This document shows, piece by piece, positions 1 to 64,000 of a DNA stretch of 64,000 nucleotides. The position numbers and the translations under genes are program-made. The stretch lies in the IMG/VR virus record IMGVR_UViG_3300036770_007547, positions 1 to 64,000 of that record; one strand, given 5' to 3'. How positions within the stretch are numbered: the first letter of the stretch is position 1; each line of letters opens with the position of its first letter. The notes under the pieces are model-generated. The model saw nothing but the letters and a program-made list of their open reading frames with translations. It did not search any database and was not told the DNA's origin.

Positions 1-407
1 TCCATGGTCAAAGGGTCACCGTCATTGAAGTCGGTCCACAAGGTACCGCCAATGAACAGATAGTCTCCGATGGTCCGGGTCTGTTTCTCCAGGAGGTACA
101 CATTGTGAAGATCTTGTTGATCCAGCATGCCCTGGATGCGGTCACGGCTCTTGCTGAAGTCGCCGTGATAGTGTTCGTGATTGCCCATGACCATGACCAC
201 GTGCGGGAACCGATCGCTGGCTCTGGCAAAGAAATCCCGGATGCGTTGGCTGCGAGCACCTTCAAACATGTTGTCAGCGTCAGGACTACCAACATCGGCA
301 GCCACGCAAATGTCACCGCTGAGGATCAACACATCCGCATCGTCGGGGTTTTCGATATAGAGATCTCCAAACTCGAGATGGAGATCACTGGTCACATACA
401 GTTTCAT
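1..407 (-). CDS. calcineurin-like metallophosphoesterase (truncated at window edge)
   Basis: Not in ORF track. Manual translation from ATG 407 gives MKLYVTSDLHLEFG...ILSGDIC...VMGNHEHY (DxH, GD, GNHE motifs). Confidence 0.9.
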   Translation of the reverse strand, partial: MKLYVTSDLHLEFGDLYIENPDDADVLILSGDICVAADVGSPDADNMFEGARSQRIRDFFARASDRFPHVVMVMGNHEHYHGDFSKSRDRIQGMLDQQDLHNVYLLEKQTRTIGDYLFIGGTLWTDFNDGDPLTM

Positions 408-754
408 TTCTGTGTCTGTTGCTGATAAAGTTGGTCAACGAGATCCGGTTCGCCAGATGCCAACACTGCTTGGCGTCCGGGGTAGCGATGTTGGAAACGC
501 TGTTCTATTTCACGCATGTCCTGCCCCTGGCATACAAAATCACCTGTGACAGCATTGTAGCACAAAACTTGTTGGTCGATCTTCTCCACATTCAACGCAA
601 TGAGATCGCCGCGTTTCAGAGCCGCACGGATCTGATCCTCTCGTAGCTGATCGGGGTCGTGAGCAGTCAAGGTTCGGCGATAGATCGCGGTCATGATCCA
701 ATTGGCCAGTACAGCCGAAGCCAGAGTATTAAAGATGAATGCCAACATGTCCAT
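404..754 (-). CDS. hypothetical protein with N-terminal TM helix
   Basis: Start trimmed to MDMLAF, 5 nt after TAAATA; ATGA overlap with next gene. Confidence 0.7.
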   Translation of the reverse strand: MDMLAFIFNTLASAVLANWIMTAIYRRTLTAHDPDQLREDQIRAALKRGDLIALNVEKIDQQVLCYNAVTGDFVCQGQDMREIEQRFQHRYPGRQAVLASGEPDLVDQLYQQQTQK

Positions 755-758
755 GCCC

Positions 759-1571
759 TTATTTAATCGCGGCTCTGAGGCCGTAACTGTGATACAAGTC
801 CTGTGTATGCGTCCAATATTGGTCGATGGCCAAAGGATCCACATTATACCTGTGCTGTAGCCAGTGATCGATATAACCTTGCTGGAGCCAGTTCAGGGCC
901 GGTACTGGCACAGATTCGCCAGCTTCAATGCATTGTAGCATATCTTCCACGGGTTTGTCAATGGAAAAATAGCGATTGTTGGCGCGGAAATGAATCATAA
1001 ATGGTTCGGCTGCCGACGGATCTGAATCGAGTCCAAGATCCGTTAACACATGGTCACACCAGTCGACCACAGATCCATCATAGAAACTTTCAAAGTCCAT
1101 CTCATAGCGCGGTATGATTTGTGTGCTATTTTTTACCCATGACTGGATCGTGGCCCCATCGCGATCAAAAAAGCACAACCGAGCCCAATCACGCAAGGCT
1201 CGATCATTGATTTCTCCGTCGGCGATCCTGCACAAATCGGGCCAGAAAAAACTCATTATGGGATGTGAACCCAGTTTATCTTGTGTGTCCTTGGCCAAAT
1301 CTTCGAGCACGAGATCGCCGCCATTGGTCCTAGAAATGCACATGGCCACATATTTGAGATAACTGCGAGGTGCCACGTTTATCCTGATACAGTCAGCATT
1401 GGTGCCTGTGGAATGATGGATGTCCACAAAAGGTGCCTGGCCCGAATCTACGCTGTCATAGATGGCACCTCGTGGTTGCTGCACTGTATAACCGGCCATG
1501 ACCGATAGCAAACAGCGCAAAAGATTTCCATGAGCACCGCTGGGATAGGTGATATAGATAGGAGCAGTCAC
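759..1571 (-). CDS. hypothetical protein, possibly sulfotransferase-like fold
   Basis: 270-aa ORF; N-terminal YPSGAHGNLL loop; function is a guess. Confidence 0.55.
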   Translation of the reverse strand: MTAPIYITYPSGAHGNLLRCLLSVMAGYTVQQPRGAIYDSVDSGQAPFVDIHHSTGTNADCIRINVAPRSYLKYVAMCISRTNGGDLVLEDLAKDTQDKLGSHPIMSFFWPDLCRIADGEINDRALRDWARLCFFDRDGATIQSWVKNSTQIIPRYEMDFESFYDGSVVDWCDHVLTDLGLDSDPSAAEPFMIHFRANNRYFSIDKPVEDMLQCIEAGESVPVPALNWLQQGYIDHWLQHRYNVDPLAIDQYWTHTQDLYHSYGLRAAIK

Positions 1572-1846
1572 GTCTGCCGCATGGATTCCATGGTTATCAT
1601 CTTGCCCAGTTCGCGATCAAAGTCCTGGTCATCAGTGATGATGTAGTGGCGCTCGTTGCTCTCGTCTCGACGTCGGTCATAGGTACGGAAGCTGACCACG
1701 CTGCCACCTATCACCCGTTTCACCGTGACTCGCAGGCCGTCGCTCCAGGCGGGTGATTCTTCGCAGGTTGTCAGAATCTGAGCCTTTTCTTCTTCGTTGC
1801 GCACGTCTTGTACCCAACGATAGATCCGTCGTTTAAGCCATTTCAT
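1568..1846 (-). CDS. hypothetical phage protein
   Basis: GGAG RBS before MKWLKRR; ATGA coupling to next gene. Confidence 0.7.
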   Translation of the reverse strand: MKWLKRRIYRWVQDVRNEEEKAQILTTCEESPAWSDGLRVTVKRVIGGSVVSFRTYDRRRDESNERHYIITDDQDFDRELGKMITMESMRQT

Positions 1847-1910
1847 CGCTGTCTCCGTGATATATACCTTGTGTAATGTTAACACAAATCAATATGCCAG
1901 TCAACTGATT

Positions 1911-3077
1911 ATGAGCTACGATCCCCGAACCTACTGTTGGTACGCATTCTCGGCCTATGACAGCAATCACAAATACTGCTGCTGTGTGGGTCGCGGCAAT
2001 TACCAAAACTGGACCCAACTCACCCAATCACCAAAGATACTGGAAATACGACAAAGCATCCAGCAGGGCCAACAGCATCCCGATTGCGAGCCGTGCTGGC
2101 GAGCTGAATCACTGGGGGCTGTGAGCACTCGGCAAGGCAGTTTGCAATGGGTGGATCGAACCATGCCCGAGGGTAACTATTATGATCCGCGCCTCAGGGC
2201 TATTTGGTTGGATACCGGCACTGCCTGCAATCTGTCTTGTCGTACTTGTAATGCTGAATGGAGCTCATCACTGGTGCGTGAATTTCGTGATCGATGGCCA
2301 GGCGCCACCCCGCCGCCGGTGCAGCAAGCCGATCTTGACTATTTGTTGGTCGAAGATTTTTCGGATCTACACTCAGTGATTGTCATCGGTGGGGAGCCTT
2401 TCCTGAACATCAAATATGCCGCAGTGTTAGAACGCATGGTTCAGCAGGGGCATGCAGGTCATATCAAAATCACCTCCTTTACCAATGGCACCCATGCCAT
2501 ACCTGCTCGATTGTTGGCACTAGCACCCAATTTTGAAAATTTCAATATTTTGGTCAGCGTGGACGGCGTAGGTCCTGCGTTTGATTACATACGCACCGGT
2601 GGTCGCTGGTCAGAGGTGGACCGAAACATCGGCCAGTTTTTTGATCTCAGAGACCACAACATCCTGGTAATGTTTACCACTGTGATCAGTGCGCTCAATG
2701 TGCTGACACTGCCACGCATCTATGACTATTTCTTGAGTCGTTTCCGAGTGCCCGACATTGGTGGCCCCGCGGAATGGCTGGAAGGTCGGGCCCTCTATCA
2801 AGAGGTTTTGGAGCGCGGGTGGATGGTCAACACTGTGTTACAGCAACCCAGTCATTATACCTTTGAGATGTTCACAGAATCACAGAAACAACAGATACGT
2901 CAGGCCTTGGTGCATCCTTACTATGATTTTGCTCCGGTACTGGCGGCCTTGGACCAGAGTCAACATCGTCCCGAACTGCTGGAGAAATTCTGGCAAGAAG
3001 CAGCTTGGACCCGTCACTATCACGGTCTTCATATCCGAGATCACTTGCCCGAATTGATGGCACTGTTGGAGTCATAA
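1911..3077 (+). CDS. radical SAM protein with N-terminal Cys-rich (twitch/SPASM-like) region
   Basis: CNLSCRTC (CxxxCxxC), GGEPF, TNGT, SVDG; extra Cys in YCW, YCCC, CEPCW. Confidence 0.9.
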   Translation: MSYDPRTYCWYAFSAYDSNHKYCCCVGRGNYQNWTQLTQSPKILEIRQSIQQGQQHPDCEPCWRAESLGAVSTRQGSLQWVDRTMPEGNYYDPRLRAIWLDTGTACNLSCRTCNAEWSSSLVREFRDRWPGATPPPVQQADLDYLLVEDFSDLHSVIVIGGEPFLNIKYAAVLERMVQQGHAGHIKITSFTNGTHAIPARLLALAPNFENFNILVSVDGVGPAFDYIRTGGRWSEVDRNIGQFFDLRDHNILVMFTTVISALNVLTLPRIYDYFLSRFRVPDIGGPAEWLEGRALYQEVLERGWMVNTVLQQPSHYTFEMFTESQKQQIRQALVHPYYDFAPVLAALDQSQHRPELLEKFWQEAAWTRHYHGLHIRDHLPELMALLES

Positions 3078-3101
3078 AAAAGCCTCCATTGCGGAGGCTT
3101 T
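3076..3101 (-). terminator. intrinsic terminator between convergent genes
   Basis: Minus strand AAAGCCTCC-GCAA-TGGAGGCTTTTTT. Confidence 0.8.
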
Positions 3102-3136
3102 GTGCGAGTGCCCTGGGGGACAGGGCAGCGAATCGC

Positions 3137-3403
3137 TTAGACCAGGCCCATGGCGATGGCCTTGTAGCCAGCAGCCACGAGGCGCCGACTGGGCTTGCCG
3201 ATCACATACTCGGTGACCTGTACGCCATTACCGGCCTTGCGGTTGTTGGCATACACAGCGTAGCCAGCGTGACGGATACGGCTGACCTCGGCTGAGAGGT
3301 TCTTGACACCAAACCGCTTGCTGGCGGCTGCGGGAGTCAGTGCTTCACCGTTGTAGAGAGCTTGGAAAACCTTGAAGGTCTTGGTTTCGGGATTGAATCG
3401 CAT
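3137..3403 (-). CDS. small winged-helix DNA-binding protein
   Basis: AAAGGA RBS; HTH-like LTPAAASKRFGVKNLSAEVSRIRHAGY; upstream TTGACA-N17-TATACT. Confidence 0.7.
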   Translation of the reverse strand: MRFNPETKTFKVFQALYNGEALTPAAASKRFGVKNLSAEVSRIRHAGYAVYANNRKAGNGVQVTEYVIGKPSRRLVAAGYKAIAMGLV

Positions 3404-3493
3404 GTGAGTCCTTTCTTGATCAAAGTTGGCTGTTGTGTAACAGCGTGTGTTAAGTATATGACACCTAGCACTGTGTGTCAAACTTTGTTTTGC

Positions 3494-4156
3494 CTAACTC
3501 TGCGATTTAGGCACAGTGCTCCAGACGATGATGGCTCGTTTTTTGTCAAGGCCATGCCCGGGAAAATCATCGCTGACATGGAAGCACCTACGATCTGCCG
3601 CAAAAAGACTGCCAGCGCGCCAGGCAAAAACCGCTGCGGGCGTGAGCCAGCGCAGGTCCAAACGATCTACATGGGTGAGATAGCGTTGATGAAACTCATC
3701 ATCGATGTCATGTGGTTTGGGATCAGTGGCTCGCACCCAATCGCCCACGGTTTTGATGTGATCATGTGCCTGCTCAAAAACGATGGTGTGGCTATCATAG
3801 TCTTCCAAGGGAATGATAAAGGTCCAGGCAGCATCTCGACTGCCATTTGGATCAAATCCGGCACTCATGACATCGGTGTGAATACCATATGGTGCCCGTG
3901 CATCCAGTACATGGGCCACATCCAATGTTAGATCTTGCCTAAATTCCCGGCGCAATCGAGTCTGCAAGACATCGAACAAGGCCGAATGGCGAGGATGACT
4001 GGACAAAAACGGATAGATTATGGCACTGTGCCCGGCACTGGAACCCCGATCATAGACTATGCTGTTGGGGTCTGCTTGATCTACTATCTGTGTTCTTGCA
4101 AGAGACAGCTCTTGCTCTGACAGGAATCCAGGTATGACACGATGTGGGAAGCGCAT
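3494..4156 (-). CDS. 2OG-Fe(II) oxygenase-like protein
   Basis: HxD (IHTD), distal His (FHVS), KRAI. Confidence 0.6.
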   Translation of the reverse strand: MRFPHRVIPGFLSEQELSLARTQIVDQADPNSIVYDRGSSAGHSAIIYPFLSSHPRHSALFDVLQTRLRREFRQDLTLDVAHVLDARAPYGIHTDVMSAGFDPNGSRDAAWTFIIPLEDYDSHTIVFEQAHDHIKTVGDWVRATDPKPHDIDDEFHQRYLTHVDRLDLRWLTPAAVFAWRAGSLFAADRRCFHVSDDFPGHGLDKKRAIIVWSTVPKSQS

Positions 4157-4164
4157 GCAGGTAT

Positions 4165-4560
4165 TTAACCGGCACGCTCAGTGACATGCCGACAATTACG
4201 ACGGAACTGCCAACCTGCACAGGTACAGGACCAGCCGGCAGCGTTTTTAGTAACGGTATAGACATTGCCACGGCTGCCCGGCACTTGCCAAGTTTGCACA
4301 GCGGTGTTGATGGTGCGGCCCTGCCCGGTCACGAATCGCAGGCCACGCACCAGGCTCATGTTGATCACTCGCACCGGCCAGGTCGAGTCACCGGTCATGC
4401 AGAACTCGCGATCAGTGAGCCAGCGGTGCGGCGCCAGTACTTCTCCACGCCAGACCGTCAGGCCTGGTCCCGGGGGTATCTGGCCCGATGCTTGAGGATT
4501 GGCCACAGTGACTTCGATGTGAGCACCCACTTCGGGCACGATCATGCTGGTCTGGCTCAT
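4165..4560 (-). CDS. SWIM zinc-finger protein
   Basis: GNVYTV...WSCTC...RRNCRHV (CxC...CxH). Confidence 0.75.
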   Translation of the reverse strand: MSQTSMIVPEVGAHIEVTVANPQASGQIPPGPGLTVWRGEVLAPHRWLTDREFCMTGDSTWPVRVINMSLVRGLRFVTGQGRTINTAVQTWQVPGSRGNVYTVTKNAAGWSCTCAGWQFRRNCRHVTERAG

Positions 4561-4679
4561 GCTACCAAGATCCAGTACAGGCTCAGTGGAACAGCATAGT
4601 AGGCCACGGCACGGGTAGCCGTGCTGAGCGCTTCTTGAATCCATCCAGCTACAATGAGTTGATGTTCCATGTCGGTCAT
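4557..4679 (-). CDS. 40-aa small membrane protein
   Basis: Below ORF-track cutoff; GGAG RBS; hydrophobic C-terminus; ATGA coupling. Confidence 0.5.
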   Translation of the reverse strand: MTDMEHQLIVAGWIQEALSTATRAVAYYAVPLSLYWILVA

Positions 4680-4680
4680 G

Positions 4681-5055
4681 CTAGGCTCCTTGATATCCGT
4701 AGTGTTGGGCATCGAGATCTGCGGCCGTGTTCATCCAAGCTCGTGGGTCCTGGATGCCGGCATCGGGGTAGAGCACTCGAGCCGGGTAGCGGATCTCGCC
4801 TTCGTATTCCAGTTGATCGCGCTCGTAGTCGGTGATGTGGTCGTCCTCAACCAGGCTCCAATCCACGATGTACTCCTCGGTCATGGCATCGGAGTACTCG
4901 ATCTGGTCACGCACTTGATCAACCAGCCGACCAGGTGCCACCTTTAATGGATCCACGCTCAGGATGAAGTAGTCCTCGCTGCCCTTGAATTTCCAGTAGG
5001 GCTCTTCGGGTGTGCCATAGTTCTCTCGATATTGTGTGGTGATCAGGATCTTCAT
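4681..5055 (-). CDS. hypothetical early phage protein
   Basis: AAGGAG RBS; acidic 124-aa ORF. Confidence 0.8.
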   Translation of the reverse strand: MKILITTQYRENYGTPEEPYWKFKGSEDYFILSVDPLKVAPGRLVDQVRDQIEYSDAMTEEYIVDWSLVEDDHITDYERDQLEYEGEIRYPARVLYPDAGIQDPRAWMNTAADLDAQHYGYQGA

Positions 5056-5064
5056 GAGTGCTCC

Positions 5065-5292
5065 TTAGGCGACAAAATCGTAGACAAAAGTGTAGTCGGT
5101 TTGGTAGGATCCAGCCACGCTCATCCGTACGCGATGACCAGCAGACTTGAGCAGAGCCCGGATCTCTCGTCCTTCATCGGGCATGGCACCGGTCACAAAC
5201 AAGGTACCGTTGTCGAACTCGGCACGCATGCCCGAATCCAGACGGCCGGCTATGATTTTGAGCACTTGGGTTTCGAACTTTGCTGGGGTCAT
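5065..5292 (-). CDS. hypothetical early phage protein
   Basis: GGAG RBS directly downstream of cassette promoter. Confidence 0.7.
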   Translation of the reverse strand: MTPAKFETQVLKIIAGRLDSGMRAEFDNGTLFVTGAMPDEGREIRALLKSAGHRVRMSVAGSYQTDYTFVYDFVA

Positions 5293-5322
5293 GGTTGGCT
5301 CCATATCGTTTACTATACCTAT

Positions 5323-5353
5323 ATTATACGAAATAGCCAATTTCTGGTCAACC
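5323..5353 (-). promoter_or_regulatory. early promoter cassette, copy 1
   Basis: GGTTGACC-N17-TATAAT. Confidence 0.85.
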
Positions 5354-5360
5354 GGCGTTT

Positions 5361-5639
5361 TTACACGGTTTGATCAGCTGGTTTTTTGAGCTGATGCCAG
5401 GTGAGATTTCGTTGGGCTTCGGCGGTGCCGTCGCGGAACTGGGCTAGATAGCGTTCACGCTGGCCGCGGGGTAGGTCCTGCAACATGCCCTTGATCATGC
5501 TCTGCAGGTATCCGGCTATGTAAGGCCAGGCCGAGGTCCGGTCTCCCCAGCTCGCGGCCTCGGCCTGTCGCACTGACTCGGACCAGGCATCCACGGTTTC
5601 TGATATTTCCTGGTACTGTTTGACGAAGTCGCGTGGCAT
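5361..5639 (-). CDS. hypothetical phage protein
   Basis: Start trimmed to MPRDFV; in minus-strand array. Confidence 0.7.
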   Translation of the reverse strand: MPRDFVKQYQEISETVDAWSESVRQAEAASWGDRTSAWPYIAGYLQSMIKGMLQDLPRGQRERYLAQFRDGTAEAQRNLTWHQLKKPADQTV

Positions 5640-5641
5640 GA

Positions 5642-5842
5642 CTATCCCTTGAAGGCCACCAAGGCCTGCAGGCACTCCCACTGCCCCCAGGTAAATGATG
5701 TCACACGGTCGTTGACAGTGACATCGAAGCCTTCACCGTTGTGCCACTCCGCGACTTCCATGAAGTCATGCTCACCAGCGGTATGGTCATAGGCACGCAG
5801 TTCGGTGAATCGGGCCTGGCGTTGGTATGTTTCCATGATCAT
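5642..5842 (-). CDS. hypothetical phage protein
   Basis: Coupled by GGAGTTGAATGA junction. Confidence 0.75.
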   Translation of the reverse strand: MIMETYQRQARFTELRAYDHTAGEHDFMEVAEWHNGEGFDVTVNDRVTSFTWGQWECLQALVAFKG

Positions 5843-6054
5843 TCAACTCCAAAATGTTCTTTGACATAACGATCGACCTGCTTGGTGATATCTTCTTCAC
5901 TCTCCAGATCAAGATAACGCCTGTAGAAATCTACGATAGATTCTCTTACGATCAACTCGGCGAACTTTTCAATATCCATCATTGCTGGCACAGCAGAATC
6001 ACCCCATTCACCCGCGCCCGCCTGTATAGCAAGTTCTCGGATTCGTTGGTTCAT
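5839..6054 (-). CDS. small MNxRI...EKFAELIVRE...HFGVE protein, copy A
   Basis: Paralog of 6284-6501. Confidence 0.8.
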   Translation of the reverse strand: MNQRIRELAIQAGAGEWGDSAVPAMMDIEKFAELIVRESIVDFYRRYLDLESEEDITKQVDRYVKEHFGVE

Positions 6055-6194
6055 CGGTAATCACTCCATCGCAGCCGTTTGATCCGCCAATCCATCCACA
6101 CTCCTTGAACGACCTTACTTTCACACAGCCACCAGGAACTATGATCAAGACCCATACCACCTGGGATATAACACACTCGGAAATGATCCATCAT
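6051..6194 (-). CDS. 47-aa Trp-rich hypothetical protein
   Basis: Manual ORF MMDHFRVCY...WSDYR; GGAG RBS; ATGA overlap. Confidence 0.55.
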   Translation of the reverse strand: MMDHFRVCYIPGGMGLDHSSWWLCESKVVQGVWMDWRIKRLRWSDYR

Positions 6195-6197
6195 TCT

Positions 6198-6287
6198 TCA
6201 ACTCCTTTTTCTTCCAAAATAAACACCCCAAGTAAAAACAACAAAGGTATAAGTTAATAGAATGAAAATTTTATACCATTCCATCAT
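6198..6287 (-). CDS. 29-aa single-TM peptide
   Basis: Manual ORF MMEWYKIFILLTYTFVVFTWGVYFGRKRS; coupled to upstream stop. Confidence 0.5.
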   Translation of the reverse strand: MMEWYKIFILLTYTFVVFTWGVYFGRKRS

Positions 6288-6501
6288 TCAACTCCGAAAT
6301 GATTTCTAATATGTTGAGCCGGGTCCCAATGGAGTTCGTTATGCTTTTGATACCACTCATCAGCGGCACTACAACATTCTCGAACAATCAACTCGGCGAA
6401 CTTTTCAACATCTAAATCTAATGTTCCATAGTCAATCCAATCAGAGCGTTGCATAGTGGTTGCTCCGGCCTGTTCAGCAAGTAGTCGAATTCGTTCGTTC
6501 A
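6284..6501 (-). CDS. small MNxRI...EKFAELIVRE...HFGVE protein, copy B
   Basis: Start trimmed to about MNERIR; paralog of 5839-6054. Confidence 0.75.
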
Positions 6502-6565
6502 TCATGATTCCTTCCCGGCTCGATCTTGGCACTCTTGCCAGGTCCGGGCCAGACACTCTTGCCAT

Positions 6566-6772
6566 TCAAGTGCGGTCATGGTCTTGGTCCTCGCACTCTT
6601 CGGTGATGTAGTCATTGCGGCGAGCAAACTCGGCCACATCAGCCTCGCTCATCCAGCCCAGAGCATCACGGGCCAGGCTTTCCCAATCGATCACGCCCTG
6701 CTCTGCAAGATCCAGGAGAGCCACAGTGGCCCTGCGGCTCTGGCGCGCATGTTTGGCACTCCAGGTCATCAT
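6566..6772 (-). CDS. hypothetical early phage protein
   Basis: GGAGG RBS; ATGA overlap. Confidence 0.7.
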   Translation of the reverse strand: MMTWSAKHARQSRRATVALLDLAEQGVIDWESLARDALGWMSEADVAEFARRNDYITEECEDQDHDRT

Positions 6773-7035
6773 ACCTCCAGCATGTTGCAAGGCACTCGAT
6801 AACGACCACTGGCAGTACGCACCACGGCGTTCTTGATCTTGATGGACTCCACAGTGCCGGTAACCCGGTGTCCCACGCGGTCCCGGAAGTACACAGTGAG
6901 ACCTGGTGTCAGTTCCCGGCGCACTTCACGTCCCAGCTGGGCCCGGGCAGATTGGATGGCCATGAACATGTTGTCGATGTCGGCATTGGTGAATGTGCCG
7001 GTGCGGATCTCACGGATGATGTCTTGGGCTGTCAT
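6769..7035 (-). CDS. hypothetical protein with SH3-like C-terminus
   Basis: AGGAG RBS; beta-rich GTVESIKIKNAVV...YRVP. Confidence 0.7.
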   Translation of the reverse strand: MTAQDIIREIRTGTFTNADIDNMFMAIQSARAQLGREVRRELTPGLTVYFRDRVGHRVTGTVESIKIKNAVVRTASGRYRVPCNMLEV

Positions 7036-7036
7036 C

Positions 7037-7270
7037 TTACCACTCCTTCTGATCAAACGGTGTGTCGCGATAGCCCGCGGTGTAGGCTATGATCTCGTCG
7101 GCGGTCATGTCAGCCAGGCCTACTCGCTCACTGGCATAGGTGTCGCCGCGGAAGAGGTGTGGGTCAAACGCACGACCATACCAAGCATCGGCACTGCCGC
7201 GGTCATAGGCACCGCCATGTCGCCGGTCGTAGAGTTCAGTGGTGTCAATGGTCTCAATTGTGTCAGTCAT
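7037..7270 (-). CDS. hypothetical early phage protein (RHGGAYDRGSAD motif)
   Basis: AAGGAG RBS downstream of cassette promoter. Confidence 0.8.
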   Translation of the reverse strand: MTDTIETIDTTELYDRRHGGAYDRGSADAWYGRAFDPHLFRGDTYASERVGLADMTADEIIAYTAGYRDTPFDQKEW

Positions 7271-7300
7271 TGCCAGCTCCTTTTGCTTACTGTATATCTT

Positions 7301-7331
7301 ATTATATCAAAAACACCATTTCTGGTCAACC
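7301..7331 (-). promoter_or_regulatory. early promoter cassette, copy 2
   Basis: GGTTGACC-N17-TATAAT; leader ACAGTAAGCAAAAGGAGC. Confidence 0.85.
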
Positions 7332-7577
7332 AAAAGTCTTCCAGGTGATCTCTTGATAGACCTTGTAGCCAGCGCTCTCCAGGAGGTTCACTGCTCTCTG
7401 AATTTCGCGCCGATGGTCTGCTGCCAGCTCAAGGCCCTCACGGGCCTCTTTCAGCGTAGGGGCCAGACCCATACGATTCTCTCCATTGGCCTTGAAGAAG
7501 TAGCCGCTCTCGCCGCCAGTCTCTGCTTTGGTGGCTTTGCGGATGGTGCCCAAGTCTTTGTAATTCTCTCCACGCAT
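7326..7577 (-). CDS. hypothetical early phage protein
   Basis: AAGGAG RBS; stop TGA lies inside the next -35 box. Confidence 0.75.
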   Translation of the reverse strand: MRGENYKDLGTIRKATKAETGGESGYFFKANGENRMGLAPTLKEAREGLELAADHRREIQRAVNLLESAGYKVYQEITWKTFG

Positions 7578-7607
7578 TTCTCGCTCCTTTTGCTTACTGT
7601 ATGCGTT

Positions 7608-7639
7608 ATTATATGAAAAAGATCCATTTCTGGTCAACC
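7608..7639 (-). promoter_or_regulatory. early promoter cassette, copy 3
   Basis: GGTTGACC-N18-TATAAT; same leader as copy 2. Confidence 0.85.
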
Positions 7640-7640
7640 G

Positions 7641-7916
7641 CTAGAGTTCGTAGATCCGAACAGTGGGATCTACAGCCATGAGCTGTCGGGCGGCCTGGGC
7701 CAGGAACTGATACTTGCGTCGGGCTTCGGCCGCCGAGATCTCACCATCGCAGTGCAGATTCTCGGGACTGAGTCTGCTGTCGATCAGTTCAGCGATGGTC
7801 TGGCGATCTTGGGCGTTCCGGATGCTGAGTTTTGGGTGTCCAAAGATGTCAGCGAACTGGTTTTCGCGCTCGACGAATGCTTCTAGACTGGTGGTGCGTT
7901 TGCCTCGGTATGCCAT
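7641..7916 (-). CDS. hypothetical early phage protein (LSPENLHCDGE motif)
   Basis: AAGGAG RBS downstream of cassette promoter. Confidence 0.8.
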   Translation of the reverse strand: MAYRGKRTTSLEAFVERENQFADIFGHPKLSIRNAQDRQTIAELIDSRLSPENLHCDGEISAAEARRKYQFLAQAARQLMAVDPTVRIYEL

Positions 7917-7946
7917 GTCTTGCTCCTTGTTGTTCACTATACTCGT

Positions 7947-7977
7947 ATTATATGAAAATGGCCTTTTCTGGTCAACC
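7947..7977 (-). promoter_or_regulatory. early promoter cassette, copy 4
   Basis: GGTTGACC-N17-TATAAT. Confidence 0.85.
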
Positions 7978-7982
7978 GCGAG

Positions 7983-7998
7983 GTTAGTGCGCACTAAC
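7983..7998. promoter_or_regulatory. perfect 16-bp palindrome, putative protein-binding site
   Basis: GTTAGTGCGCACTAAC; related copies at 32382, 32402 and 32858. Confidence 0.7.
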
Positions 7999-8086
7999 TC
8001 AGTAGAAACCATGACATTATGTGCGTTCGCACATAAATACCCATGCGAACACCCCTCGCATTCATATCACTCACAAGGAGATTCTA

Positions 8087-8230
8087 ATGACTGCTGTACT
8101 CAAACGATTTTGTTGTTTTCTGGAAAGCATAGGACGAGCTCGAGCTGCCACGGCCCTGAGCAATGCAGGTCTGCACAAAGAGGCCCGGGAACTGATGTTG
8201 GAACCTTGCACATGTGGTTGTCAAAAATAA
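8087..8230 (+). CDS. 47-aa small protein
   Basis: AAGGAG RBS; CATAAATA upstream. Confidence 0.65.
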   Translation: MTAVLKRFCCFLESIGRARAATALSNAGLHKEARELMLEPCTCGCQK

Positions 8231-8361
8231 TCGGTTGGTTGGGCAACAATTATGCCCGTAGCCTAGACCAATATCTGGCCCAACATCAACCCAAGAATCT
8301 CTATGACATCGAGCGTCTCACACGCGAACATGATCGAAGACTGTGCAACGGATATAGGTAG
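8212..8361 (+). CDS. small DUF3563-like protein
   Basis: LDQYLAQHQPKNLYDIERLTREHDR resembles DUF3563 pattern from memory. Confidence 0.5.
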   Translation: MWLSKIIGWLGNNYARSLDQYLAQHQPKNLYDIERLTREHDRRLCNGYR

Positions 8362-8489
8362 CCACAGCATGCTCGGTCATCTTCCTGCGATTCGTTTTGC
8401 CGTTTCTGATGTGGTGCAAGAGTGGTATGCGCCCTGGGTCAAGCTCTACTATCAGCTCAGATACCAAGAACACTGGAGATGGTATTATC

Positions 8490-8963
8490 TCAATTGGGAA
8501 CAGAACCAGGAATTTTTGCCCTGACCGGAGTCAGCAACCATCCTTGGCCCTGGCATCGGTGCAACCATTGATAGAAACAAGGTGTGATCTCCAGTCTCCA
8601 ATCACCGTTCACACCCAAATAAGTGGTAGGACCAGGCTCTCCACCGTGCTCGTGTTCGTACACACTGAGATGTGAAAATTCAGACAACACATCTATGCCA
8701 TCCACTTCCACACGTCGCAACAGTATGGCGGTTTCTCGATCGCTGTGATAGATCTTGTGGCGCATGGAGATTTCTACAACAACCGGCTGATCGATGTGTA
8801 CCCGAGTGCTCAACTCCAAGGGTCCTTGGATCCAGTCGTCGTACAAAACGTCTCCGCTCACTGCCACTCGAGTCCAAGGTTCACCATTGTCGACCCGGAC
8901 ATCAAGTTCGATGTTTACAGGAAGCCAGATCTCAGTAGCCAGCAGTTGTGAGAAATTGTTCAT
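8490..8963 (-). CDS. hypothetical protein
   Basis: 157-aa beta-rich ORF downstream of radical SAM gene. Confidence 0.65.
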   Translation of the reverse strand: MNNFSQLLATEIWLPVNIELDVRVDNGEPWTRVAVSGDVLYDDWIQGPLELSTRVHIDQPVVVEISMRHKIYHSDRETAILLRRVEVDGIDVLSEFSHLSVYEHEHGGEPGPTTYLGVNGDWRLEITPCFYQWLHRCQGQGWLLTPVRAKIPGSVPN

Positions 8964-10209
8964 ATTCAGGCAAGTAATCTAGTATGCGGTTGCCACGACG
9001 TGACTCCAACAGCTTGATGTAATGCACTAGATCTCGAACGCGATGCGATTCGTCTGGTGCCGATTCGAGATATTTTATATAGCTCTGGCAATCCTGATGG
9101 ATCTGGGAGCGCACCCAGTCCGGATGTCGTGTGTTCAAGATCTGTGGCTGGGTCGAGGTTGATTCCACCAGGGTCGACAAACGATCTTGGGCCATCCGTC
9201 GTAGATCCTGTGGCAGTACACTGATTCGCATCATGGCCGGTTCGTTGAGGAAATCACAGCTTTCCACGGCGATGCTGTTGTCCAAGGCGTAGCGATAAAC
9301 AGTGTCAAGGTGCAGTATGGAAAACAACGTGGGCGTGATGCGTATCTGCATGAGCCAGCCATGTGATTGGCTGACCAGGCGCCACCGTTCCAACAATGCT
9401 CGGACATCATTGATGTGGCTGGGCCAACGCAGATAGTCGTTGAGATCATGCAGGCACTCGATGCTGACCCCCACATTGACTTGATGGAATCTCTCGAGCT
9501 GGGTTATCAAGTCGTCGTCCCAGACCGTGAGATTGGTGGTGAAACCAATGGTGACTTTGTGGGAGAGATCCGAGTCTATCAGCGCCTGCAAGATGCGTTG
9601 GAAGGCCGGAGTTATCATGGTCTCGCCGCCAATGAAATGCAGATATGCCAGGTTGGGAGTCTGCGACAGCATGTCAACAAATTGAGACAGCAAGGTGTCA
9701 TCGTCACACCAGGCCGGTGGCGGCATGCTGTTTATGATGCCCAATTGCAAATGTTCGCGGGCCAGTCGAGAACTGCTGTGCGGTGTGCAGAATACACAGG
9801 CCGAATTGCAGTAGTTGCCTAGATCTATTTGCCAGTCCTGCGGCAACAATTCGGTGTCGCCGTGATGGTCCATGCTGTGCTTGAACTCGTGTCGCCAGGG
9901 CGAACTCACCACAGTTTTGTCAAAGGGATCACGTATCCCAGTTTTCAAGAGTTGTTTCTGCCGACCACTGGGCTTGCCGTGTGACTCCATGATCCGGCAA
10001 GGTTGGCAACCCGAGACTTCGTTGCCTTCCAGCAGATCCAAGCGCAACGGCGACAATTTTTTCTGGAACCAAGTCACTGGGCTAACATCTTGTATGCGAT
10101 ACTGGCCCACTCTCTGTGTTTTGTCGCACCAACGGCAGTATTCGAAACTGCCGTTGTTGTTGATCCTGGCATGAAACCAGGGACTGCTACAAAAAGTCTT
10201 GTCAAGCAT
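8932..10209 (-). CDS. radical SAM protein with N-terminal Cys-rich (twitch/SPASM-like) region
   Basis: [15 protein letters not shown]; FCSSPW, YCRWC, CQPC. Confidence 0.9.
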
Positions 10210-10792
10210 CCCGATTCACAATGACCCGATCTGCCAGACCATAATCCACGCTCTGCTGGGCTGTCATGAAGTTGTCGCGTTCCATGTCGGACTTCAATTC
10301 ATCAAAACTCTTGCCAGTGTGACGGACATAGATCGTGGTCAGCACTTCTTTCCAACGCAACAGTTCTCTGGCTTGGATTTCCACGTCTGTGGCTTGCCCT
10401 GATGCGCCGCCAAGGGGTTGATGGATCATGTGGCGAGCATTGGGCAGGATCGATCGATGTCCTTTCTCACCGGCTGCAGCCAACAACGAACCCATGCTTG
10501 CGGCCTGTCCCATGACAATGGTATGCACCGGACAACGGATAAACTGCATGGTATCATAGATGCTCATACCTGCGGTGACGCTACCGCCTGGGCTGTTGAT
10601 GTAGAAATTGATGGAACGCGCCGGGTCCTCGCTCTCCAGGAACAGCATCTGTGCCACGATGAGACTGGCTGAATGGCTGGAGACTTCGGTGTCCAGCATG
10701 ATGATGCGATCTCGGAGGAGACGGCTGTAGATATCGTAACTTCGCTCGCCCTTGGATGTGTGTTCCAGGACGATGGGTACTAGATTGGGCAT
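10202..10792 (-). CDS. clpP: ATP-dependent Clp protease proteolytic subunit
   Basis: [26 protein letters not shown] (Ser), HQP (His), ERD (Asp). Confidence 0.97.
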
Positions 10793-10810
10793 GTTGTTTC
10801 CCTTAAAAGA

Positions 10811-11371
10811 TCAACTGATGTGGTCGCAGATGTTGTATTTCAATGCTTCTTCGGCCGAAAGATACACATCCTGGGCCGGCAACAAAATTTGTCGGATAAC
10901 ATCGTCCTCGAGGCCGGTGCATTTTTTATAGAGACTGATCATGCGCAGTTGCGTGAGTTCGAATTCTTTCACTGTGGCAAACAGCTCATGGGCCTTGCCC
11001 GAATTGTGCCACGAAAATTGGTGGCTGAGGATCGAAGTGTTTGGTGTCAACACCCGGCGGCCTGGGGAACCTGAAATGAATATGCAAAGACCGGCCGATG
11101 CGATCGATCCCAGACCCACGGTCTTGATAGGGATGGTACTGCTGTTCATGACATCGATCAAGGCAAATGCGTCTGACAAATTACCGCCATCGCTGTTGAT
11201 CATCAACAGCAATTCTTTCTTTTTGCGTTTCCTGACATGATTTTCGTGCAGGATCCACTCGATTATGGGCTTGATGTTGTCTTCGTCCACGACCCCCATC
11301 AACACCATGATACCATGGTCTTGCAGGGCTTCGCCTGGACTTTCGTATTGTAGATCTTTGTCGGTAGTCAT
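10811..11371 (-). CDS. second, divergent ClpP-family protease
   Basis: INSDGG, IASAG, SHQF, QDVYLSAEEALKY. Confidence 0.88.
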   Translation of the reverse strand: MTTDKDLQYESPGEALQDHGIMVLMGVVDEDNIKPIIEWILHENHVRKRKKKELLLMINSDGGNLSDAFALIDVMNSSTIPIKTVGLGSIASAGLCIFISGSPGRRVLTPNTSILSHQFSWHNSGKAHELFATVKEFELTQLRMISLYKKCTGLEDDVIRQILLPAQDVYLSAEEALKYNICDHIS

Positions 11372-11434
11372 AGCGTCCTTGAAAGAAATAGCGGGCGTCA
11401 CCATTGGGCAACGGCCCGCTATACTTAGCCTAGG

Positions 11435-12049
11435 CTACTGGGCGGTATCAGGTTTGTTTGGCTGGCTCACACCCTGATCTTGCATGCGATCCAGTTCGCG
11501 GAAAGCCTCCTGTGCCCGGCGCTCGGCTCGCACAGTCTCTTCTCGACGATCCCGTTCGCGTGCCAAGGGATTGGCATCGCCAGTGGGCAAGGCCACCAGA
11601 ACAAAGGTGCGGAATCTCGAACCCTCGGCGATCATCTTGCTCTCGACCACTTCTACCCCAGTGATGTCAACATTGGGGCAAAAACTCTTGATGGCCATTT
11701 CGCTGAACTCGCTGTCAGTGTTCTGAGCGCCTTCTCTACGGAACAATCGGCTGTGCTGATTGACTCGTCCACCAGCGGCCATACAGATCTTGCCAAATGC
11801 CACGGTCTTGGCTTTGTCAGTGCTCATGGCCATGTCGGAACTGGTAGAGGTACCATTGGCATAGATGGCCGAAGTGCTCTTGGGCAGTTTGGTCATCCAC
11901 TCCGGAGCCTTGTCGATGGCATTTTCTGCCAGGCGCTCTTGGTACTTGCGCTCTTGGTAGGCGCGGTTTTCAAAGTTGTCCTTGGGCGCACTAGAACATG
12001 CGGCCAAAACCGATGCAACCAAAGGTACTAGCAGTAGTTTCTTGTTCAT
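11435..12049 (-). CDS. lipoprotein (LPP20-like)
   Basis: Lipobox LAAC; PEW motif. Confidence 0.75.
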   Translation of the reverse strand: MNKKLLLVPLVASVLAACSSAPKDNFENRAYQERKYQERLAENAIDKAPEWMTKLPKSTSAIYANGTSTSSDMAMSTDKAKTVAFGKICMAAGGRVNQHSRLFRREGAQNTDSEFSEMAIKSFCPNVDITGVEVVESKMIAEGSRFRTFVLVALPTGDANPLARERDRREETVRAERRAQEAFRELDRMQDQGVSQPNKPDTAQ

Positions 12050-12058
12050 TTGCTTTCC

Positions 12059-12196
12059 TTATCTTCCTACACTACGGACATAATCACCTGCGGCTTTGAG
12101 ATCCTCGCCAGCACCACTCATGGCGCCCCCGAGAGTCCCACACGCGGTGACCGAAATGGCCATTGCCAGCGCCAAAACAGATCTCAACAGTTTCAT
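12059..12196 (-). CDS. entericidin EcnA/B-like small lipoprotein
   Basis: Lipobox VTAC then GTLGGAMSGAGEDLKAAG; upstream TTGACA-N18-TAAAAT. Confidence 0.7.
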   Translation of the reverse strand: MKLLRSVLALAMAISVTACGTLGGAMSGAGEDLKAAGDYVRSVGR

Positions 12197-12256
12197 GGGT
12201 GCCTCCTTGGCTAAGTTTACAAACAATTTTACAACAATCACGATTTACATGTCAAT

Positions 12257-12832
12257 CTAGAACTTGTCCACCACCACCCATTTCTGGGGGCGCACCTCAC
12301 AGATGATGCCCTGATGCTGTCGTATGTCATTTTGGTCAAAAGTGGGTTCCACGAACCATTTACACACAGTGCCGTTGTGCCAGAATCGGTTTGGATAATT
12401 GGGATGTGGGCGGAACTGAGCCACGTCGCCGATCTCGCCCGGTCTCGTGGTTTTGATTGTTTTCAGTTCGGGACGATCCTTGCACACCAGTATCTGTTCG
12501 GAGGCCACAGCCGCACCGCCCAGTCGAGTCTTGACATCGGTCTCGGCGCGATACACTGCTATGGTACAAGCATCATGCTCGGTGCGATTACCACCTTTCC
12601 AGCTGTATTCGCCCATGGCCGTGTACCATCGGCTGCCCACTCGTACCCGGAAATCCACCACGCACTTTTTGGCGCCTGAAGGCAGTACGACTATGTCGCG
12701 CCGCACAGGGCTACGCTCGCTGATCACTGCTCGATTCTGGGTCACAGTCTTGTTCTGCAACACACATTGTTCGTTTTCTTGCGCCAGGGCCAACATCGGC
12801 AGCGCCATCAGCATCAACACAGCGGGTTTCAT
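12257..12832 (-). CDS. secreted Cys-rich protein
   Basis: Signal peptide ending ALA; six Cys. Confidence 0.75.
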   Translation of the reverse strand: MKPAVLMLMALPMLALAQENEQCVLQNKTVTQNRAVISERSPVRRDIVVLPSGAKKCVVDFRVRVGSRWYTAMGEYSWKGGNRTEHDACTIAVYRAETDVKTRLGGAAVASEQILVCKDRPELKTIKTTRPGEIGDVAQFRPHPNYPNRFWHNGTVCKWFVEPTFDQNDIRQHQGIICEVRPQKWVVVDKF

Positions 12833-13161
12833 GGGCAGTTGTTCCTTATATCCAACATGAGTTGATTCACCAACCAGTCCACACGCCCGGATCCAATGTT
12901 GTGACGCTGATGATATGTGGCGGGTTCGGTGATGACTTTCCAGAACTGCAATTGATTGGCGACCCGGGACTGTAGTTCTTGATCAGGCGTGGTTCTCATG
13001 CTTTCTAAAAATGCCATCTGTTGATGTTTGATGCGGCAATCTATCACGAATCTCTCGAGATCGCCCACCCACATCTGGGCCTGTGCATCAACGCATGACA
13101 GGCTGGCAAGCATAACGAATGCTCCAGATACGAGCCTTGATCTGGCTTTGGAGTTGGGCAT
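12829..13161 (-). CDS. putative secreted protein (start uncertain)
   Basis: Hydrophobic stretch then AQA; ATGA coupling. Confidence 0.55.
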   Translation of the reverse strand: MPNSKARSRLVSGAFVMLASLSCVDAQAQMWVGDLERFVIDCRIKHQQMAFLESMRTTPDQELQSRVANQLQFWKVITEPATYHQRHNIGSGRVDWLVNQLMLDIRNNCP

Positions 13162-13348
13162 ATTCAACCTCGCTTTGATTGGATTGTCTGGGCACCTGTG
13201 CCGTGGACTCCAGCCATCGGATGATGGAGTGCTGATTGTAGCAATCAATCGGCACCGAGTTCACTGCCACTGACGCACGCTGACTGTGATTTACCGCACA
13301 GCCCGATGCCAAAAGGGATATCGCACACAAAAGGAAAATCCTGTTCAT
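13088..13348 (-). CDS. small lipoprotein
   Basis: Lipobox LASGC; ATG 6 nt after -10 box. Confidence 0.7.
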   Translation of the reverse strand: MNRIFLLCAISLLASGCAVNHSQRASVAVNSVPIDCYNQHSIIRWLESTAQVPRQSNQSEVEYAQLQSQIKARIWSIRYACQPVMR

Positions 13349-13354
13349 GCACAC

Positions 13355-13385
13355 ATAGTACACGAACAGGATTTATTGGTCAACC
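13355..13385 (-). promoter_or_regulatory. early promoter cassette, copy 5 (leaderless)
   Basis: GGTTGACC-N17-TACTAT-N6-ATG. Confidence 0.8.
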
Positions 13386-13393
13386 AGTCCAGA

Positions 13394-13675
13394 TTACTCG
13401 GATTTGGCTGCGGGTTTGGACATGTAGGCCTTCATGATGCCTTCGCCGAACTTGTTGTAGTCAAATTTGGCAGCATCTTGCACATGCTTGATGGTCTCAC
13501 TCATCACTGTGGTAGTGGCATCAACAGTGGCCTTGGCTGCACGCTTGGTGTAGTCGGTCTGGCTGTCAATGAACTCGTTGAGTGCATCAGCGATCTTCGC
13601 ATCAACAACGAAGGTCTTGACGAATTGCTTTTTGGTGTTTTGTACTTGGTCGATCACGGTGTCTACTGCAAACAT
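13394..13675 (-). CDS. phasin-like amphipathic helical protein
   Basis: 93 aa, Ala/Thr/Lys-rich and helical; AAAGGAGA RBS; PhaR-box-like site upstream. Confidence 0.55.
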   Translation of the reverse strand: MFAVDTVIDQVQNTKKQFVKTFVVDAKIADALNEFIDSQTDYTKRAAKATVDATTTVMSETIKHVQDAAKFDYNKFGEGIMKAYMSKPAAKSE

Positions 13676-13736
13676 GGTGTTTCTCCTTTGATTAAGCGAG
13701 CTTGGTTGTTGGACCCGCCCCATGCGGCATCCAACT
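13676..13736 (-). promoter_or_regulatory. ROSE-like structured 5' leader
   Basis: Hairpin GTTGGA...TCCAAC then CTCGCTTAATCAAAGGAGA (UCGCU can pair with SD). Confidence 0.55.
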
Positions 13737-13764
13737 GCACTTCATGATTATATATGATACTTAT

Positions 13765-13776
13765 TGCACTGCACAA
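13765..13776. promoter_or_regulatory. PhaR-box-like site
   Basis: TGCACTGCACAA fits TGCRNYGCASMA (consensus recalled). Confidence 0.5.
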
Positions 13777-13820
13777 GATTTTATCTGCCCAGATAATGAA
13801 TTTTGGATGACATCCAAACG

Positions 13821-14012
13821 TCACCAGTGTCGTATGGTGTTGGCGATGATGAATCCGCATGTGACCACATGCACCACCACCCAAAAGGTCTTGAGCGCTA
13901 GAGCGACTCGAGCCTCTCGTAATGTGAGTATGGGCACCCGAGGTCGGTCTTGATCGTTGGTGCCCATGAGATGCCCGGTGGCCCGGGCCCAGATGCGTTC
14001 GAAGCTGTTCAA
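13821..14012 (-). CDS. small membrane protein
   Basis: C-terminal TM helix; overlaps aceA stop. Confidence 0.65.
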
Positions 14013-15289
14013 TGGAACTGCTCCTCTTCGGTACTGCCCTTGAGAGCTTGTGTGCTGGCATTGGCTTCGATGGTGGTGGTCACGCGATCAAAATAACCGG
14101 TACCTACTTCCCTTTGATGCCGTACAGCTTCAAAACCACGACTCGCATCCGCGAACTCACGCTCTTGTAGCTCCACGAAAGCAGACATGCCGTTCCTAGC
14201 ATAACCATGAGCAAGATCAAACATGCCATGATTAAGAGCATGGAATCCAGCAAGTGTGATGAATTGAAAACGGTAACCCATTGCTCCAAGTTCACGTTGG
14301 AAACGACCAATTGTGTCTGCATCTAGGTTTTTCCTCCAGTTGAATGATGGTGAGCAGTTGTAGGCCAGCATCTTGTTGGGATAATGCCGGTGGATGCCTT
14401 CGGCGAACCTACGGGCAAAATCAAGATCTGGAGTTCCAGTCTCGCACCATATGAGATCGGCGTAGGGCGCATAGGCCAGGCCTCGGGCCAAGGCTTGATC
14501 AAAACCTTTGCGGGTGCGATAGAATCCTTCTACCGTCCTCTCGCCTGTAAGAAAATCTTGATCGCGTGGATCAATATCTGAGGTAACAAGATCAGCAGCC
14601 TCAGCGTCAGTTCTAGCAAGGAGAATGGTAGGCACACCCAAAACATCAGCCGCGAGTCTCGCAGCCGTGAGCTTATTGATGGCTTCTTGTGTTGGTACAA
14701 GGACTTTCCCTCCCATGTGTCCGCATTTCTTGACCGAGGCCAATTGGTCCTCGAAGTGTACTCCCGAAGCTCCGGCTCGGATCATGGCCTTCATGAGTTC
14801 AAAAGCATTGAGCACACCACCAAAGCCAGCTTCGGCGTCGGCCACGATGGGAGCGAAGAAATCGTGATCGTTTTTATCTTCCATCCATTGGATCTGATCC
14901 GCACGTTCGAATGTGTGATTGATGCGGCGCACCACTGCGGGCACTGAATCCGCTGGATACAGGCTTTGATCTGGATACATCTCCCCGGCCAAGTTGGCGT
15001 CCGCAGCCACTTGCCACCCACTCAGATAGATGGCTTGGAGCCCTGCTTTGACTTGTTGCAGGGCCTGCATGCCCGTCAATGCACCCAGAGTGTTGATGTA
15101 ATCGTTTTCATTGAGCAGTCGCCAGAGTTTCTTGGCACCATTCGTGGCTCGAGTATGCACTTCGGGTTCGGATCCGCGCAGTCGTATCACGTCTTCGGCG
15201 CTGTATTCTCGTCTCACGCCTTGCCATCTCGGATCGCTGGACCACTGCTGTTGTAATTCGTATATTTGTGCCTGTTTGGTGTGATGCAT
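14009..15289 (-). CDS. aceA: isocitrate lyase
   Basis: [11 protein letters not shown] signature; [36 protein letters not shown]. Confidence 0.98.
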
Positions 15290-15378
15290 GTTCGTCCCCT
15301 AAATTTTGCATCTATTTATTTTTATGCAATGCAAAAAAAATTATTTCATAAATAGCTGCACTATAGGAGATACTCAAC

Positions 15379-15708
15379 ATGGAATTAGCTCTGGGACTGA
15401 TTGCTATCATCGCAATAGGAACCATCATTTGGTTCAATCGTGGAACCAAAAATCTTGATGTCAACGCCGACGGCAAGGTCGATCTCGCAGACGCCAAGGC
15501 TGCTGTGACCAACACTGTGCAAGGTGTAAAAGACGCTGCCGATCTCAACAAGGATGGCAAAGTCGATGCCGCTGATGTCAAGGTAGCTACCAAGGCTGTC
15601 AAGAGCACTGCTGCTGGTGCTGCTGGTGCTGCCAAGCGCACCGTGACACGCGCCAAAAAAGCCGTGGTCGCAAAAACCAATAAATCTGCTACGAAAAAAT
15701 CATCCTAG
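15379..15708 (+). CDS. membrane-anchored protein with two EF-hand-like loops and Lys/Ala-rich tail
   Basis: N-terminal TM; DVNADGKVD and DLNKDGKVD; AGGAGA RBS. Confidence 0.8.
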   Translation: MELALGLIAIIAIGTIIWFNRGTKNLDVNADGKVDLADAKAAVTNTVQGVKDAADLNKDGKVDAADVKVATKAVKSTAAGAAGAAKRTVTRAKKAVVAKTNKSATKKSS

Positions 15709-15979
15709 TCAGGCCCACTGAATCGATGCCGGCCAACAGCATGTAGTTGGCCAGCATCCCAAAACTTTGCCGGGTCCAAGCGGCCCAGGCATAGATCGCA
15801 CAACCCAAAATAAAGAACGGATATATCAATATCAGCGGAGGGTTGGGCACGGTGGCCGCCATCCACAAACTGCAACCGATACTCAAGGCCCAGGCCAATG
15901 CTTCTAGCACGAATCTCAATGGATAACTGCGGAAGTCTTGTTTGATCCATGCAAACGTGGGTCGCAACAAATCTATCAC
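15689..15979 (-). CDS. small multi-TM membrane protein
   Basis: Three hydrophobic helices; GTGA coupling to uvsE. Confidence 0.7.
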   Translation of the reverse strand: MIDLLRPTFAWIKQDFRSYPLRFVLEALAWALSIGCSLWMAATVPNPPLILIYPFFILGCAIYAWAAWTRQSFGMLANYMLLAGIDSVGLTRMIFS

Positions 15980-17001
15980 AACACATACTCCCGAGCAAAC
16001 GAATGGCTGGCTAGGTTCTTGCCTTTGCTTTCGCACATGATGTCAAACTCTGTGGAAAAAGTGGCTGCCCACTCATTGACTGCACGATTCCAGTAGAAAT
16101 CGCTGTGTGCTCGAAGTTTGCCTTTCTTGTAGCCCCGGGCCAACAGATCAGTCAAGTCCGGAGCAACATCTACATCGTGCCCGACCAGTATGTCCTCACG
16201 GCTGACACTGTAATGTATGACCGGGCGACGCAGACCACGCCAACTGTCACGAACTTTTTTGACACGGTCATCCTGGGCACTGATGTATTCCCCGGTCTTG
16301 ATCCAGTGGTGATGTATGTCTAACACCAGAGCGAGATGGTCTGCCAGTTCGAGGCTGGCGTCGAGTCCCCAGGACATTTCGTCGTTTTCGATGGTGATAC
16401 AATTTCGCGCCTCTGGTGAGAGACGCCCAAGTGTGTGGATGATACCGGCTGGACCTTTTCGACCCGAGATGTGGACGTTGATTTTAAAGTCCTGGAAGGT
16501 ACGTCCATAACCCATCCAGCGGGCCATATCTGCATGATATTCAAACTCCTCTATGCTTCTATTTACGATGTCTTCGCTTTCGCTGGCCAGAACACAGAAC
16601 TGTCCGGGATGGAAGCTGAGCCTTACACCCAAGCGACGAGCAGCTTCGCCGATGGGCGCAAATATACGCTCGCAATGGTCCTGGATCTCCCGGCGCTGCC
16701 ACCACTCGCGCCAGCTGGGCTCGGTGTAGCCCTGCAACATCTCTGAACCCAGGCGTACCATCCGCAGTTCCGGCTCCAGAGCGCCCACGGTCTCGACCAT
16801 GCGCAAGGCCGCAGCGGCATTGTGGTTCATGATGTCCCACTGGCGTTGTTCGGCTTCCTCGGGGTGCTCGCGCAGCCAGCGCATGGTGGTTGATCTACCA
16901 TTGAGTTCACGGTTGGAGGCATTCACTTTCATGCCCCCGCATTCCGAGGGATCAGTGAGCCATTTGCATGCGAAACCGATGCGAGAGTGTGTAGTAGTCA
17001 T
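15976..17001 (-). CDS. uvsE: UV damage endonuclease
   Basis: RIGFAC, RLSFHPGQF, TIENDE, VLDIHHH, RAHSD, MCESKGKNLA. Confidence 0.95.
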   Translation of the reverse strand: MTTTHSRIGFACKWLTDPSECGGMKVNASNRELNGRSTTMRWLREHPEEAEQRQWDIMNHNAAAALRMVETVGALEPELRMVRLGSEMLQGYTEPSWREWWQRREIQDHCERIFAPIGEAARRLGVRLSFHPGQFCVLASESEDIVNRSIEEFEYHADMARWMGYGRTFQDFKINVHISGRKGPAGIIHTLGRLSPEARNCITIENDEMSWGLDASLELADHLALVLDIHHHWIKTGEYISAQDDRVKKVRDSWRGLRRPVIHYSVSREDILVGHDVDVAPDLTDLLARGYKKGKLRAHSDFYWNRAVNEWAATFSTEFDIMCESKGKNLASHSFAREYVL

Positions 17002-17046
17002 ACCAGTATTGTAACACGGGCATGATTATGTTGCAACAGCAAACGG

Positions 17047-17391
17047 TCAGCGATTGAATCCGGCCGTTTCCCGTTCTATGTCGTTGTGATCAAACTCGGC
17101 CCAGTAAAGCTCGAAAGCAATGGTATCCTCTAGTGCTTCGAACTGATGGTACTCTCCGGGTGCCACTTTGGTATACTGCCCCGGATGCAAAATGGTTTCA
17201 TCCACGAGATCATAGTCCTTTTTCCAGACTCGCACCAACAAGCGACCAGATTCTACGAAAAATCCGTTCCATTTATGGCGATGGCAGTGCTTGCTACACA
17301 CACCGCCTTGTCGAGCTTCGATCCTATGGAATTCCAATACTCCATTGGCTTCCAAGAGTTCGGTATTTCCCCATACTTTTCCTGCCAGCAT
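17047..17391 (-). CDS. cupin (sugar-isomerase-like)
   Basis: KVWG, CSKHCHRHK, PGEYHQF. Confidence 0.8.
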   Translation of the reverse strand: MLAGKVWGNTELLEANGVLEFHRIEARQGGVCSKHCHRHKWNGFFVESGRLLVRVWKKDYDLVDETILHPGQYTKVAPGEYHQFEALEDTIAFELYWAEFDHNDIERETAGFNR

Positions 17392-17392
17392 T

Positions 17393-17962
17393 TTATTCTC
17401 CAGTTGATGATGACAAGAGACTCAGTACATTGTTCATGTTGTCACAGGTCACATTTGGTAAATCGGTATAGCTCTTGTCGGGTGTTTTGACAGCATCGAT
17501 GATGACCCACTGTACATCGGGATAGTCAACCATGACACGTCGTATCAGCCCCAGGCGATTCCTGAGACGATGTGCTTCAAATCTATCTTCCATGGGTGGT
17601 GGTAAACTGAGATCCCAGCCCAACATCAGTATCAGATCCGAAGATGGAGCCGCTAGATGCAAGCTCACTATGTCTTCGATGCCCAACACATATTCTTGAT
17701 AATCACCCTCGTAGAGACTGACACCACTGGGCCTTCCCAGGCTTTGAAAATGCTTGCGAGGCATGTAAAAATTGCACTGATCCTGGAAGCGTCGCTTCAA
17801 CAGTTCTTGACAGCGTGACATCTCGTAACAGATCACGTTGTCGGTGCCACAGGCACGCCAACTTTGCCAACTGCCCCAGAAAGGTCCGATGTCGTGCAGG
17901 GGCTTGAGATCCGTGCCCAGTCCTGGATCATAGTCGGCGGTGACCACCCAGTTCACTCTCAT
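17393..17962 (-). CDS. hypothetical protein
   Basis: ATGA-coupled in operon; LILMLGWD motif. Confidence 0.65.
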   Translation of the reverse strand: MRVNWVVTADYDPGLGTDLKPLHDIGPFWGSWQSWRACGTDNVICYEMSRCQELLKRRFQDQCNFYMPRKHFQSLGRPSGVSLYEGDYQEYVLGIEDIVSLHLAAPSSDLILMLGWDLSLPPPMEDRFEAHRLRNRLGLIRRVMVDYPDVQWVIIDAVKTPDKSYTDLPNVTCDNMNNVLSLLSSSTGE

Positions 17963-19038
17963 GATTGGGGTACCGCCATCAGTGCTTGCCATCTCGCGGC
18001 TCCCAAACACACCCATGCAAACGGTGTGTTTGGTTTGGGATCGCTGTTGAACATGATGTCACCACGTGTGCCGCTGTGTCCGGGCACTGTGGAACTGTGT
18101 CCCACTTTCCAGCGATCGATCCTGAGCGCCGGCATCGAAACCAAGTTGTTTTCATCGATCACGATCACTGGCTGTCGGTTCACTCCCAGGGCCAGTCGCT
18201 GTCGACGGCTGGTGCCAACAAACGCTGTCTCTTTGTCGTGTTTGCCGATGGACAACGATATTTCTTCGTCCCAGACACTGAGCGCTGAATCAGGATCGCT
18301 GGTGTTGACACCTATGCGTTTTTGTCTCACTGATAGAGTGTCAAAAAAGTCTCCGCGTCCCGACACTGTGATGTTCTGCAACACTCCCAGTTTTTGTATA
18401 TTGGTGACAGTGACATCGGGATTGAGACGATTGCCCATGATCAACGGAAACCCATTGATGTCCACGTTGCCAAATTCGATGCCCTGCGTCTTGGCCAGAT
18501 CCAAGACTTGTTGCACCAATGTGTCACGCCACTCTTGGGTGATACGTGACATGGTGGCATCCGCCATCTGTTCGCGCAACTGTTGCCAGGCCGGCGCATC
18601 AGTGTTGATGGTGTTTTTTACCACGAGATCTTGTACAGTGGTGGTGCCTTGTAACTCGGTGTCGTGTTCCACGGCCAGGGAGTGCGCCATGAGTGGATTG
18701 TTGACCAAAGTCACTTCATCGGTGACAGTGATCTGATTGGCCGTGGATTGATCGTGTATGCCGTTGGTGCGGAATCCTTCAAGGATGCGGGCATGATAAC
18801 GATCGATGGCCGCATCTAGATTGTTGAGCACCAATTGATTGACATCTACAGTGTTCAAGAGATCGGTGATTTTCTGGGAAAAATTCTGGGACACCAAGGT
18901 CTCGATTTTTTCCATCCACTCAGGATCCATGGCAAGATCGTTGATGAAATCGATCACGTGTTGCTGTACCATGGAATCCACGGCACGGGTTATCTGTTGC
19001 TGCAACAGTGCCGTGAGTTGATCGGGTTGTTTATCCAT
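17959..19038 (-). CDS. hypothetical protein, possibly virion fibre-like
   Basis: Helical N-terminus; RIGVNTSDPDSALSV fibre-type repeat. Confidence 0.6.
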   Translation of the reverse strand: MDKQPDQLTALLQQQITRAVDSMVQQHVIDFINDLAMDPEWMEKIETLVSQNFSQKITDLLNTVDVNQLVLNNLDAAIDRYHARILEGFRTNGIHDQSTANQITVTDEVTLVNNPLMAHSLAVEHDTELQGTTTVQDLVVKNTINTDAPAWQQLREQMADATMSRITQEWRDTLVQQVLDLAKTQGIEFGNVDINGFPLIMGNRLNPDVTVTNIQKLGVLQNITVSGRGDFFDTLSVRQKRIGVNTSDPDSALSVWDEEISLSIGKHDKETAFVGTSRRQRLALGVNRQPVIVIDENNLVSMPALRIDRWKVGHSSTVPGHSGTRGDIMFNSDPKPNTPFAWVCLGAARWQALMAVPQS

Positions 19039-19945
19039 GTTCTCTCCAAAGATCCAAGGTCACACAGTGGGGGCCACCGCCCAAAGTGCGGCAATGTCGC
19101 ATGGGTGTAAGGATCACATCAAACCCATGGGCTTCGAGTTGCCGTGCCAGCGGCACCTGTATGCTGTCCATGATCACTGTGCGGGCATCGATGCTGAACA
19201 CGTTCATGCCCACCCAAGCACTGCAATAAGGATAGTGGTGGAATTCTCTTGATTGGATGTCATCGACCCAGATCTTGTCCCAGTTTTTCAACACCGATGG
19301 TAGATTGTGTTCGTTGACGCGACTGGCATTGAGCATGACCACGCCCTCGCGCAAGGCCAGTATGGTGCTGTCGATGTGTACACCTTGATAGAAGTCACAC
19401 GCATGTATTCGTTTGTGCGGAAAGGTTTCCTGCAACCAAGTTATGGCAGCATCGTTGCCACTGCGGCTGCGGAGCACCAACCAATCATCGTTGAGACGGC
19501 ACACATTGGCAGCATCTAAACAAAGACCTTGATCTCGGGGCATGGTGATCAATGGTGCTGTAAGGAGAAATCTGTGTAGATTGTGTATTTCTTGATCACG
19601 GCAAGGATACATCATGGCCACATCTACCACGGTGGTATCGGCCACCAGTACTCGATCTCGCGGACAATAGTTGTACATGCCATCGGTGAGAGAAAAATCT
19701 TGGGGTTCGGGGCGATGCACTCGCACACCAGCATCGATCAACAACTTACAAAAAACCTCTAGATCTTGATTGGCTTCGTCTACGATCCAAGACGGTACCG
19801 GTCCCGATGGCACCGGGGCGTCGATCCATGATGTGAGTTCGGATTCACGAGAAAAAACTGGATCATGCTTGGGCCAATGGCTGCCCCAGGCCGAACCCAC
19901 TATGACTTCTCGCAGTTTGTCCCATTCGTTGCTGCTGGATATCAT
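19031..19945 (-). CDS. amidinotransferase (glycine/inosamine-phosphate amidinotransferase family)
   Basis: NEWDKLREVIVG, YCPRD, DAAN, HIDST, LGGGPHCVT. Confidence 0.9.
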   Translation of the reverse strand: MISSSNEWDKLREVIVGSAWGSHWPKHDPVFSRESELTSWIDAPVPSGPVPSWIVDEANQDLEVFCKLLIDAGVRVHRPEPQDFSLTDGMYNYCPRDRVLVADTTVVDVAMMYPCRDQEIHNLHRFLLTAPLITMPRDQGLCLDAANVCRLNDDWLVLRSRSGNDAAITWLQETFPHKRIHACDFYQGVHIDSTILALREGVVMLNASRVNEHNLPSVLKNWDKIWVDDIQSREFHHYPYCSAWVGMNVFSIDARTVIMDSIQVPLARQLEAHGFDVILTPMRHCRTLGGGPHCVTLDLWREHG

Positions 19946-20475
19946 ACATTCTCCCGTGATATCACACCGGTGATCTGGAGGGTATAACGATGTGTGCGCC
20001 CCAGGTTGGCTGCGAGATGCGGTGTGCTTCCGTGCCAGTACACCCCATCTCCGGCCTGCCAACCAGTGATGGGAGTGCCGTCTATTTCAAAATAATGACC
20101 GCTCTGCCAGGGTTCCATGAACAACACATATCTCCGTATGGTGTTTGTGTCTGACACATCATAGATGTTGCGAAACTTGCTGTAGGTGTCGCTGTGTTCG
20201 GGCAGAACATCTCCAGATCTCATGCGATACAGAGACCAGCTCCAGTGTCGCATGGGTATCTGTTCCCGTATCTGTTGCATCCAGCTTGGTTCACTGCGGC
20301 GCATGTCGTAGAGATCTCCAGTGAACCGGGTCTGGGTGAACCCCAGCCCCCGCCATTCGAGTGTGTCACTGGGGTTGTTGAATTCTTCGTGATCATACTC
20401 AAGCTCGCGATGGCTCAGTGCCCAGACCGGATCTAGATAGATCCTACCAAACTCAGCTTGCTCGGGTATTACCAT
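19942..20475 (-). CDS. 2OG-Fe(II) oxygenase-like protein
   Basis: PEHSD, PHLAAN, RYTLQITG. Confidence 0.75.
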   Translation of the reverse strand: MVIPEQAEFGRIYLDPVWALSHRELEYDHEEFNNPSDTLEWRGLGFTQTRFTGDLYDMRRSEPSWMQQIREQIPMRHWSWSLYRMRSGDVLPEHSDTYSKFRNIYDVSDTNTIRRYVLFMEPWQSGHYFEIDGTPITGWQAGDGVYWHGSTPHLAANLGRTHRYTLQITGVISRENV

Positions 20476-21694
20476 AATGGATCACTGTCATGCCCGGCAT
20501 GTCGGGCATCTGGCGCCAGGGATCAACGATCACCGAGCCTGGCAAAAATTCAAAGTAGTTGCGATCTTCGCCTTGCTCGCCGGTATAACCATATGTGATG
20601 TTGCGATTGTGCGCCATCAGGATCACTGCGGGTTTGGTAAATGTGGACATCACGCCAGTGTCATCGTCGGCCAAGGGATCTACATAGAACACCCCACGCC
20701 CGTGACGCTCTACATAATGTCCCACCAAAGTGGAATATGATCCGATGCAATAGGGAACATCGGGCTTGTAGGCCTTGCCATGTATCACGATGGGCAGATT
20801 GCCGTTTTCTTCGCTGGTGCGCACCAAGAAGTTGGCAAGATTCTGGGCTTGTATCTCTCGGGCATGCATGATGGTGTCAAACATGTCATAACCGAGATCG
20901 TATTCTTTGGCCAGCCAGCGCAGAGCGATGTTGTCCCGGGGATGGCATGCACCAGCATCACCCATGCCTGCGGTCATGTACTTGGGTCCCATGATACGCA
21001 TGGTGCTCTGGGCCAAGGCGTCTGTGACAACATCTACATTGATGTTGCCGATCCTCATGGCAAAGTCCTGGATCATGTTGACGATGCCCACCTTGGCCGA
21101 AATGAATGTGTTGTAGAAGATCTTGATGGCTTCGCACTCGTCCCAGGTTCCTGTCACGTATCTAGGATCGTTTTGCATGAGCGGCTGATAGATGTCGATG
21201 AGTTCCTGCATTTCGGCAGGGTCACCGCTTTCGCTGCCGATCATCACCATCTCAGGGTTGACCATGTCCCACTTCACTGATCCCATGGCGATGAGATAGG
21301 GATTGTACAGGAACTGATGCTTTTTGTTCAACAACGATGCAAAATGCCGGCGTGTGGTGCCAGGTAGCACCGTGGAAATCAACACCACTCGCTTGGGCGA
21401 GTCTGCGTATTGATTCACTGCCACCAGACTGTCTTTCACGGCCTGATGGCCAAAATCTCTTGGTTCCATGTGGCTACTGGGCACACTGCCATCATAGCCT
21501 TGTTCGTGTGGAGTGGGCACAGCGATGAAGATCCAATCACTTTCTCTCACAGTTTCTTCGATGCTACAAACCTTGACCGATTCGCTGCTGCGTGGGTAAA
21601 TATCGTACCCGCGCACAGTATACTGTTCTGCGAACACTTCGGCGCAATCCAGGCCAAGTTTACCAAGACCGATAAATCCAATATTTTTAGACAT
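20453..21694 (-). CDS. UDP-glucose/GDP-mannose 6-dehydrogenase family
   Basis: GLGKLG, IAVPTP, STVLPGT, KIFYN, GACHPRD, AYKPD. Confidence 0.93.
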   Translation of the reverse strand: MSKNIGFIGLGKLGLDCAEVFAEQYTVRGYDIYPRSSESVKVCSIEETVRESDWIFIAVPTPHEQGYDGSVPSSHMEPRDFGHQAVKDSLVAVNQYADSPKRVVLISTVLPGTTRRHFASLLNKKHQFLYNPYLIAMGSVKWDMVNPEMVMIGSESGDPAEMQELIDIYQPLMQNDPRYVTGTWDECEAIKIFYNTFISAKVGIVNMIQDFAMRIGNINVDVVTDALAQSTMRIMGPKYMTAGMGDAGACHPRDNIALRWLAKEYDLGYDMFDTIMHAREIQAQNLANFLVRTSEENGNLPIVIHGKAYKPDVPYCIGSYSTLVGHYVERHGRGVFYVDPLADDDTGVMSTFTKPAVILMAHNRNITYGYTGEQGEDRNYFEFLPGSVIVDPWRQMPDMPGMTVIHYGNTRAS

Positions 21695-23003
21695 GAATAT
21701 TCCTTTTGATGAAATCTATAACTTTCTCAATCGTATCACACATGATGACACAATAATTTATCGCTTTTTTCCGCATGGCAGCAAAAAACTACTGGACCTG
21801 GGAGAGCTGTGTGACAGCGGGCGAGATTGGACCGATTGGAACGACAGCCGATTCATGATCATGCACGATCAAGAGCCCTTGGATTTCGATGCTCATGCAC
21901 CCGACCACATCATCTCGGTGTTGCCCCAGTGGTTGCATCGACATGTGCCGGCCCTGGGATGGTACGGCGAAAATCAAAGATTCATCAGCGAGATCGCGCA
22001 ATACAATCTCGCCGCACTGTGCTTTTTGGTCACCAGCGATGTCAATTTGATCTGTCACAGCGAAAAGAACAGCCAGCATGTGCGACGGTATCGAAACATT
22101 GGACTCGAACCAGTGTACTATTGGAGCCATGCCATGATCGCTAGAGACTGGTATCGCTATGCCTGGCACGATCCTGCACTGCAATATCACGAACCGTATC
22201 AGCGCGATTTCTTGATCTACAATCGTGCTTGGTCGGGTAGCCGAGAATATCGCCTCAAGTTCGCAGATCTCGTGATAGAGTCGGGCTTGGTCAGCACCTC
22301 GCACATGGGATTCGCGCCCACTGATCAAGGTGGCAGCTATCTCGATCACCGATTCCACAATCATGATTTCAAGCCCACCAATGATCTCACAGTGTTGCCG
22401 TTGAATACCAGCACCCCGGATCACAGTGCCACATATGACTGGCGCGACTATCAACGCTGTTGGTGGGAGGTGGTGTTGGAAACTTTGTTTGATGATCCTC
22501 GTCATCATCTCACCGAAAAGATCTTGCGACCCATAGCCTGTGGCAAACCATTTATACTGGCTGCCACCCCGGGCAGTCTCGGATATCTAAGAGAGTATGG
22601 GTTCAAGACCTTTGACGGAATCATCGACGAGGGCTATGACAGCATCGTTGATCCTTTGTCGAGACTGCATGCCATCATCAAAACCATGAAAAGCATACAG
22701 AGCTGGGATCAACAGCAACGCAGCTACTATCATGGACGCCTGCAAGAAATATGCGCCCACAACAAAGAACTGTTTTTCAGTGATCGATTTTATCAGCATG
22801 TGTTGGGCGAATTCAAGCACAACTATGATGTTGCCGTTACAGTCAGCCGGCAACATCACCGAGGTCAGCGTTGGAAGATGGCGAGACGGTGGCTTTCAAG
22901 CCACCACCAGCACCGTCTTCGATTGGTCAGCGACAACGAACGCCGCACGCGAGACGACATCAAGAATTTGTTGCTGCGGTGCCATCACCGCGGCGATCAA
23001 TGA
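21693..23003 (+). CDS. GT10-like (GT-B) glycosyltransferase, paralog 1
   Basis: ET...LTEKILRPIA..KPFI...GFKTF..IDEGYD. Confidence 0.65.
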   Translation: MNIPFDEIYNFLNRITHDDTIIYRFFPHGSKKLLDLGELCDSGRDWTDWNDSRFMIMHDQEPLDFDAHAPDHIISVLPQWLHRHVPALGWYGENQRFISEIAQYNLAALCFLVTSDVNLICHSEKNSQHVRRYRNIGLEPVYYWSHAMIARDWYRYAWHDPALQYHEPYQRDFLIYNRAWSGSREYRLKFADLVIESGLVSTSHMGFAPTDQGGSYLDHRFHNHDFKPTNDLTVLPLNTSTPDHSATYDWRDYQRCWWEVVLETLFDDPRHHLTEKILRPIACGKPFILAATPGSLGYLREYGFKTFDGIIDEGYDSIVDPLSRLHAIIKTMKSIQSWDQQQRSYYHGRLQEICAHNKELFFSDRFYQHVLGEFKHNYDVAVTVSRQHHRGQRWKMARRWLSSHHQHRLRLVSDNERRTRDDIKNLLLRCHHRGDQ

Positions 23004-23343
23004 TACCATCCCAGCCATCACCGGGTGGTTCTTGCTTGAATTGTTCGATCCTGCGTGCCAGTTCCTGATAAAATGAAGCCAGTTCTCCACGCCACTTGGG
23101 AGTGAGATGCTCCAAGGCTTGCTCGCAAAAATTCCAGTTCTGTGAACGATAGTTCTTGAGCAGGTTGCTGTGCAGCTCTCGGAAATGATTGACCATGGGT
23201 ATTTCGTCCAGGTCCAGGCTGTCGACCACGCAGTATGCAGTGGTTGGTTGGTCAGCGTTGGGCAGCAGAAATGTGTCAAGTTCCAATACCACGTAGCGCT
23301 CGTCCACGTCTTCGAGTTTGTCTTTACCAAATATTATGTTCAT
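22960..23343 (-). CDS. hypothetical protein resembling the C-terminal helical domain of class III adenylate cyclases
   Basis: YRSQNW...FY..L..RI..F...PP..WDG pattern; no catalytic domain seen. Confidence 0.55.
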   Translation of the reverse strand: MNIIFGKDKLEDVDERYVVLELDTFLLPNADQPTTAYCVVDSLDLDEIPMVNHFRELHSNLLKNYRSQNWNFCEQALEHLTPKWRGELASFYQELARRIEQFKQEPPGDGWDGIIDRRGDGTAATNS

Positions 23344-23369
23344 GTGTTTGACCTTTTAAATATGTACCT

Positions 23370-24161
23370 ATGCAATTTGCCTTTGATCTAATTTCAGACC
23401 TACATGTGGACAGCTGGCGCCAGAGCCTGGACTGGGAACACCAAGCCACGAGTCCTGTGTGCATTATAGCAGGAAATGTCACGGGAGATCAAGCCGAGCT
23501 ACACCGTACACTCACCGACATATCCAAATGCTACAAAGCCACTATCTACATCGACGGCGAAGGCGAGCACATCAACGATTGCAGCGACATCGGCCGCAAC
23601 TATCACGACATAGATCGGTTGTGCCAATCCATAAACAATCTCGTGTATCTACAGGACAACTGTGTGATCATGAACGGGGTGGCGGTGATCGGAACCAATG
23701 GTTGGTGGACCTGGGACTTTGATCCCGACATCGATGTCGATCAAGCTCAGGCCTGGTTTTGTCATACCACGCATCATCACACCAACGTCACTGAAGTGAT
23801 ATCCAATCTGGCCAACAGCGAGGCCAAGTATCTCTCCAGCTCGGTGTTGAAACTGCAAAGACATCCCGAGGTGCGCAAGATCGTGGTGGTCACGAATTGT
23901 GTGCCCTATCATTGCTTGATCGAACACGACCAAGACCTACGATCGAAATATGATGTGGGAGTGATCGGCAACAAATGGATGCGGCAGGTGATTGGCAACG
24001 ATCTCGAGAGCAAGATCAGTCATTGGTGCGTGGGACGATATCCTGGCATGTTTGACAAGGTCATCGATGGTGTGAGATTTGTCAGCAACCCCCGAGGACA
24101 TGCACAAGCATCGTGGAACCAAACAGTTTATTTTCCACGACGCTTTGAGATTGATATCTAG
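23370..24161 (+). CDS. metallophosphoesterase-like protein with degenerate motifs
   Basis: SDLH retained; AGN for GD; DGEGEH for GNHE; SNPRG. Confidence 0.75.
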   Translation: MQFAFDLISDLHVDSWRQSLDWEHQATSPVCIIAGNVTGDQAELHRTLTDISKCYKATIYIDGEGEHINDCSDIGRNYHDIDRLCQSINNLVYLQDNCVIMNGVAVIGTNGWWTWDFDPDIDVDQAQAWFCHTTHHHTNVTEVISNLANSEAKYLSSSVLKLQRHPEVRKIVVVTNCVPYHCLIEHDQDLRSKYDVGVIGNKWMRQVIGNDLESKISHWCVGRYPGMFDKVIDGVRFVSNPRGHAQASWNQTVYFPRRFEIDI

Positions 24162-24472
24162 ACTTCTTCGGGCTCGAGTTTGATTTGCAAGGGATGGCCT
24201 TGGTTCCGAGCAGCATGAGTGATCTCGATGCCTTTTTGTTCGGCCACTTCGTAGGGCAACACTGCCACCACTGCTGAACCAGACTGATGTATGTCATGCG
24301 TGATCTGGGTGGCTGTGTCCAAGGTATATTCGAAATGCTCGATAAGGCTTTCGATTACAAATTCTATCGTGGTCTGATTGTCATTCATGTAGATGACCTT
24401 GAACATCGACGGCTCTTTGACGCCAAGCACAGCACGGGTTTTGATTTTTGTATTCGCGTCCAATTGTGACAT
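24158..24472 (-). CDS. clpS: Clp protease adaptor ClpS
   Basis: KVIYMNDNQTTIEFV, IHQSGSAVV, EVAEQK, HPLQ. Confidence 0.93.
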   Translation of the reverse strand: MSQLDANTKIKTRAVLGVKEPSMFKVIYMNDNQTTIEFVIESLIEHFEYTLDTATQITHDIHQSGSAVVAVLPYEVAEQKGIEITHAARNQGHPLQIKLEPEEV

Positions 24473-24513
24473 ATGGATTCCTCAGAAGTGGGCCCGAGTG
24501 GGCCCACTGTTAT

Positions 24514-24963
24514 TTAAGCCTTGTTGTTTTCGGATTGATACGCGATGGAGATCTTGCGTGGTTTCATCGCTTCGGGTACCACTCGTTCCAGCTTGATCCT
24601 CAAAATACCTTCCTGCATTTCCGCCGATTGCACTTCTACATAATCGGCAAGAGTGAACGTGCGGGTGAAGCTGCGACTGGAAATACCATGATGCAGATAC
24701 TCCACGTTTTCTTCCACACCAGCACCGTTGCCTTGGATGGTGAGGCGTCCTTCATGGAATTCTACCTCGATGTCGCCTTGACGGAATCCGGCTGCGGCCA
24801 CTCGGATCTCATAGCTGTCATCCCCGGTCTTGACGATGTCATAGGGAGGGTAGTTGTTGCCGGCAGCAGAATCGATCTGATTGGTGATGCGATCAAACAA
24901 TCGATCCACACCGATGGTGTTGCGATAAAACGGGGAAAGGTCAAACGCTGTGATTTTAGTCAT
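24514..24963 (-). CDS. small heat-shock protein Hsp20 (IbpA-like)
   Basis: YPPYDI, AAAGF, YLHHGIS.RSF.R.F.LA, GILRI. Confidence 0.95.
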   Translation of the reverse strand: MTKITAFDLSPFYRNTIGVDRLFDRITNQIDSAAGNNYPPYDIVKTGDDSYEIRVAAAGFRQGDIEVEFHEGRLTIQGNGAGVEENVEYLHHGISSRSFTRTFTLADYVEVQSAEMQEGILRIKLERVVPEAMKPRKISIAYQSENNKA

Positions 24964-25035
24964 GATGTCTTCTCCTTTGTTAAGCAAGTTGACTAATGTG
25001 TAGCCCGACTATCGGCACTACAATGTTATTTATAC
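24964..25035 (-). promoter_or_regulatory. late promoter plus ROSE-like leader of hsp20
   Basis: TATAAATA; hairpin TGTAG...CTACA; CTTGCTTAACAAAGGAGA. Confidence 0.65.
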
Positions 25036-25053
25036 AGCAGATATCGCGAACTG

Positions 25054-25272
25054 TCAAGATTTTCCGGCATTCCTGACTCGGTAATCACAACCAGCCCAGG
25101 TCATAAAAAACAAAGTGAAATGCTCGGGGTAGTTCAGTCCCAGACGGTATTTCAATCCGCGGGCCACTTTGGTGGTAAAAGGCACATGATGTATCCGGGC
25201 CCATTCGCGGACCTGATATTCCAACGTGTCAAAATCGACATCCACATCAAGGATGTCAAACTCAATGTACAC
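25054..25272 (-). CDS. hypothetical protein
   Basis: 72-aa ORF between rpsU and hsp20. Confidence 0.65.
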   Translation of the reverse strand: MYIEFDILDVDVDFDTLEYQVREWARIHHVPFTTKVARGLKYRLGLNYPEHFTLFFMTWAGCDYRVRNAGKS

Positions 25273-25273
25273 T

Positions 25274-25495
25274 CTAGTACATTCTTGGGGGCAGTTGCTG
25301 ACCTTTGATGTAACGCTCCCAGCGTTTTTTGGCCAGGCTTTTGGCGGTCTTGCGACGTGTGGTGGGTTTGACGTAGGTCTCTCGCTCGCGTAGATCCATG
25401 AGCAGACCCGAATTCTGTATCTTCTTCTTGAACTTGCGCAGAGCCTTTTCGACGTTGCCGTCGGTGACTATAACACTTCTTCCATGTAGAGCCAT
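25274..25495 (-). CDS. rpsU: ribosomal protein bS21
   Basis: NVEKALRKFKKK...RERETYVKPT. Confidence 0.92.
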   Translation of the reverse strand: MALHGRSVIVTDGNVEKALRKFKKKIQNSGLLMDLRERETYVKPTTRRKTAKSLAKKRWERYIKGQQLPPRMY

Positions 25496-25505
25496 GATTC
25501 TCCTT

Positions 25506-26702
25506 TTACAATGATGATGGGGTATTTACCAACTCGGTGTCGATATCTACACACTTTATTCCTCGATCGTGATAGTCGCGCAGATGATACATGTGCGGCA
25601 TCAACACTCGCTCGAGCTCGCTGTGCAAGGCACGAGCTCCGGTGCCCGAACCACGAGATCGATCCACCAAGGCTTCCAGCGCCGGCCTTGACAAGTTGAG
25701 ATCCACCCCATCTTGCTGGAAGATCCAACGATACTGATCCACTAGATTGTTGCGCACGTCAGTGAGTATGCGCATCATGTCTTCGCGATCCAAGAGATCG
25801 AGATTTATCACTGTGGGAAATCTTCCCACGAACTCGGGTATCATGCCAAACTTGACCAGGTCGTCGGGTGTCACTGCACTGAGAGACACCGACTTTTTCT
25901 CGGGCAAAGGATTCTGGAATCCCATGCTTGAGCCAATCAATCGACGTTGTATGATGCTTTCCAGCCCCACGAAGGCTCCACCGGCTATGAACAGTATGTT
26001 GGTGGTGTCGATCTCTAGATTCTCTCCGTTGGGATGTTTGCGTCCGGGCTGTGTGGGAACTCGGCATTCGGTGCCCTCTACCAGTTTCAGCAAGGCCTGT
26101 TGCACGCCTTCGCCACTCACGTCTCGGGTGATCGAAGAGCTTTCGCTTTTTCGAGCGATCTTGTCGATCTCGTCCACGAACACGATTCCTCGTTCGGCAC
26201 GTTCGATGTTGTAGTCAGCAGCCGCATACAATCTACTGATCAGACTTTCCACGTCATCGCCCACATATCCGGCTTCGGTGATGGAAGTGGCATCGGCGAT
26301 CACAAAAGGCACATCCAGATACCGAGCCACAGTGCGTGCCAACAGAGTTTTTCCCGAGCCCGTGGGACCCAGCATGAGTATGTTGGCTTTTTGTATTTCC
26401 GGCGATGACTTGTCGCGATTGATACGCTTGTAGTGATTGATCACGCTCACGGCCAACACTATCTTGGCACTGTCTTGACCGATCACATAGTCGTCCAAGA
26501 ACGTCTTGAGCTGTCTGGGATCATGGTTTCTTTGTTCAACCGAATCGTGTGCTTCGGAAGCTTCGGGGTCGGTCAGTAGTTCCTGGCACAATGACACACA
26601 TTCATTGCAGATGGCCGAATTTTCACTGACTATGAGTTTTTGTACTGCGTCCTTGTGCTTGCCGCAGAATGCACAAGAATCAAGTGCTTGCTGTTCTTTC
26701 AC
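25506..26702 (-). CDS. clpX: Clp protease ATPase subunit ClpX
   Basis: C4 zinc domain, GPTGSGKT, DEIDK, RDVSGEGVQQ, RKH, MGF loop, TGARAL. Confidence 0.97.
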   Translation of the reverse strand: MKEQQALDSCAFCGKHKDAVQKLIVSENSAICNECVSLCQELLTDPEASEAHDSVEQRNHDPRQLKTFLDDYVIGQDSAKIVLAVSVINHYKRINRDKSSPEIQKANILMLGPTGSGKTLLARTVARYLDVPFVIADATSITEAGYVGDDVESLISRLYAAADYNIERAERGIVFVDEIDKIARKSESSSITRDVSGEGVQQALLKLVEGTECRVPTQPGRKHPNGENLEIDTTNILFIAGGAFVGLESIIQRRLIGSSMGFQNPLPEKKSVSLSAVTPDDLVKFGMIPEFVGRFPTVINLDLLDREDMMRILTDVRNNLVDQYRWIFQQDGVDLNLSRPALEALVDRSRGSGTGARALHSELERVLMPHMYHLRDYHDRGIKCVDIDTELVNTPSSL

Positions 26703-28327
26703 TGATTCTCCTGATCAAGCCTTTTTTCTATCTGTTGACGTTCGGCATCGGTGAGCAATTCGGGGTCGTATTCACCGGTACTGATCTTGTTGATGAGATG
26801 TTCGATGTAGGCATTGTTGTAACTATAGCTGTCTGTTTGTGATTTGTCAACTTCGATCCATTTCGTACCGTTGAATTTGTAGAGCAAACTCGGCATCTGA
26901 TCGATGCGCACATACATGTCGCCCTTGACGGGGGTTTCGGGCCAAGCTGGACCAAATCCAACATCGCGACGTATGCGTGGATCGTCGAGATATTCCATCC
27001 AGCCTGGCTCGGGTATGCGACCCATGATCACCAGGCGTCGTTGCTCTTTGAGAGTTTTTCCGGGATTGTCGTTTTTCCAAAGATGTTGTGCTTGCTTGAT
27101 CACTGGATCTTCGCTGACCGGATCTTCTTCGGCGATGAAATCAGGCACTGGCGCCAACTCTTGTTGTAGCTGTGCCATGTGTTCGTCGCTCAACGATGCA
27201 GCCTCCGTGGACTCGGTGGGTTTGCTCCAATCGATGTCGGGATTCTGATAAAAGTATTTGCCATTTTCAGGCATCGCTGTGTGTGCTGGTTGTTTTGGCA
27301 CATAAGGTTCGGGTTCTTCGTCCGACACGTCATCCAGCACTTGATAGTCCACTAGACGTGGGGCCACATCTTCTCGAGATTGGTCTCGGGTATCTTGATC
27401 GACCACGGGTGTAGCGTCCAATTCATGAGATCCTTGGTCATCATGTACGGCATCCACATCCAAATCTTTGTCAACACTGGTATCATTAGCGGGTGCATCT
27501 GGAGTCTCCGGTTCGGTAACGATGGCTGCTTTTCTTTCCCGGTGCCATTTCAGGCTTTCGGTGGCGGCCAGCAACATCATGATGGCCAGTGGATCAAACA
27601 CTGCCACCAATAATACAATCATCCATCTCACTGCACGTTCCAGGAGATTCTCATCGGGATTGTCGCCGTAAAGCAAAGCGGCCACATAACGTATGGGACC
27701 GACTTCGGCCTCGATCTTTCTCAGATCTCGTGCCATGGGCGCTTTCTCTTCCTGGAGTTTTACTATGCGAGCCTGTGCGGCTTCGATGGTGCGAGTGAGA
27801 TTGTCTCGGTCTCGGGCCTGGCTGCGGCGCACAGCAAGAGCACGCTCAGCCGAACTTTGGGTATAGGTGCTTCCATCTCGACGAGTTATCTCTCGATCAT
27901 TGCCGGCCGATTGGATTCCGATCACTGCGTCATCCAATTGCTTGATCAGCGATCGTGCGTTTTCGATGGTGTCTCGCTCGTTTTTTATTTTCTCATCTAT
28001 CAGCGCGACCTGTGCGGCCACATCACCGGTGGGCACAGCTTGATCTAGGTGTGCTTTTGACAAAAATCCAAAAATTCCCATGCTGGTGATCAGCATGAGT
28101 GCTGCCACTGCGGGCACCAAATACAACTTCATGGCCAACTTGCACTGGCCCCAATGTTCGTGCAGCCAAACCGTGACCACCAGTTTGGCAGCTTCCAGCA
28201 CACCACCCATGATGATGATGGGCAACACCGAGGCCGAAAATATAGCCGTCAAGCCCACTATGCTGTAAAATGCGGCGATGACGCTCAAGGCCAGCGCCAC
28301 CAAGAACATGAGTGCAGTCAGGATCAT
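26699..28327 (-). CDS. membrane protein with long coiled coil and acidic linker
   Basis: Three N-terminal TMs, coiled coil, fourth TM; TAAATA 5 nt before ATG. Confidence 0.8.
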   Translation of the reverse strand: MILTALMFLVALALSVIAAFYSIVGLTAIFSASVLPIIIMGGVLEAAKLVVTVWLHEHWGQCKLAMKLYLVPAVAALMLITSMGIFGFLSKAHLDQAVPTGDVAAQVALIDEKIKNERDTIENARSLIKQLDDAVIGIQSAGNDREITRRDGSTYTQSSAERALAVRRSQARDRDNLTRTIEAAQARIVKLQEEKAPMARDLRKIEAEVGPIRYVAALLYGDNPDENLLERAVRWMIVLLVAVFDPLAIMMLLAATESLKWHRERKAAIVTEPETPDAPANDTSVDKDLDVDAVHDDQGSHELDATPVVDQDTRDQSREDVAPRLVDYQVLDDVSDEEPEPYVPKQPAHTAMPENGKYFYQNPDIDWSKPTESTEAASLSDEHMAQLQQELAPVPDFIAEEDPVSEDPVIKQAQHLWKNDNPGKTLKEQRRLVIMGRIPEPGWMEYLDDPRIRRDVGFGPAWPETPVKGDMYVRIDQMPSLLYKFNGTKWIEVDKSQTDSYSYNNAYIEHLINKISTGEYDPELLTDAERQQIEKRLDQENQ

Positions 28328-28331
28328 AAGA

Positions 28332-28613
28332 TTATTTATCGCTTCTTGGGTGGTTATCACTGCTTACAATAACCGCTAGCTTGGTGGCCACCCAAGTGGC
28401 CCAGCGCTCATCGGGCACGTCGAACCATACCGGTATCACCCCATGATTGTGAACGAGTTTGCGGCGCACTCGGGGCTGTGTGTGCCACTGGCTGCCGAAC
28501 CAATCCCGGCACTCGCGCATCACAGCATACCACTGTTCGATGGTATGTACCCACACATAGAATCGGTGCAGATCCGGGGTCGTTTTTTTAAGTGAGCTAG
28601 ATTCCATCGACAT
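28332..28613 (-). CDS. Trp-rich hypothetical protein
   Basis: ORF directly downstream of the structured RNA; start uncertain. Confidence 0.65.
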   Translation of the reverse strand: MSMESSSLKKTTPDLHRFYVWVHTIEQWYAVMRECRDWFGSQWHTQPRVRRKLVHNHGVIPVWFDVPDERWATWVATKLAVIVSSDNHPRSDK

Positions 28614-28635
28614 GACAATCAGAGATCTCTGTAAC

Positions 28636-28850
28636 AAGCACCATAAGGCTTTTCACCGTGGGCCACTCATTGGCTTACCCCCCAAGGAGTGGTGCTTTCC
28701 AGGCACATCACTTGAGTTTTGTACCTACCTCGATCGGGCCCTTGGTAGGTACTGAGCGGTGTCACACCCGCGATAGGAATTAAGTGGCTGAGCCATGGAC
28801 CAAGGCGCCTTTGTCCGCCAACCCCTATCTATCGTGCCCCATCACTGCCA
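28636..28850 (-). ncRNA. candidate multi-stem structured RNA, family unknown
   Basis: No long ORF; seven or more helices; G-U pairs work only on minus strand; TTGATC-N17-TAACAT promoter at 28855-28883. Confidence 0.7.
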
Positions 28851-28982
28851 GTAGATGTTACTAGATATCTCGTGATTGATCAAGACGGTCTGGCCAAACG
28901 ATCAGGTAGATATTTCTTTGATTGGATCTGTTTCCACATGCGTTTCAATCGCCATACCAAATAATGCAACCACTCGCGACGG

Positions 28983-29120
28983 TCAATCATTGTGTTCTCC
29001 TTTTTCAGATATGATTCCAAGGAATGCCATCATCAATCCCAGTCCCAACCACACCGGGTCCCGGTCCAGGAATGACACTATACAAAACATCAGAGATGAT
29101 GTATACAAAAGTCCGCTCAT
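28983..29120 (-). CDS. small two-TM protein
   Basis: Start trimmed to MSGLLY; ATGA coupling. Confidence 0.5.
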   Translation of the reverse strand: MSGLLYTSSLMFCIVSFLDRDPVWLGLGLMMAFLGIISEKGEHND

Positions 29121-29797
29121 GTGTTTGGAACTCCCAGATGTTTTTTTACCAATTGCGATATCACACCATGTCCCTGGATGCTGGGATGCCAGTTGTCTTG
29201 ATCGGTCACGAGATTGTTGGATCGGCAATACTCCATCATGCCGCCGTGACCTTCGAGGTCCACTCTCCGGTGTGCTCGTGTGTTCATGAAGTCCTGGAAC
29301 CAGGGCGACAGATTACGGGCAGTGTGCTCCAACATGTACATGAAATGATAATCAAATCCACGAAGTTCTAGATAGCTGATCATTCCCATCAAAGCCAGTT
29401 CATTGGTCCACTCTGCGGGCGGTATGCCCATGCGTTTGAGATGTTTGACTGGCCTGCATCCGTGTGTGCGCCAGTTCACCCCCAACACCGAAGACCAAGG
29501 AAAATTGGCACTGCCAGTGACGTCGTCGGCCTCGCACATCACATCCACTCGAGCCATGTCACTGATGTTGAACAATACCCGGGTATGTTCGGGACGAAAA
29601 TGTGGTTGCCGTTGCAGAAACATCATGACATTGTTGGCAACGGCGAAATTGCCACCGCCTGACAGGCCCAAATTGGCGTACATGTCAATGCCATCCAGCA
29701 AAAAATGCGACCAAACCTGGGGATCACGTCGAGCGGTATCTAGATCACTGCTACCAGCAGTGAAACTGCAACCAGCCACCAACAATGTGTTTATCAA
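29117..29797 (-). CDS. SGNH/GDSL-like protein
   Basis: AGCSFT, NLGLSGGGN, DNWHP. Confidence 0.7.
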   Translation of the reverse strand: MINTLLVAGCSFTAGSSDLDTARRDPQVWSHFLLDGIDMYANLGLSGGGNFAVANNVMMFLQRQPHFRPEHTRVLFNISDMARVDVMCEADDVTGSANFPWSSVLGVNWRTHGCRPVKHLKRMGIPPAEWTNELALMGMISYLELRGFDYHFMYMLEHTARNLSPWFQDFMNTRAHRRVDLEGHGGMMEYCRSNNLVTDQDNWHPSIQGHGVISQLVKKHLGVPNT

Positions 29798-31176
29798 ACC
29801 TTTTCACCTGATTCGAAACCGCGGAATCTCACGAATCTCGGGAATCGGAGGCTGTAACTTCCGTCTTGGTTTTGTGTGATGGCATCAGCTTCGACTTCAA
29901 CCACATGACCAAGAAGCGCCAATCGATCCAGCCAATACTGATCACGATCACTGTCACTGAAGCCACTGCCAACATTGACCCGGATGTCACGTCCATTGTC
30001 TTTCCCTTCGCAAATCATGGCGCCGAGGCGGCCGGCATTGCGACCGGTACCTTCCTCGAAACCCGTGATGTTGAGATCCACTGTGATGGTGGGCTTCCAT
30101 TTCATCCAAAAGCTGGTGCGTTTGCACTCGTAGGGAGCGTCCACGGCCTTGATCATGATGCCTTCGAATCCCTCTTTCACAGCATCCTCGGCGAATCTGC
30201 GCATGATGTCATGTCCCTCGGCTGTGTCGAGATCCACTTCCAGGCCCGGCATGATGCGCAGGCAATCGGTCTGTTCTTCGAGACGCTCACGAGCCTGGTC
30301 CAGGATGGCCAGTCGTTTGTGTTGCTGTGCGTTCCAATATCCGCGCTCGAAGTCGTCCAAGGGAATGATGTCAAAGATATGATAGATCATGCCATCTGTT
30401 CGAGCATCGCTCTTGCGATGTGCCTGGCGCATGAGCTTTTGGAAACTCTCGCCCACCACTTCTCCGTCTAACACGAATCGGCCATTTGAATTCAAGCCAT
30501 GCCGGAACAATGATCTTGCGTTTTCGATGGCTTCTGCGATCTGCGGAAAGTTTTCAAACGCCTTGCCGTTGCGACTGTACAATGTGGCAGAATTGCCATT
30601 GACAACTGCCAGCACACGAACGCCATCCAATTTGCACTCCAGACGCTTGCGGCCTTTCAGCTTGCGGGGTTGATCTGTGCTGTCCTGTGCCAGCTGGCAA
30701 GTGAACACTGGGATGGCCCACTCGGTGTTCTTGCACACCTTGTTGATGGTTTTTTCGCTGACGCCGCAACGGAGATCCTTGATCAACACTCGGCGAGCCA
30801 AGCCGTTCCACTCATCGCTGTCAAACTCCTGCATGATTTCCTCGATGGCTGCTCGAGCGTTGCCGCCTGTGACACTTCGTGTGCGCAGGCTTTCACACAA
30901 GGCCCAGAATCGCACCCAAGGATTGGGTCGGCCTTCAAGGCCCGAGCTTTCGGGCACCTTCTTGACGTTGTAAGCGAAGTAGGGATTGTAGGCCAGATAC
31001 GCACAGTACAAAAAACACTGGGCATTGGCCGATCCCAGTTTGGCGGCCATGACAGCCTTTTCGATCACACTTTCTTTGTGCAACCGGCTGTCTGAACTTT
31101 CGAGATCTCTAATCCAGTCACATGCCACTTTTAAGCCATTGAACTCCGTGGACGACCAGGGTCTTGATGTTTTCAT
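29794..31176 (-). CDS. ATP-dependent DNA ligase
   Basis: KLDGVR, LDGE, IFD, EGIMIK, WMKWK, VGSGF, LRFPRF; GGAG RBS before MKTS. Confidence 0.96.
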   Translation of the reverse strand: MKTSRPWSSTEFNGLKVACDWIRDLESSDSRLHKESVIEKAVMAAKLGSANAQCFLYCAYLAYNPYFAYNVKKVPESSGLEGRPNPWVRFWALCESLRTRSVTGGNARAAIEEIMQEFDSDEWNGLARRVLIKDLRCGVSEKTINKVCKNTEWAIPVFTCQLAQDSTDQPRKLKGRKRLECKLDGVRVLAVVNGNSATLYSRNGKAFENFPQIAEAIENARSLFRHGLNSNGRFVLDGEVVGESFQKLMRQAHRKSDARTDGMIYHIFDIIPLDDFERGYWNAQQHKRLAILDQARERLEEQTDCLRIMPGLEVDLDTAEGHDIMRRFAEDAVKEGFEGIMIKAVDAPYECKRTSFWMKWKPTITVDLNITGFEEGTGRNAGRLGAMICEGKDNGRDIRVNVGSGFSDSDRDQYWLDRLALLGHVVEVEADAITQNQDGSYSLRFPRFVRFRGFESGEKV

Positions 31177-31266
31177 AGAGATTCTCCAATTCAAAAAATG
31201 CATTGTCGGGGTCTTGCCATAACAGCATCAAGAACGCGCCCAAAGCCAAGTACACGAGTATTCGTA

Positions 31267-31701
31267 TCATGATCCGGTCACCAAATGCAGTTCGTTGCCG
31301 TTCCGTAACTCAAACGCTTCGATAAAGATGTGATGATCATCGCCGCTGTTGCGGATGGCCCAGTCAGCGGCACGATACACATCGCCCCAAGTAAAGCCGA
31401 AAACTGGCACACGCTCACCTTGATAGACCACTGTCGCATCACCAGGATAGGGATGGTCTTTGAGGAATCCATGCTCGGGTAGTTCGTACATGCTCCAGAT
31501 GGATTCGAGCTTGTGATCGGCCTTGAATCGACCATAGTAGTCCATCTTGCGATCAAAGTCTTGCTCTTCTTGCTGATAAGCACCAGCCAGTGCCTCGCGG
31601 ATGATCTCGACGGTCTTTTGGATCCCATCGGCGTGGGCAAAGCAAAGAGCGTTATGGATCCGGGTGAACTCTTCTGCGGTAAGGGTAACTGCGGTATTCA
31701 T
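31267..31701 (-). CDS. hypothetical early phage protein
   Basis: AGGAG RBS after cassette promoter; SGDDHHIFIE motif. Confidence 0.8.
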   Translation of the reverse strand: MNTAVTLTAEEFTRIHNALCFAHADGIQKTVEIIREALAGAYQQEEQDFDRKMDYYGRFKADHKLESIWSMYELPEHGFLKDHPYPGDATVVYQGERVPVFGFTWGDVYRAADWAIRNSGDDHHIFIEAFELRNGNELHLVTGS

Positions 31702-31730
31702 GTCTGGCTCCTAATTTCTAACTATGCTAT

Positions 31731-31762
31731 ATTATAGCCGAAATCACCATTATTGGTCAACC
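31731..31762 (-). promoter_or_regulatory. early promoter cassette, copy 6
   Basis: GGTTGACC-N18-TATAAT. Confidence 0.85.
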
Positions 31763-31911
31763 GGGGTTTCCAGGTCTTGTAGCCGCAAATATTCGGCGTT
31801 GAGTTCCGCGATACGCTGTTCGGTGCGGGCATTGCCTTCAAGGTCCAGCTCGCCACGGATTTCCGAAAGGTAGATCAGTTGTTCGACCACTTCGTTGAGA
31901 GTGTTAGACAC
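31750..31911 (-). CDS. 53-aa coiled-coil protein
   Basis: AAGGAG RBS, GTG start; stop inside promoter cassette. Confidence 0.6.
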   Translation of the reverse strand: MSNTLNEVVEQLIYLSEIRGELDLEGNARTEQRIAELNAEYLRLQDLETPVDQ

Positions 31912-32302
31912 GGATGTTGTCTCCTTTTTCAATGAATTGAACTGCTTCGTCGATGCACATCTTGGCTCGCACGATGTCGTCGTACCCCATGAGCTCTTGG
32001 GCGTCACTGAGGATCGAGAAGGCCTGACCAGCAGGATCAAAAAAGAAGCCACGCTCGTCGCCGCGGTAGAACCGCTGGATGGTGATCTTCACACGGTTCA
32101 GGGTCTGGCGTGCATCTTCCACTTCGCCCCAGTTCAGTTCGCGCCAGGCCGACATCATCATGCGAGTGATGATTTGCACAGCCGAGTCGCCTTCACGGAC
32201 GTAACTGGCAACGGCTTCTTCTACTTGCTCACGGGTGGCACCAAACATGCGGAGTTCGCGCAATTCTTGCTGGTCGAGTTCTTGGTAGATTGCTGTAGTC
32301 AT
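31904..32302 (-). CDS. hypothetical early phage protein
   Basis: AAGGAG RBS after cassette promoter. Confidence 0.8.
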   Translation of the reverse strand: MTTAIYQELDQQELRELRMFGATREQVEEAVASYVREGDSAVQIITRMMMSAWRELNWGEVEDARQTLNRVKITIQRFYRGDERGFFFDPAGQAFSILSDAQELMGYDDIVRAKMCIDEAVQFIEKGDNIRV

Positions 32303-32334
32303 CGTCTGCTCCTTGTTGTTTACTGTATGTCTAT

Positions 32335-32365
32335 ATTATATGAAATTGGTAATTTCTGGTCAACC
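32335..32365 (-). promoter_or_regulatory. early promoter cassette, copy 7
   Basis: GGTTGACC-N17-TATAAT. Confidence 0.85.
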
Positions 32366-32381
32366 TGAGAAAACCCAGCTG

Positions 32382-32417
32382 GTAAGTGCCCGCTAACTTA
32401 GGTCAGTGAGCACTTAC
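32382..32417. promoter_or_regulatory. tandem pair of 16-bp quasi-palindromes, 20-bp period
   Basis: GTAAGTGCCCGCTAAC and GTCAGTGAGCACTTAC. Confidence 0.65.
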
Positions 32418-32578
32418 CAACTCTGGACCAAGTGATTCGTTGGCGCATCCAGTGGCACCATGAAGGAGTGGGTGAGCAGTTCAAAATCTTGGATATCGGG
32501 CTGCTCGGGACCATCGGTCTTGACCCTCAACATCACTCACGCTGTAAAAATGAATCCCGATATCGCAGTGTTGAAACA

Positions 32579-32610
32579 AGTATACCAGAAATGGCCTTTA
32601 TTGGTCAACC
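32579..32610 (-). promoter_or_regulatory. early promoter cassette, copy 8
   Basis: GGTTGACC-N18-TATACT. Confidence 0.75.
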
Positions 32611-32617
32611 GCCCTTG

Positions 32618-32788
32618 TCATTGGGGTTCGGGACCAACGCCACAGGCGTAAAAGAAGAGATCCTGATCAAAGCGGCTGTTGGCTTCTTTGCAGGCTGACG
32701 CCACAGCGATGGCCGCTTGGAGACGGGCATGGGGGTCAAGGATCGAGTCGATGTATTTGGCGAGCAGTTCAAAGTGTTTCTTAGACAT
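32618..32788 (-). CDS. 56-aa early protein
   Basis: Manual ORF MSKKHFELLA...NSRFDQDLFFYACG; AGGAG RBS. Confidence 0.75.
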   Translation of the reverse strand: MSKKHFELLAKYIDSILDPHARLQAAIAVASACKEANSRFDQDLFFYACGVGPEPQ

Positions 32789-32821
32789 GCTGTGGCTCCT
32801 GGTTGTTTACTGTATGCCTAC

Positions 32822-32852
32822 ATTGTATGAAAATGGGATTTATTGGTCAACC
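32822..32852 (-). promoter_or_regulatory. early promoter cassette, copy 9
   Basis: GGTTGACC-N17-TACAAT. Confidence 0.85.
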
Positions 32853-32857
32853 ACCAG

Positions 32858-32873
32858 GTTGGTGGGCACTGAC
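32858..32873. promoter_or_regulatory. 16-bp quasi-palindrome
   Basis: GTTGGTGGGCACTGAC, at the same offset from the -35 box as the 7983 copy. Confidence 0.6.
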
Positions 32874-35090
32874 TTAGTTGAGCTGGGTGTCTAGCTGGAT
32901 ACCGGCTTGGTTGAGGCGCTGGATGTTGCGTCCTTCGCGGAGACTGGCCAGCACGCTCTGCCCGCTGAGTGTGGCTGTGTTGGCCAAGGCAGTGACGATT
33001 TCGTTGGCACCGCCTGGCGAGATGTCAACCCCGTATTCGTGCAGGGCTTCGGCCCAGATCATGGTACTGCTCTGGCTGTTGTTGCCCAACTGATTGAAGT
33101 CAACTTCGGCCAGGGCAAGATTACCGACATTGCGTTTCACATAGTCGGCCACCGCGATCCAAGTCTGGTTCAGTGCGTCACACTGGGTGGGATACTGTGA
33201 GACGATGTTTGCAATGGCTGTGGCCGCCGCTGGTATCAGTCCCGCAGTCATGGCATCCTCGCGAGCAGCCGCCAACGAAGCAGCCGGCGACGCTGGATAT
33301 GTGCCAGCACCGGGAAGACCCGATGGTATCACGATCTGATAACCGGTGTCTCCGGGCATGGGGTAATCCGGTGTTTCCAACACATAAGAAGTGGTGGTCA
33401 GAGCATAGTCCATCACGGTGTACACGCCGTTGCTGGTGCTTGATGCGCTGCCTCCGTCGGTGATCAAGGCAGCGAAGGCATTCAGCTGTTGCATCTGTCC
33501 CAGTACCGATACTGTAGAATCTATGTCAGCATTGAGTCCTATGCCACTGGGCACTCCGATCACATCACTGAGCAGTACACGACCGTTGGCGCCAGTTCCT
33601 TCACCCAGGCTCTGTTCATAGAAGTTGCGCACCGAATTGGGGATTGGCACTGACAGCGTGGATATGGCCGAAAGATCATCGTTGGTTTCCACTGTGATCA
33701 TGGCTCGGGCCAAGGCCGCGAGATTGGTGCTGGCGATTTGTTTGACTTGCTGTAGACTGCGTGCCAGGCATTTGTTGGCCAGGGCTTGATCTGATGGTAT
33801 GATCTTGCTCAATGTTTCCAGCCCGGTTTGATCATTGGCGCCAACATAGGCTTGTACCGGATCGGTGGCAAACACCGACACGAGATTGGTGTTCACGCTC
33901 CAGTTTGATCCCGATCCTAGATAGATGTTGTACAGTCCGTTCACAGTGGGACACAACAAGGTGTAATAGCTCTTGGGAAATATGCGCCGAGGGTCCAGCA
34001 GCTGGGCCATGTTGGTGATGCCCGAAGCGGTCACACCCAGCACTGTCAGTATCTGATCGAGATCTTCGCCGGTCACTGACAGCATGACTTGATAGGCCAA
34101 TTTTTCTTGTTCGTTGGTGAGAGCATTGGTACCAAAACTGAGTTCCCGGATGGCCGATTCATCGATGCCGGCTTCCAGCAAGAGATCTGCCACGTTGGGC
34201 AGTGTACCCCCAGTGATCAATCCAATCTGCGCCAACAGCGCACCAGGAAATCCCAGCTCGTCGAGATTGGCTAGATTTATCAGCTGGCCCAGGGCCGACA
34301 TGTCCGTGGACAACGACAATAGATTGTTGCTGACTTGATTGAGTCCACCAGTGGTCAAGGTATTCATGCCACCTTGGCTGGTGCTGAATGTGCGTGCTAG
34401 AACTGTGCTGGCCTCGCCGGCTTCGATCACCGAGTTGCTTTGGAAAACATAGCCCTGGGCTGTGCCAAAAATCTGGCAGAATCGACTGAGATCACCGTTG
34501 CCTAGTATGCGTTCTCCGGTGGCTGTGATCACAGAGGAGAATGCCGGGTACACAGTCAGTGTCACGGTCCATGTTGGATCTCCCACCAGGCTCCAGTATG
34601 TGGGATCGGTGGGAAGATTGCCAGTGGTCGAGCCCAGTGCTTTGTAGATCTTGCTGTTGTACAACACTCGGTCATCGGTGTCGTAGGTGGTTTCATCCGA
34701 GTACGGCAACGACGGTGCTTGGCCTTGTGTGTCTGTGGTGGCCGAAAAAACACGTCCTTGGTAAATGACTTGGCTGCCAGTGCTGTAAAAGATCTGGCTG
34801 TTGTAGTTGGGCGCCGGATAAAGTTGCGACAGAGTGTAGGTACTGGGCGCATTGTTGGTCAATGCCGGCAAGTTGGTGCTGCCCAGAGCTCGCAATTCAT
34901 CCAATGCTGCTGGTGCATTGGTGGTGCATTGTGTGACGATGTTGTCGTAGTCATCGATCACTGGTTCATTGATGTAGGCATCAAGAGCAGTGCCCAATCC
35001 AGCACTGATCACCAGCGCCACCCCGATGTCAGCGGGTGGATTGGCCAGCAGTCCAGCACCGGCTATGGTTTGTACACTAGACAGCGACAT
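32874..35090 (-). CDS. virion structural protein with two CBM5/12-like modules
   Basis: YSTGSQVIYQGRVF and YDTDDRVLYNSKIYKA; adjacent to PAAR gene. Confidence 0.7.
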   Translation of the reverse strand: MSLSSVQTIAGAGLLANPPADIGVALVISAGLGTALDAYINEPVIDDYDNIVTQCTTNAPAALDELRALGSTNLPALTNNAPSTYTLSQLYPAPNYNSQIFYSTGSQVIYQGRVFSATTDTQGQAPSLPYSDETTYDTDDRVLYNSKIYKALGSTTGNLPTDPTYWSLVGDPTWTVTLTVYPAFSSVITATGERILGNGDLSRFCQIFGTAQGYVFQSNSVIEAGEASTVLARTFSTSQGGMNTLTTGGLNQVSNNLLSLSTDMSALGQLINLANLDELGFPGALLAQIGLITGGTLPNVADLLLEAGIDESAIRELSFGTNALTNEQEKLAYQVMLSVTGEDLDQILTVLGVTASGITNMAQLLDPRRIFPKSYYTLLCPTVNGLYNIYLGSGSNWSVNTNLVSVFATDPVQAYVGANDQTGLETLSKIIPSDQALANKCLARSLQQVKQIASTNLAALARAMITVETNDDLSAISTLSVPIPNSVRNFYEQSLGEGTGANGRVLLSDVIGVPSGIGLNADIDSTVSVLGQMQQLNAFAALITDGGSASSTSNGVYTVMDYALTTTSYVLETPDYPMPGDTGYQIVIPSGLPGAGTYPASPAASLAAAREDAMTAGLIPAAATAIANIVSQYPTQCDALNQTWIAVADYVKRNVGNLALAEVDFNQLGNNSQSSTMIWAEALHEYGVDISPGGANEIVTALANTATLSGQSVLASLREGRNIQRLNQAGIQLDTQLN

Positions 35091-35092
35091 GT

Positions 35093-35380
35093 TTATCCCA
35101 CAAACACATCACCGCTGCCCGAAGCGATGCGGGTACATCCACCATAGGAATCACCCACTCGGGCAAAGGGGCGTCCGTTCACAAACACAGTGCCACTGCC
35201 ATTGGATATTGATGCCGAATGTGACGGACATTTTTTTCCTGGACGTTTGTGTACCGTGCTTTTGTCACCTTGACGGGCTGCACCACGTCCGTTCACAAAC
35301 ACATCACCGCTGGCAGAAGCGATGTTGTGTCCACTGCAATGTACCACGTTGCTGTCACCCTTCCTTGCGGCTGCGGGCAT
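35093..35380 (-). CDS. PAAR-repeat spike-tip protein (T4 gp5.4-like)
   Basis: PAAARKGD, GAARQGD, PFARVGD; His/Cys ligands. Confidence 0.92.
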   Translation of the reverse strand: MPAAARKGDSNVVHCSGHNIASASGDVFVNGRGAARQGDKSTVHKRPGKKCPSHSASISNGSGTVFVNGRPFARVGDSYGGCTRIASGSGDVFVG

Positions 35381-35570
35381 GTTCTCTCTCCATGAGTTCA
35401 TCAAACTTCGTACCCCAAGATTCCAGGTCCTGGTGCTCGGCATCGGTGTGTGGTGGGGGAGGTACTTGGGGATCGAACTCGATCACATGCTCGATGTCTT
35501 CGGGTATGTCTTCGAATCGATGATATGTACGCACCTCGCCGTCTACCATCACCACGAATCGGTGGGGCAT
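35355..35570 (-). CDS. hypothetical phage protein
   Basis: FEDIPEDIEHVIEF.P..PPPPHT; within operon. Confidence 0.7.
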   Translation of the reverse strand: MPHRFVVMVDGEVRTYHRFEDIPEDIEHVIEFDPQVPPPPHTDAEHQDLESWGTKFDELMEREHARSRKEG

Positions 35571-35571
35571 G

Positions 35572-35871
35572 CTATCCAGTGATGATCTGGCGGCTCACTG
35601 GTGCGATACCAGTGGTGGCTTGGATATAGCTGTTACGCACATCTTCGCGCACAGTGGCCACCATCACCAATGCCGCAGTATTTAGTTGCACGTTTTTTTC
35701 AAGATTGGCGGAAAACAGGCTGGGCATCATCTGCAGACCTTGGGGAGAGATCACGGTGCTGATGGGTTGATTGATCTCCAGCACCGAATCTTCGGATGCA
35801 GTGACTTTGCCCACGAACTCTTCGCCGGTGGTGAGTTTGAATGTGTAAATTTCGTTGGTTTCGATTTTCAT
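35572..35871 (-). CDS. hypothetical protein, possible Sm-like fold
   Basis: TFKLTTGEEFVGKV; ATGA coupling. Confidence 0.7.
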   Translation of the reverse strand: MKIETNEIYTFKLTTGEEFVGKVTASEDSVLEINQPISTVISPQGLQMMPSLFSANLEKNVQLNTAALVMVATVREDVRNSYIQATTGIAPVSRQIITG

Positions 35872-36143
35872 AAGGTTCCTGAATCAAGTGATTCCCGTAG
35901 TTCGATCTCGTCGCGTATCTGCTCGGGGGTCATGCTACTTAAACCTTGCCAACCGCCGGGCACGAATAACTTGCCGTTGAGATAGATCTGGGGCACAGTG
36001 CGATGATTCTGGGAGCGTATGAATTCCAGTGCTTCGGGCTGTTTCTCGACATCGACTTCGGTAAAGGGTATGTTGTTTTGCTTGAGGTAATTTTTTGCAT
36101 TCACACAGAACGGACACACTTGTTTGCTATAAACTATCAACAT
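35868..36143 (-). CDS. glutaredoxin
   Basis: CPFC, RTVPQIY, GG. Confidence 0.95.
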   Translation of the reverse strand: MLIVYSKQVCPFCVNAKNYLKQNNIPFTEVDVEKQPEALEFIRSQNHRTVPQIYLNGKLFVPGGWQGLSSMTPEQIRDEIELRESLDSGTL

Positions 36144-36158
36144 TGTTTCTATCTCCAA

Positions 36159-37283
36159 TCAAAGGCTGAGACCAGCCAGTGTGTTTTCGGTGACATCTTG
36201 TTTGGTGCCACCCACCACATAGCTCACGATCTCGGTTTCTTGCGGTGCCACTTGCACTTCGGCACCGGCGATCCATTTCTGCGTCCAAGGCAAAGGGTTG
36301 CTGCCGCCCTTGAAAATGCCCGACAATCCAATGGCAGTCATGCGCTTGTTGGCGATCCATTCGATGTAGTCGCACAACAGTTGCTCGTTGAGTCCGATCA
36401 TGCTGCCATCACGGAACAGATAATGTGCCCAGGCTTTTTCTTGTGCCACGGCATCGCGGAACATGCTGATCATTTCCTCTTCGGTCTCGACACGGATGCG
36501 CTGGTAATCGGCATCATCTGTGGGAAGAATCTTCAGTAATTGTTGGGTGCTGGCCAGGTGCACGTTTTCATCACGTGCGATAAACTTAATGATCTTAGCG
36601 TTGCCCTCCATCTTCTTGAGCTCTGCAAACGCCCACGAGCACGCGAAAGACACATAGAACCTGATGCCCTCGAGAACATTGACCGAGGCCAAGCACAACC
36701 ACAATTTTTTCTTGAGTTCATATTCGCTCACTGAGAATTTGACACCGTTGCATTCGTGATCACCGGCACCCAGCAGTTGATACCATTGGCTGTAACGGAT
36801 GAGATCATCGTAGTATTTCGAAATGTCGTTGCCGCAAGTGATGATGTCTTCTATGTCCAGCATGCCATCAAACACGCTGGCTGGATCTGAATAGATGTTG
36901 CGGATGATGTGTGTGTAACTGCGACTATGGATTGTCTCTGAAAACGCCCAAGTCTCGATCCATGTCTCGAGTTCGGGAAGGCTCACCAATGGCAAGAGAG
37001 CCAGGTTGGGGCTCCTGCCCTGCACCGAATCTAGTAGGATCTGGCGCTTGAGATTGGCTGTGAAGATGTGCTGTTCGTTGGCTGTGAGGTCTTTGAAGTC
37101 CTTGGCATCACGCAACACATCCACTTCTTCGGGTCGCCAGAAGAATCCCAACTGCTTGTCAGTGAGTTTGTCAAACTGTCGATATTTCAGTGTGTCATAT
37201 CTCTGCATGCCCACGCCACCCTCGGGATCAAGGAAGGCCAGGCTCTTGGTATGATCTTTGTGTTTTAAGTTGAGCACAGTCAT
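36159..37283 (-). CDS. nrdB: ribonucleotide reductase class Ia beta subunit
   Basis: FFWRPEE, LDSVQGR, ETIHSRSY, LEGIRFYVSF, RDENVH, VAPQETE. Confidence 0.98.
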   Translation of the reverse strand: MTVLNLKHKDHTKSLAFLDPEGGVGMQRYDTLKYRQFDKLTDKQLGFFWRPEEVDVLRDAKDFKDLTANEQHIFTANLKRQILLDSVQGRSPNLALLPLVSLPELETWIETWAFSETIHSRSYTHIIRNIYSDPASVFDGMLDIEDIITCGNDISKYYDDLIRYSQWYQLLGAGDHECNGVKFSVSEYELKKKLWLCLASVNVLEGIRFYVSFACSWAFAELKKMEGNAKIIKFIARDENVHLASTQQLLKILPTDDADYQRIRVETEEEMISMFRDAVAQEKAWAHYLFRDGSMIGLNEQLLCDYIEWIANKRMTAIGLSGIFKGGSNPLPWTQKWIAGAEVQVAPQETEIVSYVVGGTKQDVTENTLAGLSL

Positions 37284-37302
37284 TTTGAATTCTTTCTTGT
37301 TG

Positions 37303-39612
37303 TCAAATCACACAGCTTTCACACTGTTCTTGGGCCTGGAGATCGGTGCTTTGGCTCTCCATTAGAGTCTGCTTGTTGGAGAGTCGATCCAGGTCAATCT
37401 CGCCCGAACCATCATAGGTGTTGAAATAGTACAGTTGCTTGATGCCCCATTTGTAACACAGAACCAAATGCTTGACCATTTCGCTCATGGGAATCTTTTC
37501 ATCTTCATAGTGTTGGGGATTGTAAGAAGTGTTCACAGATATGCCTTGATCCACGTACTTCTGCAGTATGGCCATGATCTTGAGGTAGCCTTCGGGGCTG
37601 GTCTGATCCCACAGCAGCTCGTATTTGTTTTTGAGGCGGCGATATTCGGGCACCACTTGTTTGAGCACTCCGTCCTTGCTTTGCTTGACGCTGACGTAAC
37701 TCCTGGGAGGTTCTACACCGTTGGTGGCATTGGATATCTGTGCCGATGTTTCTGCCGGCATCAAGGCCATCAGTGTGCTGTTTCGGATGCCGTGTTCGCG
37801 CAGGCTGTGTCGCAGAGATTCCCAGTCCACGGCATCACGATGCGGCAGCAGTTCGTCCACGTCTCGTTTGTAAGTGTCCACCGGCAACACACCCGAGTGA
37901 TATCGAGTTTCGTGGCTGCGAGGACAAGCACCCAATTCGCGGGCCAAATCTGCGGATGCCTTGATGAGATAATAACTCCAGTGTTGTGCCCATCGATCTA
38001 TCAAGGCAAGATCGGGCTCACTGTAGGTCATGTCATTCTTGGCCATCCAGTAAGCGAGATTGATGATGCCCACGCCCAGGGGTCTGCGTCCTTCGGTGGC
38101 CAGCTGAGCGGCCAAGATGGGATAGTTCTGATAACTCAATAGAGCATCAAGTCCACGCACGGCCAAAGTACAAGCACGTTCCATGTCTTCAGGGTCGCGA
38201 AACACACCCCAGTTGATGGCGCTCAACGTACACAACGCGATCTCACCTTCGGGGTCGTTGACATCGGACAAGGGACGAGTCGGCAAATCAATCTCACAAC
38301 AGAGATTGCTCATTTTGATGGGAGCCACTTCGGGACGGAAGCTACCATGTGTGTTGGCATGATCCACGTTCATGAGATACACACGTCCAGTGTCCTTGCG
38401 TTCTTGCATGAAGCGTGTGAACAGGTCCAGTGCCTTGATCTTCTTCTTGCGAAGTCGAGTGTTCTTTTCCGCGGCTTCGTAGAGTTCACGGAAACGATCC
38501 ACATCAGTGAAAAATGCTTCGTACATTTCGGGAACGTCGTGTGGCGAGAACAGCGTGATGTCACCGTTGGTGAGCAGGCGCTCGTACATGACTTTGTTGA
38601 ATTGTACGCCATAGTCCATATGGCGTACTCGGTTGTCTTCGGTGCCTTTGTTGTTTTTCAATACCAGGAGATCTTCTACTTCATAGTGCCACAACGGATA
38701 ATAAAGAGTGGCAGCACCATTGCGCACACCGCCTTGGCTGCACGAGCGGGTAGCTGCCTGGAAAAGTTTGTAAAATGGTATGACACCGGTGTGATAGGCA
38801 TCGCCGTTACGGATGGGCGATCCAAGAGCACGAATCCGGCCTGCGCCTATTCCAATGCCTGCCTTCTGGCTCACGTATTTTACTATCGAACTTGCAGTGG
38901 CATTGATGGAGTCCAGGCTGTCATCGGCCTCGATCAGAACACAACTGCTGAATTGTCGTATGGGCGTGCGCACACCAGCCATAACAGGAGTGGGCAGAGA
39001 TATCTGATGCTGACTGATGGCATCATAGTAATCTTTGATCCACATCATGCGGCTCTCTCGAGCATAATGGCTGAACAAAGTGGCGGCGATAAGCACATAA
39101 GCCACTTGTGGCGTCTCCATGATTTCTCGGGTCACGCGATTTTGCACCAGATATTTGCCACGGAACTGTTCCATGGCAGCATAGGTGAGGTGCTCGTCAC
39201 GTTCGTGTCGTATGAATGAGTTGATGCGATCCCACTCTTCCTGTGAATACGAAGACAAGAGATCGGCATCATAGAAACCACTGGCCACGTTGCGCTTGAC
39301 AAGATCTATGATGTGGCAGGGTTCAAACTGACCGTACACTTGTTTGCGGAGATGATAACAGATCAACCTACCAGCCACGTACTGATAGTTGGGCGAGTCC
39401 TCGCTGATGAGATCGGCCGCACTCTTGATCAGGGTTTCCTGGATGTCTTTTGTGGGGATGCCATTGTAAAACTGCAGGTGGCTTTTGATTTCTACTTCGC
39501 TTGCGCTGACGCCGGTTATGTTTTCTGTGGCCCAAAACACGACTCGGTGCATTTTTTCTAGGTCCAACGGTTCTCTACTACCATCGCGTTTTTGTACTTG
39601 AATCTGTGACAT
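37303..39612 (-). CDS. nrdA: ribonucleotide reductase class Ia alpha subunit
   Basis: ATP cone, QFSSC, SNLCCEI, LYY, C-terminal CESC. Confidence 0.98.
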   Translation of the reverse strand: MSQIQVQKRDGSREPLDLEKMHRVVFWATENITGVSASEVEIKSHLQFYNGIPTKDIQETLIKSAADLISEDSPNYQYVAGRLICYHLRKQVYGQFEPCHIIDLVKRNVASGFYDADLLSSYSQEEWDRINSFIRHERDEHLTYAAMEQFRGKYLVQNRVTREIMETPQVAYVLIAATLFSHYARESRMMWIKDYYDAISQHQISLPTPVMAGVRTPIRQFSSCVLIEADDSLDSINATASSIVKYVSQKAGIGIGAGRIRALGSPIRNGDAYHTGVIPFYKLFQAATRSCSQGGVRNGAATLYYPLWHYEVEDLLVLKNNKGTEDNRVRHMDYGVQFNKVMYERLLTNGDITLFSPHDVPEMYEAFFTDVDRFRELYEAAEKNTRLRKKKIKALDLFTRFMQERKDTGRVYLMNVDHANTHGSFRPEVAPIKMSNLCCEIDLPTRPLSDVNDPEGEIALCTLSAINWGVFRDPEDMERACTLAVRGLDALLSYQNYPILAAQLATEGRRPLGVGIINLAYWMAKNDMTYSEPDLALIDRWAQHWSYYLIKASADLARELGACPRSHETRYHSGVLPVDTYKRDVDELLPHRDAVDWESLRHSLREHGIRNSTLMALMPAETSAQISNATNGVEPPRSYVSVKQSKDGVLKQVVPEYRRLKNKYELLWDQTSPEGYLKIMAILQKYVDQGISVNTSYNPQHYEDEKIPMSEMVKHLVLCYKWGIKQLYYFNTYDGSGEIDLDRLSNKQTLMESQSTDLQAQEQCESCVI

Positions 39613-39616
39613 TTTT

Positions 39617-40045
39617 TTATCCTAACAAATGGCGAACGACTTCGCTGCTGATTTTCTTACCGGGTTTGTTTTCTAGTGATTGGATATTTAACAACTGCCT
39701 GGGACACCAATTCAGTATATATTTTCCTTGGTTCACCAGGACTAAATTGCTGTCATTGCATTGAGCCAATTCGATATCGCTTATGTCGGGCCGTTCTAAC
39801 ATGATTACAGTATACATGATGCCCACGCCGCGAGCAAGATCACAATACATGTCATCGGCCAGAAGATCCCAGGGACCAGGCCAATCCCGATGATCGTCCC
39901 AGTGTAGATAGTGATTGACCATGGGAGCCTGCCACCACCAATCGTTGATGGCCAACAGCGATCTTTCCAGATCGCCGTCATGACATGACTGCCTTAGGGC
40001 ATACCACTCCTTGAGGCGCTCTTCGAATCGATTATTCCACATCAA
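39617..40045 (-). CDS. hypothetical phage protein
   Basis: 142-aa ORF; WPGPWDLL...YC motif. Confidence 0.7.
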   Translation of the reverse strand: MMWNNRFEERLKEWYALRQSCHDGDLERSLLAINDWWWQAPMVNHYLHWDDHRDWPGPWDLLADDMYCDLARGVGIMYTVIMLERPDISDIELAQCNDSNLVLVNQGKYILNWCPRQLLNIQSLENKPGKKISSEVVRHLLG

Positions 40046-41634
40046 TCGAGATTGGATATAGAATAGCTGATAGAGGCAGAAACACCAGTGGCTGTGGTGG
40101 TGTAATCAACTGTGAGTTGATTGCTGACTTGTGTGACGCTGAGGGCCACACCGATATCGGCGTTTTGTGTATATTCATCACTCCAAGTCAAAGGTGCTGA
40201 GCTGTCATCGGGTCCGGCCGTGATTGACAGTTTACCGTAACGCACATCGGTGCCGCGTCGGATACGATAATTGATTTCCAGGCTCTGTATCTCTTCGCTG
40301 TTGAGCTCGATGACCGGAGTCGCTGTGAACGTGGCATTTTCCAAGATGGCAGATATGCCTGCGGTTCGTTGATAACTGCCCATCTGTTGCAAGGTGCTGC
40401 CAACAAATGTTTCACCGGTGGTGACTCGTATATTGGGGATGAGTCGAGCATTGGCCGGCGATCGAGCGAACATGTCATTGATACTGACACTGGATTCATT
40501 GGTGAAAGATATGGCTGGAAAGGTGGGAGCTGTGGATCCCACACTGTTGCCCACGTTGTAAAAAGTGTTGTAGGCCGAAATGTTCAAGCTCACGTTCTGG
40601 AAGATCAAGGCCTCGGCGAAGATGATGTCAAACATGTTGTGCAACACGCGGAATCCCGTGGGACCTTCTCCGCCTTCGGCGTTGGCCTCGAGGTACACGG
40701 CCTGATACAGCGTGCTGAATCTGCTGTCGTTGACAGTGACACCGCGTATGTTTTGATCGGTCTTCATGGCGTAGGTACAATTGGTGAACGAGCACTGGGA
40801 AAAGTTTACCTGTATCACTGGCGTGGCGTAGCTGCTGAAACGCACGCATGCCACATCGTCGGGCACTTCGCTGCCCGAGTCTTCCAGCGCCAGCTGTGTG
40901 AGATTGCCCACAAAGCCCACTTGATTGAACTGGCACTGCGTGGCCGATTCAATCAGGAACACATCAGTGGCTCCCTGGCTTTCAAAACTCATGCCCGATA
41001 TCTCGATGTAGCGTGGTGCTGTGGCACCGTTGGTGCCCACGTTGATACCGCTTTGCTGTTTGCTGTCTACATATCGAGCCGTGTAAGCGGCATAGGTGTC
41101 GTCGCCGCGTTTTTGCAGCTGGATGATGGTACAGTTGGCACCTTCGCCCACCAACTTGGCATAGGTGGGTATGTTGATGGTGTCAGTGACTCGATAGGTA
41201 CCGGCTGGAAAATATAGGGTACGGCGTATCTGTGTGTTGGTTTCACGACAGTAGAGTTGGAACAAGGCACGATTGATGGCCGCAGTGTCGTCGGTGAGAC
41301 CATCTCCGGTGGCACCAAAGTCACGCACTGATGCGAAATCATCCAATTTGGCTTGCACTGTACGCACCACTGGATCACTGGCACTGGGACCGGTCTGGGC
41401 TGAATAGCCCACAGTGATGTCTTCATAGGTGTAAAAACTGTAGGCCGTGATATCACTGAATTCGGTGAGGATTTCGGTGTTACCGATCACCGGTGCGCCC
41501 TCGTCCAGGGTTCCGTTACCTATAAACAGTCGGCGACTGTCCAGACACCACCCAAACTCGCCGCCCGAAAGCTGCGGCAAATTTTCAGTGAGTCCTTTGC
41601 GATTGGTGATCCGCGATATCTGTACTATAGCCAC
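40042..41634 (-). CDS. tail fibre/tailspike-like protein with beta-helix domain
   Basis: Mtd_N-like LPQLSGGEFGWCLDSRRLFIGNG; pectate-lyase-3-like SVRDFGATGDGLTDDTAAI, YFPAGTY. Confidence 0.8.
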   Translation of the reverse strand: MAIVQISRITNRKGLTENLPQLSGGEFGWCLDSRRLFIGNGTLDEGAPVIGNTEILTEFSDITAYSFYTYEDITVGYSAQTGPSASDPVVRTVQAKLDDFASVRDFGATGDGLTDDTAAINRALFQLYCRETNTQIRRTLYFPAGTYRVTDTINIPTYAKLVGEGANCTIIQLQKRGDDTYAAYTARYVDSKQQSGINVGTNGATAPRYIEISGMSFESQGATDVFLIESATQCQFNQVGFVGNLTQLALEDSGSEVPDDVACVRFSSYATPVIQVNFSQCSFTNCTYAMKTDQNIRGVTVNDSRFSTLYQAVYLEANAEGGEGPTGFRVLHNMFDIIFAEALIFQNVSLNISAYNTFYNVGNSVGSTAPTFPAISFTNESSVSINDMFARSPANARLIPNIRVTTGETFVGSTLQQMGSYQRTAGISAILENATFTATPVIELNSEEIQSLEINYRIRRGTDVRYGKLSITAGPDDSSAPLTWSDEYTQNADIGVALSVTQVSNQLTVDYTTTATGVSASISYSISNLD

Positions 41635-41661
41635 TTGATGGTTCCTCGTCTGACTGGGTAT

Positions 41662-42378
41662 TTAGCCCTGCTGGAGGTAGTACTTTTCAACCCTTTGCCA
41701 CCAAAGCTGCCGGTACATTTCAAACGCACTGCCTTCCAGCACGAATTCTTGATATTCGGGGGGTTTGATGATGTTGAACTGATCATCAACATCGGGTCGC
41801 ACACACATCAAGATCACGCCCTTGCGTATGTCGGTTCCGTGTATTTCATTGTGCGCCTCGGCATAGGCACAGAGCTGTAAAAAGTAGTCCTCGATCCACT
41901 CGCGCTTTTTGGGCTTGTTGGTTTGCTTGTAGTCCAAGATCGCAGCCGAACCTTGGTGCAGGCCCGCGCCATCGGTGGTACCGGCATAGATGCCGGGAAA
42001 ATACAGGGGCACTTCCACACCCCAAAATTCGGTCACTTGTTGTAGACCTTGTTCGATGATGACATCGGCCATGGCATGACTGGCCCAGGCAAAAGGATTC
42101 GAGGGACGTTCTTTTTTGGTTCCTGATCGAACATAGTGTTCGAGGTAAGTGTGCATGCGTGTTCCGCGATTAGCAGCTTCGGTAGTGATCTTTTGGGCTT
42201 GTTCATGTCCAACTCTTCGTTTCCATTCGTTGAGTGCTTGTCGGCTTTCTTCGGATTTGGTGGCATCTAGGATGGTGGTCACAGATGGCAATTTCTCACC
42301 ACCGGGTGTGACATACAAGCGACGACCATCCACGGTCTCGCGCGGTATTGGATGATACTTGAATTTTTCTACTAGCAA
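41662..42378 (-). CDS. PD-(D/E)XK exonuclease (start approximate)
   Basis: LPSVTTIL, RGTRMH, YAGTTD, DYK, QLCAYA. Confidence 0.88.
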   Translation of the reverse strand: MLVEKFKYHPIPRETVDGRRLYVTPGGEKLPSVTTILDATKSEESRQALNEWKRRVGHEQAQKITTEAANRGTRMHTYLEHYVRSGTKKERPSNPFAWASHAMADVIIEQGLQQVTEFWGVEVPLYFPGIYAGTTDGAGLHQGSAAILDYKQTNKPKKREWIEDYFLQLCAYAEAHNEIHGTDIRKGVILMCVRPDVDDQFNIIKPPEYQEFVLEGSAFEMYRQLWWQRVEKYYLQQG

Positions 42379-42379
42379 A

Positions 42380-42709
42380 TTAGACCCGGAAACTTTCTCC
42401 GCAACCACATCGGTCGCGTTCGTTGGGGTTGATGAATTCGAAGCCCTCGTTGAGGCCTCGGCGTTGATAGTCGATGGTCATCCCATCAACATAAGACAAG
42501 TGTTCGGGATTGACATAAACCCTCACGCCCTTGTCGTCAAAATGCGCCACACAGTGTTGCAGCCCTTGTTCTTGGTCCACATACTCTAGAGCATAGGCCA
42601 GTCCCGAGCACCCGGTGGTGCGCACTCCTACCTTGATGCCAAGACCACGACCTCGTCGTTGTATGGCTTCTTGTATTTTTCTAGCAGCTAGATCAGTTAC
42701 TGAGATCAT
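42380..42709 (-). CDS. iscA: A-type Fe-S carrier protein
   Basis: TTGCSGLAY, NPN, CGCGESF. Confidence 0.95.
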   Translation of the reverse strand: MISVTDLAARKIQEAIQRRGRGLGIKVGVRTTGCSGLAYALEYVDQEQGLQHCVAHFDDKGVRVYVNPEHLSYVDGMTIDYQRRGLNEGFEFINPNERDRCGCGESFRV

Positions 42710-43079
42710 GTTTCTTGCGATAGTCTTCGATGGCGGCTTTGATGGCATCTTCGGCCAGGATCGAACAGTGTATCTTCACTGGCGGGAGAGCCAGTTCCTG
42801 AGCGATGTCGGTATTCTTGAGTTGGCCAGCTTCTTCGAGAGTACGGCCTTTGACCCATTCAGTAACCAGCGAACTACTAGCGATCGCACTGCCGCAACCA
42901 TAAGTTTTGAAACGAGCGTCGGTAATAACACCATCTTCCACCTTGATCTGTAGCTTCATGACATCTCCGCAGGCCGGGGCGCCCACCATGCCGGTGCCCA
43001 CGGCAGGATCGGCTTTGTCAAGGCTACCTACATTTCGGGGATTTTCATAATGATCTAAGACTTTTTGTGAGTAAGCCAT
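42693..43079 (-). CDS. iscU: Fe-S scaffold protein
   Basis: MAYSQKVLDHYENPRNVG, PACGD, YGCG, LPPVKIHCS. Confidence 0.97.
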   Translation of the reverse strand: MAYSQKVLDHYENPRNVGSLDKADPAVGTGMVGAPACGDVMKLQIKVEDGVITDARFKTYGCGSAIASSSLVTEWVKGRTLEEAGQLKNTDIAQELALPPVKIHCSILAEDAIKAAIEDYRKKHDLSN

Positions 43080-43339
43080 ATCTTTTTTGCCTCCACGAAG
43101 ATGGGAATCAATATCAAGGCCATCAAACATCCCAGTAAAGCACCCCAGGCAAAACTCTGACTCACAGCCCAACCCCCCATCCAGTCACTGACACCATTTG
43201 CGATACCGGCACCAAACACAGTACCGACACCACGGTGGAAATAGGCGGGCAAATATTTTTCGATGCCGAGGCCAAACAAAGCGCCCAGTATCATGACACC
43301 ATTGTCGATGATACCAAATATGATTCCTTCTATCAGCAT
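43055..43339 (-). CDS. small membrane protein, TMEM65/VIT1-CCC1-like
   Basis: FGIIDNGVM and ANGVSD in hydrophobic helices. Confidence 0.55.
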   Translation of the reverse strand: MLIEGIIFGIIDNGVMILGALFGLGIEKYLPAYFHRGVGTVFGAGIANGVSDWMGGWAVSQSFAWGALLGCLMALILIPIFVEAKKIWLTHKKS

Positions 43340-43340
43340 T

Positions 43341-43457
43341 TTATGATTTTTTAGCGAACATGTCTACGATTTTGGCCTGCACGATCTTGGCCCAAAACGG
43401 TTGCGGGAAGTTCCAACCCACAAATGCACCCACGGCTACCCAGAACAAAGTTTCCAT
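43341..43457 (-). CDS. 38-aa membrane peptide
   Basis: Manual ORF METLFWVAVGAFVGWNFPQPFWAK...; AAGGAG RBS. Confidence 0.7.
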   Translation of the reverse strand: METLFWVAVGAFVGWNFPQPFWAKIVQAKIVDMFAKKS

Positions 43458-43469
43458 GTCAAGCTCCTT

Positions 43470-43832
43470 TTAAATATTGGGTTTCTTCAGCCCTTGTTGT
43501 GCAGCACGCTTGGCCATGCTGTCCACGGTGTTGCGGGCTTGATCCACGGACATCTGCGCCGATCCTTCGTCGTCGCTGCCCTTGAACAACACTTTGCCAG
43601 TGACAGCATCGCCTTCTACGTTGGCTATCACATTCTTCAATGGCAACTGTTGGCTGAGATCCTTGAGTTGATCGACTGTGAGAGATATGCCCATGTTGCT
43701 GGCCAAGTTTAAAAAACTACCAGTGCTGATGCTCATGGCAGCATCGGTGTCCGCGGCACGGCCTATCAGAAATTGGCTCAGCGCGAGCAATCGGGCCGCA
43801 TTTGGATCTGTGGCCAGCTCGTTGATCATCAT
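43470..43832 (-). CDS. hypothetical late protein
   Basis: N-terminal INE motif; in late cluster. Confidence 0.7.
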   Translation of the reverse strand: MMINELATDPNAARLLALSQFLIGRAADTDAAMSISTGSFLNLASNMGISLTVDQLKDLSQQLPLKNVIANVEGDAVTGKVLFKGSDDEGSAQMSVDQARNTVDSMAKRAAQQGLKKPNI

Positions 43833-43835
43833 GGC

Positions 43836-44678
43836 TTAGCGCCTTTCGCGGCCCAGTGTTTCTTCGCCGCCTTCGGTGTCTTCTTCGTCGTCGGTTGCAA
43901 GATTGGCATCGAGATCGAGATCCGCGCCAAGGTCATCGGCTGCAGGTCCAGCATCGAGATCGGCTCCTAGATCATCTCCATCGGCTGCAGGTTCGGCGCC
44001 GGGTACCACAGGTGCTTGACCAGTCAATACTCCCTGGGCCGATTCCATTTCAGTTTTTCCGCTCTGCACAGCCTGCAGCAGATTGGTGAGTGCAGCCGAT
44101 GCCGAACTCTGGAACTGAGTGGCTTGATCAGCGCCCATGTCATTCTTGATGGAGTCTGACAGCGCAGGAAGATCTTTGAACTGCATCTCTGAAATTTCTT
44201 CCATCATCTTCTGTATGCGATCGATCATGTCTTGTGCGGCCAGCACCACTTGTGCTTGTTGCAGCTCGCTCTCTTTGACCATGCGCTTCATTTTGCGGCC
44301 CTCTTTCTTCATGAGAGCTATAGCGGTCATGGTTTTTTGCTCATCGGGATTGAGATTCTGTCCCTTTTCGGCCTTTTGCATGATCTGCTTGGTCTTGGGA
44401 TCATTGACATCTATGGCCATGGGAGCATCAAGCTCGTCGATGCGTGCCGACAGCGCCTGTTCCATGATCATCAACTGTAGATAAGCAGGATTCTTTTCGC
44501 TGACATGGAATCTAGGATCTCTGCGATGCTCGGACAAGAGTCCGCGCACGCGATTCAGCATGCCTGCGGCACGACGCGGTCCCACGTTAGAAAGATCAAT
44601 CTCTCGTCCGGATTGACTTTCTAGAATTTTGGTAAATTGTTCGGTTTGGCGCTGGGCGCCGAGTTCGTGCAATTTCAT
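43836..44678 (-). CDS. prohead core/scaffold-like helical acidic protein
   Basis: LHE and VKE motifs; acidic tail ending LGRERR. Confidence 0.6.
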   Translation of the reverse strand: MKLHELGAQRQTEQFTKILESQSGREIDLSNVGPRRAAGMLNRVRGLLSEHRRDPRFHVSEKNPAYLQLMIMEQALSARIDELDAPMAIDVNDPKTKQIMQKAEKGQNLNPDEQKTMTAIALMKKEGRKMKRMVKESELQQAQVVLAAQDMIDRIQKMMEEISEMQFKDLPALSDSIKNDMGADQATQFQSSASAALTNLLQAVQSGKTEMESAQGVLTGQAPVVPGAEPAADGDDLGADLDAGPAADDLGADLDLDANLATDDEEDTEGGEETLGRERR

Positions 44679-45135
44679 CGTTGAATCCTTTTATTTGCCA
44701 GTATTTAGCACGCCACACACATTTTTCCAGCTGTGTTTTGATGTGCTTGAGCTTGATACGCCGATCCTCTAGTTTGCTGAGCACTGTGAGACGGCGTTGT
44801 CGGTCCTTGAATCCCGGTAACATGCTGGTGCGTGTCTGTATGTCACAATCCATCCTACCGTATTCCTGGTCCAAGAATTTTATTTCCTGTGACAGTTTGA
44901 ATTGTCCGTATTTCTCAGCGATGCAATAGCTGACCGCTGATCTTGACGAGTAAAATCTACCCTGCAAAACATCGGCCTTGAACACCGATATCATGCCGTC
45001 ATCGCGCTTGAGCGACCATTTTCCAAACAGTTCAAATCCATCTTCGGTGGCCAAGATCATGTTTTCCACCGCCAAGTCAAGCTCGGGCGACAGCACACGT
45101 TCTAATTTTTTTGCGAGCTCGGCGTCTTGCATCAT
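44596..45135 (-). CDS. hypothetical protein
   Basis: ATGA-coupled 179-aa ORF. Confidence 0.7.
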   Translation of the reverse strand: MMQDAELAKKLERVLSPELDLAVENMILATEDGFELFGKWSLKRDDGMISVFKADVLQGRFYSSRSAVSYCIAEKYGQFKLSQEIKFLDQEYGRMDCDIQTRTSMLPGFKDRQRRLTVLSKLEDRRIKLKHIKTQLEKCVWRAKYWQIKGFNDEIARTRRPAPNRTIYQNSRKSIRTRD

Positions 45136-45395
45136 TTCACCACAAAGGTGGCCAATAGATATCCAATCACTGCCACCAAAGCCACTAGTATAGAACCTCC
45201 CCAGGTCAAAAGCTGATCTTGCCTTTTGCTGGACATGGTTTCTACCTTGTCATGCACTTCGCGGATCACTGTGGCGGTTTGATCTATCTTGGAGTCCATG
45301 GTTTCCAGCTTGTTTTCCAAGAATCGATAGCGTTCGGCACACAGCTCCACGTGCGCTTCCAAACTCTTTTTTTCGATATCTGATGTTTCCGACAT
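45132..45395 (-). CDS. coiled-coil protein with C-terminal TM (XhlA/holin-like architecture)
   Basis: LEAHVELCAERY, heptads, terminal hydrophobic helix. Confidence 0.7.
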   Translation of the reverse strand: MSETSDIEKKSLEAHVELCAERYRFLENKLETMDSKIDQTATVIREVHDKVETMSSKRQDQLLTWGGSILVALVAVIGYLLATFVVK

Positions 45396-45419
45396 TGTCT
45401 GGTCCTCTCAACTTGTTAT

Positions 45420-45839
45420 TTAGCTGGTAACAAGTTCGAACACTGTGTTGGCCGATTCCAGCACAGCGATGCGCGAAGGCAATTCTTGAAGTTCGTCGAG
45501 CCCAACGATCATGGGCACGCCTTCGGCATCCTGATGTAGATAGTAGAGTGGTTCGGTGTCATGGCCCAGAGTGGCCAGGTCTGTGACATCAAATTCAAAA
45601 TCCCACCATCCATCGCGATGACAAGGCACAGAGATGTTTTCAGGCAAGCATCTCAGGCTTATGATTTGATTGATGGTGTCCCAGTTGCGCTGTTGATTGC
45701 GAGCACGCTGCCAGGCAGCTTCATCATTGATTTTTTCGCCGGAGCGTGTTGTAAACGGTAGTTGTGCATGCTTGACCGGGCCACGCACTCCAGTCGCCGT
45801 TATATCAAACTGCGTCCGGCATCTCACACGATGCATCAT
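45420..45839 (-). CDS. hypothetical phage protein
   Basis: TQFDITATG, RNQQRNWDT; TAAATA upstream. Confidence 0.75.
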   Translation of the reverse strand: MMHRVRCRTQFDITATGVRGPVKHAQLPFTTRSGEKINDEAAWQRARNQQRNWDTINQIISLRCLPENISVPCHRDGWWDFEFDVTDLATLGHDTEPLYYLHQDAEGVPMIVGLDELQELPSRIAVLESANTVFELVTS

Positions 45840-45857
45840 AGTCGCGTTATTTAACGG

Positions 45858-45888
45858 CAAAGAAAAACCCCGGAATGATTCCGGGGTT
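45858..45888 (-). terminator. intrinsic terminator
   Basis: CCCCGGAA-TCA-TTCCGGGG-TTTTTCTTT. Confidence 0.85.
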
Positions 45889-45908
45889 GTTGGTCACGCT
45901 GGTGACTG

Positions 45909-46373
45909 TTAAGCGAGCTGGAAGCCAGGCTCAGTGACAGTGGTGCCAGAAACATCAACACCGCGCACAGTGCCCGAGCTGTCAGTGATTTGCACGTTGC
46001 CCAGAGCTTGCAGAGCCGACTGCAGAGTTGCAGCGGTCCATGCGTCTTGGGGATACACAGCAACACTGATCTGTCCGGTCGTAGCACCTTCGACTTGATA
46101 CATGGCGATGGTGGCAGTCTCTTGGATAGCCTGATTGATGTTCTTGACAACACCGGGATCAAACACACCAGAGGTGTATGTTCCAAGCTCGGCGCGCAGA
46201 TCGATCGCAGTAGCGCCAGTATCCTTGACCAGCACTTTGAAGAAGTCCAGCTTGGGGCCGGCCATCTGTACCAAAGCGTCGGTAGAACCGATGTTGCCGG
46301 TCTGGCTACCGTTGTTGATGTCCAGTGCAAATACTGGTTGCGAGTCACCGTTAAAGGGATTGAAAACAGCCAT
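45909..46373 (-). CDS. probable abundant virion protein
   Basis: Own TATAAATA promoter, AGGAGA RBS and terminator; G/A/T-rich. Confidence 0.7.
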   Translation of the reverse strand: MAVFNPFNGDSQPVFALDINNGSQTGNIGSTDALVQMAGPKLDFFKVLVKDTGATAIDLRAELGTYTSGVFDPGVVKNINQAIQETATIAMYQVEGATTGQISVAVYPQDAWTAATLQSALQALGNVQITDSSGTVRGVDVSGTTVTEPGFQLA

Positions 46374-46426
46374 TTTATTTCTCCTAGTTTGTGGGCTTTT
46401 GCCCTACACTTATTTATACCTTTGAT

Positions 46427-48370
46427 TTAATTCTGGGCTGTTGAGGTGTTTTTGGACTGGGATTTCCGTGCCCCAAAACCGCCTGCCATCCTGCTCACCA
46501 GCTTGGCGCGACCAGCCGGCGTGGCCAACACCCACCCTTCTTGACCGGGCTGTTGTTGATCCAGCTGGCGTTGTAGATCGATTTTGAGACGATGCACTAG
46601 ATTCCATGTGTCAAACGCTGCTTGCATGCCCTGCAAGTTGGCGCCTGTGAGATACTCGGCTATGTTGCGATATTTTTGTGGGGTCACGTTGGCCTCGAGC
46701 CATTTACCAAAGTCGGCCGGAGTGGCACGACTGTAATCTGTGCCTTTGAGGCTGTTGATGAATCGTTCCATCAATGCCGGGAGATCTGTGATTCGTTGAT
46801 CCCTCAGCGCAGTGGGATTGAAAAGACTGTTCATGGCCTGGGCACTGGTGCCCGAGCTCAATGCCTTGATCTGTTGCACCAACTGTTGATTGGGTTCTAG
46901 GTTTTTCAATCCCGGAACAGTGGCGCCGGCCACCATGAGTCCAGGCACCGACTTCAGCATGGCACCGGGATCGGTCACAGGTTGTTCGGCGCCCGCAGGA
47001 TCATCCATGCGTGTGTGTATGGCCAATCCTATGCGGCTGTTGCGTATGCGGCGACCCAACTCGCTGTCACGTGGAATACGATACACTATGCCGTCGTGTT
47101 TGTTGGGCTGGAAAACCAAGCGTCCATCTTCATCGCGCACCGGATCCGACGAGCTGTACAACAAGTCACCTTTGAGATAACCACGAAAGTCCCGGGGTGT
47201 GGCAGCTTCGAGATAGGGCCAAAGCTCGCGGTACACCGGCACCAGTTTTTCCACGCGATCAGCGGCTTTGCCTTGTGCGGCTGCTCGCTCATCTCGCTGT
47301 GCCATGATGGATGCTATTTCATCGGGACTTTTTGCCAGGCCCGATCCGCCAGCGGCTGCTGCACCACCTTTGTCGGTGAGCATGAATTGGCCACGGTCGT
47401 CACGACCAAATATCACAGCCGGGCTGCCATCCCACTTGATGGTGGCATGCTGTTCGCTGTTTTTGGCCGTGTCATTCACGATGGCCAAGGCTTCTTGTGC
47501 GCCTGCTGCACCTTTCTGGAACACTAGATCTTCTATGTAGGGTATGCGTGGACTTTTGGATTCCTGGAGACGTTGATTTTCCACCAGGGGCTGCATGCCT
47601 TGATTCACGATCCTGTCACGCAAACGCGCCATGATGTTGACTTCGTTGTATTCGGTGTAGACGTCTGTGGTCTCTGCTATGGGAGTTCCAGCCCGTTCCA
47701 TGTGATCTCGAAAGTCAGCCAACTTGGCATCTCGCTGGGCATCGTTTTTGAGCGCGGCCATGATGGTCTCCACGGATCGAAGATCTTTGGCCGTGGCCTG
47801 TGGATTCAACAGCATCTTGGCTATCTTATCGGGATCGTCGGTGATCAATTCATTGGTGGATCTATCCATCAACCCGGTGTTTTGATTGAGTTTGTAGCCC
47901 AGGGCCTTGCCCACGCTGTTGATGAGTATGTTGCGGCTGGCACCTTTGAAATCACTGTCGGGCGGTGATCCTGCCAGCATAAACTTGGCCCATTCCATCT
48001 TGGGCACAAACATAAAGTCGGTTTGGACGAATCCCGAATCAGCGCGGCCACGTATGGGTGTGAGGAAATGCACTGATATGCCGGACTTTTTGACCCAATC
48101 TCGCGGATCCTGGCCGTGCTGGGTCACATAGTCCGACAGCAGTCGTGCCAATTCGTCTTTTGACATCTGATTGGAATCCACGCCCAGGTCAAGGTCGCCT
48201 GAGGTGGGCTTCTGCCCGGTACTGCCCAGCATGTTTGCCTGCAAGGGAAGACCAGTCACAGTCTCCAACCAACTCACTGTGGGCTTGATGTCTGCTAGAT
48301 TGATGCGTTGGGTGCGAGCATTTCCCTGGGCATCACGGAATACATTTCCACCTTCATTCAGATTCTGCAC
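46427..48370 (-). CDS. Pol-beta-type nucleotidyltransferase fused to ATP-dependent RNA-ligase-like domain
   Basis: LGSTG...GDLD...QTD; KWDG, KGDLL, EGWV, KLVSR. Confidence 0.75.
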   Translation of the reverse strand: MQNLNEGGNVFRDAQGNARTQRINLADIKPTVSWLETVTGLPLQANMLGSTGQKPTSGDLDLGVDSNQMSKDELARLLSDYVTQHGQDPRDWVKKSGISVHFLTPIRGRADSGFVQTDFMFVPKMEWAKFMLAGSPPDSDFKGASRNILINSVGKALGYKLNQNTGLMDRSTNELITDDPDKIAKMLLNPQATAKDLRSVETIMAALKNDAQRDAKLADFRDHMERAGTPIAETTDVYTEYNEVNIMARLRDRIVNQGMQPLVENQRLQESKSPRIPYIEDLVFQKGAAGAQEALAIVNDTAKNSEQHATIKWDGSPAVIFGRDDRGQFMLTDKGGAAAAGGSGLAKSPDEIASIMAQRDERAAAQGKAADRVEKLVPVYRELWPYLEAATPRDFRGYLKGDLLYSSSDPVRDEDGRLVFQPNKHDGIVYRIPRDSELGRRIRNSRIGLAIHTRMDDPAGAEQPVTDPGAMLKSVPGLMVAGATVPGLKNLEPNQQLVQQIKALSSGTSAQAMNSLFNPTALRDQRITDLPALMERFINSLKGTDYSRATPADFGKWLEANVTPQKYRNIAEYLTGANLQGMQAAFDTWNLVHRLKIDLQRQLDQQQPGQEGWVLATPAGRAKLVSRMAGGFGARKSQSKNTSTAQN

Positions 48371-48611
48371 GTCGAACGGTCCTTACAAATTTGGTGGGAT
48401 CTCGGTCACGTATGGCATTCAATAATTTACGAGCGAGGTTTTCGGCTTGATCGGGCGGAAAGCTGGTTTCGATTTGTTCGATCAATCTAATGGCCGATGC
48501 GATGATGTTGCTGGCCCGGCTCTCGATGATGTAACGGCGATCTCGATCTGCGTATTTGTTTTCGTAGATCGTGTCCAGTTCTTCGAGGATGCTCCGTGTC
48601 TTTTTTTGCAT
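48354..48611 (-). CDS. hypothetical late protein
   Basis: KTRSILEEL; AATAAATA upstream. Confidence 0.75.
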   Translation of the reverse strand: MQKKTRSILEELDTIYENKYADRDRRYIIESRASNIIASAIRLIEQIETSFPPDQAENLARKLLNAIRDRDPTKFVRTVRRAESE

Positions 48612-48630
48612 GATTTTGGCCCCGATATAT

Positions 48631-49716
48631 TTATTGATTCTCGGGCGCCAAATAAACTGCCTTTATTAACGCACCACCGGTGTCGCGTATTTCCTGTGGC
48701 CAGCTTTCGACCATGTCCCAGCAACGATCGCGAACATGGTCAGACATGAGCAGGTCACGATTGGCCAGCAGTCGCGGCATCATGCTTGATCTCAGCTGGG
48801 CCGCACGCTCTCGATCCCGCAACAGATCTAGATTGGATTTCACGGCCCACCAACAGCGTTCAAACAGCGTGTCACGATACTGATAGCTGTGATCTATCAC
48901 ATCATCAAAGATGTCAAATCCCAGTTTCTCCCATTCAGCGGCTTGACCATAACCACCCACCCATATAGGAAGCGTGAGCCCCATCACGGAGAACGCGGTT
49001 TTTTCTGTGAATACTGCACCTCGATCATAGGCCACCGATTCGGTGATGAGAGATATCGCAGATTTTTCAAAAATGTCATGCAGGCCATTCACCCAACTCC
49101 AGGTATTGCCACCATAGTATTTCCAGCTGAGCGGGTCATCTTTGTCTTTGTCGGGATTTTCCGGGGGCATTTCGCCGGTGTATTCGATCCAACGCTGGGG
49201 CAATTCCACTGGTGCCAACAAAAATCCCCGCTGTCGTTGTGTCATCATGTCTTGCCAATCCAATGACTCCAGTTCTTGTATGATGGTGCTCATGTCGTAG
49301 CCACGGAACTTGCCGCTGTACGAATATGTGCAGTCCAGATCAAACATTTCCTGCAGTTTGAGCATGAGATAACGATTCACTTGCTTTTTGTTGATCATGA
49401 AATTGCAGGCGTATTCGGTCGTGACCGAATCGATCAAAGGGATGCGATCTTGTCGGAACATGCGTATCTGCTGTACCAACCAAGCCGGACAGGTATACAC
49501 AGGAGGACCACCTGGCCACTCAATGGCGCTCCAGAGATCGTTGACCACGTAACCAGCTCGCCCACGCTGGGGCCAGAATCGATCCAGGGCCGCGGTCTGG
49601 AACGCATCATAGACATGGAAAACATCGTTGCTGTCTATCACATCTACATCATGCAATGTTTCGTGGGGAATAGATGTTTCCCAACCTATGAATGTGGTGA
49701 TGAGTCTAAGTGTCAT
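48631..49716 (-). CDS. GT10-like glycosyltransferase, paralog 2
   Basis: ITES...FTEKT...PIWVGG...GFDIFDDVIDHSY. Confidence 0.6.
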   Translation of the reverse strand: MTLRLITTFIGWETSIPHETLHDVDVIDSNDVFHVYDAFQTAALDRFWPQRGRAGYVVNDLWSAIEWPGGPPVYTCPAWLVQQIRMFRQDRIPLIDSVTTEYACNFMINKKQVNRYLMLKLQEMFDLDCTYSYSGKFRGYDMSTIIQELESLDWQDMMTQRQRGFLLAPVELPQRWIEYTGEMPPENPDKDKDDPLSWKYYGGNTWSWVNGLHDIFEKSAISLITESVAYDRGAVFTEKTAFSVMGLTLPIWVGGYGQAAEWEKLGFDIFDDVIDHSYQYRDTLFERCWWAVKSNLDLLRDRERAAQLRSSMMPRLLANRDLLMSDHVRDRCWDMVESWPQEIRDTGGALIKAVYLAPENQ

Positions 49717-49739
49717 AATGTTTGTATTTATTGACAGTG

Positions 49740-51146
49740 TCAACCAGCTTTGATCTTGCCCAAAAGCTGCTTGAGTTTGGCGCTCTGCACTTCGGCAGTG
49801 ACCTTGCCAGTGTCGGGGTTGTCATCATTATCACCGCTGTCGTTGACACGACTGGTGCTCTTGATACTGTCAAGTATGTTGGGTTTACGCACCATCCCGG
49901 TGCTGCCACTCGAATCCTCTTCGCCTAGGTCGCGTATGCGCAAACTGTCGATGTCAAATTCAAGCTCGACTTTCTGCCCCACGCCCGAACTCGATCGTGT
50001 TTTCATGAGCTGTAGCTGATAGCGCCCGCGTTCGCGCATGGCCCGGCTGGTAAAGATACCAAACACATTGTCTGCGGTGTTGATCTTGGAGATACCCCCG
50101 GAAATGTGACTGTGATCAAACTCGATCTCTTCCACGGCTGCTCGATTCAACTGCGATGCTGTGACAAACAGCACATTGAGTTCTTTGGCTAGATTTCTCA
50201 GTTCTTCGCTCACATACTTGTCTTTGACGAACAAGTCGTTGGGCGATACCTTGGCGCTCACGGGCATCAAGAGATCTAGATAATCGATGCACAAGAAATC
50301 CACGCGCATGCCGGTCTGTATCTGCAGTTCTTTGAGATAGGCCCGTATGTCATTCACAGTGCTCTGTGCCGGCATGTACTTGATTCTCAGTTTACCGGCT
50401 TTCTTGGCCAGCATCTTGATCTTCATCTCCACGGTGTCGAGATCTTTGAAGATGTCTCGAGCCGCGGTATTGGTCATCATGCTGTCGATGCGATATCCGC
50501 AGAGGCCTTCTGATAGTTCCAGCGTGATGTACACGCCCGAAAGCCCGGCTTGCGTCCAGTTCACTGCGAGATTTTGCATGAACAGGCTCTTGCCCGAACC
50601 CGAACCACCTGCAAAGATCTGCAGCTCGCCACGATTGAACCCGCCATACAACAGTTTGTCTAGCGCAGGCCATCCTGTGCTGTTCTGTCCGTTGTTGCTC
50701 TTCAAGGACATCAGCCTCGCTCGCGGGTCATCAAAGTAGTCTGTGCCCATGTCTCGAGTGAGAGATATCTGCACAGCATCCTTGATCAGCTTTTCCACGG
50801 GACCAAAGTCACCTTTTTCCAAGAGATCCGCGCTCTTGAGGATGGCACGTTCCAGCTCCTGCCTGCGGGTAAAGGCTTCAAACTCTTCCATGAACCAATC
50901 GAAGTGCCCGTCGTTGAGATCGGGCACTTCGCTCAATCTGATGCCAGTGGCCGCCGAGATCTGCATGCGGTCGGGCATGGTTTTGTGATCGTCGCAGTGC
51001 TGTTTTATGAACAGCGCGGCCGGTCGTAGACTGCGATCAAAGTTTTCGGGATTGTAGATGTTTTGAACACGCACATAGCTCTGTGCGTCCATCAACATCA
51101 TTTCAAGGAACAGTCGTTGCACATCCACACTGTAGTCTTTTAACAC
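49740..51146 (-). CDS. replicative DnaB/gp41-like helicase
   Basis: GGSGSGKS, ITLELSE, IDYLDL, TASQLNR, MKTR. Confidence 0.95.
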   Translation of the reverse strand: MLKDYSVDVQRLFLEMMLMDAQSYVRVQNIYNPENFDRSLRPAALFIKQHCDDHKTMPDRMQISAATGIRLSEVPDLNDGHFDWFMEEFEAFTRRQELERAILKSADLLEKGDFGPVEKLIKDAVQISLTRDMGTDYFDDPRARLMSLKSNNGQNSTGWPALDKLLYGGFNRGELQIFAGGSGSGKSLFMQNLAVNWTQAGLSGVYITLELSEGLCGYRIDSMMTNTAARDIFKDLDTVEMKIKMLAKKAGKLRIKYMPAQSTVNDIRAYLKELQIQTGMRVDFLCIDYLDLLMPVSAKVSPNDLFVKDKYVSEELRNLAKELNVLFVTASQLNRAAVEEIEFDHSHISGGISKINTADNVFGIFTSRAMRERGRYQLQLMKTRSSSGVGQKVELEFDIDSLRIRDLGEEDSSGSTGMVRKPNILDSIKSTSRVNDSGDNDDNPDTGKVTAEVQSAKLKQLLGKIKAG

Positions 51147-51153
51147 AAAGGCC

Positions 51154-52212
51154 TCACTGATAAAGGAATTCTAGGCACCTCTCACCAAATCTCGCTAGAG
51201 CCTGGTTGGTGCGATCTCGATCGAAAAACCACTGTTGATTGTGCCGACATCGGGCATCAATCTCTTCTGGATACTTATATACCGCTTCTGCCAGCTGTCG
51301 CACAGCTTCGGCGGCTGCTTCGGCCCGGCGACGCGTTTTTCGTATACTGTCATAGCCTTCGTCGCAGAAATCATGCCAGGTCTGGAATCCAAGATCTCGC
51401 AATTTCTGCAGGCAGCCTTGATCCCCGAATATCACGAAAGGTCGTGCTTGTGCCAAGGCCTTCCAGGTCTTTTCGGTGAGATAGGGAGTGACTCCATCGA
51501 AGGCCGTGCTTTCCATGACACAGTACACACGGCTCTGTGCAAACATGTCATGATGCGGTAGATGATCCAGGGCCACGTTTTCGTTGCAGTCATAGAACAA
51601 AGGCAGTGCCCGATAGTTTTCAAAACGATCTATGCCCGCTTTGTTGAACCAAACTTCCAGGCCCAGGTCACCGAATCTTAGATTGGTTTCTAAAACATCC
51701 TGGCGATCATCGGTGACCATGCGTAGATCTCGATAGTGTGACAGTATCTCCAGCATCATCTCCCGATGCGGGTGCAAGTTCCCCACTGGGATCACCACAT
51801 CATAGCGGGCCTGGGACACCGAGGTACGATTGACTTCGTTCCACAACACTGCCGACGAGTATCTCTGCTGTGTGATCAAGTCCCAAAAGTCAAAGCCCAG
51901 GCTGCGGTTTCCATTCTCGTGATGCTCGGCATGTTCTTTTCCAGTGATGATCACAGTGTCTCGAGCCTGGTGCAAAGGGAAACAGTGGAAAGCATGACCT
52001 TCAAACACATTGCCCCACTGTTTCCAGGCAGTAGGATCTTGTCCGCGCCAATCTCTAAACACCGGGCCCCCGGGCTGATCAGAAATCGCTAGATCAGCGA
52101 ATCGTTGCTGTCGGCTGTGCATGGCAGCGATGCCGGCATAGATCCAGCTCTGTGTGTAAAGCCCCCAGTCGGGATTCTGTTGTTTGAGATAGGTCAGCGA
52201 CGTCAGTTTCAT
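51154..52212 (-). CDS. GT10-like glycosyltransferase, paralog 3
   Basis: VMES...LTEKTWKA...PFVIFG...GFQTW...DEGYD. Confidence 0.6.
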   Translation of the reverse strand: MKLTSLTYLKQQNPDWGLYTQSWIYAGIAAMHSRQQRFADLAISDQPGGPVFRDWRGQDPTAWKQWGNVFEGHAFHCFPLHQARDTVIITGKEHAEHHENGNRSLGFDFWDLITQQRYSSAVLWNEVNRTSVSQARYDVVIPVGNLHPHREMMLEILSHYRDLRMVTDDRQDVLETNLRFGDLGLEVWFNKAGIDRFENYRALPLFYDCNENVALDHLPHHDMFAQSRVYCVMESTAFDGVTPYLTEKTWKALAQARPFVIFGDQGCLQKLRDLGFQTWHDFCDEGYDSIRKTRRRAEAAAEAVRQLAEAVYKYPEEIDARCRHNQQWFFDRDRTNQALARFGERCLEFLYQ

Positions 52213-53189
52213 TGGCGCATCCATTTTTTGCGCGATATTTCGATGCGTATGCGCGAAGTCTGTCGATGTTGCATGATCATCATCACTGTGGCCAAGCGAC
52301 CCATGACCTTGACAGCATCGTTGACATCTTTGCAACCCTCGGGCCATTCAGGCATGCTCACAGCCCAGCCCAGTTCCAGGGCGCGGTCCACCAACTTCAT
52401 ACCAGCTTCGTCCTGATCGGGAACCACAGTGATCTCGCGCCCCAGGCTGCGTATCAGTCGCGCCTGCGCATCATTGATCTCGGCATGCAACACAGCCAAA
52501 CCAGAAATGCTGAGTGCATCAAACACTCCTTCCATCACGATCGCATGTTGCCAGTCGGGTCGTTGCAGGTCCGTGCCAAACACATAGCCTGACTGCATGT
52601 CATGGATGTAGCGAGGATTGTGATCATCGAAGAATCTGCGAGTGTGTCCCACTATGCGTCCATCATAGGTAAAAGGTATGATCACTCCTTGCCTGCGCCT
52701 AAATTTGTCACCGGGTTCACCAGTGATCATGCCACAGGGGTAATCCTCGGGCACATGCCTGTCGCGGAGATACTGCCAGTGTATGGGCATGTTCTCATCA
52801 ACGAGAGAAAAGTCTGGTGGTAAATCGCGATCTTCAAACTCTATGCCTTGCAAGATGTTGGCTGTGCGTTGACGGTCATCCAGGATACCCATCACGCTTT
52901 TGTGGCGCAGGCTTTCGAGATTGATGCGTTCGATCTCTTCTTGGGGCACGTTCAACCATGTCAGTAGTCGTCGTGCTTTGAAACTGAGATTCCTGCCCAG
53001 GATGAACGACGCAGTGAAGCCACAGTTGAAACAGTGATAGCTCCAACCTTGGTCTGTGGTCTTGACACCGCCGCGCTGACGTCGATCAGCGCTTTCGCCG
53101 TTGTGTACGCAACAGGGTGCGTTGAAGCTCACCCAACCTGATGCTGTGGATTTTTTCTTGCCAACGATGTATGGGAGTAAATCAATCAC
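52209..53189 (-). CDS. DNA primase (gp61-like)
   Basis: Zn finger PCC...HCFNC; TOPRIM EGVFDA, PDQDEAG, KDVND. Confidence 0.93.
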   Translation of the reverse strand: MIDLLPYIVGKKKSTASGWVSFNAPCCVHNGESADRRQRGGVKTTDQGWSYHCFNCGFTASFILGRNLSFKARRLLTWLNVPQEEIERINLESLRHKSVMGILDDRQRTANILQGIEFEDRDLPPDFSLVDENMPIHWQYLRDRHVPEDYPCGMITGEPGDKFRRRQGVIIPFTYDGRIVGHTRRFFDDHNPRYIHDMQSGYVFGTDLQRPDWQHAIVMEGVFDALSISGLAVLHAEINDAQARLIRSLGREITVVPDQDEAGMKLVDRALELGWAVSMPEWPEGCKDVNDAVKVMGRLATVMMIMQHRQTSRIRIEISRKKWMRQ

Positions 53190-53929
53190 TTGGATAGTGT
53201 AGCATGATCGATCTCTTTGATCAATAGATCACGGATAAGTTGGTGACCTTTTTCATTGGGATGGCCATTTTTGCACCACAGTCCCCGTTTGCCATTGCTG
53301 TTTTCTGGATGTCGGAAAAAGTCGGTCATGAGATCACGATCGTTCCATATCATGGTGTCTAGATCGATCGACGATCTTTGCGGAGAAACGCGAAATTGCA
53401 ACATAGGAATATTGTTGCGAGCCGCCACACCATCAAACAAAAGCACGGTTTGTAGATAGTTCAGTCTTGCTTGTTCGGTTCCCGTGGCCATGGTCAAGTA
53501 TCTTTTGTTGAGTTCTTTCCAATCACGGGGTACCACGTCGTCGGATGCTTCGGTCCAGGCCGAATGTATGAACTTGTTCCAGGGCGGATCATCGGGGTAG
53601 GATCTATGGGCATGATTGTACCAGCTCATGCGATCGGGTTCGGTGTGTGCTGCCAACACCAGGCACTGCGAGGGATCTGATTCGTGTTCCAACCACCACA
53701 AAAACGTCCAAATCTCGCTCTGCAGGCTGCCGCCGGGTATGCCAAAATTTTCCACCGGGACCTGATAGTGTTTTCCCAACAGGCCCAGGAAACAGTGATT
53801 GTTGCGATAGTGGTCGTTTTCAGACCAACAAGAATGTGCTGCGGGTTGTGTTTTTCGCAGTTCGGGATCCAGTAGTTCATCGCCGTACATCCACGAATCA
53901 CCAAACCCCACTATTTTTGTAAACTTCAT
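53186..53929 (-). CDS. SGNH/GDSL-like protein
   Basis: FGDSWMYG, NFGIPGGS, GHPNEKGH. Confidence 0.7.
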   Translation of the reverse strand: MKFTKIVGFGDSWMYGDELLDPELRKTQPAAHSCWSENDHYRNNHCFLGLLGKHYQVPVENFGIPGGSLQSEIWTFLWWLEHESDPSQCLVLAAHTEPDRMSWYNHAHRSYPDDPPWNKFIHSAWTEASDDVVPRDWKELNKRYLTMATGTEQARLNYLQTVLLFDGVAARNNIPMLQFRVSPQRSSIDLDTMIWNDRDLMTDFFRHPENSNGKRGLWCKNGHPNEKGHQLIRDLLIKEIDHATLSK

Positions 53930-54702
53930 CGATAAGTGATGAGATCTATGTTGCCATCGGTGATATCAAGCTCTAGCCTCAGCAAGGGATGGAATCCAGA
54001 TACATTGATGCCACGGCGTTGCGTGTTTGAATCCAAGGACAGTTGTTCCACAGTGTTGCCCGACTCTAGGTCTTGGAACGGGATGGTGTACCATTCACCA
54101 TCGGTGGTGGTGGCGCCTTGTACCTGCAAGCTGCCAGTGAATGTGTTGGTGTCGATCTGGAACGTGGTCAGGCGTGTGCCATCGGTGTTCAGTGTGCTGG
54201 AATAGTAGATGCTGGAGTCGGGGGCTTGATCCGGTATGGTGAGCACACGGCTGGCCACGAACGAGGGGAACACCGAATCCACGATGTTTACCACACCACG
54301 AGCTCCGCTGTTGTCGTCTACAAACACCGGTCGATCCAACACGCCCGATGCCATGGAGATGCTGTAACTGGCTAGATCAGGTTCGAGATTCAAGGTCTCG
54401 GCTGCGGTCACAGTGACCTTGGCCCGACCTGCAGTGGCACTGAGGACGTCTAGATCTTTGGCCAACAACAGTTGTTCACCATTTTGACTGATCACGCGGA
54501 AGGTGAACGTGGCTCCCGAGATGTTGACCGGCTTTTGATCTTGATTCAAGAACTGGAACAACAGTACATTGTCCACACCTCGGTTTATGGTTAAATTTTT
54601 GGCATACACAGGATTCCACCTCCGGTCAAAATAGCTGCCCGACACGTCAACCAAAAGTACAGTCTGGATTTGTTGATATAAATAGGCAGGGGTCGAGTAC
54701 AT
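53926..54702 (-). CDS. beta-sandwich virion protein (BppU-like N-terminus)
   Basis: RGVDNVLLFQFLNQDQKPVNI; CATAAATA upstream. Confidence 0.65.
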   Translation of the reverse strand: MYSTPAYLYQQIQTVLLVDVSGSYFDRRWNPVYAKNLTINRGVDNVLLFQFLNQDQKPVNISGATFTFRVISQNGEQLLLAKDLDVLSATAGRAKVTVTAAETLNLEPDLASYSISMASGVLDRPVFVDDNSGARGVVNIVDSVFPSFVASRVLTIPDQAPDSSIYYSSTLNTDGTRLTTFQIDTNTFTGSLQVQGATTTDGEWYTIPFQDLESGNTVEQLSLDSNTQRRGINVSGFHPLLRLELDITDGNIDLITYR

Positions 54703-54723
54703 AGGGATCTCCAACTGATATTT

Positions 54724-55101
54724 ATGGGCGAAAACATTTTAAAAACATTGAGCGAACGCTACCCCTTCATGACCATATGTGTTCATGCTGGAAACGAATA
54801 CATCGGGATCATACAAAACCGAGACGAAACAGTGACCACCTTGTATGACTTTGGTGCCATAACCAGCGAGCCTTTGAAGGAAGCCTATCTCGAACTGGCC
54901 TCGGATTGGTGGTGGGAAAGCAATCACAGCATACCCATAAACATTTTCCTCAAAACAGAATGGGACCCTTTCCGTTTCTGTCTGCGCACATTCAGCAACA
55001 AGGACCTAGAAATAATACACGGGCCTGTTTGCAGCATCAATGACATCAGTCGCCGGCGCAGTAAACGTCGCAGCATCACGCTGGTGCGTTATTCAGACTG
55101 A
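54724..55101 (+). CDS. hypothetical phage protein
   Basis: YPFMT, WWWESN..IPINIFL; TATAAATA upstream. Confidence 0.75.
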   Translation: MGENILKTLSERYPFMTICVHAGNEYIGIIQNRDETVTTLYDFGAITSEPLKEAYLELASDWWWESNHSIPINIFLKTEWDPFRFCLRTFSNKDLEIIHGPVCSINDISRRRSKRRSITLVRYSD

Positions 55102-55652
55102 TCCAACAAGTTCATGTGCAGGGCCACCAAATGGGCATAGCCCAGGGCATGGCTTTTCTTGAACACGAAACCGCGACTGTGATCACCGTCCCATACCGAA
55201 GCAAACACTTGGTCCCAGGGCTGATTCTGTAGATGTGCCTTGCCCGGGCGTATCACGGATATAAAAGCCGCCATGCGTGGTATAGAATCTGGTCGCATGG
55301 ATGCCAAGAGAGCATCATAATTTCCAATGTGTGCGATTTTCTCGGCCCAGACCGGATCTTTCCATAACCTCTGCCAGTTTGGTTCGCGATCCATCATGGC
55401 TTGATAGTGTTCGGCATCTCGCACCAGCTGATACACGCTCATGTTCAAGAGATCGATCTTGAAGTACCCGCGGCGATCGGCTTCGTCATAGGTGATGCTG
55501 GCACATCCGTTCACAGCATCATAGGGTATCCCGGTCACATACACACCGCTGTTGTGGTGTCGTCCGCTGGCGTCCAGCCTCGCAGGTATGCACCTCACAA
55601 GGTCAATCACTTGTTGTCGATCTGCTAGATCGATGTCAATGTCTGCGCTCAT
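55089..55652 (-). CDS. minimal family-C DNA polymerase (DnaE palm-like) protein
   Basis: ADIDID, HNSGV, FKIDLL, IRPG, FKKSHALGY in 187 aa. Confidence 0.8.
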   Translation of the reverse strand: MSADIDIDLADRQQVIDLVRCIPARLDASGRHHNSGVYVTGIPYDAVNGCASITYDEADRRGYFKIDLLNMSVYQLVRDAEHYQAMMDREPNWQRLWKDPVWAEKIAHIGNYDALLASMRPDSIPRMAAFISVIRPGKAHLQNQPWDQVFASVWDGDHSRGFVFKKSHALGYAHLVALHMNLLDQSE

Positions 55653-56350
55653 TACCAACCGGCCTTGGACAAAATTTCTCGAGCATATTCACGATCAGCG
55701 GGATATTCACGGAATCTGCGATCCCAGTAGTCAGCATCGATCCAGGGCCATATCATGGTCAGTTGCTCGGGATTGATGCGATTGAGATATCCTTGCCCGC
55801 TTTCACAATTATACAGCACCCAGGCACTGATGCGACCAGTGGTGATGGCAAAGGCGATGGCGTTGTCGTTGCCAAATCTCAGATAGTCGTGTGCGGGATT
55901 TTCAGTGTCATCTTGCCAACACATGCCATGCTCCACGGCTCGGGACAAGGCATCGTTGACATGCTCGGTTCGCAGATACTGGTACAACCACTCGCTGTAA
56001 ATGCTGTCTCGGCACCAATGATCGAGTTTTTTGTTTTCGCGTATCAACCAGTCAGTGAATCTGGGCACATTGATGGCTCGTATTTTCTGACAGTGACGGC
56101 CAAACTTCACGAAGGCACGATAATACGACGAGGCCGCGAAGTCTTCCCAGTTGCGGCTGCGACAACTACCTTGCGTGATTTCATAGAATCTCTGATAGGC
56201 CTTGAGCCCGATGTTTACCCCCACTTCGTCGCGTTCTTGATGTCGACGTTTGGGTTCGCACATGTGAACCAGCAGACTGCCTTCGCGCCGGAAACTGCGC
56301 TGGCAATGCTGGCACTGATACTCAGTCGTTGGCGCCGTGATCGCGTTCAT
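55652..56350 (-). CDS. protein with N-terminal C2H2-like zinc finger
   Basis: YQCQHCQRSFRREGSLLVHMC. Confidence 0.75.
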   Translation of the reverse strand: MNAITAPTTEYQCQHCQRSFRREGSLLVHMCEPKRRHQERDEVGVNIGLKAYQRFYEITQGSCRSRNWEDFAASSYYRAFVKFGRHCQKIRAINVPRFTDWLIRENKKLDHWCRDSIYSEWLYQYLRTEHVNDALSRAVEHGMCWQDDTENPAHDYLRFGNDNAIAFAITTGRISAWVLYNCESGQGYLNRINPEQLTMIWPWIDADYWDRRFREYPADREYAREILSKAGW

Positions 56351-56768
56351 ATTCTCGCAGTTCTCGGGCATCGATCATGGAAGCAAGAGTCTCGATGTCA
56401 TTGATCTTCCAGGCCGGGAACAAGTTCATCAATCTTTTTTTGACATCGTTGGCCGACTTCTTGTCGTCGCGACCTCGCAGCTTGATGTACTGATGATCAA
56501 ACGCTCCCAGGCCGGGACTCACTGCCGTGGCCGACAACCATTGCAGTTTTGGATGTCGATTTATGGCAAAAAAGTTTCGATTGAGATGATAGTTGGTGCT
56601 TTGTACATAGTACTCCTGCATGTCTTGGCTGGCAGAAACTGTGCTGCCCCAGCGTATCATTAGATAGTTGGAGAATCGCTTGCGTTCTTCGTCGGTGAGT
56701 TCGTCGTAGAATCCGCGATTCTTGCGATCCAACTGCGTCATCTCGTTGCGTATGTGTAGTTTATCCAT
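56322..56768 (-). CDS. clamp-loader small subunit (gp62)-like protein
   Basis: FSNYLMIRW..S, N, HPKLQW pattern; replication-cluster context. Confidence 0.5.
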   Translation of the reverse strand: MDKLHIRNEMTQLDRKNRGFYDELTDEERKRFSNYLMIRWGSTVSASQDMQEYYVQSTNYHLNRNFFAINRHPKLQWLSATAVSPGLGAFDHQYIKLRGRDDKKSANDVKKRLMNLFPAWKINDIETLASMIDARELREYERDHGAND

Positions 56769-56979
56769 TGCGGCGACTCATGCTGTTGATGACCCGGGCA
56801 TGCGCATCCAACTGTCGATGCACCCGGCGCAGATCTTTCTGCAAGGCTTCGATCGTGGCTCGCTGGCTTTCCACGATGTCTTGCAATCTCCGCAAGTCTT
56901 GATCATGCTTGCTGGCATCTAGTTTGGGGTTTGATTTTGCTGTGGGTTCCACTGTGGTGGATGATTGGTATTGTGTCAT
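56761..56979 (-). CDS. small coiled-coil protein
   Basis: Heptad pattern; within operon. Confidence 0.65.
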   Translation of the reverse strand: MTQYQSSTTVEPTAKSNPKLDASKHDQDLRRLQDIVESQRATIEALQKDLRRVHRQLDAHARVINSMSRRNG

Positions 56980-56981
56980 GT

Positions 56982-57482
56982 CTACCAGGCCTTGCTGTAG
57001 TCAACGATCTCGCAGTTGCGTGATATGTCCCGAACGAAATACACACACTCGGGCTCGGGATCGTCGTTGATAGGCACTGCCAAGATTTGACCGTTCTTGA
57101 GCTTGGGCGCATACCATGTCACTTCGTGATAGATGTCCACGATCTCGATGTCAGGGAAACTGGGCCGGAAACTTGACAATGGATTGAATTGGAAGGCCTT
57201 GAATCCTCGGTCATTGATCGATGTCAAAGGCAGCATTTCTAGATCTCCGAGATCGGGTTCTCCTATCAAGATCTGCCAATCCACGGGCATGCTCACGATG
57301 TCTTGATTGATCCTCAACACCAGTGCCGGAGCATTGAAGCTCTCCAAGAAGATCAAAGGAATGTAGTGATAGTCGGGATTGCCGGGATCGCTGTTGTCCA
57401 GGATGGCAAATCTCATGTCATCGATCTTGTCCGGCAGTGTGTCGAGGTCATAAGCGATGTTGTCTAGGGTCAGTATCTTCAT
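56982..57482 (-). CDS. hypothetical all-beta phage protein
   Basis: Start MKILTL, 7 nt after TTGACA-N17-TACAAT. Confidence 0.8.
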   Translation of the reverse strand: MKILTLDNIAYDLDTLPDKIDDMRFAILDNSDPGNPDYHYIPLIFLESFNAPALVLRINQDIVSMPVDWQILIGEPDLGDLEMLPLTSINDRGFKAFQFNPLSSFRPSFPDIEIVDIYHEVTWYAPKLKNGQILAVPINDDPEPECVYFVRDISRNCEIVDYSKAW

Positions 57483-57514
57483 TCTAGTTATTGTAGATGG
57501 TGATTGACGAAATG

Positions 57515-58972
57515 TCAATTCCATTCCAACCTTTCTTGTGTGAATGGATATTCGGCTTCACGATAGTAGGCTTTCCTCTTGGTGAGATGTCGTTTCGCAA
57601 ATTTGCATGTACTTGTTATGTCCCAGATCTGCACAAAGTCTTTGTCTTCGGCCTTGCGGATTCCACGTCCGATTGACTGGATGACTCGCACAAAACTCTT
57701 GCCAGGTTCCACCAGCACGAGATTAAAGATCCTGGGGATGTTGATGCCCACAGCGGCCACGCCATAGGTTGCGACAATGATTTTATCTGTTGCCTCCGCC
57801 ACCGAGTCATAATGATCCTGCCTTTCCCCGGCCTTGGTACCGCCGGATATGAATACCGCATTTGTGAGACGTGACACCAGCTCTTGTCCGGCCGCGATAC
57901 GATCCACCAACACCAGAGTGTTGCCAGTTTCGTTGACACGCTGTATGAGTTCGGCCATGGTGTCCAATCTACCAGGTTCTTCTAACAGGTACTTGAGCTC
58001 GCTCTGATAGTTGTTGTACTCCACATGATCCACCAACTGCACCACATTGACATGGCACTGGGCCAACACACCTTGCTCTTGCAGTTCCACTGCGGCCAGT
58101 CGGTTGATGACTGGCCCGATACTGACTTCAAGGGCACGGCTTTCAAACTGTTCTTTGGGTATGGTTCCGGTCAAACCCCACCTGATCGGCACTTGCGACA
58201 TCACGCCCGTGAGCAAGGTCTTGAGCGCATCGGCCTTGGCCATGTGTACCTCGTCCACGATCACACAGATCACACCTTCCAGGAATTCTCCGATGGTGAT
58301 GTCGGCCACTTGGTTGCGTGTGTTTTTTAACAGCACATTGAGGCTCTGCCAAGTGCAGATGGTATGCTGGTGTCCAAACTCTTTCCTGTCACCAAAGAAC
58401 ACGCCCACATCTAACTGCATGTTGCGATAGTCTTTCTCGGTCTGTGTGACAAGACTCTTGTTGGGCACGATCACGATGCTACGACCATGGCGCTCTACTC
58501 GCTGGCTCAGGGCCGCGGTCATGATGGTCTTGCCAGCACCTGTGGCCACCTCTTGCAGGCACTGCGGCGTGGACAAAAACGAGTTGATGATCTTGACTTG
58601 ATAGTCTCTGAGTCGTATGGGCTCACCGGCCGCGGGATGATTGGCGGGCCATGATATGTGAGCGAAGCTGTCTTCGTTGACACTGTCAAATTCAAAAAAG
58701 GTGGGATAATCTCGACGATCATCGAGCTCGATATCGTAGTCAAGGCTTTCCAATATTGGAAGTATCTCCGGCAAGAGATTGACATAGGTGCTACCGCCCA
58801 TCTGGAAATAGCTGACCTTGCCGTCCCAACGGCCCAGTCTCACAGCCGGGAGATATCGAGCATAAGGCACATCGTATTTGAACTGGTTGACCAGTCGTCG
58901 ACGTGCGTCGAGATCCAGTCCTTCGATTTTGACGTTGACTTCGTCGTGTATGATTAGAGTGGCCTGGCGCAT
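57515..58972 (-). CDS. uvsW: SF2 DNA helicase, UvsW-like
   Basis: LRDYQ, ATGAGKT, DEVH, GLTGT, QSIGRGIR. Confidence 0.9.
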   Translation of the reverse strand: MRQATLIIHDEVNVKIEGLDLDARRRLVNQFKYDVPYARYLPAVRLGRWDGKVSYFQMGGSTYVNLLPEILPILESLDYDIELDDRRDYPTFFEFDSVNEDSFAHISWPANHPAAGEPIRLRDYQVKIINSFLSTPQCLQEVATGAGKTIMTAALSQRVERHGRSIVIVPNKSLVTQTEKDYRNMQLDVGVFFGDRKEFGHQHTICTWQSLNVLLKNTRNQVADITIGEFLEGVICVIVDEVHMAKADALKTLLTGVMSQVPIRWGLTGTIPKEQFESRALEVSIGPVINRLAAVELQEQGVLAQCHVNVVQLVDHVEYNNYQSELKYLLEEPGRLDTMAELIQRVNETGNTLVLVDRIAAGQELVSRLTNAVFISGGTKAGERQDHYDSVAEATDKIIVATYGVAAVGINIPRIFNLVLVEPGKSFVRVIQSIGRGIRKAEDKDFVQIWDITSTCKFAKRHLTKRKAYYREAEYPFTQERLEWN

Positions 58973-59005
58973 GTTGCAAGTATACAGGCTTTATTTACAC
59001 AAGTC

Positions 59006-59036
59006 AAAAAAAGAGGATGATATCTCTATCATCCTC
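59006..59036 (-). terminator. intrinsic terminator
   Basis: GAGGATGATA-GAGA-TATCATCCTC-TTTTTTT. Confidence 0.85.
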
Positions 59037-59089
59037 AAAACCAGTCGCCTAGGAGCTAGACTGTGTTGGCGGCTGGGGTACTGCTGTCT

Positions 59090-60127
59090 TTAACCACCCA
59101 TCTTCATGCAAGTGGTCTCTGCCAGGCGTGTCCAGCGCTCGGCACTGAGCTTGCGCAAGTCTGCGATCTTCAGCGCCATACGCAGGCTCATCTCACGCAA
59201 ACGGGTCTGATTCTTCTCCATGAATGCCACCACTTCTTCTTGCTCGGCATCAGTGAAATCGTAGTTCTGGAACAGCATGCCGTCTTGTGCGATCTGGCGT
59301 ATGCGCAGGATCTTGTCGCGCATGGTGTCAAGTGTGAGATCGAGATAGTGACAGCGACTCTGGAGTGCGTCCAAGTGATCTCTCAGTTTCTGCGATTTCA
59401 TCTGGTCAAACTTGAGGTTGGTGATGAAAATCACCGAGCCTTTGAACTCGAACCGATCGGGGATGCCTTCACGACGCAGGGCCGAACTCTCCGAAAGCCA
59501 TGAAATGGTACGCTTCTTGCCCGAGTCTAAAGCACCTTTCAGCAAGTTCAAGCTCACATCATCGAGCAGAATGCTGTCACAGTCATCAAACACCAAGAGA
59601 CAGTTCTCGTCACTGTGATGGAACAGAGTCTGGTACAAGCCGATGGGAGTGGCACTGCCCTTTACCACTTGGGTTCTCAGTCGCTTGTTCGAGATGGTGT
59701 CAAACAATTGAGCCTTTTCCACTTCTTGCTCGATGCCAAATGATTTGCCAACTCCGGGCGGGCCCGACACGATCATGGCGCGAATGTCACCGCTGATACA
59801 GGCTTTGGTCATCTCGGTGAGGATGTCAAAACGCTCGCGGATGCGAGTCATCACTGCTTCGTCGGTTTCTTGGGTTTCGGCCACTGCCGCTGATTTGAAT
59901 GCCACGGTGTTGTCTGAGCTCACGCTGTCTCCATTAACGAATTCGATGTCATGCAGGCTGTCCACCCGCACCCGGATGTTGTCGGCGTAACCGGGAAAAG
60001 TTCCGCCATTGGCCACTACCACATTTCCACCCTTGGCATCGGTAACAAAATCACGCACCAGCGTGAAGCGCAGTCCCGACACATCTTGATTACGGTATGT
60101 ACCTTTTCGGATAACGACTTGGGTCAT
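59090..60127 (-). CDS. AAA+ ATPase, early
   Basis: GPPGVGKS, VFDDCD, FITN, LQSRC. Confidence 0.88.
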   Translation of the reverse strand: MTQVVIRKGTYRNQDVSGLRFTLVRDFVTDAKGGNVVVANGGTFPGYADNIRVRVDSLHDIEFVNGDSVSSDNTVAFKSAAVAETQETDEAVMTRIRERFDILTEMTKACISGDIRAMIVSGPPGVGKSFGIEQEVEKAQLFDTISNKRLRTQVVKGSATPIGLYQTLFHHSDENCLLVFDDCDSILLDDVSLNLLKGALDSGKKRTISWLSESSALRREGIPDRFEFKGSVIFITNLKFDQMKSQKLRDHLDALQSRCHYLDLTLDTMRDKILRIRQIAQDGMLFQNYDFTDAEQEEVVAFMEKNQTRLREMSLRMALKIADLRKLSAERWTRLAETTCMKMGG

Positions 60128-60157
60128 TTACTAGCTCCTTTGTTGTATTGTTCTATT

Positions 60158-60188
60158 ATTATATGCAAAATGGAATTATTGGTCAACC
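60158..60188 (-). promoter_or_regulatory. early promoter cassette, copy 10
   Basis: GGTTGACC-N17-TATAAT. Confidence 0.85.
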
Positions 60189-60383
60189 GCTGATCTTGTC
60201 AAAGATCTGCTGTTGTAAATATGCCACATCTTCGCGGTTGACATAAAAATCTGTGCGCGGATCCCAGTACTCGCCCGCTTTGGGGTCGTAGTACAGGACC
60301 TGCCCGTTGGGGTAATGGAACGGGCCTTCAAGTCCCGGGCGTTCGCTGTAGTTTTGATTGTGCTTGAAAACCGTGTAGCCCAT
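60183..60383 (-). CDS. hypothetical early protein
   Basis: GLEGPF...LYYDPKAGEYWDP; GGAG RBS. Confidence 0.75.
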   Translation of the reverse strand: MGYTVFKHNQNYSERPGLEGPFHYPNGQVLYYDPKAGEYWDPRTDFYVNREDVAYLQQQIFDKISG

Positions 60384-60411
60384 GGTCAACTCCAAAATTC
60401 AGTATGTTCAC

Positions 60412-60442
60412 ATTGTACCAGATCGGGAATTATTGGTCAACC
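60412..60442 (-). promoter_or_regulatory. early promoter cassette, copy 11
   Basis: GGTTGACC-N17-TACAAT. Confidence 0.85.
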
Positions 60443-60445
60443 ATG

Positions 60446-60472
60446 AAAAACCCTGCTCGGGGCAGGGTTTTT
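60446..60472. terminator. bidirectional intrinsic terminator
   Basis: AAAAACCCTGC-TCGGG-GCAGGGTTTTT. Confidence 0.85.
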
Positions 60473-60490
60473 GGCGGCGCAACAAAAATA

Positions 60491-61297
60491 TCAGGGGTTG
60501 AGACTGCGCAGATACTCTTCGCCCTCGTCGTCTACCATGTCCAACCAATAGTCGCCATTGGTGATGTCGATGTTTCCGGGCACGGCCTTGAGGGCCCGAT
60601 ACCATTGTCCTTGATAACGCACCGTGTCATTTTCGTTGTAGAATTGCCAACGGCTCCACACCGGCAAGGGCAGAGTGCGCCACGAACTCATGGTGCTGGT
60701 GGGCACATTTGCCTCTACATCACGAATGGCCATGACCATGACACCACGTGCGTCCCTGACCACAGTACCTGCGATGTAACTGGTGGTTGAGTTCCACTCG
60801 GGCATGTCAACACCGGGTTGCCAGCGCATGTCACATGTGAACACATCACCGTCTTGCAGAGTGTACACCCATTGTCCCAGGGTCTCGGATGTACGGATCA
60901 GCGACACTGGTGTTCCATTGATGGCAGCGTTTGCCCGCGGATCCGCACAGAATCCCTGGGGGGTCATCTCAGCATAAAAAGCACTGTAGGTGCCGTCGCC
61001 GCCGCTGACCATGGAAGGTATTTCGTGTTCGTAGTTGATGTGGATATAATTGGCCACGCTGCCGTACAACGTGAGCATGCCGCCGGTGACAGTGATCTCG
61101 TAGGGCTCGCTGCCCTGGCTAGCGATGTCTTTGGTCCAGGACCAGAGAACGCTGTTGTATTGCGTGCCCGGTGCCGGGGTCGAATTTACCGTGGGCACTG
61201 TGCCATCAAAAATAACGGTGCCACCCAGTTTTACAGTGCATCTCACCGGGTTTGAGCCGTGTCCGGTGCCTAGTTCACGGAATGTTCGTGTTGTCAT
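60491..61297 (-). CDS. protein with two C-terminal CBM5/12-like modules
   Basis: WNSTTSYIAGTVV and YNENDTVRYQGQWYRA; CATAAATA upstream. Confidence 0.7.
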   Translation of the reverse strand: MTTRTFRELGTGHGSNPVRCTVKLGGTVIFDGTVPTVNSTPAPGTQYNSVLWSWTKDIASQGSEPYEITVTGGMLTLYGSVANYIHINYEHEIPSMVSGGDGTYSAFYAEMTPQGFCADPRANAAINGTPVSLIRTSETLGQWVYTLQDGDVFTCDMRWQPGVDMPEWNSTTSYIAGTVVRDARGVMVMAIRDVEANVPTSTMSSWRTLPLPVWSRWQFYNENDTVRYQGQWYRALKAVPGNIDITNGDYWLDMVDDEGEEYLRSLNP

Positions 61298-61333
61298 TGT
61301 GCGATTCTCCAGTGCTGTATTTATGGCTGATTT

Positions 61334-62110
61334 TCAACACCAATATCTAGCCATAAAATCATCGTGGATTTCGTGTGGTTTGGGCTGTCCGTGGAATATC
61401 ACCAATCGTGTGTCGGGAGGAAGTATGCTGCCGCCTCCGGGACGAAGATAGGTGCGGGTTTTCATGTCCATGCCGCCTTCGCGCACTTGCCAGCGCCAGC
61501 TTCGTGCCACGCCATCATCAAAGAATCGCCGGACATCGGGCGTGAGATACGAGGTCATGTAGTCTTGATCACCGGGATATTTGCGCATGATATTGCCGAG
61601 CTGATGCTGCCGAAACGCTTTCCAGATATGCGGGAAGAACTCGGTGTCCCAGTACATCACCGAACTGTTCATACCCTGCCAATTTGGGCGCCAGAGATAG
61701 CGGAAGTCGCGTATGGTCCAGAAATACCGGGGACTCAGAGCCGTGATCCAGTCCAGATTGCCGGTGATGACCACGTCTAGATCCAGATAAAACATGCGTC
61801 CATGGAAATGCCGGGGATCAAACATCTGCATCTTGTACCACCAAGCTCGCTTGGGCCCGCTCACATTGCTCCAGATTTCGAGATCGTGGCGTATCATGTG
61901 TCCGGGCACCGGGCGTTCGGGTTCGGTAAACACATGCATGCGGATGGGATAGGAAAAATTCCGCTCCAGCATGCTGTGTAGTTTTTCCACGTATTCCCAA
62001 CCATACATGTCGCCGTGTATCACACAGGCGCAATCGATGCCATTGTTGGGATCGCGCAGTTCGGTGGGCGTCAATCTTTCGAGAGCTTTCCTGCCAGCCT
62101 TTTTAGCCAT
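61334..62110 (-). CDS. GT-A glycosyltransferase (GT8-like)
   Basis: WWYK, YLDLDVV, NSSVM, GDQDY, FHGQPKP. Confidence 0.85.
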   Translation of the reverse strand: MAKKAGRKALERLTPTELRDPNNGIDCACVIHGDMYGWEYVEKLHSMLERNFSYPIRMHVFTEPERPVPGHMIRHDLEIWSNVSGPKRAWWYKMQMFDPRHFHGRMFYLDLDVVITGNLDWITALSPRYFWTIRDFRYLWRPNWQGMNSSVMYWDTEFFPHIWKAFRQHQLGNIMRKYPGDQDYMTSYLTPDVRRFFDDGVARSWRWQVREGGMDMKTRTYLRPGGGSILPPDTRLVIFHGQPKPHEIHDDFMARYWC

Positions 62111-62931
62111 AGTCCTTGTCTAATCTCTTCTACTGTGTATTCGGTGTGACTGATCTCGATCAACCATTGATTCCGATCAGGCACTTCGGCATCTTCGATG
62201 TCTGCTATACTTATTGATACCGGATGTGCCAGGCTGGACTGATCCACAACAACGGGTGATCCGCGCAATGCAGCCTGTATGCCCACTCCACTGTTGTAAT
62301 TTATCACGGCGTGATAGTCAAACTTGAGATCGTAGGTGTCATACGTGGTGGGGAGTCTGCGCGGACTTTCGATGCGAACATCTCCTGCATAATTTATGCG
62401 TTTGTGATTGATGCGGCTGCGCGGGTGTGGTCGTATCACCACTGGACGGTCTGTGTATCTTCGCAGCTCTTGTATGGTGGAATTGATCCAGGATTCCTGG
62501 CTGACCATGCTGTCGGTCTGCAGACTCTGTTGATGCTGTGAAGCTATCAATATCGCGGGGTTGGTCTGTGATGTTTCAAACAAGGCCAAGCCCAGTTGTT
62601 CGGGTCTTTTGGCATCGAGATCTTCGGTGTGTCCATAATAACCATCGGCCGTGATGTTGTTGATGGCCACCTTCCAAGTGGTGCCACGATGCAGAGCGCC
62701 CACATCGACCACGATCACAGGACGGCCTTGATCGACATAGTGTTTGTAAACCGATTGATTGGGTTTCATCCTTCCGTGCCACAGCACGCTCCATATCACG
62801 GCAGCATCAGCATCATAAGAACCGTCCACGGTTCTGATACCGGCCGCCCGTGCGCTGTCCAACAGAGCTGACATGGCACTGCCGCTGTTCTGTGCGCATT
62901 GGAAAGGAAAATAGGCTAAGGTTTCGATCAC
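62071..62931 (-). CDS. KpsS/capsule-synthesis-like GT-B protein
   Basis: IRPHP, NYNSGVGIQAAL.G.PV. Confidence 0.6.
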   Translation of the reverse strand: MIETLAYFPFQCAQNSGSAMSALLDSARAAGIRTVDGSYDADAAVIWSVLWHGRMKPNQSVYKHYVDQGRPVIVVDVGALHRGTTWKVAINNITADGYYGHTEDLDAKRPEQLGLALFETSQTNPAILIASQHQQSLQTDSMVSQESWINSTIQELRRYTDRPVVIRPHPRSRINHKRINYAGDVRIESPRRLPTTYDTYDLKFDYHAVINYNSGVGIQAALRGSPVVVDQSSLAHPVSISIADIEDAEVPDRNQWLIEISHTEYTVEEIRQGLWLKRLAGKLSKD

Positions 62932-62969
62932 TAAATATCCTCGGTGGTATCGTTTAATTATTCATTGTC

Positions 62970-63824
62970 ATGGCATCTACAGCAATTAACTGGACCTATC
63001 TCAGCAAAAAAGGCGAGGACGAGTACATCAATCGACTGGCGCACAGCGCCGGTGTCGAGCCCACGGCCATCGAAAACTGGAACTATGGTGTCTGTCCCGA
63101 TCACGGATTGGTGTTGCGTGGCATAATGAAACACAAAATCATGAAACAGTGCTGGCATGATCGTAGACCTTTTCGATACATGGACACCGGATATTTTGGC
63201 AATGCCAAGAGCACTCGTAATCCCAGCGGATTCAAGCTGTGGCATCGCATCGTGGACAATGATCTGCAACATGGAAACTTGGTGGTCAAACGTCCGTTGG
63301 ATCGCTGGGAACAGCATGGTATACCTGTACATGCCCGCCGGCATGGCAGTAAAATCTTGGTTGTTGCGCCCGATGAGAAACCATGCTTGTTCTATGACAC
63401 CACCTTGGAAACCTGGTTGGACAACACAGTGTCGCGCATCAAACAACACACCGATCGTCCCATCGAAATCCGACATCGAGCACGCGATGCTGTCAAAAAC
63501 AATCGCACCAAAGACAAGAGCTTTGACGCTGCACTGGAAGATGATGTGGCCGCGGTGGTCACTTTCAATTCCACTGCCGCGGTGCACAGCGTGATCCGCG
63601 GCGTACCAGTGTATGTCACTGCGCCCACCAATGCAGCCGAGCCGGTGGCCAACGGTGATCTGAGCTCGATCGATGCTCCGGGATTTCCCGATCGTGACGA
63701 AATCATGGCCTGGCTGGCGCATCTCGCTTACGGTCAGTTCCATGTACGCGAACTTGAAAATGGCACTGCCATCAGATTGCTGGAAGAAACACAATATCTA
63801 ATCAAAAGAGGACTACAGTCTTGA
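62970..63824 (+). CDS. KpsS/capsule-synthesis-like GT-B protein
   Basis: DTGYF, VTFNSTAAVHSVIRGVPV. Confidence 0.6.
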   Translation: MASTAINWTYLSKKGEDEYINRLAHSAGVEPTAIENWNYGVCPDHGLVLRGIMKHKIMKQCWHDRRPFRYMDTGYFGNAKSTRNPSGFKLWHRIVDNDLQHGNLVVKRPLDRWEQHGIPVHARRHGSKILVVAPDEKPCLFYDTTLETWLDNTVSRIKQHTDRPIEIRHRARDAVKNNRTKDKSFDAALEDDVAAVVTFNSTAAVHSVIRGVPVYVTAPTNAAEPVANGDLSSIDAPGFPDRDEIMAWLAHLAYGQFHVRELENGTAIRLLEETQYLIKRGLQS

Positions 63825-64000
63825 CCTATACCATCGTTACCACGTTTCATGAACCCGGCTTGCAAAAATACGCACAACGCATGATCGACACCTTTGATCG
63901 ATATTGGCCACAGGATGTGAAACTGCGTGCCTATGCCGAAGACTGCGATCCCATGTCACCCAGTGATCGTATTGAAATTTTTGATTTGCACGAATGCTGT
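63821..64000 (+). CDS. probable glycosyltransferase, 5' part (truncated)
   Basis: TTG start overlapping prior stop; MTYTIVTTFHEPGLQKYAQRMIDTF..YWP open to window end. Confidence 0.55.
   Translation, partial: MTYTIVTTFHEPGLQKYAQRMIDTFDRYWPQDVKLRAYAEDCDPMSPSDRIEIFDLHECC

What the first reader, a model, noticed from the sequence alone, without database searches (positions are those of the whole stretch)
28636..28883. Promoter-driven ~210-nt multi-helix RNA of unknown family
Seen: a long stretch without a convincing ORF in a gene-dense genome, directly downstream of a minus-strand promoter TTGATC-N17-TAACAT (28855-28883). The minus strand folds into: a closing stem AUGGGGC/GCCUUAU (28836-42 with 28643-49); a 10-bp stem GAUAGGGGUU/AAUUCCUAUC enclosing two hairpins; a GCGG/CCGC hairpin; a perfect 9-bp GUACCUACC/GGUAGGUAC stem; GUGC/GCAC; and CACUC..UUGG/CCAA..GAGUG. 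G-U pairs make sense only on the minus strand. Loop GGGCC can pair with downstream GGCCC as a pseudoknot. I do not recognise tmRNA, RNase P, SRP, 6S or common riboswitch cores. Inference: a new phage ncRNA, ribozyme or cis-regulator of the 28332 gene, upstream of the clpX-rpsU-hsp20-clpS block.
Basis: partly seen in the sequence, partly recalled or inferred. Interest (0 to 1): 0.8.

Follow-up and report, generated by a model that had tools for sequence, protein, structure and literature searches.

The report
New pseudoknotted phage leader RNA family
The flagged stretch is a real, roughly 200-nucleotide folded RNA that sits between a promoter and a conserved gene in a clade of large uncultured phages; it matches no catalogued RNA family and most likely controls expression of the operon behind it.

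Summary
The 266-nt gap at 28614-28879 (minus strand) is real and non-coding. Folding energy alone is unremarkable (z = -0.59) and Rfam 15 gives no hit. Comparison decides the case. More than 50 distinct relatives from viral and metagenome contigs carry a homologous element at the same place: behind a sigma-70-type promoter and directly before the same small gene, which is followed by a membrane-protein gene and clpX. On 49 aligned sequences, 90% of cells pair (33-43% when partners are slid) and 30 of 41 pairs show compensatory changes. A covariance model built without the window finds it once, at 28650-28840 (E about 0.002). The comparative fold has two domains (P2-P3-P4/5 and Pa-Pb-P6-P7) tied by a pseudoknot (T1). 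In the window's subgroup, a kissing interaction joins the P6 loop to a downstream bulge. The closing stem, the GCGG hairpin and the CACUC/GAGUG hairpin are not conserved. The best reading is a new cis-acting leader RNA (an orphan riboswitch-like or protein-binding element). Its effector is unknown, and no RNA run holding the region was listed, so transcript evidence could not be examined.

The parts
28878..28883 (-). -35-like hexamer TTGATC; it overlaps the stop codon of the upstream 36-aa ORF
   Evidence: Sequence. It occupies the position of TTGACA in relatives, with a 17-nt spacer in 43 of 49 members.
28855..28860 (-). -10-like hexamer TAACAT. The predicted start of transcription is about 28848, which is an inference.
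   Evidence: Sequence. It lies 14 nt before the model start, the same distance as TAAAAT in most of the window's subgroup.
28830..28848 (-). 5' segment GGCAGUGAUGGGGCACGAUA, holding the family-invariant G-C-A-x-G (28833-28837). Its partner is unresolved.
Evidence: Invariant columns 4-8 of alignment A5.
28772..28829 (-). Domain 1. P2 is GAUAGGGGUU (28820-29) with AAUUCCUAUC (28772-81). P3 is GGC (28817-19) with GCC (28786-88). The P4/5 hairpin is GGAC...GUCC (28797-28816). An internal loop AUGGCUCA (28789-96) lies on the 3' side.
   Evidence: Helix table and coordinates. P2, P3 and P5 covary in the family. The same order of elements is seen in L078, L081, L213 and the close relatives.
28791..28794 (-). 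T1 pseudoknot, 5' strand GGCU, pairing with AGCC at 28672-28675
   Evidence: GGCA/UGCC in 35 members changes to GGCU/AGCC in L078, L081, L213 and the window, and to AGCA/UGCU in L002 and L004.
28761..28769 (-). Junction GGGUGUGAC. The family consensus is GG-N-UG-N-G, invariant in all 49 members.
28753..28761 (-). 5' strands of the long-range helices Pa (CACCG, 28757-61) and Pb (CUCA, 28753-56)
   Evidence: Pa is CACUG/CAGUG in most members and CACCG/CGGUG here. Pb is seen as CCUC/GAGG, CCUU/AAGG, CCCU/AGGG, CCAA/UUGG, CUUC/GAAG, UCCU/AGGA, CUUA/UAAG, and CUCA/UGAG here.
28721..28752 (-). P6 hairpin, a 9-bp stem GUACCUACC/GGUAGGUAC. Its 14-nt loop carries the kissing strand GGGCC (28737-28741).
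   Evidence: Relatives have 8-10-bp stems of unrelated sequence at this place, and the main family has a short GNRA-capped hairpin.
28716..28721 (-). Conserved single-stranded CAAAAC between P6 and P7
   Evidence: Near-invariant columns 222-226 of A5.
28682..28715 (-). P7. The outer stem is UCAAG/CUUGG (28711-15 with 28682-86) and the inner stem is GUGC/GCAC (28703-06 with 28692-95). The loop is CUGGAAA.
   Evidence: The outer pairs covary across the family.
28654..28681 (-). 3' strand region. It holds conserved GGGGUAAGCC with T1 strand AGCC (28672-75), Pb' UGAG (28666-69), a bulge with kissing strand GGCCC (28660-64), and Pa' CGGUG (28654-58).
   Evidence: The kissing pairs covary: GGCUG/CAGCC, GGCCGC/GCGGCC, GCCGC/GCGGC and GGGCC/GGCCC. 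The cognate duplex is -11.5 kcal/mol, against -5.0 to -8.5 for the window loop with foreign bulges.
28636..28651 (-). Small local hairpin AAGC-CUUAUGGU-GCUU after the core
   Evidence: Its counterparts GCUG/CAGC, GCCGA/UCGGU and GCUGA/UCGGC occupy the same place in close relatives.
28621..28630 (-). 10-nt palindrome AGAGAUCUCU. GAGAUCUCU is conserved in the whole subgroup, and its GGAG is the probable ribosome-binding purines in relatives.
   Evidence: Its reading frame relative to the start codon differs between members, so the constraint is not on protein sequence.
28332..28613 (-). Downstream gene of 93 aa (start MSMESSSLKK). It is followed by a 542-aa membrane protein (26699-28327), clpX (25506-26702), rpsU, hsp20 and clpS on the same strand.
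   Evidence: The AlphaFold model has a ferredoxin-like fold, pLDDT 84, and no informative PDB match.

Best explanation
The element is the 5' leader of the mRNA for a conserved phage operon: the 93-aa gene, a 542-aa membrane protein, clpX, and probably rpsU, hsp20 and clpS.

Proposed course of events. Host RNA polymerase starts at a sigma-70-type promoter (28855-28883). The first roughly 195 nt fold into a compact two-domain RNA. Domain 1 is P2-P3-P4/5. Domain 2 is P6 and P7, enclosed by the long-range helices Pa and Pb. The domains are tied by the T1 pseudoknot, which pairs an internal loop of domain 1 with the conserved GUAAGCC motif of domain 2. In the window's subgroup a kissing interaction also joins the P6 loop to the bulge between Pb' and Pa'. 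The last strand of this fold (Pa') lies just upstream of the translation start region. I propose that formation or stabilisation of the pseudoknotted core sets how accessible the start region of the first gene is, and that a still unknown effector drives it. The effector could be a small molecule, or a protein such as the 93-aa product itself.

Shown here: the conserved position, the promoter, the helices with their covariation, homology to the family, and absence from Rfam.

Inferred: transcription itself, action in cis, control at the level of translation, and the existence of an effector.
For: Homology and structure:
- A covariance model built from 35 main-family sequences, without the window or its subgroup, finds one hit in the 64-kb window, at 28650-28840(-): 18.2 bits, E = 0.0017. 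It finds nearly all subgroup members at E from 7e-8 to 0.03, and L164 is missed.
- On the 49-sequence alignment, 90.3% of cells pair against 33-43% when partners are slid. Thirty of 41 pairs carry changes on both sides. The covariation score is 0.388 against at most 0.098, and 0 of 500 shuffles reach it. The result is the same on the plain MAFFT alignment of 35 sequences.
- G-U pairs such as U-G in 34 of 35 sequences at one P4 pair fit only this strand.

Support for action in cis:
- All copies sit in the same orientation directly upstream of the same gene, across proteins only 34-60% identical.
- In the main family Pa' ends 1-3 nt before the Shine-Dalgarno AAGGA.
- No terminator-like site lies between the RNA and the gene.
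- Homologous genes that lack the RNA have only a promoter and a short leader (L147, L156), so the RNA is an add-on to expression and not part of the gene.
- The promoter is conserved at a fixed distance, with 30 of 49 members perfect at 12 of 12 positions.

Other observations:
- Invariant junction nucleotides (GG-N-UG-N-G, AAA-N-C, GG-N-GU-NN-GC) are typical of a binding pocket or tertiary core.
- The main family has a GNRA tetraloop where the window's subgroup has a kissing loop at the same site. Such swaps are typical of RNAs selected for a three-dimensional fold.
Against: - No RNA sequencing run holding the region was listed, so the transcript, its ends and any processing are unobserved.
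- I found no conserved alternative pairing that sequesters the ribosome-binding site. The candidates were P2' with the Shine-Dalgarno sequence, the 5' GGAGGU with downstream ACCUCU, and the 5' segment with the AUG region. Each holds in some subgroups only.
- The distance from Pa' to the start codon is 12-15 nt in the main family but 40-60 nt in the window's subgroup, and the window has no good Shine-Dalgarno sequence. A single translational mechanism for the whole family is therefore not evident.
- The minimum-free-energy fold differs from the comparative fold, and stability is not above shuffles.
- The nested helices in A5 were aligned by a model that contains them, which favours them., T1 and the kissing loop are free of this bias.
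Confidence: 0.5

Rival explanations
1. It is a stable non-coding RNA that acts in trans, for example as a decoy or sponge for a host or phage protein or as a scaffold. It would be made from the strong early promoter and either released from the mRNA by processing or simply co-transcribed with the gene.
For: The fold is large and ornate, with tertiary contacts, which is more than most translational operators need. No conserved platform sequestering the ribosome-binding site was found. The geometry from core to start codon varies between subgroups. The promoters are perfect consensus, which suits an abundant RNA. A small covarying hairpin follows the core in the window's subgroup and could mark a 3' end or a processing site.
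Against: Every one of the more than 50 copies is tied to the same downstream gene in the same orientation. No intrinsic terminator follows the core. The post-core hairpins have 4-5 bp and no U-tract. The window holds only one copy.
Confidence: 0.2
2. It is a cis-acting processive antitermination RNA, working like HK022 put or Bacillus EAR. The nascent leader would bind the RNA polymerase that made it, so that it reads through terminators or Rho sites along the long co-directional gene block.
For: The element lies next to the promoter, at the head of a long same-strand block: the 93-aa gene, the membrane protein, clpX, rpsU, hsp20 and clpS. Its function would not depend on distance to the start codon, which fits the variable spacing. 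This rests on my knowledge of put and EAR, not on a test.
Against: The only terminator-like site downstream (28077-28099) lies inside the membrane-protein gene and follows from the conserved codons MLITSM. It is not conserved as a hairpin in relatives. put RNAs are about 70 nt with two stem-loops and no pseudoknots, so they are much simpler. No Rfam antitermination family matched.
Confidence: 0.12
3. It is a self-cleaving or otherwise catalytic RNA, in the way glmS controls its mRNA, which processes the leader.
For: The size, the double-pseudoknot topology and the invariant junction nucleotides are compatible with a ribozyme core. Like glmS, it lies in a 5' UTR.
Against: No match to any ribozyme family in Rfam 15, even at E up to 10. 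The GAUGAG that resembles a hammerhead core in one subgroup is not conserved: it reads GUUGCG or GGUGUG elsewhere. There is no positive evidence of cleavage.
Confidence: 0.08
4. It is not an RNA feature. The conservation would reflect a short protein-coding gene or DNA-level sites such as operators, for example the palindromes.
For: Some frames are free of stops over 40-67 codons in individual members, mostly on the opposite strand. The main family has an invariant AUG 3-5 nt after the predicted start of transcription, with a 16-17-codon ORF. GAGAUCUC is a perfect palindrome in the window's subgroup.
Against: Subgroups differ by many 1-, 2-, 4- and 5-nt indels, so no frame is kept. The short ORF is lost in the window and its close relatives, where CACG replaces CAUG. 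Compensatory double changes and G-U pairs specific to one strand are not expected for coding sequence or double-stranded DNA sites.
Confidence: 0.04

Closest known systems
Cobalamin (B12) riboswitch
   Same: It is a leader of about 200 nt with a multi-helix core. A loop-loop kissing interaction involves sequence next to the translation start region, and peripheral elements vary between subclasses. This comparison rests on my own knowledge.
   Different: No match to the Rfam cobalamin model, even at E up to 10. There is no B12 box. The helix order and junction sequences differ, and the downstream genes have no link to B12.
Pseudoknot riboswitches that act on the ribosome-binding site (SAM-II, preQ1-II)
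   Same: The 3' strand of a pseudoknot helix lies directly upstream of, or at, the Shine-Dalgarno sequence. In the main family Pa' ends 1-3 nt before AAGGA.
   Different: Those are 50-80-nt H-type pseudoknots. This RNA is about 195 nt, with two domains and 8-9 helices. The Shine-Dalgarno sequence itself is not inside the helix. No Rfam hit.
Autoregulatory phage leaders such as the T4 gene 32 pseudoknot
   Same: It is a structured, pseudoknotted 5' leader of a phage gene, which could be bound by the product of the gene it precedes.
   Different: [quoted passage not shown] Here the RNA is far larger, and the 93-aa product has a generic ferredoxin-like fold of unknown function.
Candidate structured RNAs predicted from IMG/VR (PMC10690425)
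   Same: The data source and the type of object are the same: covarying intergenic motifs in uncultured phages, many of them upstream of genes.
   Different: Those 8,495 candidates are 29-151 nt long. Their alignments are not held as text here, so I could not check whether a fragment of this family is among them. None is in Rfam 15 under a model that matches.
HK022 put and Bacillus EAR antitermination RNAs
   Same: They are promoter-proximal structured RNAs at the head of a long operon.
   Different: No sequence or model match, a much more complex fold here, and no conserved terminator found downstream.

Membership tests
Any Rfam 15 family (4227 models) | Score at or above the family's gathering threshold | tested here: not met
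   0 hits in the whole window. 0 hits in 12 related loci. In 28300-29200 at E up to 10 there were only two chance snoRNA matches outside the element. No tRNA or tmRNA.
The new leader-RNA family defined here (main family, L078/L081/L213, and the window's subgroup) | Significant match to a covariance model built without the candidate | tested here: met
   Model R1 gives window 28650-28840(-) at 18.2 bits and E = 0.0017 in 126 kb, the only hit in the window.
The new leader-RNA family defined here | Same genomic position: behind a sigma-70-type promoter and directly upstream of the homologous small gene | tested here: met
The new leader-RNA family defined here | Shared helices P2, P3, P4/5, Pa, Pb, P6, P7 and the T1 pseudoknot, with the invariant junctions | tested here: met
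   Every helix can be drawn in the window with Watson-Crick or G-U pairs. The invariant GG-N-UG-N-G, AAA-N-C and GG-N-GU-NN-GC are present. Covariation is shown.
Riboswitch (general class) | Conserved structured aptamer in the 5' untranslated region of the regulated gene | tested here: met
Riboswitch (general class) | Direct, specific binding of a small-molecule ligand | not testable with these tools
   This needs in-line probing, ITC or reporter assays. The downstream genes, of unknown function plus clpX, give no hint of a ligand.
Riboswitch (general class) | Expression platform with mutually exclusive pairings that involve a terminator or the ribosome-binding site | tested here: inconclusive
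   No terminator. Candidate alternative pairings with the start region exist in individual subgroups but none is conserved family-wide.
Cobalamin riboswitch | B12 box and a match to the Rfam cobalamin model | tested here: not met
Self-cleaving ribozymes (glmS, hammerhead, twister, pistol, hatchet) | Match to the family model or a conserved catalytic core | tested here: not met
   The hammerhead-like GAUGAG is not conserved. Cleavage itself was not testable.
Processive antitermination RNAs (put, EAR) | Conserved terminators downstream that are read through in the presence of the RNA | tested here: inconclusive
   Only one terminator-like site was found, and it is explained by conserved codons and not kept as a hairpin in relatives. 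The activity is not testable here.

The most novel reading that the evidence does not exclude
The RNA is the aptamer of a new riboswitch class, or a new protein- or ribosome-recruiting leader. It would let a clade of large phages sense the state of the host and switch on an operon that rebuilds host proteostasis and translation (ClpX, ClpS, Hsp20, ribosomal protein S21). Its fold would be a new double-pseudoknot architecture in which a GNRA-type tertiary contact and a kissing loop are interchangeable.
Probability: 0.25. Interest if true: 0.85.

Novelty: new variant of a known kind. Interest (0 to 1): 0.68.

Why it matters
Large, well-covarying orphan RNAs are rare, and they have repeatedly turned out to be riboswitches, ribozymes or RNA machines. 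This one is about 195 nt. It has 8-9 helices, at least two pseudoknots, and a natural swap between a tetraloop contact and a kissing loop. More than 50 distinct natural variants are already in hand, so it is a ready target for structure determination and ligand screening. It heads an operon through which uncultured jumbo phages bring their own ClpX, ClpS, Hsp20 and ribosomal protein S21. Its effector could therefore reveal what signal these phages read when they take over host protein quality control and translation. Because the promoters are sigma-70 consensus, the whole unit should be testable in E. coli reporters without the unknown host.

Tried and rejected
- Thermodynamic significance. 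The z-score is -0.59 on the RNA strand and -0.67 on the other strand, so it is uninformative.
- Direct DNA similarity. blastn against GenBank phages found nothing. blastn and nhmmer of the window element against the first relatives also found nothing, and an HMM of the main family misses the window. Only the covariance model and closer relatives bridged the gap.
- A closing helix P1 (5' GCAU with AUGC). It is invariant in the main family. It is broken by the U-to-A change in L078, L081, L213 and the window, a change that is compensated in the T1 loop instead. P1 and T1 share a strand. I prefer T1, but P1 is not excluded in the main family.
- Palindromic hexamers in the P5 loop (ACCGGU, CCCGGG, CUCGAG, CCUAGG) as dimerisation sites. 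The 10-nt palindromes are simply hairpins with 4-nt loops, and the hexamers remain unexplained. I made no claim from them.
- A short upstream ORF starting at the invariant AUG of the main family. It is not conserved in the window's subgroup or in L081.
- CsrA-type GGA motifs, a hammerhead core, and resemblance to the ZTP riboswitch (GGGUCGUGAC-like). The motifs are not conserved, or there is no Rfam support.
- A terminator at 28077-28099 as a target for antitermination. It is a by-product of conserved codons.
- Function of the neighbouring proteins. Pfam, PHROGs and PADLOC gave nothing for the 93-aa protein. The membrane protein gave only a weak DUF4407 match. The protein-atlas search and the structure search gave only a generic ferredoxin-like fold.
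- Transcript evidence. No RNA run was listed. The DNA runs only showed near-identical relatives with a few changes.
- Bacterial and archaeal genomes. Forty pattern matches gave one marginal model hit, L185 at E = 0.0014 over 118 nt, which I regard as unconvincing.
- A MAFFT alignment of the subgroup's 3' domain (A7) does not put the kissing strands in common columns. The kissing loop was therefore tested with a hand-parsed table and duplex energies instead.
Full report
THE REGION

On the minus strand a 36-aa ORF ends at 28880. The next credible start is the ATG at 28613 (MSMESSSLKK..., 93 aa). The 266 nt between them hold only 26-47-codon ORFs in assorted frames. It scores 8 of 12 against the sigma-70 consensus, so the simple scanner, which requires 9 of 12, did not list it. 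Rfam 15 gives no hit in the 64-kb window at gathering thresholds, and nothing relevant at E up to 10 in 28300-29200. ARAGORN finds no tRNA or tmRNA. The other strand behaves alike.

RELATIVES

The window is part of IMG/VR contig UViG_3300036770_007547, which is 222,775 bp long. GenBank phages contain no similar DNA and no homolog of the 93-aa protein. Searching IMG/VR with the 93-aa protein gave 20 loci at 34-49% identity. In each of them a stretch of about 200 nt upstream of the gene is strongly conserved at the nucleotide level. It begins right after a perfect TTGACA-17-TATAAT.

A motif scan followed by an HMM screen raised this main family to 35 distinct sequences, plus two divergent ones, L078 and L081. 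A later scan added L213. None matches Rfam.

Closer relatives of the window's protein (49-60% identity) came from the large protein collection. Their contigs and one metagenome pattern scan gave 12 further distinct leaders. These make up the window's subgroup: L146, L149, L150, L152, L153, L163, L166, L142, L161, L155, L164 and L167. Two lineages of the gene (L147/L148 and L156/L157) have only a promoter and a short leader, with no such RNA.

STRUCTURE OF THE MAIN FAMILY

On a plain MAFFT alignment of the 35 sequences (A4) I read the following elements:
- P2, P3, P4 and P5, a nested stack.
- A conserved 3' internal loop, GUGGCA.
- A junction, GUAGG-N-UG-N-GAC.
- Two long-range helices, Pa and Pb, which enclose a GNRA-capped hairpin P6, single-stranded CAAAAC and hairpin P7.
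- The motif GGAGUAUGCC.
- The 3' strands Pb' and Pa', separated by an A-rich bulge.
- Directly after these, the Shine-Dalgarno AAGGA and the AUG.

The loop GGCA pairs with UGCC of the motif; this is T1, a pseudoknot across P2 and P3.

Counting these 44 pairs gives 90.1% of cells paired, against 32-41% when partners are slid by 1-3 columns. Twenty-one pairs have changes on both sides. The covariation score is 0.302 against at most 0.103, and 0 of 500 shuffles reach it. One P4 pair is U-G in 34 of 35 sequences, and there are many other G-U pairs, so the RNA strand is the strand of the gene.

HOMOLOGY OF THE WINDOW ELEMENT

A covariance model (R1) was built from A4 with the nested helices only. 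It was searched over the window, the subgroup loci and the RNA-less loci, 126 kb in all. The results were:
- L078 and L081: E = 1e-14 and 1e-12.
- All subgroup members except L164: 7e-8 to 0.01 in this search, and up to 0.03 in the larger search.
- The window: a single hit at 28650-28840(-), 18.2 bits, E = 0.0017.
- The RNA-less loci: nothing.

E-values from this model are rough, as the tool states. The hit is nevertheless unique, full-length and in the expected place.

On the model-guided alignment of 49 sequences (A5), with T1 added, the structure gives 90.3% paired cells, against 33-43% when slid. Thirty of 41 pairs have double changes. The covariation score is 0.388 against at most 0.098, and 0 of 500 shuffles reach it. 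The nested helices are favoured by the way A5 was made. T1 was not in the model and is 94% paired.

THE FOLD IN THE WINDOW

- P2: GAUAGGGGUU (28820-29) with AAUUCCUAUC (28772-81).
- P3: GGC (28817-19) with GCC (28786-88).
- P4/5: GGAC/GUCC (28813-16 with 28797-800).
- Internal loop: AUGGCUCA. Its GGCU (28791-94) pairs with AGCC (28672-75) to form T1.
- Junction: GGGUGUGAC (28761-69).
- Pa: CACCG (28757-61) with CGGUG (28654-58).
- Pb: CUCA (28753-56) with UGAG (28666-69).
- P6: the perfect 9-bp stem (28744-52 with 28721-29).
- CAAAAC: 28716-21.
- P7: outer stem UCAAG/CUUGG, inner stem GUGC/GCAC.

Compensatory changes support these assignments:
- Pa is CACUG/CAGUG in most members and CACCG/CGGUG here.
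- Pb appears in at least eight complementary versions.
- T1 is GGCA/UGCC in 35 members, AGCA/UGCU in L002 and L004, and GGCU/AGCC in L078, L081, L213 and the window.
- A rival 4-bp helix, P1 (5' GCAU with AUGC), shares a strand with T1. It has an uncompensated A-A or A-G mismatch in those lineages, so I prefer T1 without excluding P1 in the main family.

THE KISSING LOOP

In the window's subgroup P6 is long (8-10 bp) and has a 10-14-nt loop. The bulge between Pb' and Pa' is G/C-rich instead of A-rich. Loop and bulge are complementary in every member, and the pairs change together: GGCUG/CAGCC in eight members, GGCCGC/GCGGCC in L155, GCCGC/GCGGC in L164 and L167, and GGGCC/GGCCC in the window (28737-41 with 28660-64).

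RNAduplex energies average -10.1 kcal/mol for cognate loop-bulge pairs, against -6.7 for pairs of different types. The window's own pair gives -11.5, against -5.0 to -8.5 for its loop with foreign bulges. Only 2% of shuffled loops do as well.

Near-identical DNA relatives in two other metagenomes differ at 28738, where a C-to-U change in the RNA turns a C-G kissing pair into U-G. They also carry one inserted base in the loop and three changes in the promoter spacer and -35 region. They have no change in the parts of P2-P6 that their contigs cover.

- The closing stem AUGGGGC/GCCUUAU has no counterpart in any relative. The 3' strand belongs to a small local hairpin that covaries (GCUG/CAGC, GCCGA/UCGGU, GCUGA/UCGGC; AAGC/GCUU in the window).
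- The hairpin UGGC-UCA-GCCA is absent from L078, L081 and L213, which share the same loop GGCU(C)A.
- GCGG/CCGC and CACUC...GAGUG use nucleotides that the family commits to Pa, Pb, T1 and outer P7.
- The comparative nested model evaluates to -46 kcal/mol (-74 when further pairs are allowed), against -86 for the unconstrained MFE of the 252-nt leader. The true fold is therefore not the MFE fold.

CODING AND DNA-LEVEL ALTERNATIVES

Subgroups differ by many indels of 1, 2, 4 or 5 nt, so no frame is preserved. Stop-free runs of 40-67 codons occur in single members, mostly on the opposite strand, and their translations diverge after a few residues. The main family has an invariant AUG 3-5 nt from the predicted transcription start, with a 16-17-codon ORF. 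That AUG is CACG in the window and most of its subgroup, and AUU in L081.

CONTEXT AND FUNCTION

Downstream on the same strand lie, in order:
- the 93-aa gene;
- a 542-aa membrane protein that starts 8 nt after it;
- clpX, which overlaps the stop of the membrane protein gene;
- rpsU (S21), a 72-aa ORF, hsp20 and clpS.

Relatives have the same order through clpX.

The 93-aa protein has no Pfam, PHROG or PADLOC match. A confident AlphaFold model (pLDDT 84) shows a ferredoxin-like beta-alpha-beta-beta-alpha-beta fold, with no PDB match better than E = 0.17. The N-terminal half of the membrane protein occurs in jumbo phages of several hosts and in Pelagibacter phage Mosig, where it is annotated hypothetical.

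No terminator-like site separates the RNA from the gene. In the main family Pa' ends 1-3 nt before the Shine-Dalgarno sequence. In the window's subgroup a hairpin and the conserved GAGAUCUCU come first. GAGAUCUCU is an 8-10-nt palindrome whose GGAG is probably the ribosome-binding purines. Its frame relative to the AUG varies, so it is not conserved as protein. I found no alternative pairing with the start region that holds across subgroups.

VERDICT

This is a genuine, conserved, pseudoknotted leader RNA of a family that Rfam 15 does not contain. A 2023 survey predicted 8,495 short (29-151 nt) candidate RNAs from IMG/VR (PMC10690425). Its alignments are not available here, so overlap with a fragment of this family cannot be excluded.

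The most likely role is control, in cis, of the operon it heads, with an unknown effector (confidence 0.5). The rivals are a trans-acting stable RNA (0.2), a put/EAR-like antiterminator (0.12), a ribozyme (0.08), and a non-RNA explanation (0.04). No RNA run holding the region was listed, so transcription and the ends of the RNA remain inferred.

Noticed in passing
window 28883-28990 (-): A 36-aa ORF (MIDRREWLHYLVWRLKRMWKQ...) with a good ribosome-binding site ends inside the -35 hexamer of the leader's promoter. A similar small ORF (MLHRKEWLHYIKWRIKKFF...) lies upstream of the leader in L167, so it is probably a real, conserved micro-gene.
   Followed up: partly
window 28621-28630 (-); L141, L142, L146, L149, L152, L155, L164, L167: GAGAUCUC(U) is a perfect 8-10-nt palindrome conserved in every member of the window's subgroup, 10-25 nt before the start codon. 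It is homologous to GAGACCUCU / GGGAUCUCU inside the first codons of the main-family gene. Its reading frame differs between members. Its role is open: ribosome-binding purines, a protein site, or RNA dimerisation.
   Followed up: partly
L005-L016 and the other main-family loci, first 10 nt of the RNA: GCAUG is invariant in all 35 main-family members. The AUG lies 3-5 nt from the predicted transcription start and opens a 16-17-codon ORF that ends at a UAA in the P5 loop. It is lost in the window's subgroup (CACG) and in L081.
   Followed up: partly
L147/L148 (gene at 1501-1758) and L156/L157 (gene at 701-973): Homologs of the 93-aa gene in contigs of 242 kb and 335 kb have only a consensus promoter and a leader of about 30 nt, with no structured RNA. 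The RNA is therefore an optional addition to the gene.
   Followed up: yes
Main-family loci, P5 loop (A4 columns 46-64): The P5 terminal loop carries 6-nt palindromes that differ between subgroups (ACCGGU, CCCGGG, CUCGAG, CCUAGG, often together with AGAUCU or AUCGAU). This is unexplained. Loop-loop dimerisation or a protein site is possible.
   Followed up: no
L146, L149, L150, L152, L142, L161 (P7 loop and 15 nt before GAGAUCUCU): The motif GUUGAUA(G/U) occurs twice in the same sense, once as the P7 loop and once just before the palindrome. It is not present in the window.
   Followed up: no
window 24161-26702 (-): Phage-encoded ClpX (zinc finger plus AAA+ domain), ribosomal protein S21, Hsp20 and ClpS lie in one same-strand block behind the leader's operon.
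   Followed up: yes
window 29120-29797 (-) and 28986-29120 (-): The 226-aa protein upstream has no Pfam, PHROG or PADLOC match, and no relative in IMG/VR by peptide patterns other than its own contig. A 45-aa hydrophobic ORF lies between it and the micro-gene.
   Followed up: partly
L185:593-710 (-) (Fermentibacteraceae MAG contig): This was the only model hit among 40 pattern matches in bacterial and archaeal genomes (19.7 bits, E = 0.0014, 118 nt for a 182-position model). It is probably spurious and I did not inspect it.
   Followed up: no
window 28077-28099 (-): A terminator-like hairpin followed by AAUUUUUGG lies inside the membrane-protein gene. It arises from the conserved codons MLITSMGIFGF and is not kept as a hairpin in relatives.
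   Followed up: yes

Follow-up and report, generated by a model that had tools for sequence, protein, structure and literature searches.

A 647-residue protein of an uncultured T4-like jumbo phage with predicted polymerase-X-like and DUF6267 ligase-like domains, a candidate fill-and-seal enzyme

What does a phage do with a protein that carries the motifs of two different nucleotidyltransferase types, and is such a protein used whole or cut in two? The question is raised by the gene at 46427-48370 on the minus strand of the window, i.e. the whole 64,000-nucleotide stretch of DNA analysed here, which belongs to a 222,775-bp contig of an uncultured T4-like jumbo phage. An earlier note had read the protein as a Pol-beta-superfamily nucleotidyltransferase fused to one of the covalent (ligase-type) class, and had proposed that it is a capsid-packaged polyprotein from which two injected enzymes are released, acting in RNA end repair or in nucleotide tagging.

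Domains of the 647-residue protein

The gene was found in single copy in the 222,775-bp contig, and alignment with homologues beginning MKLLEGGNVF supports its GTG start. The ORF and all the quoted motifs were confirmed residue by residue in the protein, and the fusion assignment was borne out by the motifs together with the predicted folds. AlphaFold2 gave two confident domains with a disordered linker between them, and the per-domain fold comparison that had been proposed identified the N-terminal domain as family-X-polymerase-like and the C-terminal domain as a ligase fold. The features are as follows.

46427..48370 (-), whole gene P0001, 647 aa, GTG start, stop codon 46427-46429
47669..48349 (-), N-terminal domain, residues 8-234, minimal family-X-polymerase-like palm and thumb
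48188..48229 (-), Pol-beta signature LGSTGQKPTSGDLD, residues 48-61, GS loop and predicted catalytic D59 and D61; G49, S57, G58, D59, L60 and D61 invariant
48017..48025 (-), QTD, residues 116-118, predicted third catalytic carboxylate D118; invariant
47552..47668 (-), inter-domain linker, residues 235-273, pLDDT <50 throughout
46484..47551 (-), C-terminal domain, residues 274-629, DUF6267, polynucleotide-ligase fold of a divergent covalent nucleotidyltransferase, OB domain absent
47426..47437 (-), motif I KWDG, residues 312-315, lysine K312 predicted to accept AMP
47159..47173 (-), KGDLL, residues 400-404, candidate motif III; G and D invariant family-wide
47102..47113 (-), FQPN, residues 420-423, candidate motif IIIa; invariant P and N, F nearly so
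46553..46888 (-), helical insertion of ~110 aa in the predicted secondary structure, residues 495-606, between motifs IIIa and IV
46529..46540 (-), motif IV EGWV, residues 611-614; E, G and V invariant
46490..46504 (-), motif V KLVSR, residues 623-627; V and R invariant, K near-invariant

In 26 homologues (55-78% identity) the residues G49, S57-G58-D59-L60-D61 and Q116-T117-D118 of the N-terminal domain were invariant, as were K312-W-D-G315, K400-G-D402, L404, F420, P422-N423, E611-G-W-V614, K623, V625 and R627 of the C-terminal domain, and because of this invariance the catalytic motifs stand above chance. More than 3,800 metagenome homologues were found. Megablast of the region against phage records gave 0 matches, and an NCBIfam search with the 647-aa protein and the neighbouring 370-aa ORF gave none.

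The N-terminal domain contains the Pol-beta-superfamily signature hG[GS]x(9-13)Dh[DE]h with a third carboxylate on the adjoining strand, on a minimal nucleotidyltransferase alpha/beta palm. The residues L48-G49-S50...D59-L-D61-L and D118 were invariant in the 26 homologues and reached at least 90% conservation among 33 diverse N-domain sequences. The palm is followed by a thumb of PolX type (the C-terminal subdomain), as expected of family X, and an additional helical tail occupies about residues 200-234. The structural match was to the palm and thumb of PolX and not to RNA-specific nucleotidyltransferases. The domain starts at the palm, preceded by only about 20 residues, and has neither the 8-kDa dRP-lyase domain nor the HhH fingers found in a canonical Pol-beta core. 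Pfam detected neither DNA_pol_B_palm (PF14792) nor DNA_pol_B_thumb (PF14791) in P0001 at E <= 10 and nothing significant in 33 N-domain relatives, one of which gave a sub-threshold match to each family (E 0.016 and 0.22). An N-domain profile did not find PolX among PDB sequences, and when these were searched with both domains, as single sequences and as profile HMMs, only chance-level matches came back. Judged by its predicted structure, the domain is most likely a minimal family-X-type DNA polymerase, to which sequence statistics give no family link. The suggestion of nucleotide tagging can accordingly be narrowed: since palm and thumb are specifically family-X-like, templated gap filling is indicated rather than generic tagging.

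The C-terminal domain matched DUF6267 (PF19782) over residues 396-628 with 76.9 bits (gathering cut-off 27 bits), and homologues of the protein matched the full profile. The K, D and G of motif I showed at least 90% conservation in the wider family, a cyanophage member among them, and GDLL(Y) (401-405), FxPN (420-423), EG(W/Y)V (611-614) and KxVxR (623-627) were conserved in the correct collinear order, motifs III and IIIa being assigned by position and conservation and not by residue-level structural alignment. These ligase-type motifs were kept in stand-alone relatives down to about 30% identity, and the ~110-aa helical insertion is specific to the DUF6267-type family. The model has the fold of an adenylyltransferase domain; its top VIA hits were polynucleotide ligases in 23 of 23, and its top Foldseek matches in PDB and AFDB were ligases. 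Its best structural neighbours, the nick-sealing RNA ligases T4 Rnl2, kinetoplastid REL1 and Naegleria NgrRnl, share with it a KxDG motif and the absence of an OB domain, and we take its EG(Y/W)V motif IV to resemble that of Rnl2. Beyond motif V the chain runs on for only about 20 residues (one helix), with no OB fold; membership of PF01068 and of the OB family PF04679 was not found by Pfam in the 647-aa protein. An hhalign comparison of the ligase-domain profile with the phage's own DNA ligase was not significant (probability 0.5%). The predicted fold thus makes DUF6267 most likely a highly divergent polynucleotide ligase, although sequence statistics do not link it to ligases.

The two domains are coupled in several ways. 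Among 149 cluster representatives, 55 were N-then-C fusions, seven were C-then-N, and 61 and 26 contained the N-domain only and the C-domain only, respectively. Some fusions are linker-less (e.g. P0135, P0138, P0140), HAD-type phosphatase domains (NT5C, DUF2608) are attached to some homologues, and in one architecture the N-domain is joined to a PD-(D/E)XK nuclease. DUF6267 is also fused to Cu/Zn SOD in some relatives. The linker of the present protein holds a conserved helix, (A)RLRDRIVNQG (about residues 247-258), which is also found at the N-terminus of stand-alone ligase-domain proteins. In phages Phosso and Atu_ph07 a ligase-like gene (KLDG ... EGVV ...) lies immediately before a PolX-like gene and overlaps it; the products of the ligase-like genes, Phosso gp446 and Atu_ph07 gp(4013-4987), were not significant DUF6267 members by HMMER, and their kinship extends to the KLDG...EGVV layout, position and size only.

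Genomic setting and predicted timing

The immediate neighbours of the gene are genes for a DnaB-type helicase, a primase, ribonucleotide reductase (RNR) and an exonuclease. The features around it are as follows.

49740..51146 (-), DnaB-type replicative helicase, upstream of the module in every lineage examined
49725..49731 (-), ATAAATA just past the helicase stop codon, before the 370-aa ORF
48628..48634 (-), ATAAATA, resembling a T4-type late promoter, 22 nt ahead of the 85-aa ORF
48354..48611 (-), upstream 85-aa ORF (phrog_11854), same operon, overlapping the gene start by 17 nt
46411..46418 (-), TATAAATA directly downstream of the gene, before the next ORF (45909-46373)

The position downstream of the replicative helicase gene is shared by this phage, a 195-kb relative, the cyanomyoviruses S-WAM1 and S-PM2, and Phosso, Atu_ph07 and PA5oct. 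In Phosso, Atu_ph07 and PA5oct a homologue of the 85-aa ORF comes after the helicase gene. A late-promoter-like motif heads the cluster in each of the lineages with this synteny, five in number. Genome-wide, 56% of TAAATA sites were located within 60 nt upstream of gene starts, compared with 3-35% for hexamers of the same composition. The ATAAATA at 49725..49731 is a probable start of a late-transcribed cluster, and from these motifs the gene appears to sit in a late-promoter-driven operon. The TAAATA-driven late cluster described previously is retained in part, through the ATAAATA in front of the overlapping 85-aa ORF, but its designation as a head cluster is not: the gp23 capsid gene and the gp21-type protease gene are found some 90 kb from it, at contig position 135-138 kb. 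Neighbouring small ORFs do match PHROGs labelled 'virion structural protein'; the idea that the 280-aa 'virion structural' neighbour corresponds to S-PM2d145 was rejected, as the two had no similarity.

Candidate reactions and substrates

From the motifs, their conservation, the predicted folds, the domain coupling, the synteny and the promoter motif, all observed in this analysis, we infer the enzymatic activities, the substrate and the timing of a single, unprocessed bifunctional enzyme, which would fill and then seal breaks in nucleic acid, preferably duplex DNA, late in infection; the odds for this reading are put at about even (0.5). In the N-terminal domain D59, D61 and D118 would act together with two metal ions, extending a 3'-OH at a gap or recessed end by one nucleotide or a few. 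The DUF6267 domain would adenylylate itself on K312 of motif I, pass the AMP to the 5'-phosphate and seal the resulting nick, the family-specific helical insert probably gripping the substrate in place of the missing OB domain. Duplex DNA would be the favoured substrate, and the enzyme would likely serve to mend, before packaging, replicated or damaged phage DNA that contains nicks or short gaps.

Several observations run counter to filling and sealing of DNA. A canonical ATP-dependent DNA ligase is already encoded by the phage (29794-31203). No clear AP endonuclease was found in the contig, where PF03372 was absent and the best match to PF01261 (14.9 bits) fell below the cut-off. The late timing comes from a sequence motif only, and neither domain is tied to PolX or to ligases by sequence statistics. 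An adenylyltransferase of the HIGH superfamily, with weak best matches to NMN/NaMN adenylyltransferases, recurrently adjoins DUF6267 or is fused to it, a link that filling and sealing leaves unexplained.

A precedent for such an enzyme is PgVPolX of Phaeocystis globosa virus, a PolX-ligase fusion for which biochemical work has demonstrated the filling and sealing of base-excision-repair (BER) gaps (PMC5537341). In both proteins a single polypeptide begins with a family-X polymerase module and ends with a ligase module. However, in PgVPolX (1093 aa) the Pol-beta core is complete, 8-kDa dRP-lyase domain included, and the ligase is a canonical NAD+-dependent one of LigA type, whereas the phage protein has palm and thumb only, and a DUF6267 ligase-like domain without OB, HhH or BRCT domains; one comes from a giant virus and the other from a tailed phage, and no sequence similarity was detectable. 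Pol X of African swine fever virus (ASFV), like the phage N-domain, consists of palm and thumb without the 8-kDa lyase and fingers, but the phage domain is longer by about 20 residues at its N-terminus and about 35 at its C-terminus, and in ASFV polymerase and ligase are separate proteins, the latter carrying an OB domain. Bacterial LigD, the NHEJ ligase-polymerase-phosphoesterase, is likewise a multidomain fill-and-seal repair enzyme with polymerase and ligase in one chain, but its polymerase has an archaeo-eukaryotic primase-type fold, not that of PolX, and its ligase is a canonical ATP-dependent one with an OB domain.

The main rival, a live one though considered rather unlikely, is repair of RNA, in particular tRNA: the Pol-beta-type domain would restore one or two lost 3' nucleotides and the Rnl-like domain would reseal the strand, as a countermeasure against host anticodon nucleases or other RNase defences. 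Packaging aside, this corresponds to the functional part of the earlier proposal. The nearest structures and language-model neighbours of the C-terminal domain lean towards RNA ligases (Rnl5, Trl1, Rnl2; PF09414), which, together with the missing OB fold, favours an RNA substrate. An AFDB match was named 'RNA ligase domain-containing protein' (E 2e-5), and PF09414 RNA_ligase occurred in 60 of 100 named language-model neighbour clusters. The likeness to Rnl2-type RNA ligases is structural and language-model only, as PF09414 gave no match in the protein or anywhere in the contig. The HAD-type phosphatases fused to some homologues are the usual end-healing partner, and the phage carries seven tRNAs and a tmRNA; the tRNA genes, however, are about 170 kb from the module, which is tied to the replicative helicase instead.

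Systems of RlaP (PF10127) with an RNA ligase, including T4 NrdC.11, also couple a Pol-beta-superfamily nucleotidyltransferase to a ligase and follow the same logic, in which missing nucleotides are restored before ligation; they are common in large phages, a repair pairing of this kind has been described in jumbo phages (PMC7824862), and RlaP adds 1-2 NMPs to damaged RNA (bioRxiv 10.64898/2025.12.29.696909). Their partners are, however, RtcB, Rnl1 or Rnl2 and not DUF6267. Moreover, no match to PF10127 was found in the 647-aa protein, and neither an RlaP nor a PF09414 gene was found in the contig or in five related phage records. The region after the palm matches the PolX thumb, whereas PfRlaP is described with a helical C-terminal domain. 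Both this resemblance to PolX rather than to RNA-specific nucleotidyltransferases and the architecture with a PD-(D/E)XK nuclease argue against RNA as the substrate.

That neither domain acts on nucleic acid, and that both instead modify small molecules or proteins (NAD+ or nucleotide derivatives with the NMNAT-like partner, or host or phage proteins by nucleotidylation), is improbable. The persistent adenylyltransferase partner, the fusions to NT5C nucleotidase-type and Cu/Zn SOD domains and the lack of a sequence-level link to any characterised ligase or polymerase would be consistent with it. In contrast, both folds are those of enzymes of polynucleotide ends, the retained PolX thumb is a reader of the nascent base pair, all the top matches of the C-terminal domain were polynucleotide ligases, and the NMNAT-like partner would be explained equally well if the ligase used NAD+.

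The least probable reading, and a very unlikely one, is the polyprotein of the earlier note in full: a precursor targeted to the prohead, cut in the linker after (I/L)xE by a gp21-type protease and injected with the DNA as two enzymes. Such a protease is indeed encoded by the phage (PF03420, contig 137791-138216, 87.8 bits), and of the sites of this type, LNE at 4, IAE at 231, LVE at 262-264 and LQE at 268-270, the last two lie in the disordered linker and are conserved among homologues. The late-promoter motif at the operon, the 'virion structural protein' labels of the small neighbouring ORFs and a syntenic PA5oct cluster rich in virion proteins detected by MS also fit, as do the N-termini of stand-alone DUF6267 proteins (MKIIELLTE..., MNIFEILTE...), which we take to be faintly similar to the T4 capsid-targeting sequence. 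The number of (I/L)xE sites, however, was at chance level (six, compared with 3.8 +/- 1.7 in composition shuffles, 15% of which reached six). LQE is intrinsic to the N-terminal edge of DUF6267: it was present there in 171 of 197 family members, whatever the architecture, and in 17 of 20 proteins that have DUF6267 at their own N-terminus. Many fusions have no linker or the opposite order. PA5oct gp256, the ligase-like relative, has no ESI-MS/MS note while six of its neighbours have one, and S-PM2d138 is annotated 'hypothetical' while the nearby S-PM2d145 is a 'virion structural protein'. Given the distance of the head genes, the lack of site enrichment and the LQE of stand-alone DUF6267 proteins, processing and injection are unsupported, and the protein is probably not a capsid polyprotein. 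The PA5oct virion proteins gp258 and gp257 were tried as counterparts of the two domains and rejected, gp256 being the relative; the gp numbers of the PA5oct relatives do not appear in the PA5oct omics paper.

DUF6267 and the ligase of cyanomyoviruses

DUF6267 was present in 466 phage records, mostly of Kyanoviridae, and is among the commonest unannotated genes of marine T4-like phages; neither 'DUF6267' nor S-PM2d138 turned up in a literature search. DUF6267 is the only ligase-like gene of cyanomyoviruses, where gp30 is missing, and a Pfam search detected neither PF01068 nor PF01653 in S-WAM1, S-PM2 or P-SSM2. A 2010 review left the question of the cyanomyovirus DNA ligase open, stating that 'distant homologues ... 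have not yet been identified' (PMC2984593). Read as a ligase-fold enzyme that evolution has tied to a minimal PolX, DUF6267 is a concrete, testable candidate. It is tentatively suggested, with more doubt than confidence, that the DNA ligase long missed in T4-like cyanomyoviruses and their relatives is DUF6267, a new OB-less branch of the ligase superfamily encoded directly after gp41-MazG. In jumbo relatives the minimal PolX fused or adjacent to it would supply gap filling, in a joint module for lagging-strand or nick maturation and repair. A PolX-like domain was not found beside DUF6267 in the cyanophage proteins S-PM2d138 (C-terminus), S-PM2d140 and S-WAM1 gp164.

If this is true, nick maturation and repair formerly assumed to be borrowed from the host would be phage-encoded, and the fused or adjacent NMNAT-like adenylyltransferase might recharge the NAD+ cofactor. 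Family X polymerases, none of which is listed in a 2022 review of phage DNA polymerases, would join the repertoire of tailed phages, and a compact fill-and-seal enzyme of a new kind, with possible uses in biotechnology, would be defined; should the substrate be RNA, the module would instead be a new RNA-repair counter-defence. In BFVD the C-terminus of S-PM2d138 is named cytidylyltransferase-like.

Gene and genomic surroundings

The open reading frame (ORF) under study coincided exactly with the coordinates proposed in the earlier note (46427-48370). The relevant genes were:

GTG at 48370 to stop at 46427-46429, minus strand: 647-codon ORF
48354-48611: 85-codon ORF, whose 3' end overlaps the start of the 647-codon ORF by 17 nt
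29794-31203: ATP-dependent DNA ligase, a neighbouring gene

In an alignment, the N-terminus VQNLNEGGNVF matched homologues starting MKLLEGGNVF. The source contig (222,775 bp, IMG/VR viral, judged 64% complete; the window is its first 64 kb) comes from a T4-like phage. It encodes a Gp23-family capsid protein (334 bits) and a Peptidase_S77 (gp21) prohead protease (88 bits), both located at 135-138 kb, away from the 647-aa gene. Neighbours of the latter include a DnaB-type helicase, primase, RNR subunits, a Cas4-like exonuclease, NifU and a tail-spike-like protein, as well as several small ORFs close by, two of which match PHROGs labelled 'virion structural protein'.

It was also found that structural and metabolic genes are interleaved in an unusual arrangement, with a 738-aa protein bearing a chitin-binding CBM_5_12 module (32874-35090, minus) and a tail-spike/pectate-lyase-like protein (40042-41634, minus) lying amid nucleotide-metabolism genes (RNR, exonuclease). 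Outside the window, ARAGORN predicted a tmRNA (contig 215689-216081, minus; tag ANDEVFALAA). Seven clustered tRNA genes (Leu, Pro, Thr, Met, Arg, Lys, Ile) come after it, at 220.1-222.6 kb.

Predicted folds, conservation and domain architecture

The nucleotidyltransferase/ligase-like fusion suggested earlier was supported by AlphaFold and Foldseek comparison, which predicted a PolX-like N-domain and a polynucleotide-ligase-like C-domain. AlphaFold2 (26-sequence alignment; mean pLDDT 83.8) gave confident domains at 8-234 and 274-629, joined by a low-confidence linker (235-273).

All of the top 50 Foldseek matches of the N-domain in the PDB were PolX enzymes (probability 1.00). In AFDB and BFVD its matches were named 'DNA polymerase beta', 'DNA polymerase beta thumb domain' and giant-virus 'DNA polymerase family X', and PF14792 or PF14791 occurred in some related ESM Atlas clusters. 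We take the segment ...YKGxxRN...G(Y/L)KLN... to resemble the helix-N/hairpin region of Pol beta, and the DPDx(I/V)AxxLLGP stretch after it presumably resembles the C-terminal PolX signature 'E(E/D)IFxxLGLxYxxP'. As modelled, the domain best fits a minimal, ASFV-type PolX, with palm and thumb and without 8-kDa or fingers domains; compared with ASFV Pol X, its C-terminus carries about 35 additional helical residues.

Refolded alone (25-sequence alignment), the C-domain reached a pLDDT of 90.6 and a pTM of 0.87. Its top 23 VIA matches (23/23) were polynucleotide ligases, led by NgrRnl (6.6), Trl1 (6.5), T4 Rnl2 (6.3) and Lig III (6.0) and including Lig IV, archaeal Rnl3, T4 Rnl1 and the T4 and ASFV DNA ligases, while capping enzymes ranked below the ligases; Foldseek likewise placed ligases at the top in PDB and AFDB. 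About 110 residues (495-606) form a helical insertion between motifs IIIa and IV, and an OB domain is absent, since only a single helix follows motif V; both features are hallmarks of the family.

The motifs quoted from the sequence alone were all present (residues 48-61, 116-118, 312-315, 400-404, 611-614 and 623-627). More than 3,800 metagenomic homologues were detected, the best 120 of which covered 91-100% of the protein. Among 26 homologues (55-78% identity) all catalytic-looking residues were invariant: G49, S57-G58-D59-L60-D61 and Q116-T117-D118 in the N-domain; K312-W-D-G315, K400-G-D402, F420, P422-N423, E611-G-W-V614, K623, V625 and R627 in the C-domain. A wider alignment (21-45% identity), which took in stand-alone C-domain proteins and one cyanophage gene, kept KxDG, GDLL, FxPN, EG(Y/W)V and KxVxR.

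HMMs of both domains were scanned over 149 representatives of 50%-identity clusters.

Domain combinations among the 149 representatives
N then C in one chain: 55 (27 with extra domains)
C then N in one chain: 7
N-domain only: 61
C-domain only: 26

Several N-then-C fusions have the two domains abutting without a linker (metagenomic homologues P0135, P0138 and P0140). Extra fused domains were a HIGH-superfamily adenylyltransferase (CTP_transf_like, with NMN adenylyltransferases as weak best matches), HAD phosphatase/nucleotidase (NT5C, DUF2608) and DUF5661; further fusions in the ESM Atlas joined a PD-(D/E)XK nuclease to the N-domain and a Cu/Zn SOD to DUF6267. The PolX-like gene of two rhizobial jumbo phages, Phosso and Atu_ph07, immediately follows and overlaps a gene of 324-411 aa. 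The latter shows the DUF6267 layout, with KLDG near the N-terminus and EGVV...K..(V/F) some 220-260 residues on, but was not significant as DUF6267 by HMMER. PA5oct gp256 shares this layout (KIDG...EGYV...VKIVDK), with a significant partial HMM match and a structural match in BFVD.

The C-domain is known to Pfam only as DUF6267 and to PHROGs as an unknown. The 647-aa protein shows the motifs and folds of the Pol-beta and covalent nucleotidyltransferase superfamilies, but by sequence it fell outside the PolX Pfam families, the ATP-dependent DNA ligases, the PF09414 RNA ligases and RlaP; it therefore appears to work like these families without being a catalogued member. Fusion of a polymerase or nucleotidyltransferase with a ligase is already known as a concept. 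A full-text search for 'DUF6267' returned no paper, and no description was found in the searchable literature of DUF6267 as a ligase-fold enzyme, as a fusion partner of a minimal PolX across thousands of phage sequences, or as the sole ligase-like gene of cyanomyoviruses.

Helicase synteny and the late-promoter-like motif

Every lineage examined (the present phage, a 195-kb relative, S-WAM1, S-PM2, Phosso, Atu_ph07 and PA5oct) carries the module downstream of its replicative helicase gene, and the 85-aa ORF belongs to this conserved cluster. In cyanophages S-WAM1 and S-PM2 the order is gp41-MazG-...-DUF6267-cytidylyltransferase. The following motif copies were found in the window:

49725-49731, minus: ATAAATA, just past the helicase stop
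48628-48634, minus: ATAAATA, preceding the 85-aa ORF
46411-46418, minus: full TATAAATA, after the 647-aa gene
45422, 44707 and 41664, minus: further (A/T)TAAATA sites

Genome-wide, 43 of 77 TAAATA copies (56%) lay within 60 nt upstream of a same-strand gene start, vs 3-35% for hexamers of the same composition. A spacing of 22-33 nt is typical, with a GGAG-like ribosome-binding site between motif and start. The motif is carried by 43 of 244 crude gene models, and many of the genes downstream of it are very large and presumably structural. Judged by this placement, (A/T)TAAATA probably behaves as a T4-type late promoter. It also heads the cluster in S-WAM1, Phosso, Atu_ph07 and PA5oct, and AATAAATA stands 20-25 nt before the S-PM2 DUF6267 gene (d138). 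At the level of sequence, the proposed late/head cluster was thus supported as late-promoter-driven, but not as a head cluster, given the distant capsid and protease genes.

Several details accompany these sites. The 370-aa ORF between helicase and 85-aa ORF (48631-49743, minus; no Pfam, PHROG or NCBIfam match) probably starts downstream of its listed TTG, because ATAAATA falls within its first codons. The 179-aa ORF (44596-45135) and the 280-aa 'virion structural' ORF (43836-44678) overlap as listed by 83 nt (44596-44678), and TAAATA at 44707 suggests that the start of the latter, and hence the overlap, is genuine. In the intergenic region ahead of the S-PM2 DUF6267 gene (~4860-4920), a tRNA T-arm-like sequence (GGGAGTTCGACTCTCCC) occurs just before the late-promoter motif.

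Likely function of the two-domain protein

Two nucleotidyl-transfer modules for polynucleotide ends, repeatedly fused in either order, argue for consecutive steps on one substrate, in which missing nucleotide(s) would be added to a 3'-OH before sealing. DNA is the favoured substrate on three grounds: the PolX likeness of the N-domain extends into the thumb, which reads the nascent base pair; distant lineages keep the module linked to the replicative helicase; and one relative architecture carries a PD-(D/E)XK nuclease. A late-expressed DNA fill-and-seal enzyme might clear concatemers of nicks and gaps before packaging, or repair damage. DNA precedents for pairing PolX with a ligase are PgVPolX and ASFV, which pairs Pol X with its own ligase. 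The former, from a giant virus, holds polymerase, lyase and NAD+-ligase activities in one chain and repairs BER gaps (PMC5537341).

Other evidence favours RNA: the missing OB domain, marginally better matches of the C-domain to RNA-ligase structures and language-model neighbours, the HAD phosphatase fusions, and the canonical DNA ligase already present in the phage. A Pol-beta nucleotidyltransferase with an RNA ligase is a known precedent (PMC7824862), and RlaP extends damaged RNA by 1-2 NMPs ahead of ligation (bioRxiv 10.64898/2025.12.29.696909).

In cyanophages and metagenomic relatives, DUF6267 is persistently accompanied, as a fusion partner or as the adjacent gene, by an NMNAT-like HIGH-superfamily adenylyltransferase ('cytidylyltransferase'; S-PM2 4995-6770; S-WAM1 5251-6306; homologues P0141 and P0155); in the present phage one such gene lies apart (contig 68191-68490). 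This association, otherwise unexplained, may point to an NAD+-dependent ligase with local recycling of the cofactor.

Cyanomyoviruses lack gp30 (PMC2984593). PF01068 and PF01653 had no match in S-WAM1, S-PM2 or P-SSM2, leaving DUF6267 as the only ligase-like gene. That it is the missing cyanophage ligase is a high-value possibility, which we regard as doubtful.

The earlier note had proposed a polyprotein packaged in the capsid, cut at (I/L)xE by the prohead protease and injected. The phage does encode a gp21-type protease, the cluster is late-looking and lies among genes labelled virion proteins, two conserved LxE motifs lie in the disordered linker, and the short N-termini of stand-alone members (MKIIELLTE followed by A...) may bear a faint likeness to the T4 capsid-targeting sequence. 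The four (I/L)xE tripeptides listed in the note were found (residues 4, 231, 262 and 268), but the six that the protein holds in all are at chance level (3.8 +/- 1.7 in shuffles, 15% of which reach 6). LQE is part of the conserved DUF6267 edge L-x-E-(G/A)-x-R-I-x-H-x-E-D (171 of 197 family sequences, and 17 of 20 members preceded by a short N-terminus alone), and linker-less and reversed fusions occur. Moreover, S-PM2d138 is not among the S-PM2 proteins annotated 'virion structural', and PA5oct gp256 lacks the ESI-MS/MS note present on six neighbouring genes. The conserved linker helix (RLRDRIVNQG) accompanies the ligase domain in stand-alone proteins. Processing and injection seem very improbable.

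The linker helix, (F)LARLRDRIVNQGM (residues ~244-259; 47600-47640, minus), is amphipathic within otherwise disordered surroundings, is N-terminal in the stand-alone DUF6267 proteins, and could be a docking motif for the replisome or another partner. Elsewhere in the window, ORF 15976-17001 gave a weak, sub-threshold match (14.9 bits; 16279-16653, minus) to AP_endonuc_2 (endonuclease IV/xylose-isomerase TIM barrel), which, if real, would give the PolX-ligase enzyme a BER partner.

What the first reader, a model, noticed from the sequence alone, without database searches (positions are those of the whole stretch)
55089..55652. 187-aa mini-DnaE keeping all three catalytic aspartates
Seen in order: ADIDID, HNSGV, FKIDLL, RP..IRPG and FKKSHALGY. 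These match DnaE PDIDxD, HAxG, KxDxLG, RPG and FNKSHxxAY. Established: DnaE is over 1000 aa with PHP, thumb, fingers and OB domains. Here these domains are missing or internally deleted, not simply truncated. The start is coupled (TAATG) to the zinc-finger gene in a replication operon. Inference: a stripped palm with a new role, or one subunit of a split polymerase completed by neighbouring small proteins.
Basis: partly seen in the sequence, partly recalled or inferred. Interest (0 to 1): 0.68.

Follow-up and report, generated by a model that had tools for sequence, protein, structure and literature searches.

The report
Half of a split mini-DnaE polymerase
The 187-residue gene is real and conserved: it is the catalytic-aspartate half of a two-gene, stripped-down version of the bacterial replicative polymerase (Pol III alpha) that a large group of jumbo phages carries; this was predicted by computer in 2021, and I found no experimental study of it.

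Summary
Window 55089-55652 (minus strand) encodes a 187-aa protein with DxDxD, HxxG, KxD, RPG and FKKSH in DnaE order. Its ATG overlaps the stop of the upstream C2H2 gene (TAATG).

It is not a decaying fragment. It matches phrog_11778 ("DNA polymerase", E 5e-52) and has 5,694 relatives at 90% clustering. The motif residues are invariant, and dN/dS is about 0.10.

An AlphaFold model (pLDDT 91.6) aligns over 183 of 187 residues with Pol III alpha (Z 9.4; E. coli residues 399-779). About 200 residues are deleted internally, including the thumb and a finger segment.

The kind is already described. Iyer et al. 2021 (PMC7824862) reported a minimal Pol III alpha in group 2.2 jumbo phages. It is split into an N-terminal NTP-binding unit and a C-terminal Mg/template unit, encoded by distant genes, beside a family B polymerase. 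This gene is the C-terminal unit.

The partner (about 170 aa, GRGSSVAS motif, ending where this protein begins) is not a neighbour. In related phages it lies 33-138 kb away.

It is absent from this 222-kb, 64%-complete record. Colinearity with a relative places it about 30 kb beyond the contig start.

A predicted complex with a relative's N-unit scores 0.91, against 0.37 for the best control.

Verdict: a new member of a known, biochemically untested kind.

The parts
55089..55652 (-). C-terminal (Mg2+- and template-binding) unit of a split minimal Pol III alpha, 187 aa
   Evidence: Matches phrog_11778 at E 5e-52. AF2 model has pLDDT 91.6. VIA-align gives Z 9.4, rmsd 3.7, with 183 of 187 residues aligned to Taq Pol III alpha 460-836 / E. 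coli 399-779. dN/dS is about 0.10.
55629..55643 (-). Codons for D4-I-D6-I-D8, equivalent to E. coli DnaE D401/D403/D405 (the first two are catalytic)
   Evidence: Invariant in 35 diverse homologues. HMMER aligns it with Mtb DnaE1 413-424, MPDIDIDF. All 153 homologues examined start 2-18 residues before this motif.
55545..55556 (-). Codons for H33-N-S-G36, equivalent to the DnaE HAGG strand that follows the thumb; the thumb itself is replaced by a short loop
   Evidence: H33 and G36 are invariant. The codons were read from the sequence. The equivalence to HAGG is by motif order and the structural span (inference).
55452..55460 (-). Codons for K65-I-D67, equivalent to E. coli K553/D555 (third catalytic aspartate)
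   Evidence: K65 and D67 are invariant. The equivalence rests on motif order within the structural alignment to E. coli 399-779.
55239..55250 (-). Codons for R135-P-G-K138 (DnaE fingers RPG motif)
   Evidence: R135, P136 and K138 are invariant. HMMER aligns residues 114-141 with Mtb DnaE1 638-665.
55149..55163 (-). Codons for F164-K-K-S-H168 (DnaE FNKSH motif)
   Evidence: F164 and H168 are invariant. HMMER aligns residues 162-177 with Mtb DnaE1 773-788. In the predicted complex, residues 165-168 touch the partner's GRGSSVAS loop.
55652..56371 (-). 239-aa C2H2 zinc-finger protein, with its stop codon overlapping the C-unit start (TAATG); a conserved upstream neighbour
   Evidence: Pfam zf-C2H2 at E 2e-4, below the cut-off. 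phrog_11058 at E 9e-50. It holds the same position in PAC2/PA5oct-type phages. Only viral hypothetical relatives were found.
56322..56768 (-). 148-aa conserved neighbour of unknown function
   Evidence: phrog_11758 at E 1.5e-14. A 'coil containing protein' sits at the same position in PAC2.
56982..57524 (-). 180-aa conserved neighbour of unknown function
   Evidence: phrog_11279 at E 5e-47. Only viral hypothetical look-alikes were found.
57515..58972 (-). UvsW-like SF2 DNA helicase at the head of the co-directional gene string
   Evidence: Pfam ResIII 1e-19, Helicase_C 7e-9, and UvsW_N 3e-3 (weak). phrog_16 at 1e-72. Annotated UvsW at the same position in PAC2.
54724..55101 (+). 125-aa convergent gene that overlaps the C-unit 3' end by 13 nt
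   Evidence: phrog_11637 at E 1e-31. The same convergent overlap is seen in PAC2 and in the metagenomic relative L005.
52209..53189 (-). DNA primase
   Evidence: phrog_47 at E 9e-29.
49740..51146 (-). DnaB-like replicative helicase
   Evidence: phrog_19 at E 1.5e-68.

Best explanation
The gene encodes the C-terminal half of a two-polypeptide, minimal C-family (Pol III alpha / DnaE-like) nucleotidyltransferase typical of one large group of jumbo phages.

Shown here:
- The protein begins exactly at the beta-strand that carries the two metal-binding aspartates (D4, D6).
- It keeps the third aspartate (D67) and the lysine before it.
- It keeps two finger elements (RPG, FKKSH).
- It has lost the PHP domain, the thumb, about 85 residues of the fingers, and everything C-terminal of E. 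coli residue ~780.

Shown in relatives:
- A separate ~170-aa protein supplies the preceding part of the palm (E. coli 279-393), including the GRGSSVAS nucleotide-phosphate-binding loop.
- In all 85 copies examined it ends 25 residues after that loop, so the two genes abut at E. coli residues ~394-398.

Inferred:
- The two chains assemble without covalent joining into one Pol-beta-type palm, with the active site lying at the interface between the GS loop, DxD, KxD and KSH.
- The heterodimer adds nucleotides to a DNA 3' end. It probably serves as an accessory to the phage's family B replicase (repair, recombination-dependent synthesis, or extension on one strand), as Iyer et al. suggested.

In this phage the partner gene, and the PolB gene, should lie beyond the left end of the incomplete contig.
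For: Family membership:
- phrog_11778 at E 5e-52.
- 96 cultured jumbo phages carry a homologue (PA5oct 41% identical, plus RaK2/GAP32/PBECO4 types). Several records annotate it 'DNA polymerase III alpha'.
- The UvsW ... C2H2 - C-unit - primase - DnaB synteny is conserved.

Literature:
- Iyer et al. 2021 describe exactly this split minimal Pol III alpha beside a PolB in group 2.2 jumbo phages.

Fold:
- The model has pLDDT 91.6.
- Foldseek's top 13 hits are all Pol III alpha.
- VIA-align gives Z 9.4 with 183/187 residues aligned to E. coli 399-779.

Partner:
- Sharanji gp285 / phrog_11127 ends ...GRGSSVASY...EFLKW.
- Its model aligns to E. coli 279-393 at Z 9.3-10.7 in the E. coli entries (best hit overall is Mtb DnaE1 307-413, Z 11.7).
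- All 85 N-units end 25 aa after the motif.
- All 153 C-units start 2-18 aa before DxDxD.

Co-occurrence:
- Both units are present, one match to each, in all 15 large related records searched.

Binding:
- The predicted complex of the window C-unit with the relative G001's N-unit scores ipSAE 0.91, against 0.37 for the best of 3 controls. That mark was reached by 58 of 80 solved complexes and by 2 of 110 mismatched pairs.
- The runs agree in at least 97% of contacts, and the partner's pLDDT is at least 88.
- C-unit residues 2-10 and 165-168 contact N-unit residues 131-144.

Selection:
- Median dN/dS is 0.10 over 52 unsaturated pairs.

The missing partner is explained by truncation:
- G001 0-100 kb is colinear (inverted) with this record from 98 kb down to 0.6 kb.
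- G001's N-unit sits at 132 kb and its PolB at 173 kb, which places both beyond this contig's start.
Against: - No biochemical or genetic data were found for any member, so polymerase activity is an inference.
- The cognate N-unit and PolB of this phage are not in the 222-kb record. Their existence here is extrapolated from relatives.
- The complex was modelled with a partner from a related phage whose C-unit is 69% identical. It may also score high because single-chain Pol III alpha structures are in the predictor's memory.
- By motif spacing, the region between RPG and FKKSH is about 85 residues shorter than in DnaE. From my own recollection of the E. coli sequence, the lost segment includes the conserved YQEQ and RRAMGKK finger motifs. 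There is no thumb, clamp-binding motif, HhH or OB domain. Processive, templated synthesis may therefore need other factors, or may not occur at all.
- Sequence-level similarity of the C-unit to cellular DnaE is weak: Pfam PF07733 gives no hit, and the PDB profile's best E is 0.014.
Confidence: 0.8

Rival explanations
1. The heterodimer is a nucleotidyltransferase but not a templated DNA polymerase. It might do untemplated 3' tailing, make a signalling or modified nucleotide, or take part in DNA modification. On this view the DnaE palm is reused as a generic Pol-beta-type catalytic core.
For: The thumb, about 85 finger residues, the clamp-binding region and the OB domain are all missing. A complete family B replicase is present in relatives, so no second replicase is needed. 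Pol-beta-fold cores are widely reused for non-polymerase chemistry (general knowledge).
Against: The DnaE-specific finger elements RPG and FKKSH are retained and invariant, and they are not part of the generic Pol-beta core. Both halves sit among replication genes: helicases and primase for the C-unit, the clamp loader for the N-unit.
Confidence: 0.15
2. The 187-aa protein works on its own, or together with its immediate small neighbours (the C2H2 protein and the 148-aa and 180-aa proteins). The distant N-unit is not required.
For: The start is translationally coupled to the C2H2 gene. The neighbour set is conserved from this clade to PA5oct.
Against: - The protein lacks the GS nucleotide-binding loop and the helices before it.
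- The neighbours show no DnaE similarity in Pfam or PHROG, and only viral hypothetical look-alikes.
- The N-unit fits the break point to within about 5 residues.
- The N-unit co-occurs with the C-unit in 15 of 15 large records.
- The N-unit is confidently predicted to dock on the DxD strand.
- Neighbours acting as accessory factors are not excluded.
Confidence: 0.04
3. It is a decaying remnant of a captured full-length dnaE gene.
For: It is very short compared with DnaE's >1000 aa, and it gets no Pfam hit.
Against: - 5,694 cluster representatives of similar length were found.
- Catalytic and finger residues are invariant across clades only 34-50% identical to the window protein.
- dN/dS is about 0.10, with synonymous sites saturated against the nearest relatives.
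- Start position and synteny are uniform.
- The predicted fold is compact and of high confidence.
Confidence: 0.01
4. The two halves are joined after translation by a split intein, as in cyanobacterial DnaE.
For: Naturally split DnaE genes joined by trans-splicing inteins exist in cyanobacteria. Every paper found for 'split DnaE' concerns those inteins.
Against: There is no room for intein fragments. The N-unit stops 25 residues after GRGSSVAS at EFL[RK]. The C-unit has only 2-18 residues before DxDxD. Together they cover E. coli 279-393 and 399-779 with no extra domain at the junction.
Confidence: 0.01

Closest known systems
Split minimal DNA polymerase III alpha of group 2.2 jumbo phages (Iyer, Anantharaman, Krishnan, Burroughs and Aravind 2021, Viruses 13:63; PHROGs 11778 for the C-unit and 11127 for the N-unit)
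   Same: Same family by profile (E 5e-52). The architecture is the same: it starts at the DxD strand and carries the Mg2+/template-binding half. It occurs in the same kind of host, a jumbo phage. The replication-gene context matches that of PA5oct/PAC2. The partner N-unit and a PolB are present in close relatives.
   Different: It is only about 40% identical to the cultured-phage members, and belongs to a large environmental clade whose members are 66-76% identical to it. In this clade the two genes lie about 87-119 kb apart, against 33-44 kb in RaK2-like phages and PA5oct. In this record the partner is not assembled.
Bacterial replicative polymerase alpha subunit DnaE / PolC (C-family; PDB 2hnh, 2hpi, 3e0d, 5lew)
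   Same: It has a Pol-beta-type palm with the same three aspartates, the HxGG strand, K-x-D, and the RPG and FNKSH finger motifs in the same order. The structural alignment covers 183 of 187 residues (Z 9.4).
   Different: It has no PHP domain, no thumb, only part of the fingers, and no beta-clamp motif, HhH, OB or tau-binding domain. The palm is divided between two polypeptides. It gets no Pfam PF07733 match. Activity is unknown.
Full-length DnaE-like polymerases of phages (for example Bacillus phage G, SPbeta-like phages and Streptomyces phages; group 3.2 of Iyer et al.)
   Same: They are phage-encoded C-family enzymes. The N-unit still finds them by tblastn (27-35% identity).
   Different: Those are single chains with a PHP domain and resemble host enzymes. 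According to Iyer et al. they serve as the main replicase.
Intein-split DnaE of cyanobacteria (Ssp/Npu DnaE)
   Same: The DnaE is encoded by two separate genes.
   Different: In cyanobacteria the full-length enzyme is restored by protein trans-splicing, and the split lies at a different site. Here there are no intein fragments, and the two halves presumably stay separate chains.

Membership tests
Split minimal Pol III alpha of jumbo phages, C-terminal unit (phrog_11778; Iyer et al. 2021) | Sequence match to the family profile over its full length | tested here: met
   phrog_11778 at E 5.3e-52, residues 3-185 against profile positions 7-193 of 197.
Split minimal Pol III alpha of jumbo phages, C-terminal unit (phrog_11778; Iyer et al. 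2021) | Contains the Mg2+-chelating acidic residues and the template-binding part of the Pol III alpha core, and begins at the DxD strand | tested here: met
   D4, D6, D8, K65, D67, RPG and FKKSH are invariant. The fold aligns to E. coli 399-779. All 153 homologues start 2-18 aa before DxDxD.
Split minimal Pol III alpha of jumbo phages, C-terminal unit (phrog_11778; Iyer et al. 2021) | A separate, distantly encoded N-terminal NTP-binding unit in the same genome | tested here: inconclusive
   It was not found in the 222,775-bp, 64%-complete record. It was found in 15 of 15 large related records. Colinearity places it about 30 kb beyond this contig's start.
Split minimal Pol III alpha of jumbo phages, C-terminal unit (phrog_11778; Iyer et al. 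2021) | Accompanied by a family B DNA polymerase | tested here: inconclusive
   PF00136 is absent from this record. It is present as an ~890-aa ORF in relatives G001, G006 (complete, 344 kb), G007 and G008, downstream of the N-unit. It was not found in the fragment G002.
Split minimal Pol III alpha of jumbo phages, C-terminal unit (phrog_11778; Iyer et al. 2021) | Physical association of the two units | tested here: inconclusive
   This rests on prediction only: ipSAE 0.91 against 0.37 for the best control, using the N-unit of a related phage. No experiment was done.
Bacterial DnaE/PolC alpha subunit (Pfam PF07733 DNA_pol3_alpha plus the PHP domain) | Match to the PF07733 palm/thumb/fingers model | tested here: not met
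   Pfam gave no hit on the protein at E<=1. A six-frame search of the whole record gave no hit at E<=10.
Bacterial DnaE/PolC alpha subunit (Pfam PF07733 DNA_pol3_alpha plus the PHP domain) | N-terminal PHP domain, thumb, complete fingers, clamp-binding and OB domains in one chain of more than 900 aa | tested here: not met
   The protein has 187 aa. It aligns only within E. coli 399-779, with about 200 residues of that span missing.
Bacterial DnaE/PolC alpha subunit (Pfam PF07733 DNA_pol3_alpha plus the PHP domain) | Catalytic triad of aspartates on the Pol-beta-type palm | tested here: met
   D4, D6 and D67 are invariant. HMMER aligns the first motif with Mtb DnaE1 MPDIDIDF.
Bacterial DnaE/PolC alpha subunit (Pfam PF07733 DNA_pol3_alpha plus the PHP domain) | Template-directed DNA polymerase activity | not testable with these tools
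   This needs a primer-extension assay of the reconstituted pair.
Intein-split DnaE | Intein N- and C-fragments at the break point | tested here: not met
   The N-unit ends 25 aa after the GS motif. The C-unit starts 2-18 aa before DxDxD. The structural spans abut at E. coli 393/399.

The most novel reading that the evidence does not exclude
The ~360-residue heterodimer (this protein plus the distant N-unit) could be a fully active, template-directed C-family DNA polymerase. It would be by far the smallest of its class. It could work at the phage fork or in recombination-dependent replication beside PolB, perhaps recruited by the conserved C2H2, 148-aa and 180-aa neighbours in place of the missing thumb, clamp-binding and OB modules. 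As Iyer et al. speculated, it might preserve something like the ancestral form of the bacterial replicase core, rather than being a reduced copy.
Probability: 0.35. Interest if true: 0.75.

Novelty: new member of a known kind. Interest (0 to 1): 0.35.

Why it matters
C-family polymerases replicate bacterial chromosomes, and every characterised one is a chain of more than 900 residues. A conserved, abundant ~360-residue two-chain version would define the minimal catalytic core of this class. There are thousands of clusters in metagenomes, and it is present in therapeutic-candidate phages such as PA5oct and in RaK2-like phages.

It would also give a tractable model for how the palm and fingers work without the thumb, PHP and clamp-binding modules. 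It bears on whether the bacterial replicase grew from a small nucleotidyltransferase. For phage biology, it raises the question of why phages with a complete PolB replisome keep a second, unrelated polymerase core.

- the exact and universal break point (E. coli residues ~394-398);
- a map of what is deleted;
- strong purifying selection;
- strict co-occurrence of the two units;
- different conserved neighbourhoods for the two halves;
- a controlled complex prediction that places the active site at the interface between the subunits.

Tried and rejected
- **Single-sequence searches of the C-unit.** Pfam gave nothing. phmmer against the PDB gave only a chance hit. PF07733 against the whole record gave nothing.
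- **DNA similarity.** Megablast of 10 kb around the gene against the phage collection gave no match, so no close cultured relative exists there.
- **Looking for the N-unit in this record.**
  - GS-motif regular expressions over all ORFs found nothing credible.
  - Searches with the Sharanji protein, the phrog_11127 profile, and tblastn with the PA5oct, Sharanji, G001 and G002 N-units and their neighbours found nothing.
  - Two N-units hit the same weak spot at 66.2 kb (E 0.24 and 1.9). It lies in an alternative frame of a 549-aa gene, so I rejected it as chance.
- **Records and files not held.** The 342-kb ENA contig that carries a 71%-identical homologue could not be searched. The supplement of Iyer et al. 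is not held, so their accession lists could not be compared.
- **Neighbour proteins.** Atlas look-alike searches for the C2H2 and 180-aa neighbours returned only viral hypothetical proteins. Pfam and PHROG scans of other nearby ORFs were mostly empty.
- **Hypotheses rejected.** Intein trans-splicing and the pseudogene reading are both rejected (see rivals).
- **Not done.**
  - The large representative search, which was not needed.
  - The read-mapping tools, which were not used.
Full report
**The observation.**
Window 55089-55652 holds an open reading frame on the minus strand. It runs from the ATG at 55652 to the TGA at 55089-55091 and encodes 187 residues.
- ADIDID at residues 3-8
- HNSGV at 33-37
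- FKIDLL at 64-69
- RP at 120-121 and IRPG at 134-137
- FKKSHALGY at 164-172

The start codon shares one base with the TAA stop of the upstream 239-aa C2H2 gene. Plus-strand 55650-55654 reads cat/tta, which is TAATG on the coding strand.

**Family and distribution.**
Pfam finds nothing in the protein. PHROGs places it in phrog_11778, annotated "DNA polymerase", over its full length at E 5e-52.

A translated search of the phage collection finds it in 96 jumbo phages, at 35-41% identity. These include PA5oct and its relatives, RaK2, GAP32, CBB, PBECO4/121Q and Erwinia and Xanthomonas jumbo phages. Some records call it "DNA polymerase III alpha" or "DNA polymerase", and others call it hypothetical.

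The large protein collection holds 5,694 cluster representatives with E<=1e-3. The nearest are 66-76% identical and come almost entirely from metagenomes.

The window is the first 64 kb of a 222,775-bp IMG/VR viral record that CheckV estimates to be 64% complete. No cultured phage is close at the DNA level.

**What the literature says.**
Iyer, Anantharaman, Krishnan, Burroughs and Aravind (Viruses 2021, PMC7824862) reported the following for their "group 2.2" jumbo phages. [quoted passage not shown] They suggest it may cooperate with PolB in synthesis of one strand or in repair, and may model the ancestral enzyme.

So the kind of object is already described, by computation only. I found no later paper with experiments on it. 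Searches for "split DnaE" and similar terms returned only intein papers, and a 2026 review of jumbo phages does not mention it.

**Which half is this, and where is the other?**
The window protein starts three residues before DxDxD, so it is the C-terminal (metal and template) unit.

The N-terminal unit was identified first in Escherichia phage Sharanji (gp285, 172 aa, annotated DNA polymerase III DnaE). It ends ...GLGRGSSVASY...EFLKW, which is the DnaE GRGSxAGS nucleotide-phosphate loop. It stops just short of the PDxDxD strand. It belongs to phrog_11127 and still detects full-length phage DnaE proteins by sequence.

In PA5oct the two genes are 44 kb apart. In Sharanji they are 30 kb apart.

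**The partner is not in this record.**
Several searches failed to find it:
- the Sharanji protein as query
- the phrog_11127 profile
- tblastn with four different N-units and their neighbours
- motif searches over all ORFs

Two N-units gave weak hits at 66.2 kb. These fall in a wrong frame of a long gene, so I discard them.

**Close relatives have the partner.**
Records G001 (176 kb) and G002 (149 kb) carry C-units 69-70% identical to the window's. Both encode an N-unit about 100 kb downstream of the C-unit.

The complete 344-kb relative G006, which has terminal repeats, carries all three genes:
- C-unit at 152 kb
- N-unit at 257 kb
- an 889-aa PolB at 291 kb

A translated dot-plot shows G001 0-100 kb colinear, in inverted orientation, with this record from 98 kb down to 0.6 kb. 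G001's N-unit (132 kb) and PolB (173 kb) therefore map beyond the left end of this contig. The absence of both genes here is most simply truncation of the assembly.

**The two units co-occur.**
I chose ten further large records (81-100% complete) through one unit. The other unit was found in all ten, as one match per record. The spacing between the two genes is 33 kb in RaK2-like phages and 87-138 kb in the environmental clades.

**Structure.**
An AlphaFold2 model built on 35 diverse homologues has mean pLDDT 91.6 and pTM 0.82.

Foldseek's 13 best PDB matches are all Pol III alpha chains, from Taq, E. coli and M. tuberculosis DnaE1. Probability reaches 1.00 and the best E is 7e-3.

VIA-align gives Z 9.4, rmsd 3.7 A, with 183 of 187 residues aligned to Taq 460-836. 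This corresponds to E. coli 399-779 and Mtb 418-807. The best unrelated fold scores Z 3.9.

The 187 residues are thus spread over a 381-residue span of E. coli DnaE. By motif order:
- the thumb between the DxD strand and the HxGG strand is replaced by a short loop (residues ~26-32);
- the stretch between RPG and FNKSH is about 85 residues shorter than in DnaE1 (one search gives the anchor points 638-665 and 773-788);
- nothing beyond E. coli residue ~780 is present.

From my own recollection of the E. coli sequence, the lost finger segment includes the YQEQ and RRAMGKK motifs. This was not verified with a tool.

A profile of the alignment finds Pol III alpha in 9 of its 10 PDB sequence hits, with four colinear motif matches. 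The E-values are only 0.014 and worse.

The N-unit model (pLDDT 86.1) aligns over residues ~71-170 to Mtb DnaE1 307-413 and E. coli 279-393. Z is 11.7 and rmsd 2.5 A, and nothing unrelated scores above Z 2.1. The two proteins therefore cover E. coli 279-393 and 399-779, abutting within about five residues.

The break point is uniform:
- all 85 N-units examined end exactly 25 residues after GRGSSVAS, in EFL[RK];
- all 153 C-units begin 2-18 residues before DxDxD, most of them 2-6 residues before.

This leaves no room for intein fragments.

**Do the halves bind?**
- The score (ipSAE) was 0.91 as the median of three runs. The best of 3 controls scored 0.37.
- In the tool's calibration that mark was reached by 58 of 80 solved complexes and by 2 of 110 mismatched pairs.
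- The runs agree in at least 97% of contacts, and the partner's pLDDT is at least 88.
- The confident contacts join C-unit residues 2-10 (the DxDxD strand) and 165-168 (KKSH) to N-unit residues 131-144 (the WGVGRGSSVAS loop). That is the geometry expected if the two chains rebuild one Pol-beta-type palm with the active site at their interface.

Three caveats apply. The partner comes from a related phage, not this one. My own alignments were used, so the calibration counts hold only roughly. Single-chain Pol III alpha structures may let the predictor score this from memory. The result supports binding but does not show it.

**Selection.**
The following residues are invariant across 35 sequences that are 34-73% identical to the window protein: D4, D6, D8, H33, G36, P43, A58, K65, D67, Y74, W93, A128, R135, P136, K138, W154, F164, H168 and Y172.

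I calculated Nei-Gojobori dN/dS on 81 coding sequences of the window's own clade. The median is 0.10 (interquartile range 0.09-0.13, maximum 0.24) over the 52 pairs whose synonymous distance is not saturated. Against the window's nearest relatives, synonymous sites are saturated (pS ~0.8) while pN is ~0.2.

**Context.**
The C-unit closes a co-directional string of genes:
- UvsW-like helicase, 57515-58972
- a 180-aa protein
- a 72-aa coiled-coil protein
- a 148-aa protein
- the C2H2 protein
- the C-unit

Further along the minus strand lie the primase (52209-53189, phrog_47) and a DnaB-like helicase (49740-51146, phrog_19). A 125-aa gene on the opposite strand overlaps the C-unit's 3' end.

The same arrangement is seen in Pseudomonas phage PAC2 and in a metagenomic relative. 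The small neighbours have only viral, unannotated relatives.

The N-unit has a different conserved neighbourhood: N-unit, a small unknown gene, a GroES-like gene, then the clamp loader. This holds in PA5oct, Sharanji and G001. So both halves sit among replication genes, but in different modules.

**Mechanism.**
Shown:
- a compact palm plus partial fingers of C-family type, carrying the complete acidic triad;
- a separate partner gene that supplies the nucleotide-binding loop;
- strict co-occurrence of the two, and purifying selection.

Inferred:
- The two chains form a non-covalent heterodimer of about 360 residues.
- This heterodimer binds a dNTP between the GS loop and the DxD/KxD metals and adds it to a DNA 3' end.
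- The RPG and FKKSH helices help hold the template or nascent base pair.
- The thumb, clamp-binding motif, HhH and OB modules are absent, and relatives carry a full PolB with clamp and clamp loader. An accessory role is therefore more likely than a role as the main replicase. It could act in repair, in recombination-dependent replication near UvsW, or in short extension on one strand.
- A non-polymerase nucleotidyltransferase activity cannot be excluded.

**Verdict.**
The phenomenon was published in 2021 and is carried in PHROG and GenBank annotations.

This locus is a new, divergent member from an abundant environmental jumbo-phage clade. Its partner lies off the end of the assembly. The open question is whether the enzyme is active and what it does. 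That question belongs to the whole family and needs bench work.

Noticed in passing
window 51154-52347 (-): An ORF of up to 397 aa with no Pfam or PHROG match lies between the primase and DnaB genes. Those two genes are directly adjacent in PAC2 and in the metagenomic relative L005. As listed, the ORF overlaps the primase 3' end by 139 nt, so its true start is probably a later methionine. It looks like a lineage-specific insertion into the replication module.
   Followed up: partly
window 54724-55101 (+): A 125-aa gene (phrog_11637, unknown function) converges on the C-unit and overlaps its last 13 nt. The same convergent overlap is conserved in PAC2/PA5oct-type phages and in relative L005. 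This suggests a functional or regulatory link.
   Followed up: partly
L087:1489-1998 (N-unit of relative G001), residues 1-70: The first ~70 residues of the N-unit are conserved within the family (for example MxxNKFGE at the start) but align to nothing in Pol III alpha. They may be an extra domain that stands in for a lost module. In the predicted complex, residues 1-9 and 64-76 touch the C-unit.
   Followed up: partly
L005:9627-10004: In one 71%-identical relative, a 125-aa DUF3307 gene is inserted between the C2H2 gene and the C-unit. The TAATG coupling seen in the window is therefore not universal.
   Followed up: no
window 60491-64000 and on to G000 ~70200: A run of genes without Pfam matches includes at least five paralogue-like proteins that share a C-terminal 'DRP(I/V)xxRxHP' segment. 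They are at 62071-62931, 62970-63824, 65173-66084, 66092-67741 and 68523-70184. The run is interspersed with a methyltransferase-like ORF and a nucleotidyltransferase-like ORF. It looks like a sugar or polysaccharide modification island, and it is much less conserved in relative G001.
   Followed up: no
The N-unit profile (phrog_11127) also detects DnaE in 8-10 of 14 control bacterial genomes. The C-unit profile (phrog_11778) detects none. So the two halves have diverged from cellular DnaE to very different degrees, which explains why annotation pipelines often name only the N-unit.
   Followed up: partly
G000 1-3300 against G001 ~100 kb: The window begins at the physical end of the contig. 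Colinearity with G001 stops there, so roughly 120 kb of this phage is unassembled. By analogy with relatives, the missing part includes the clamp loader, the GroES-like gene, the N-unit and PolB.
   Followed up: yes
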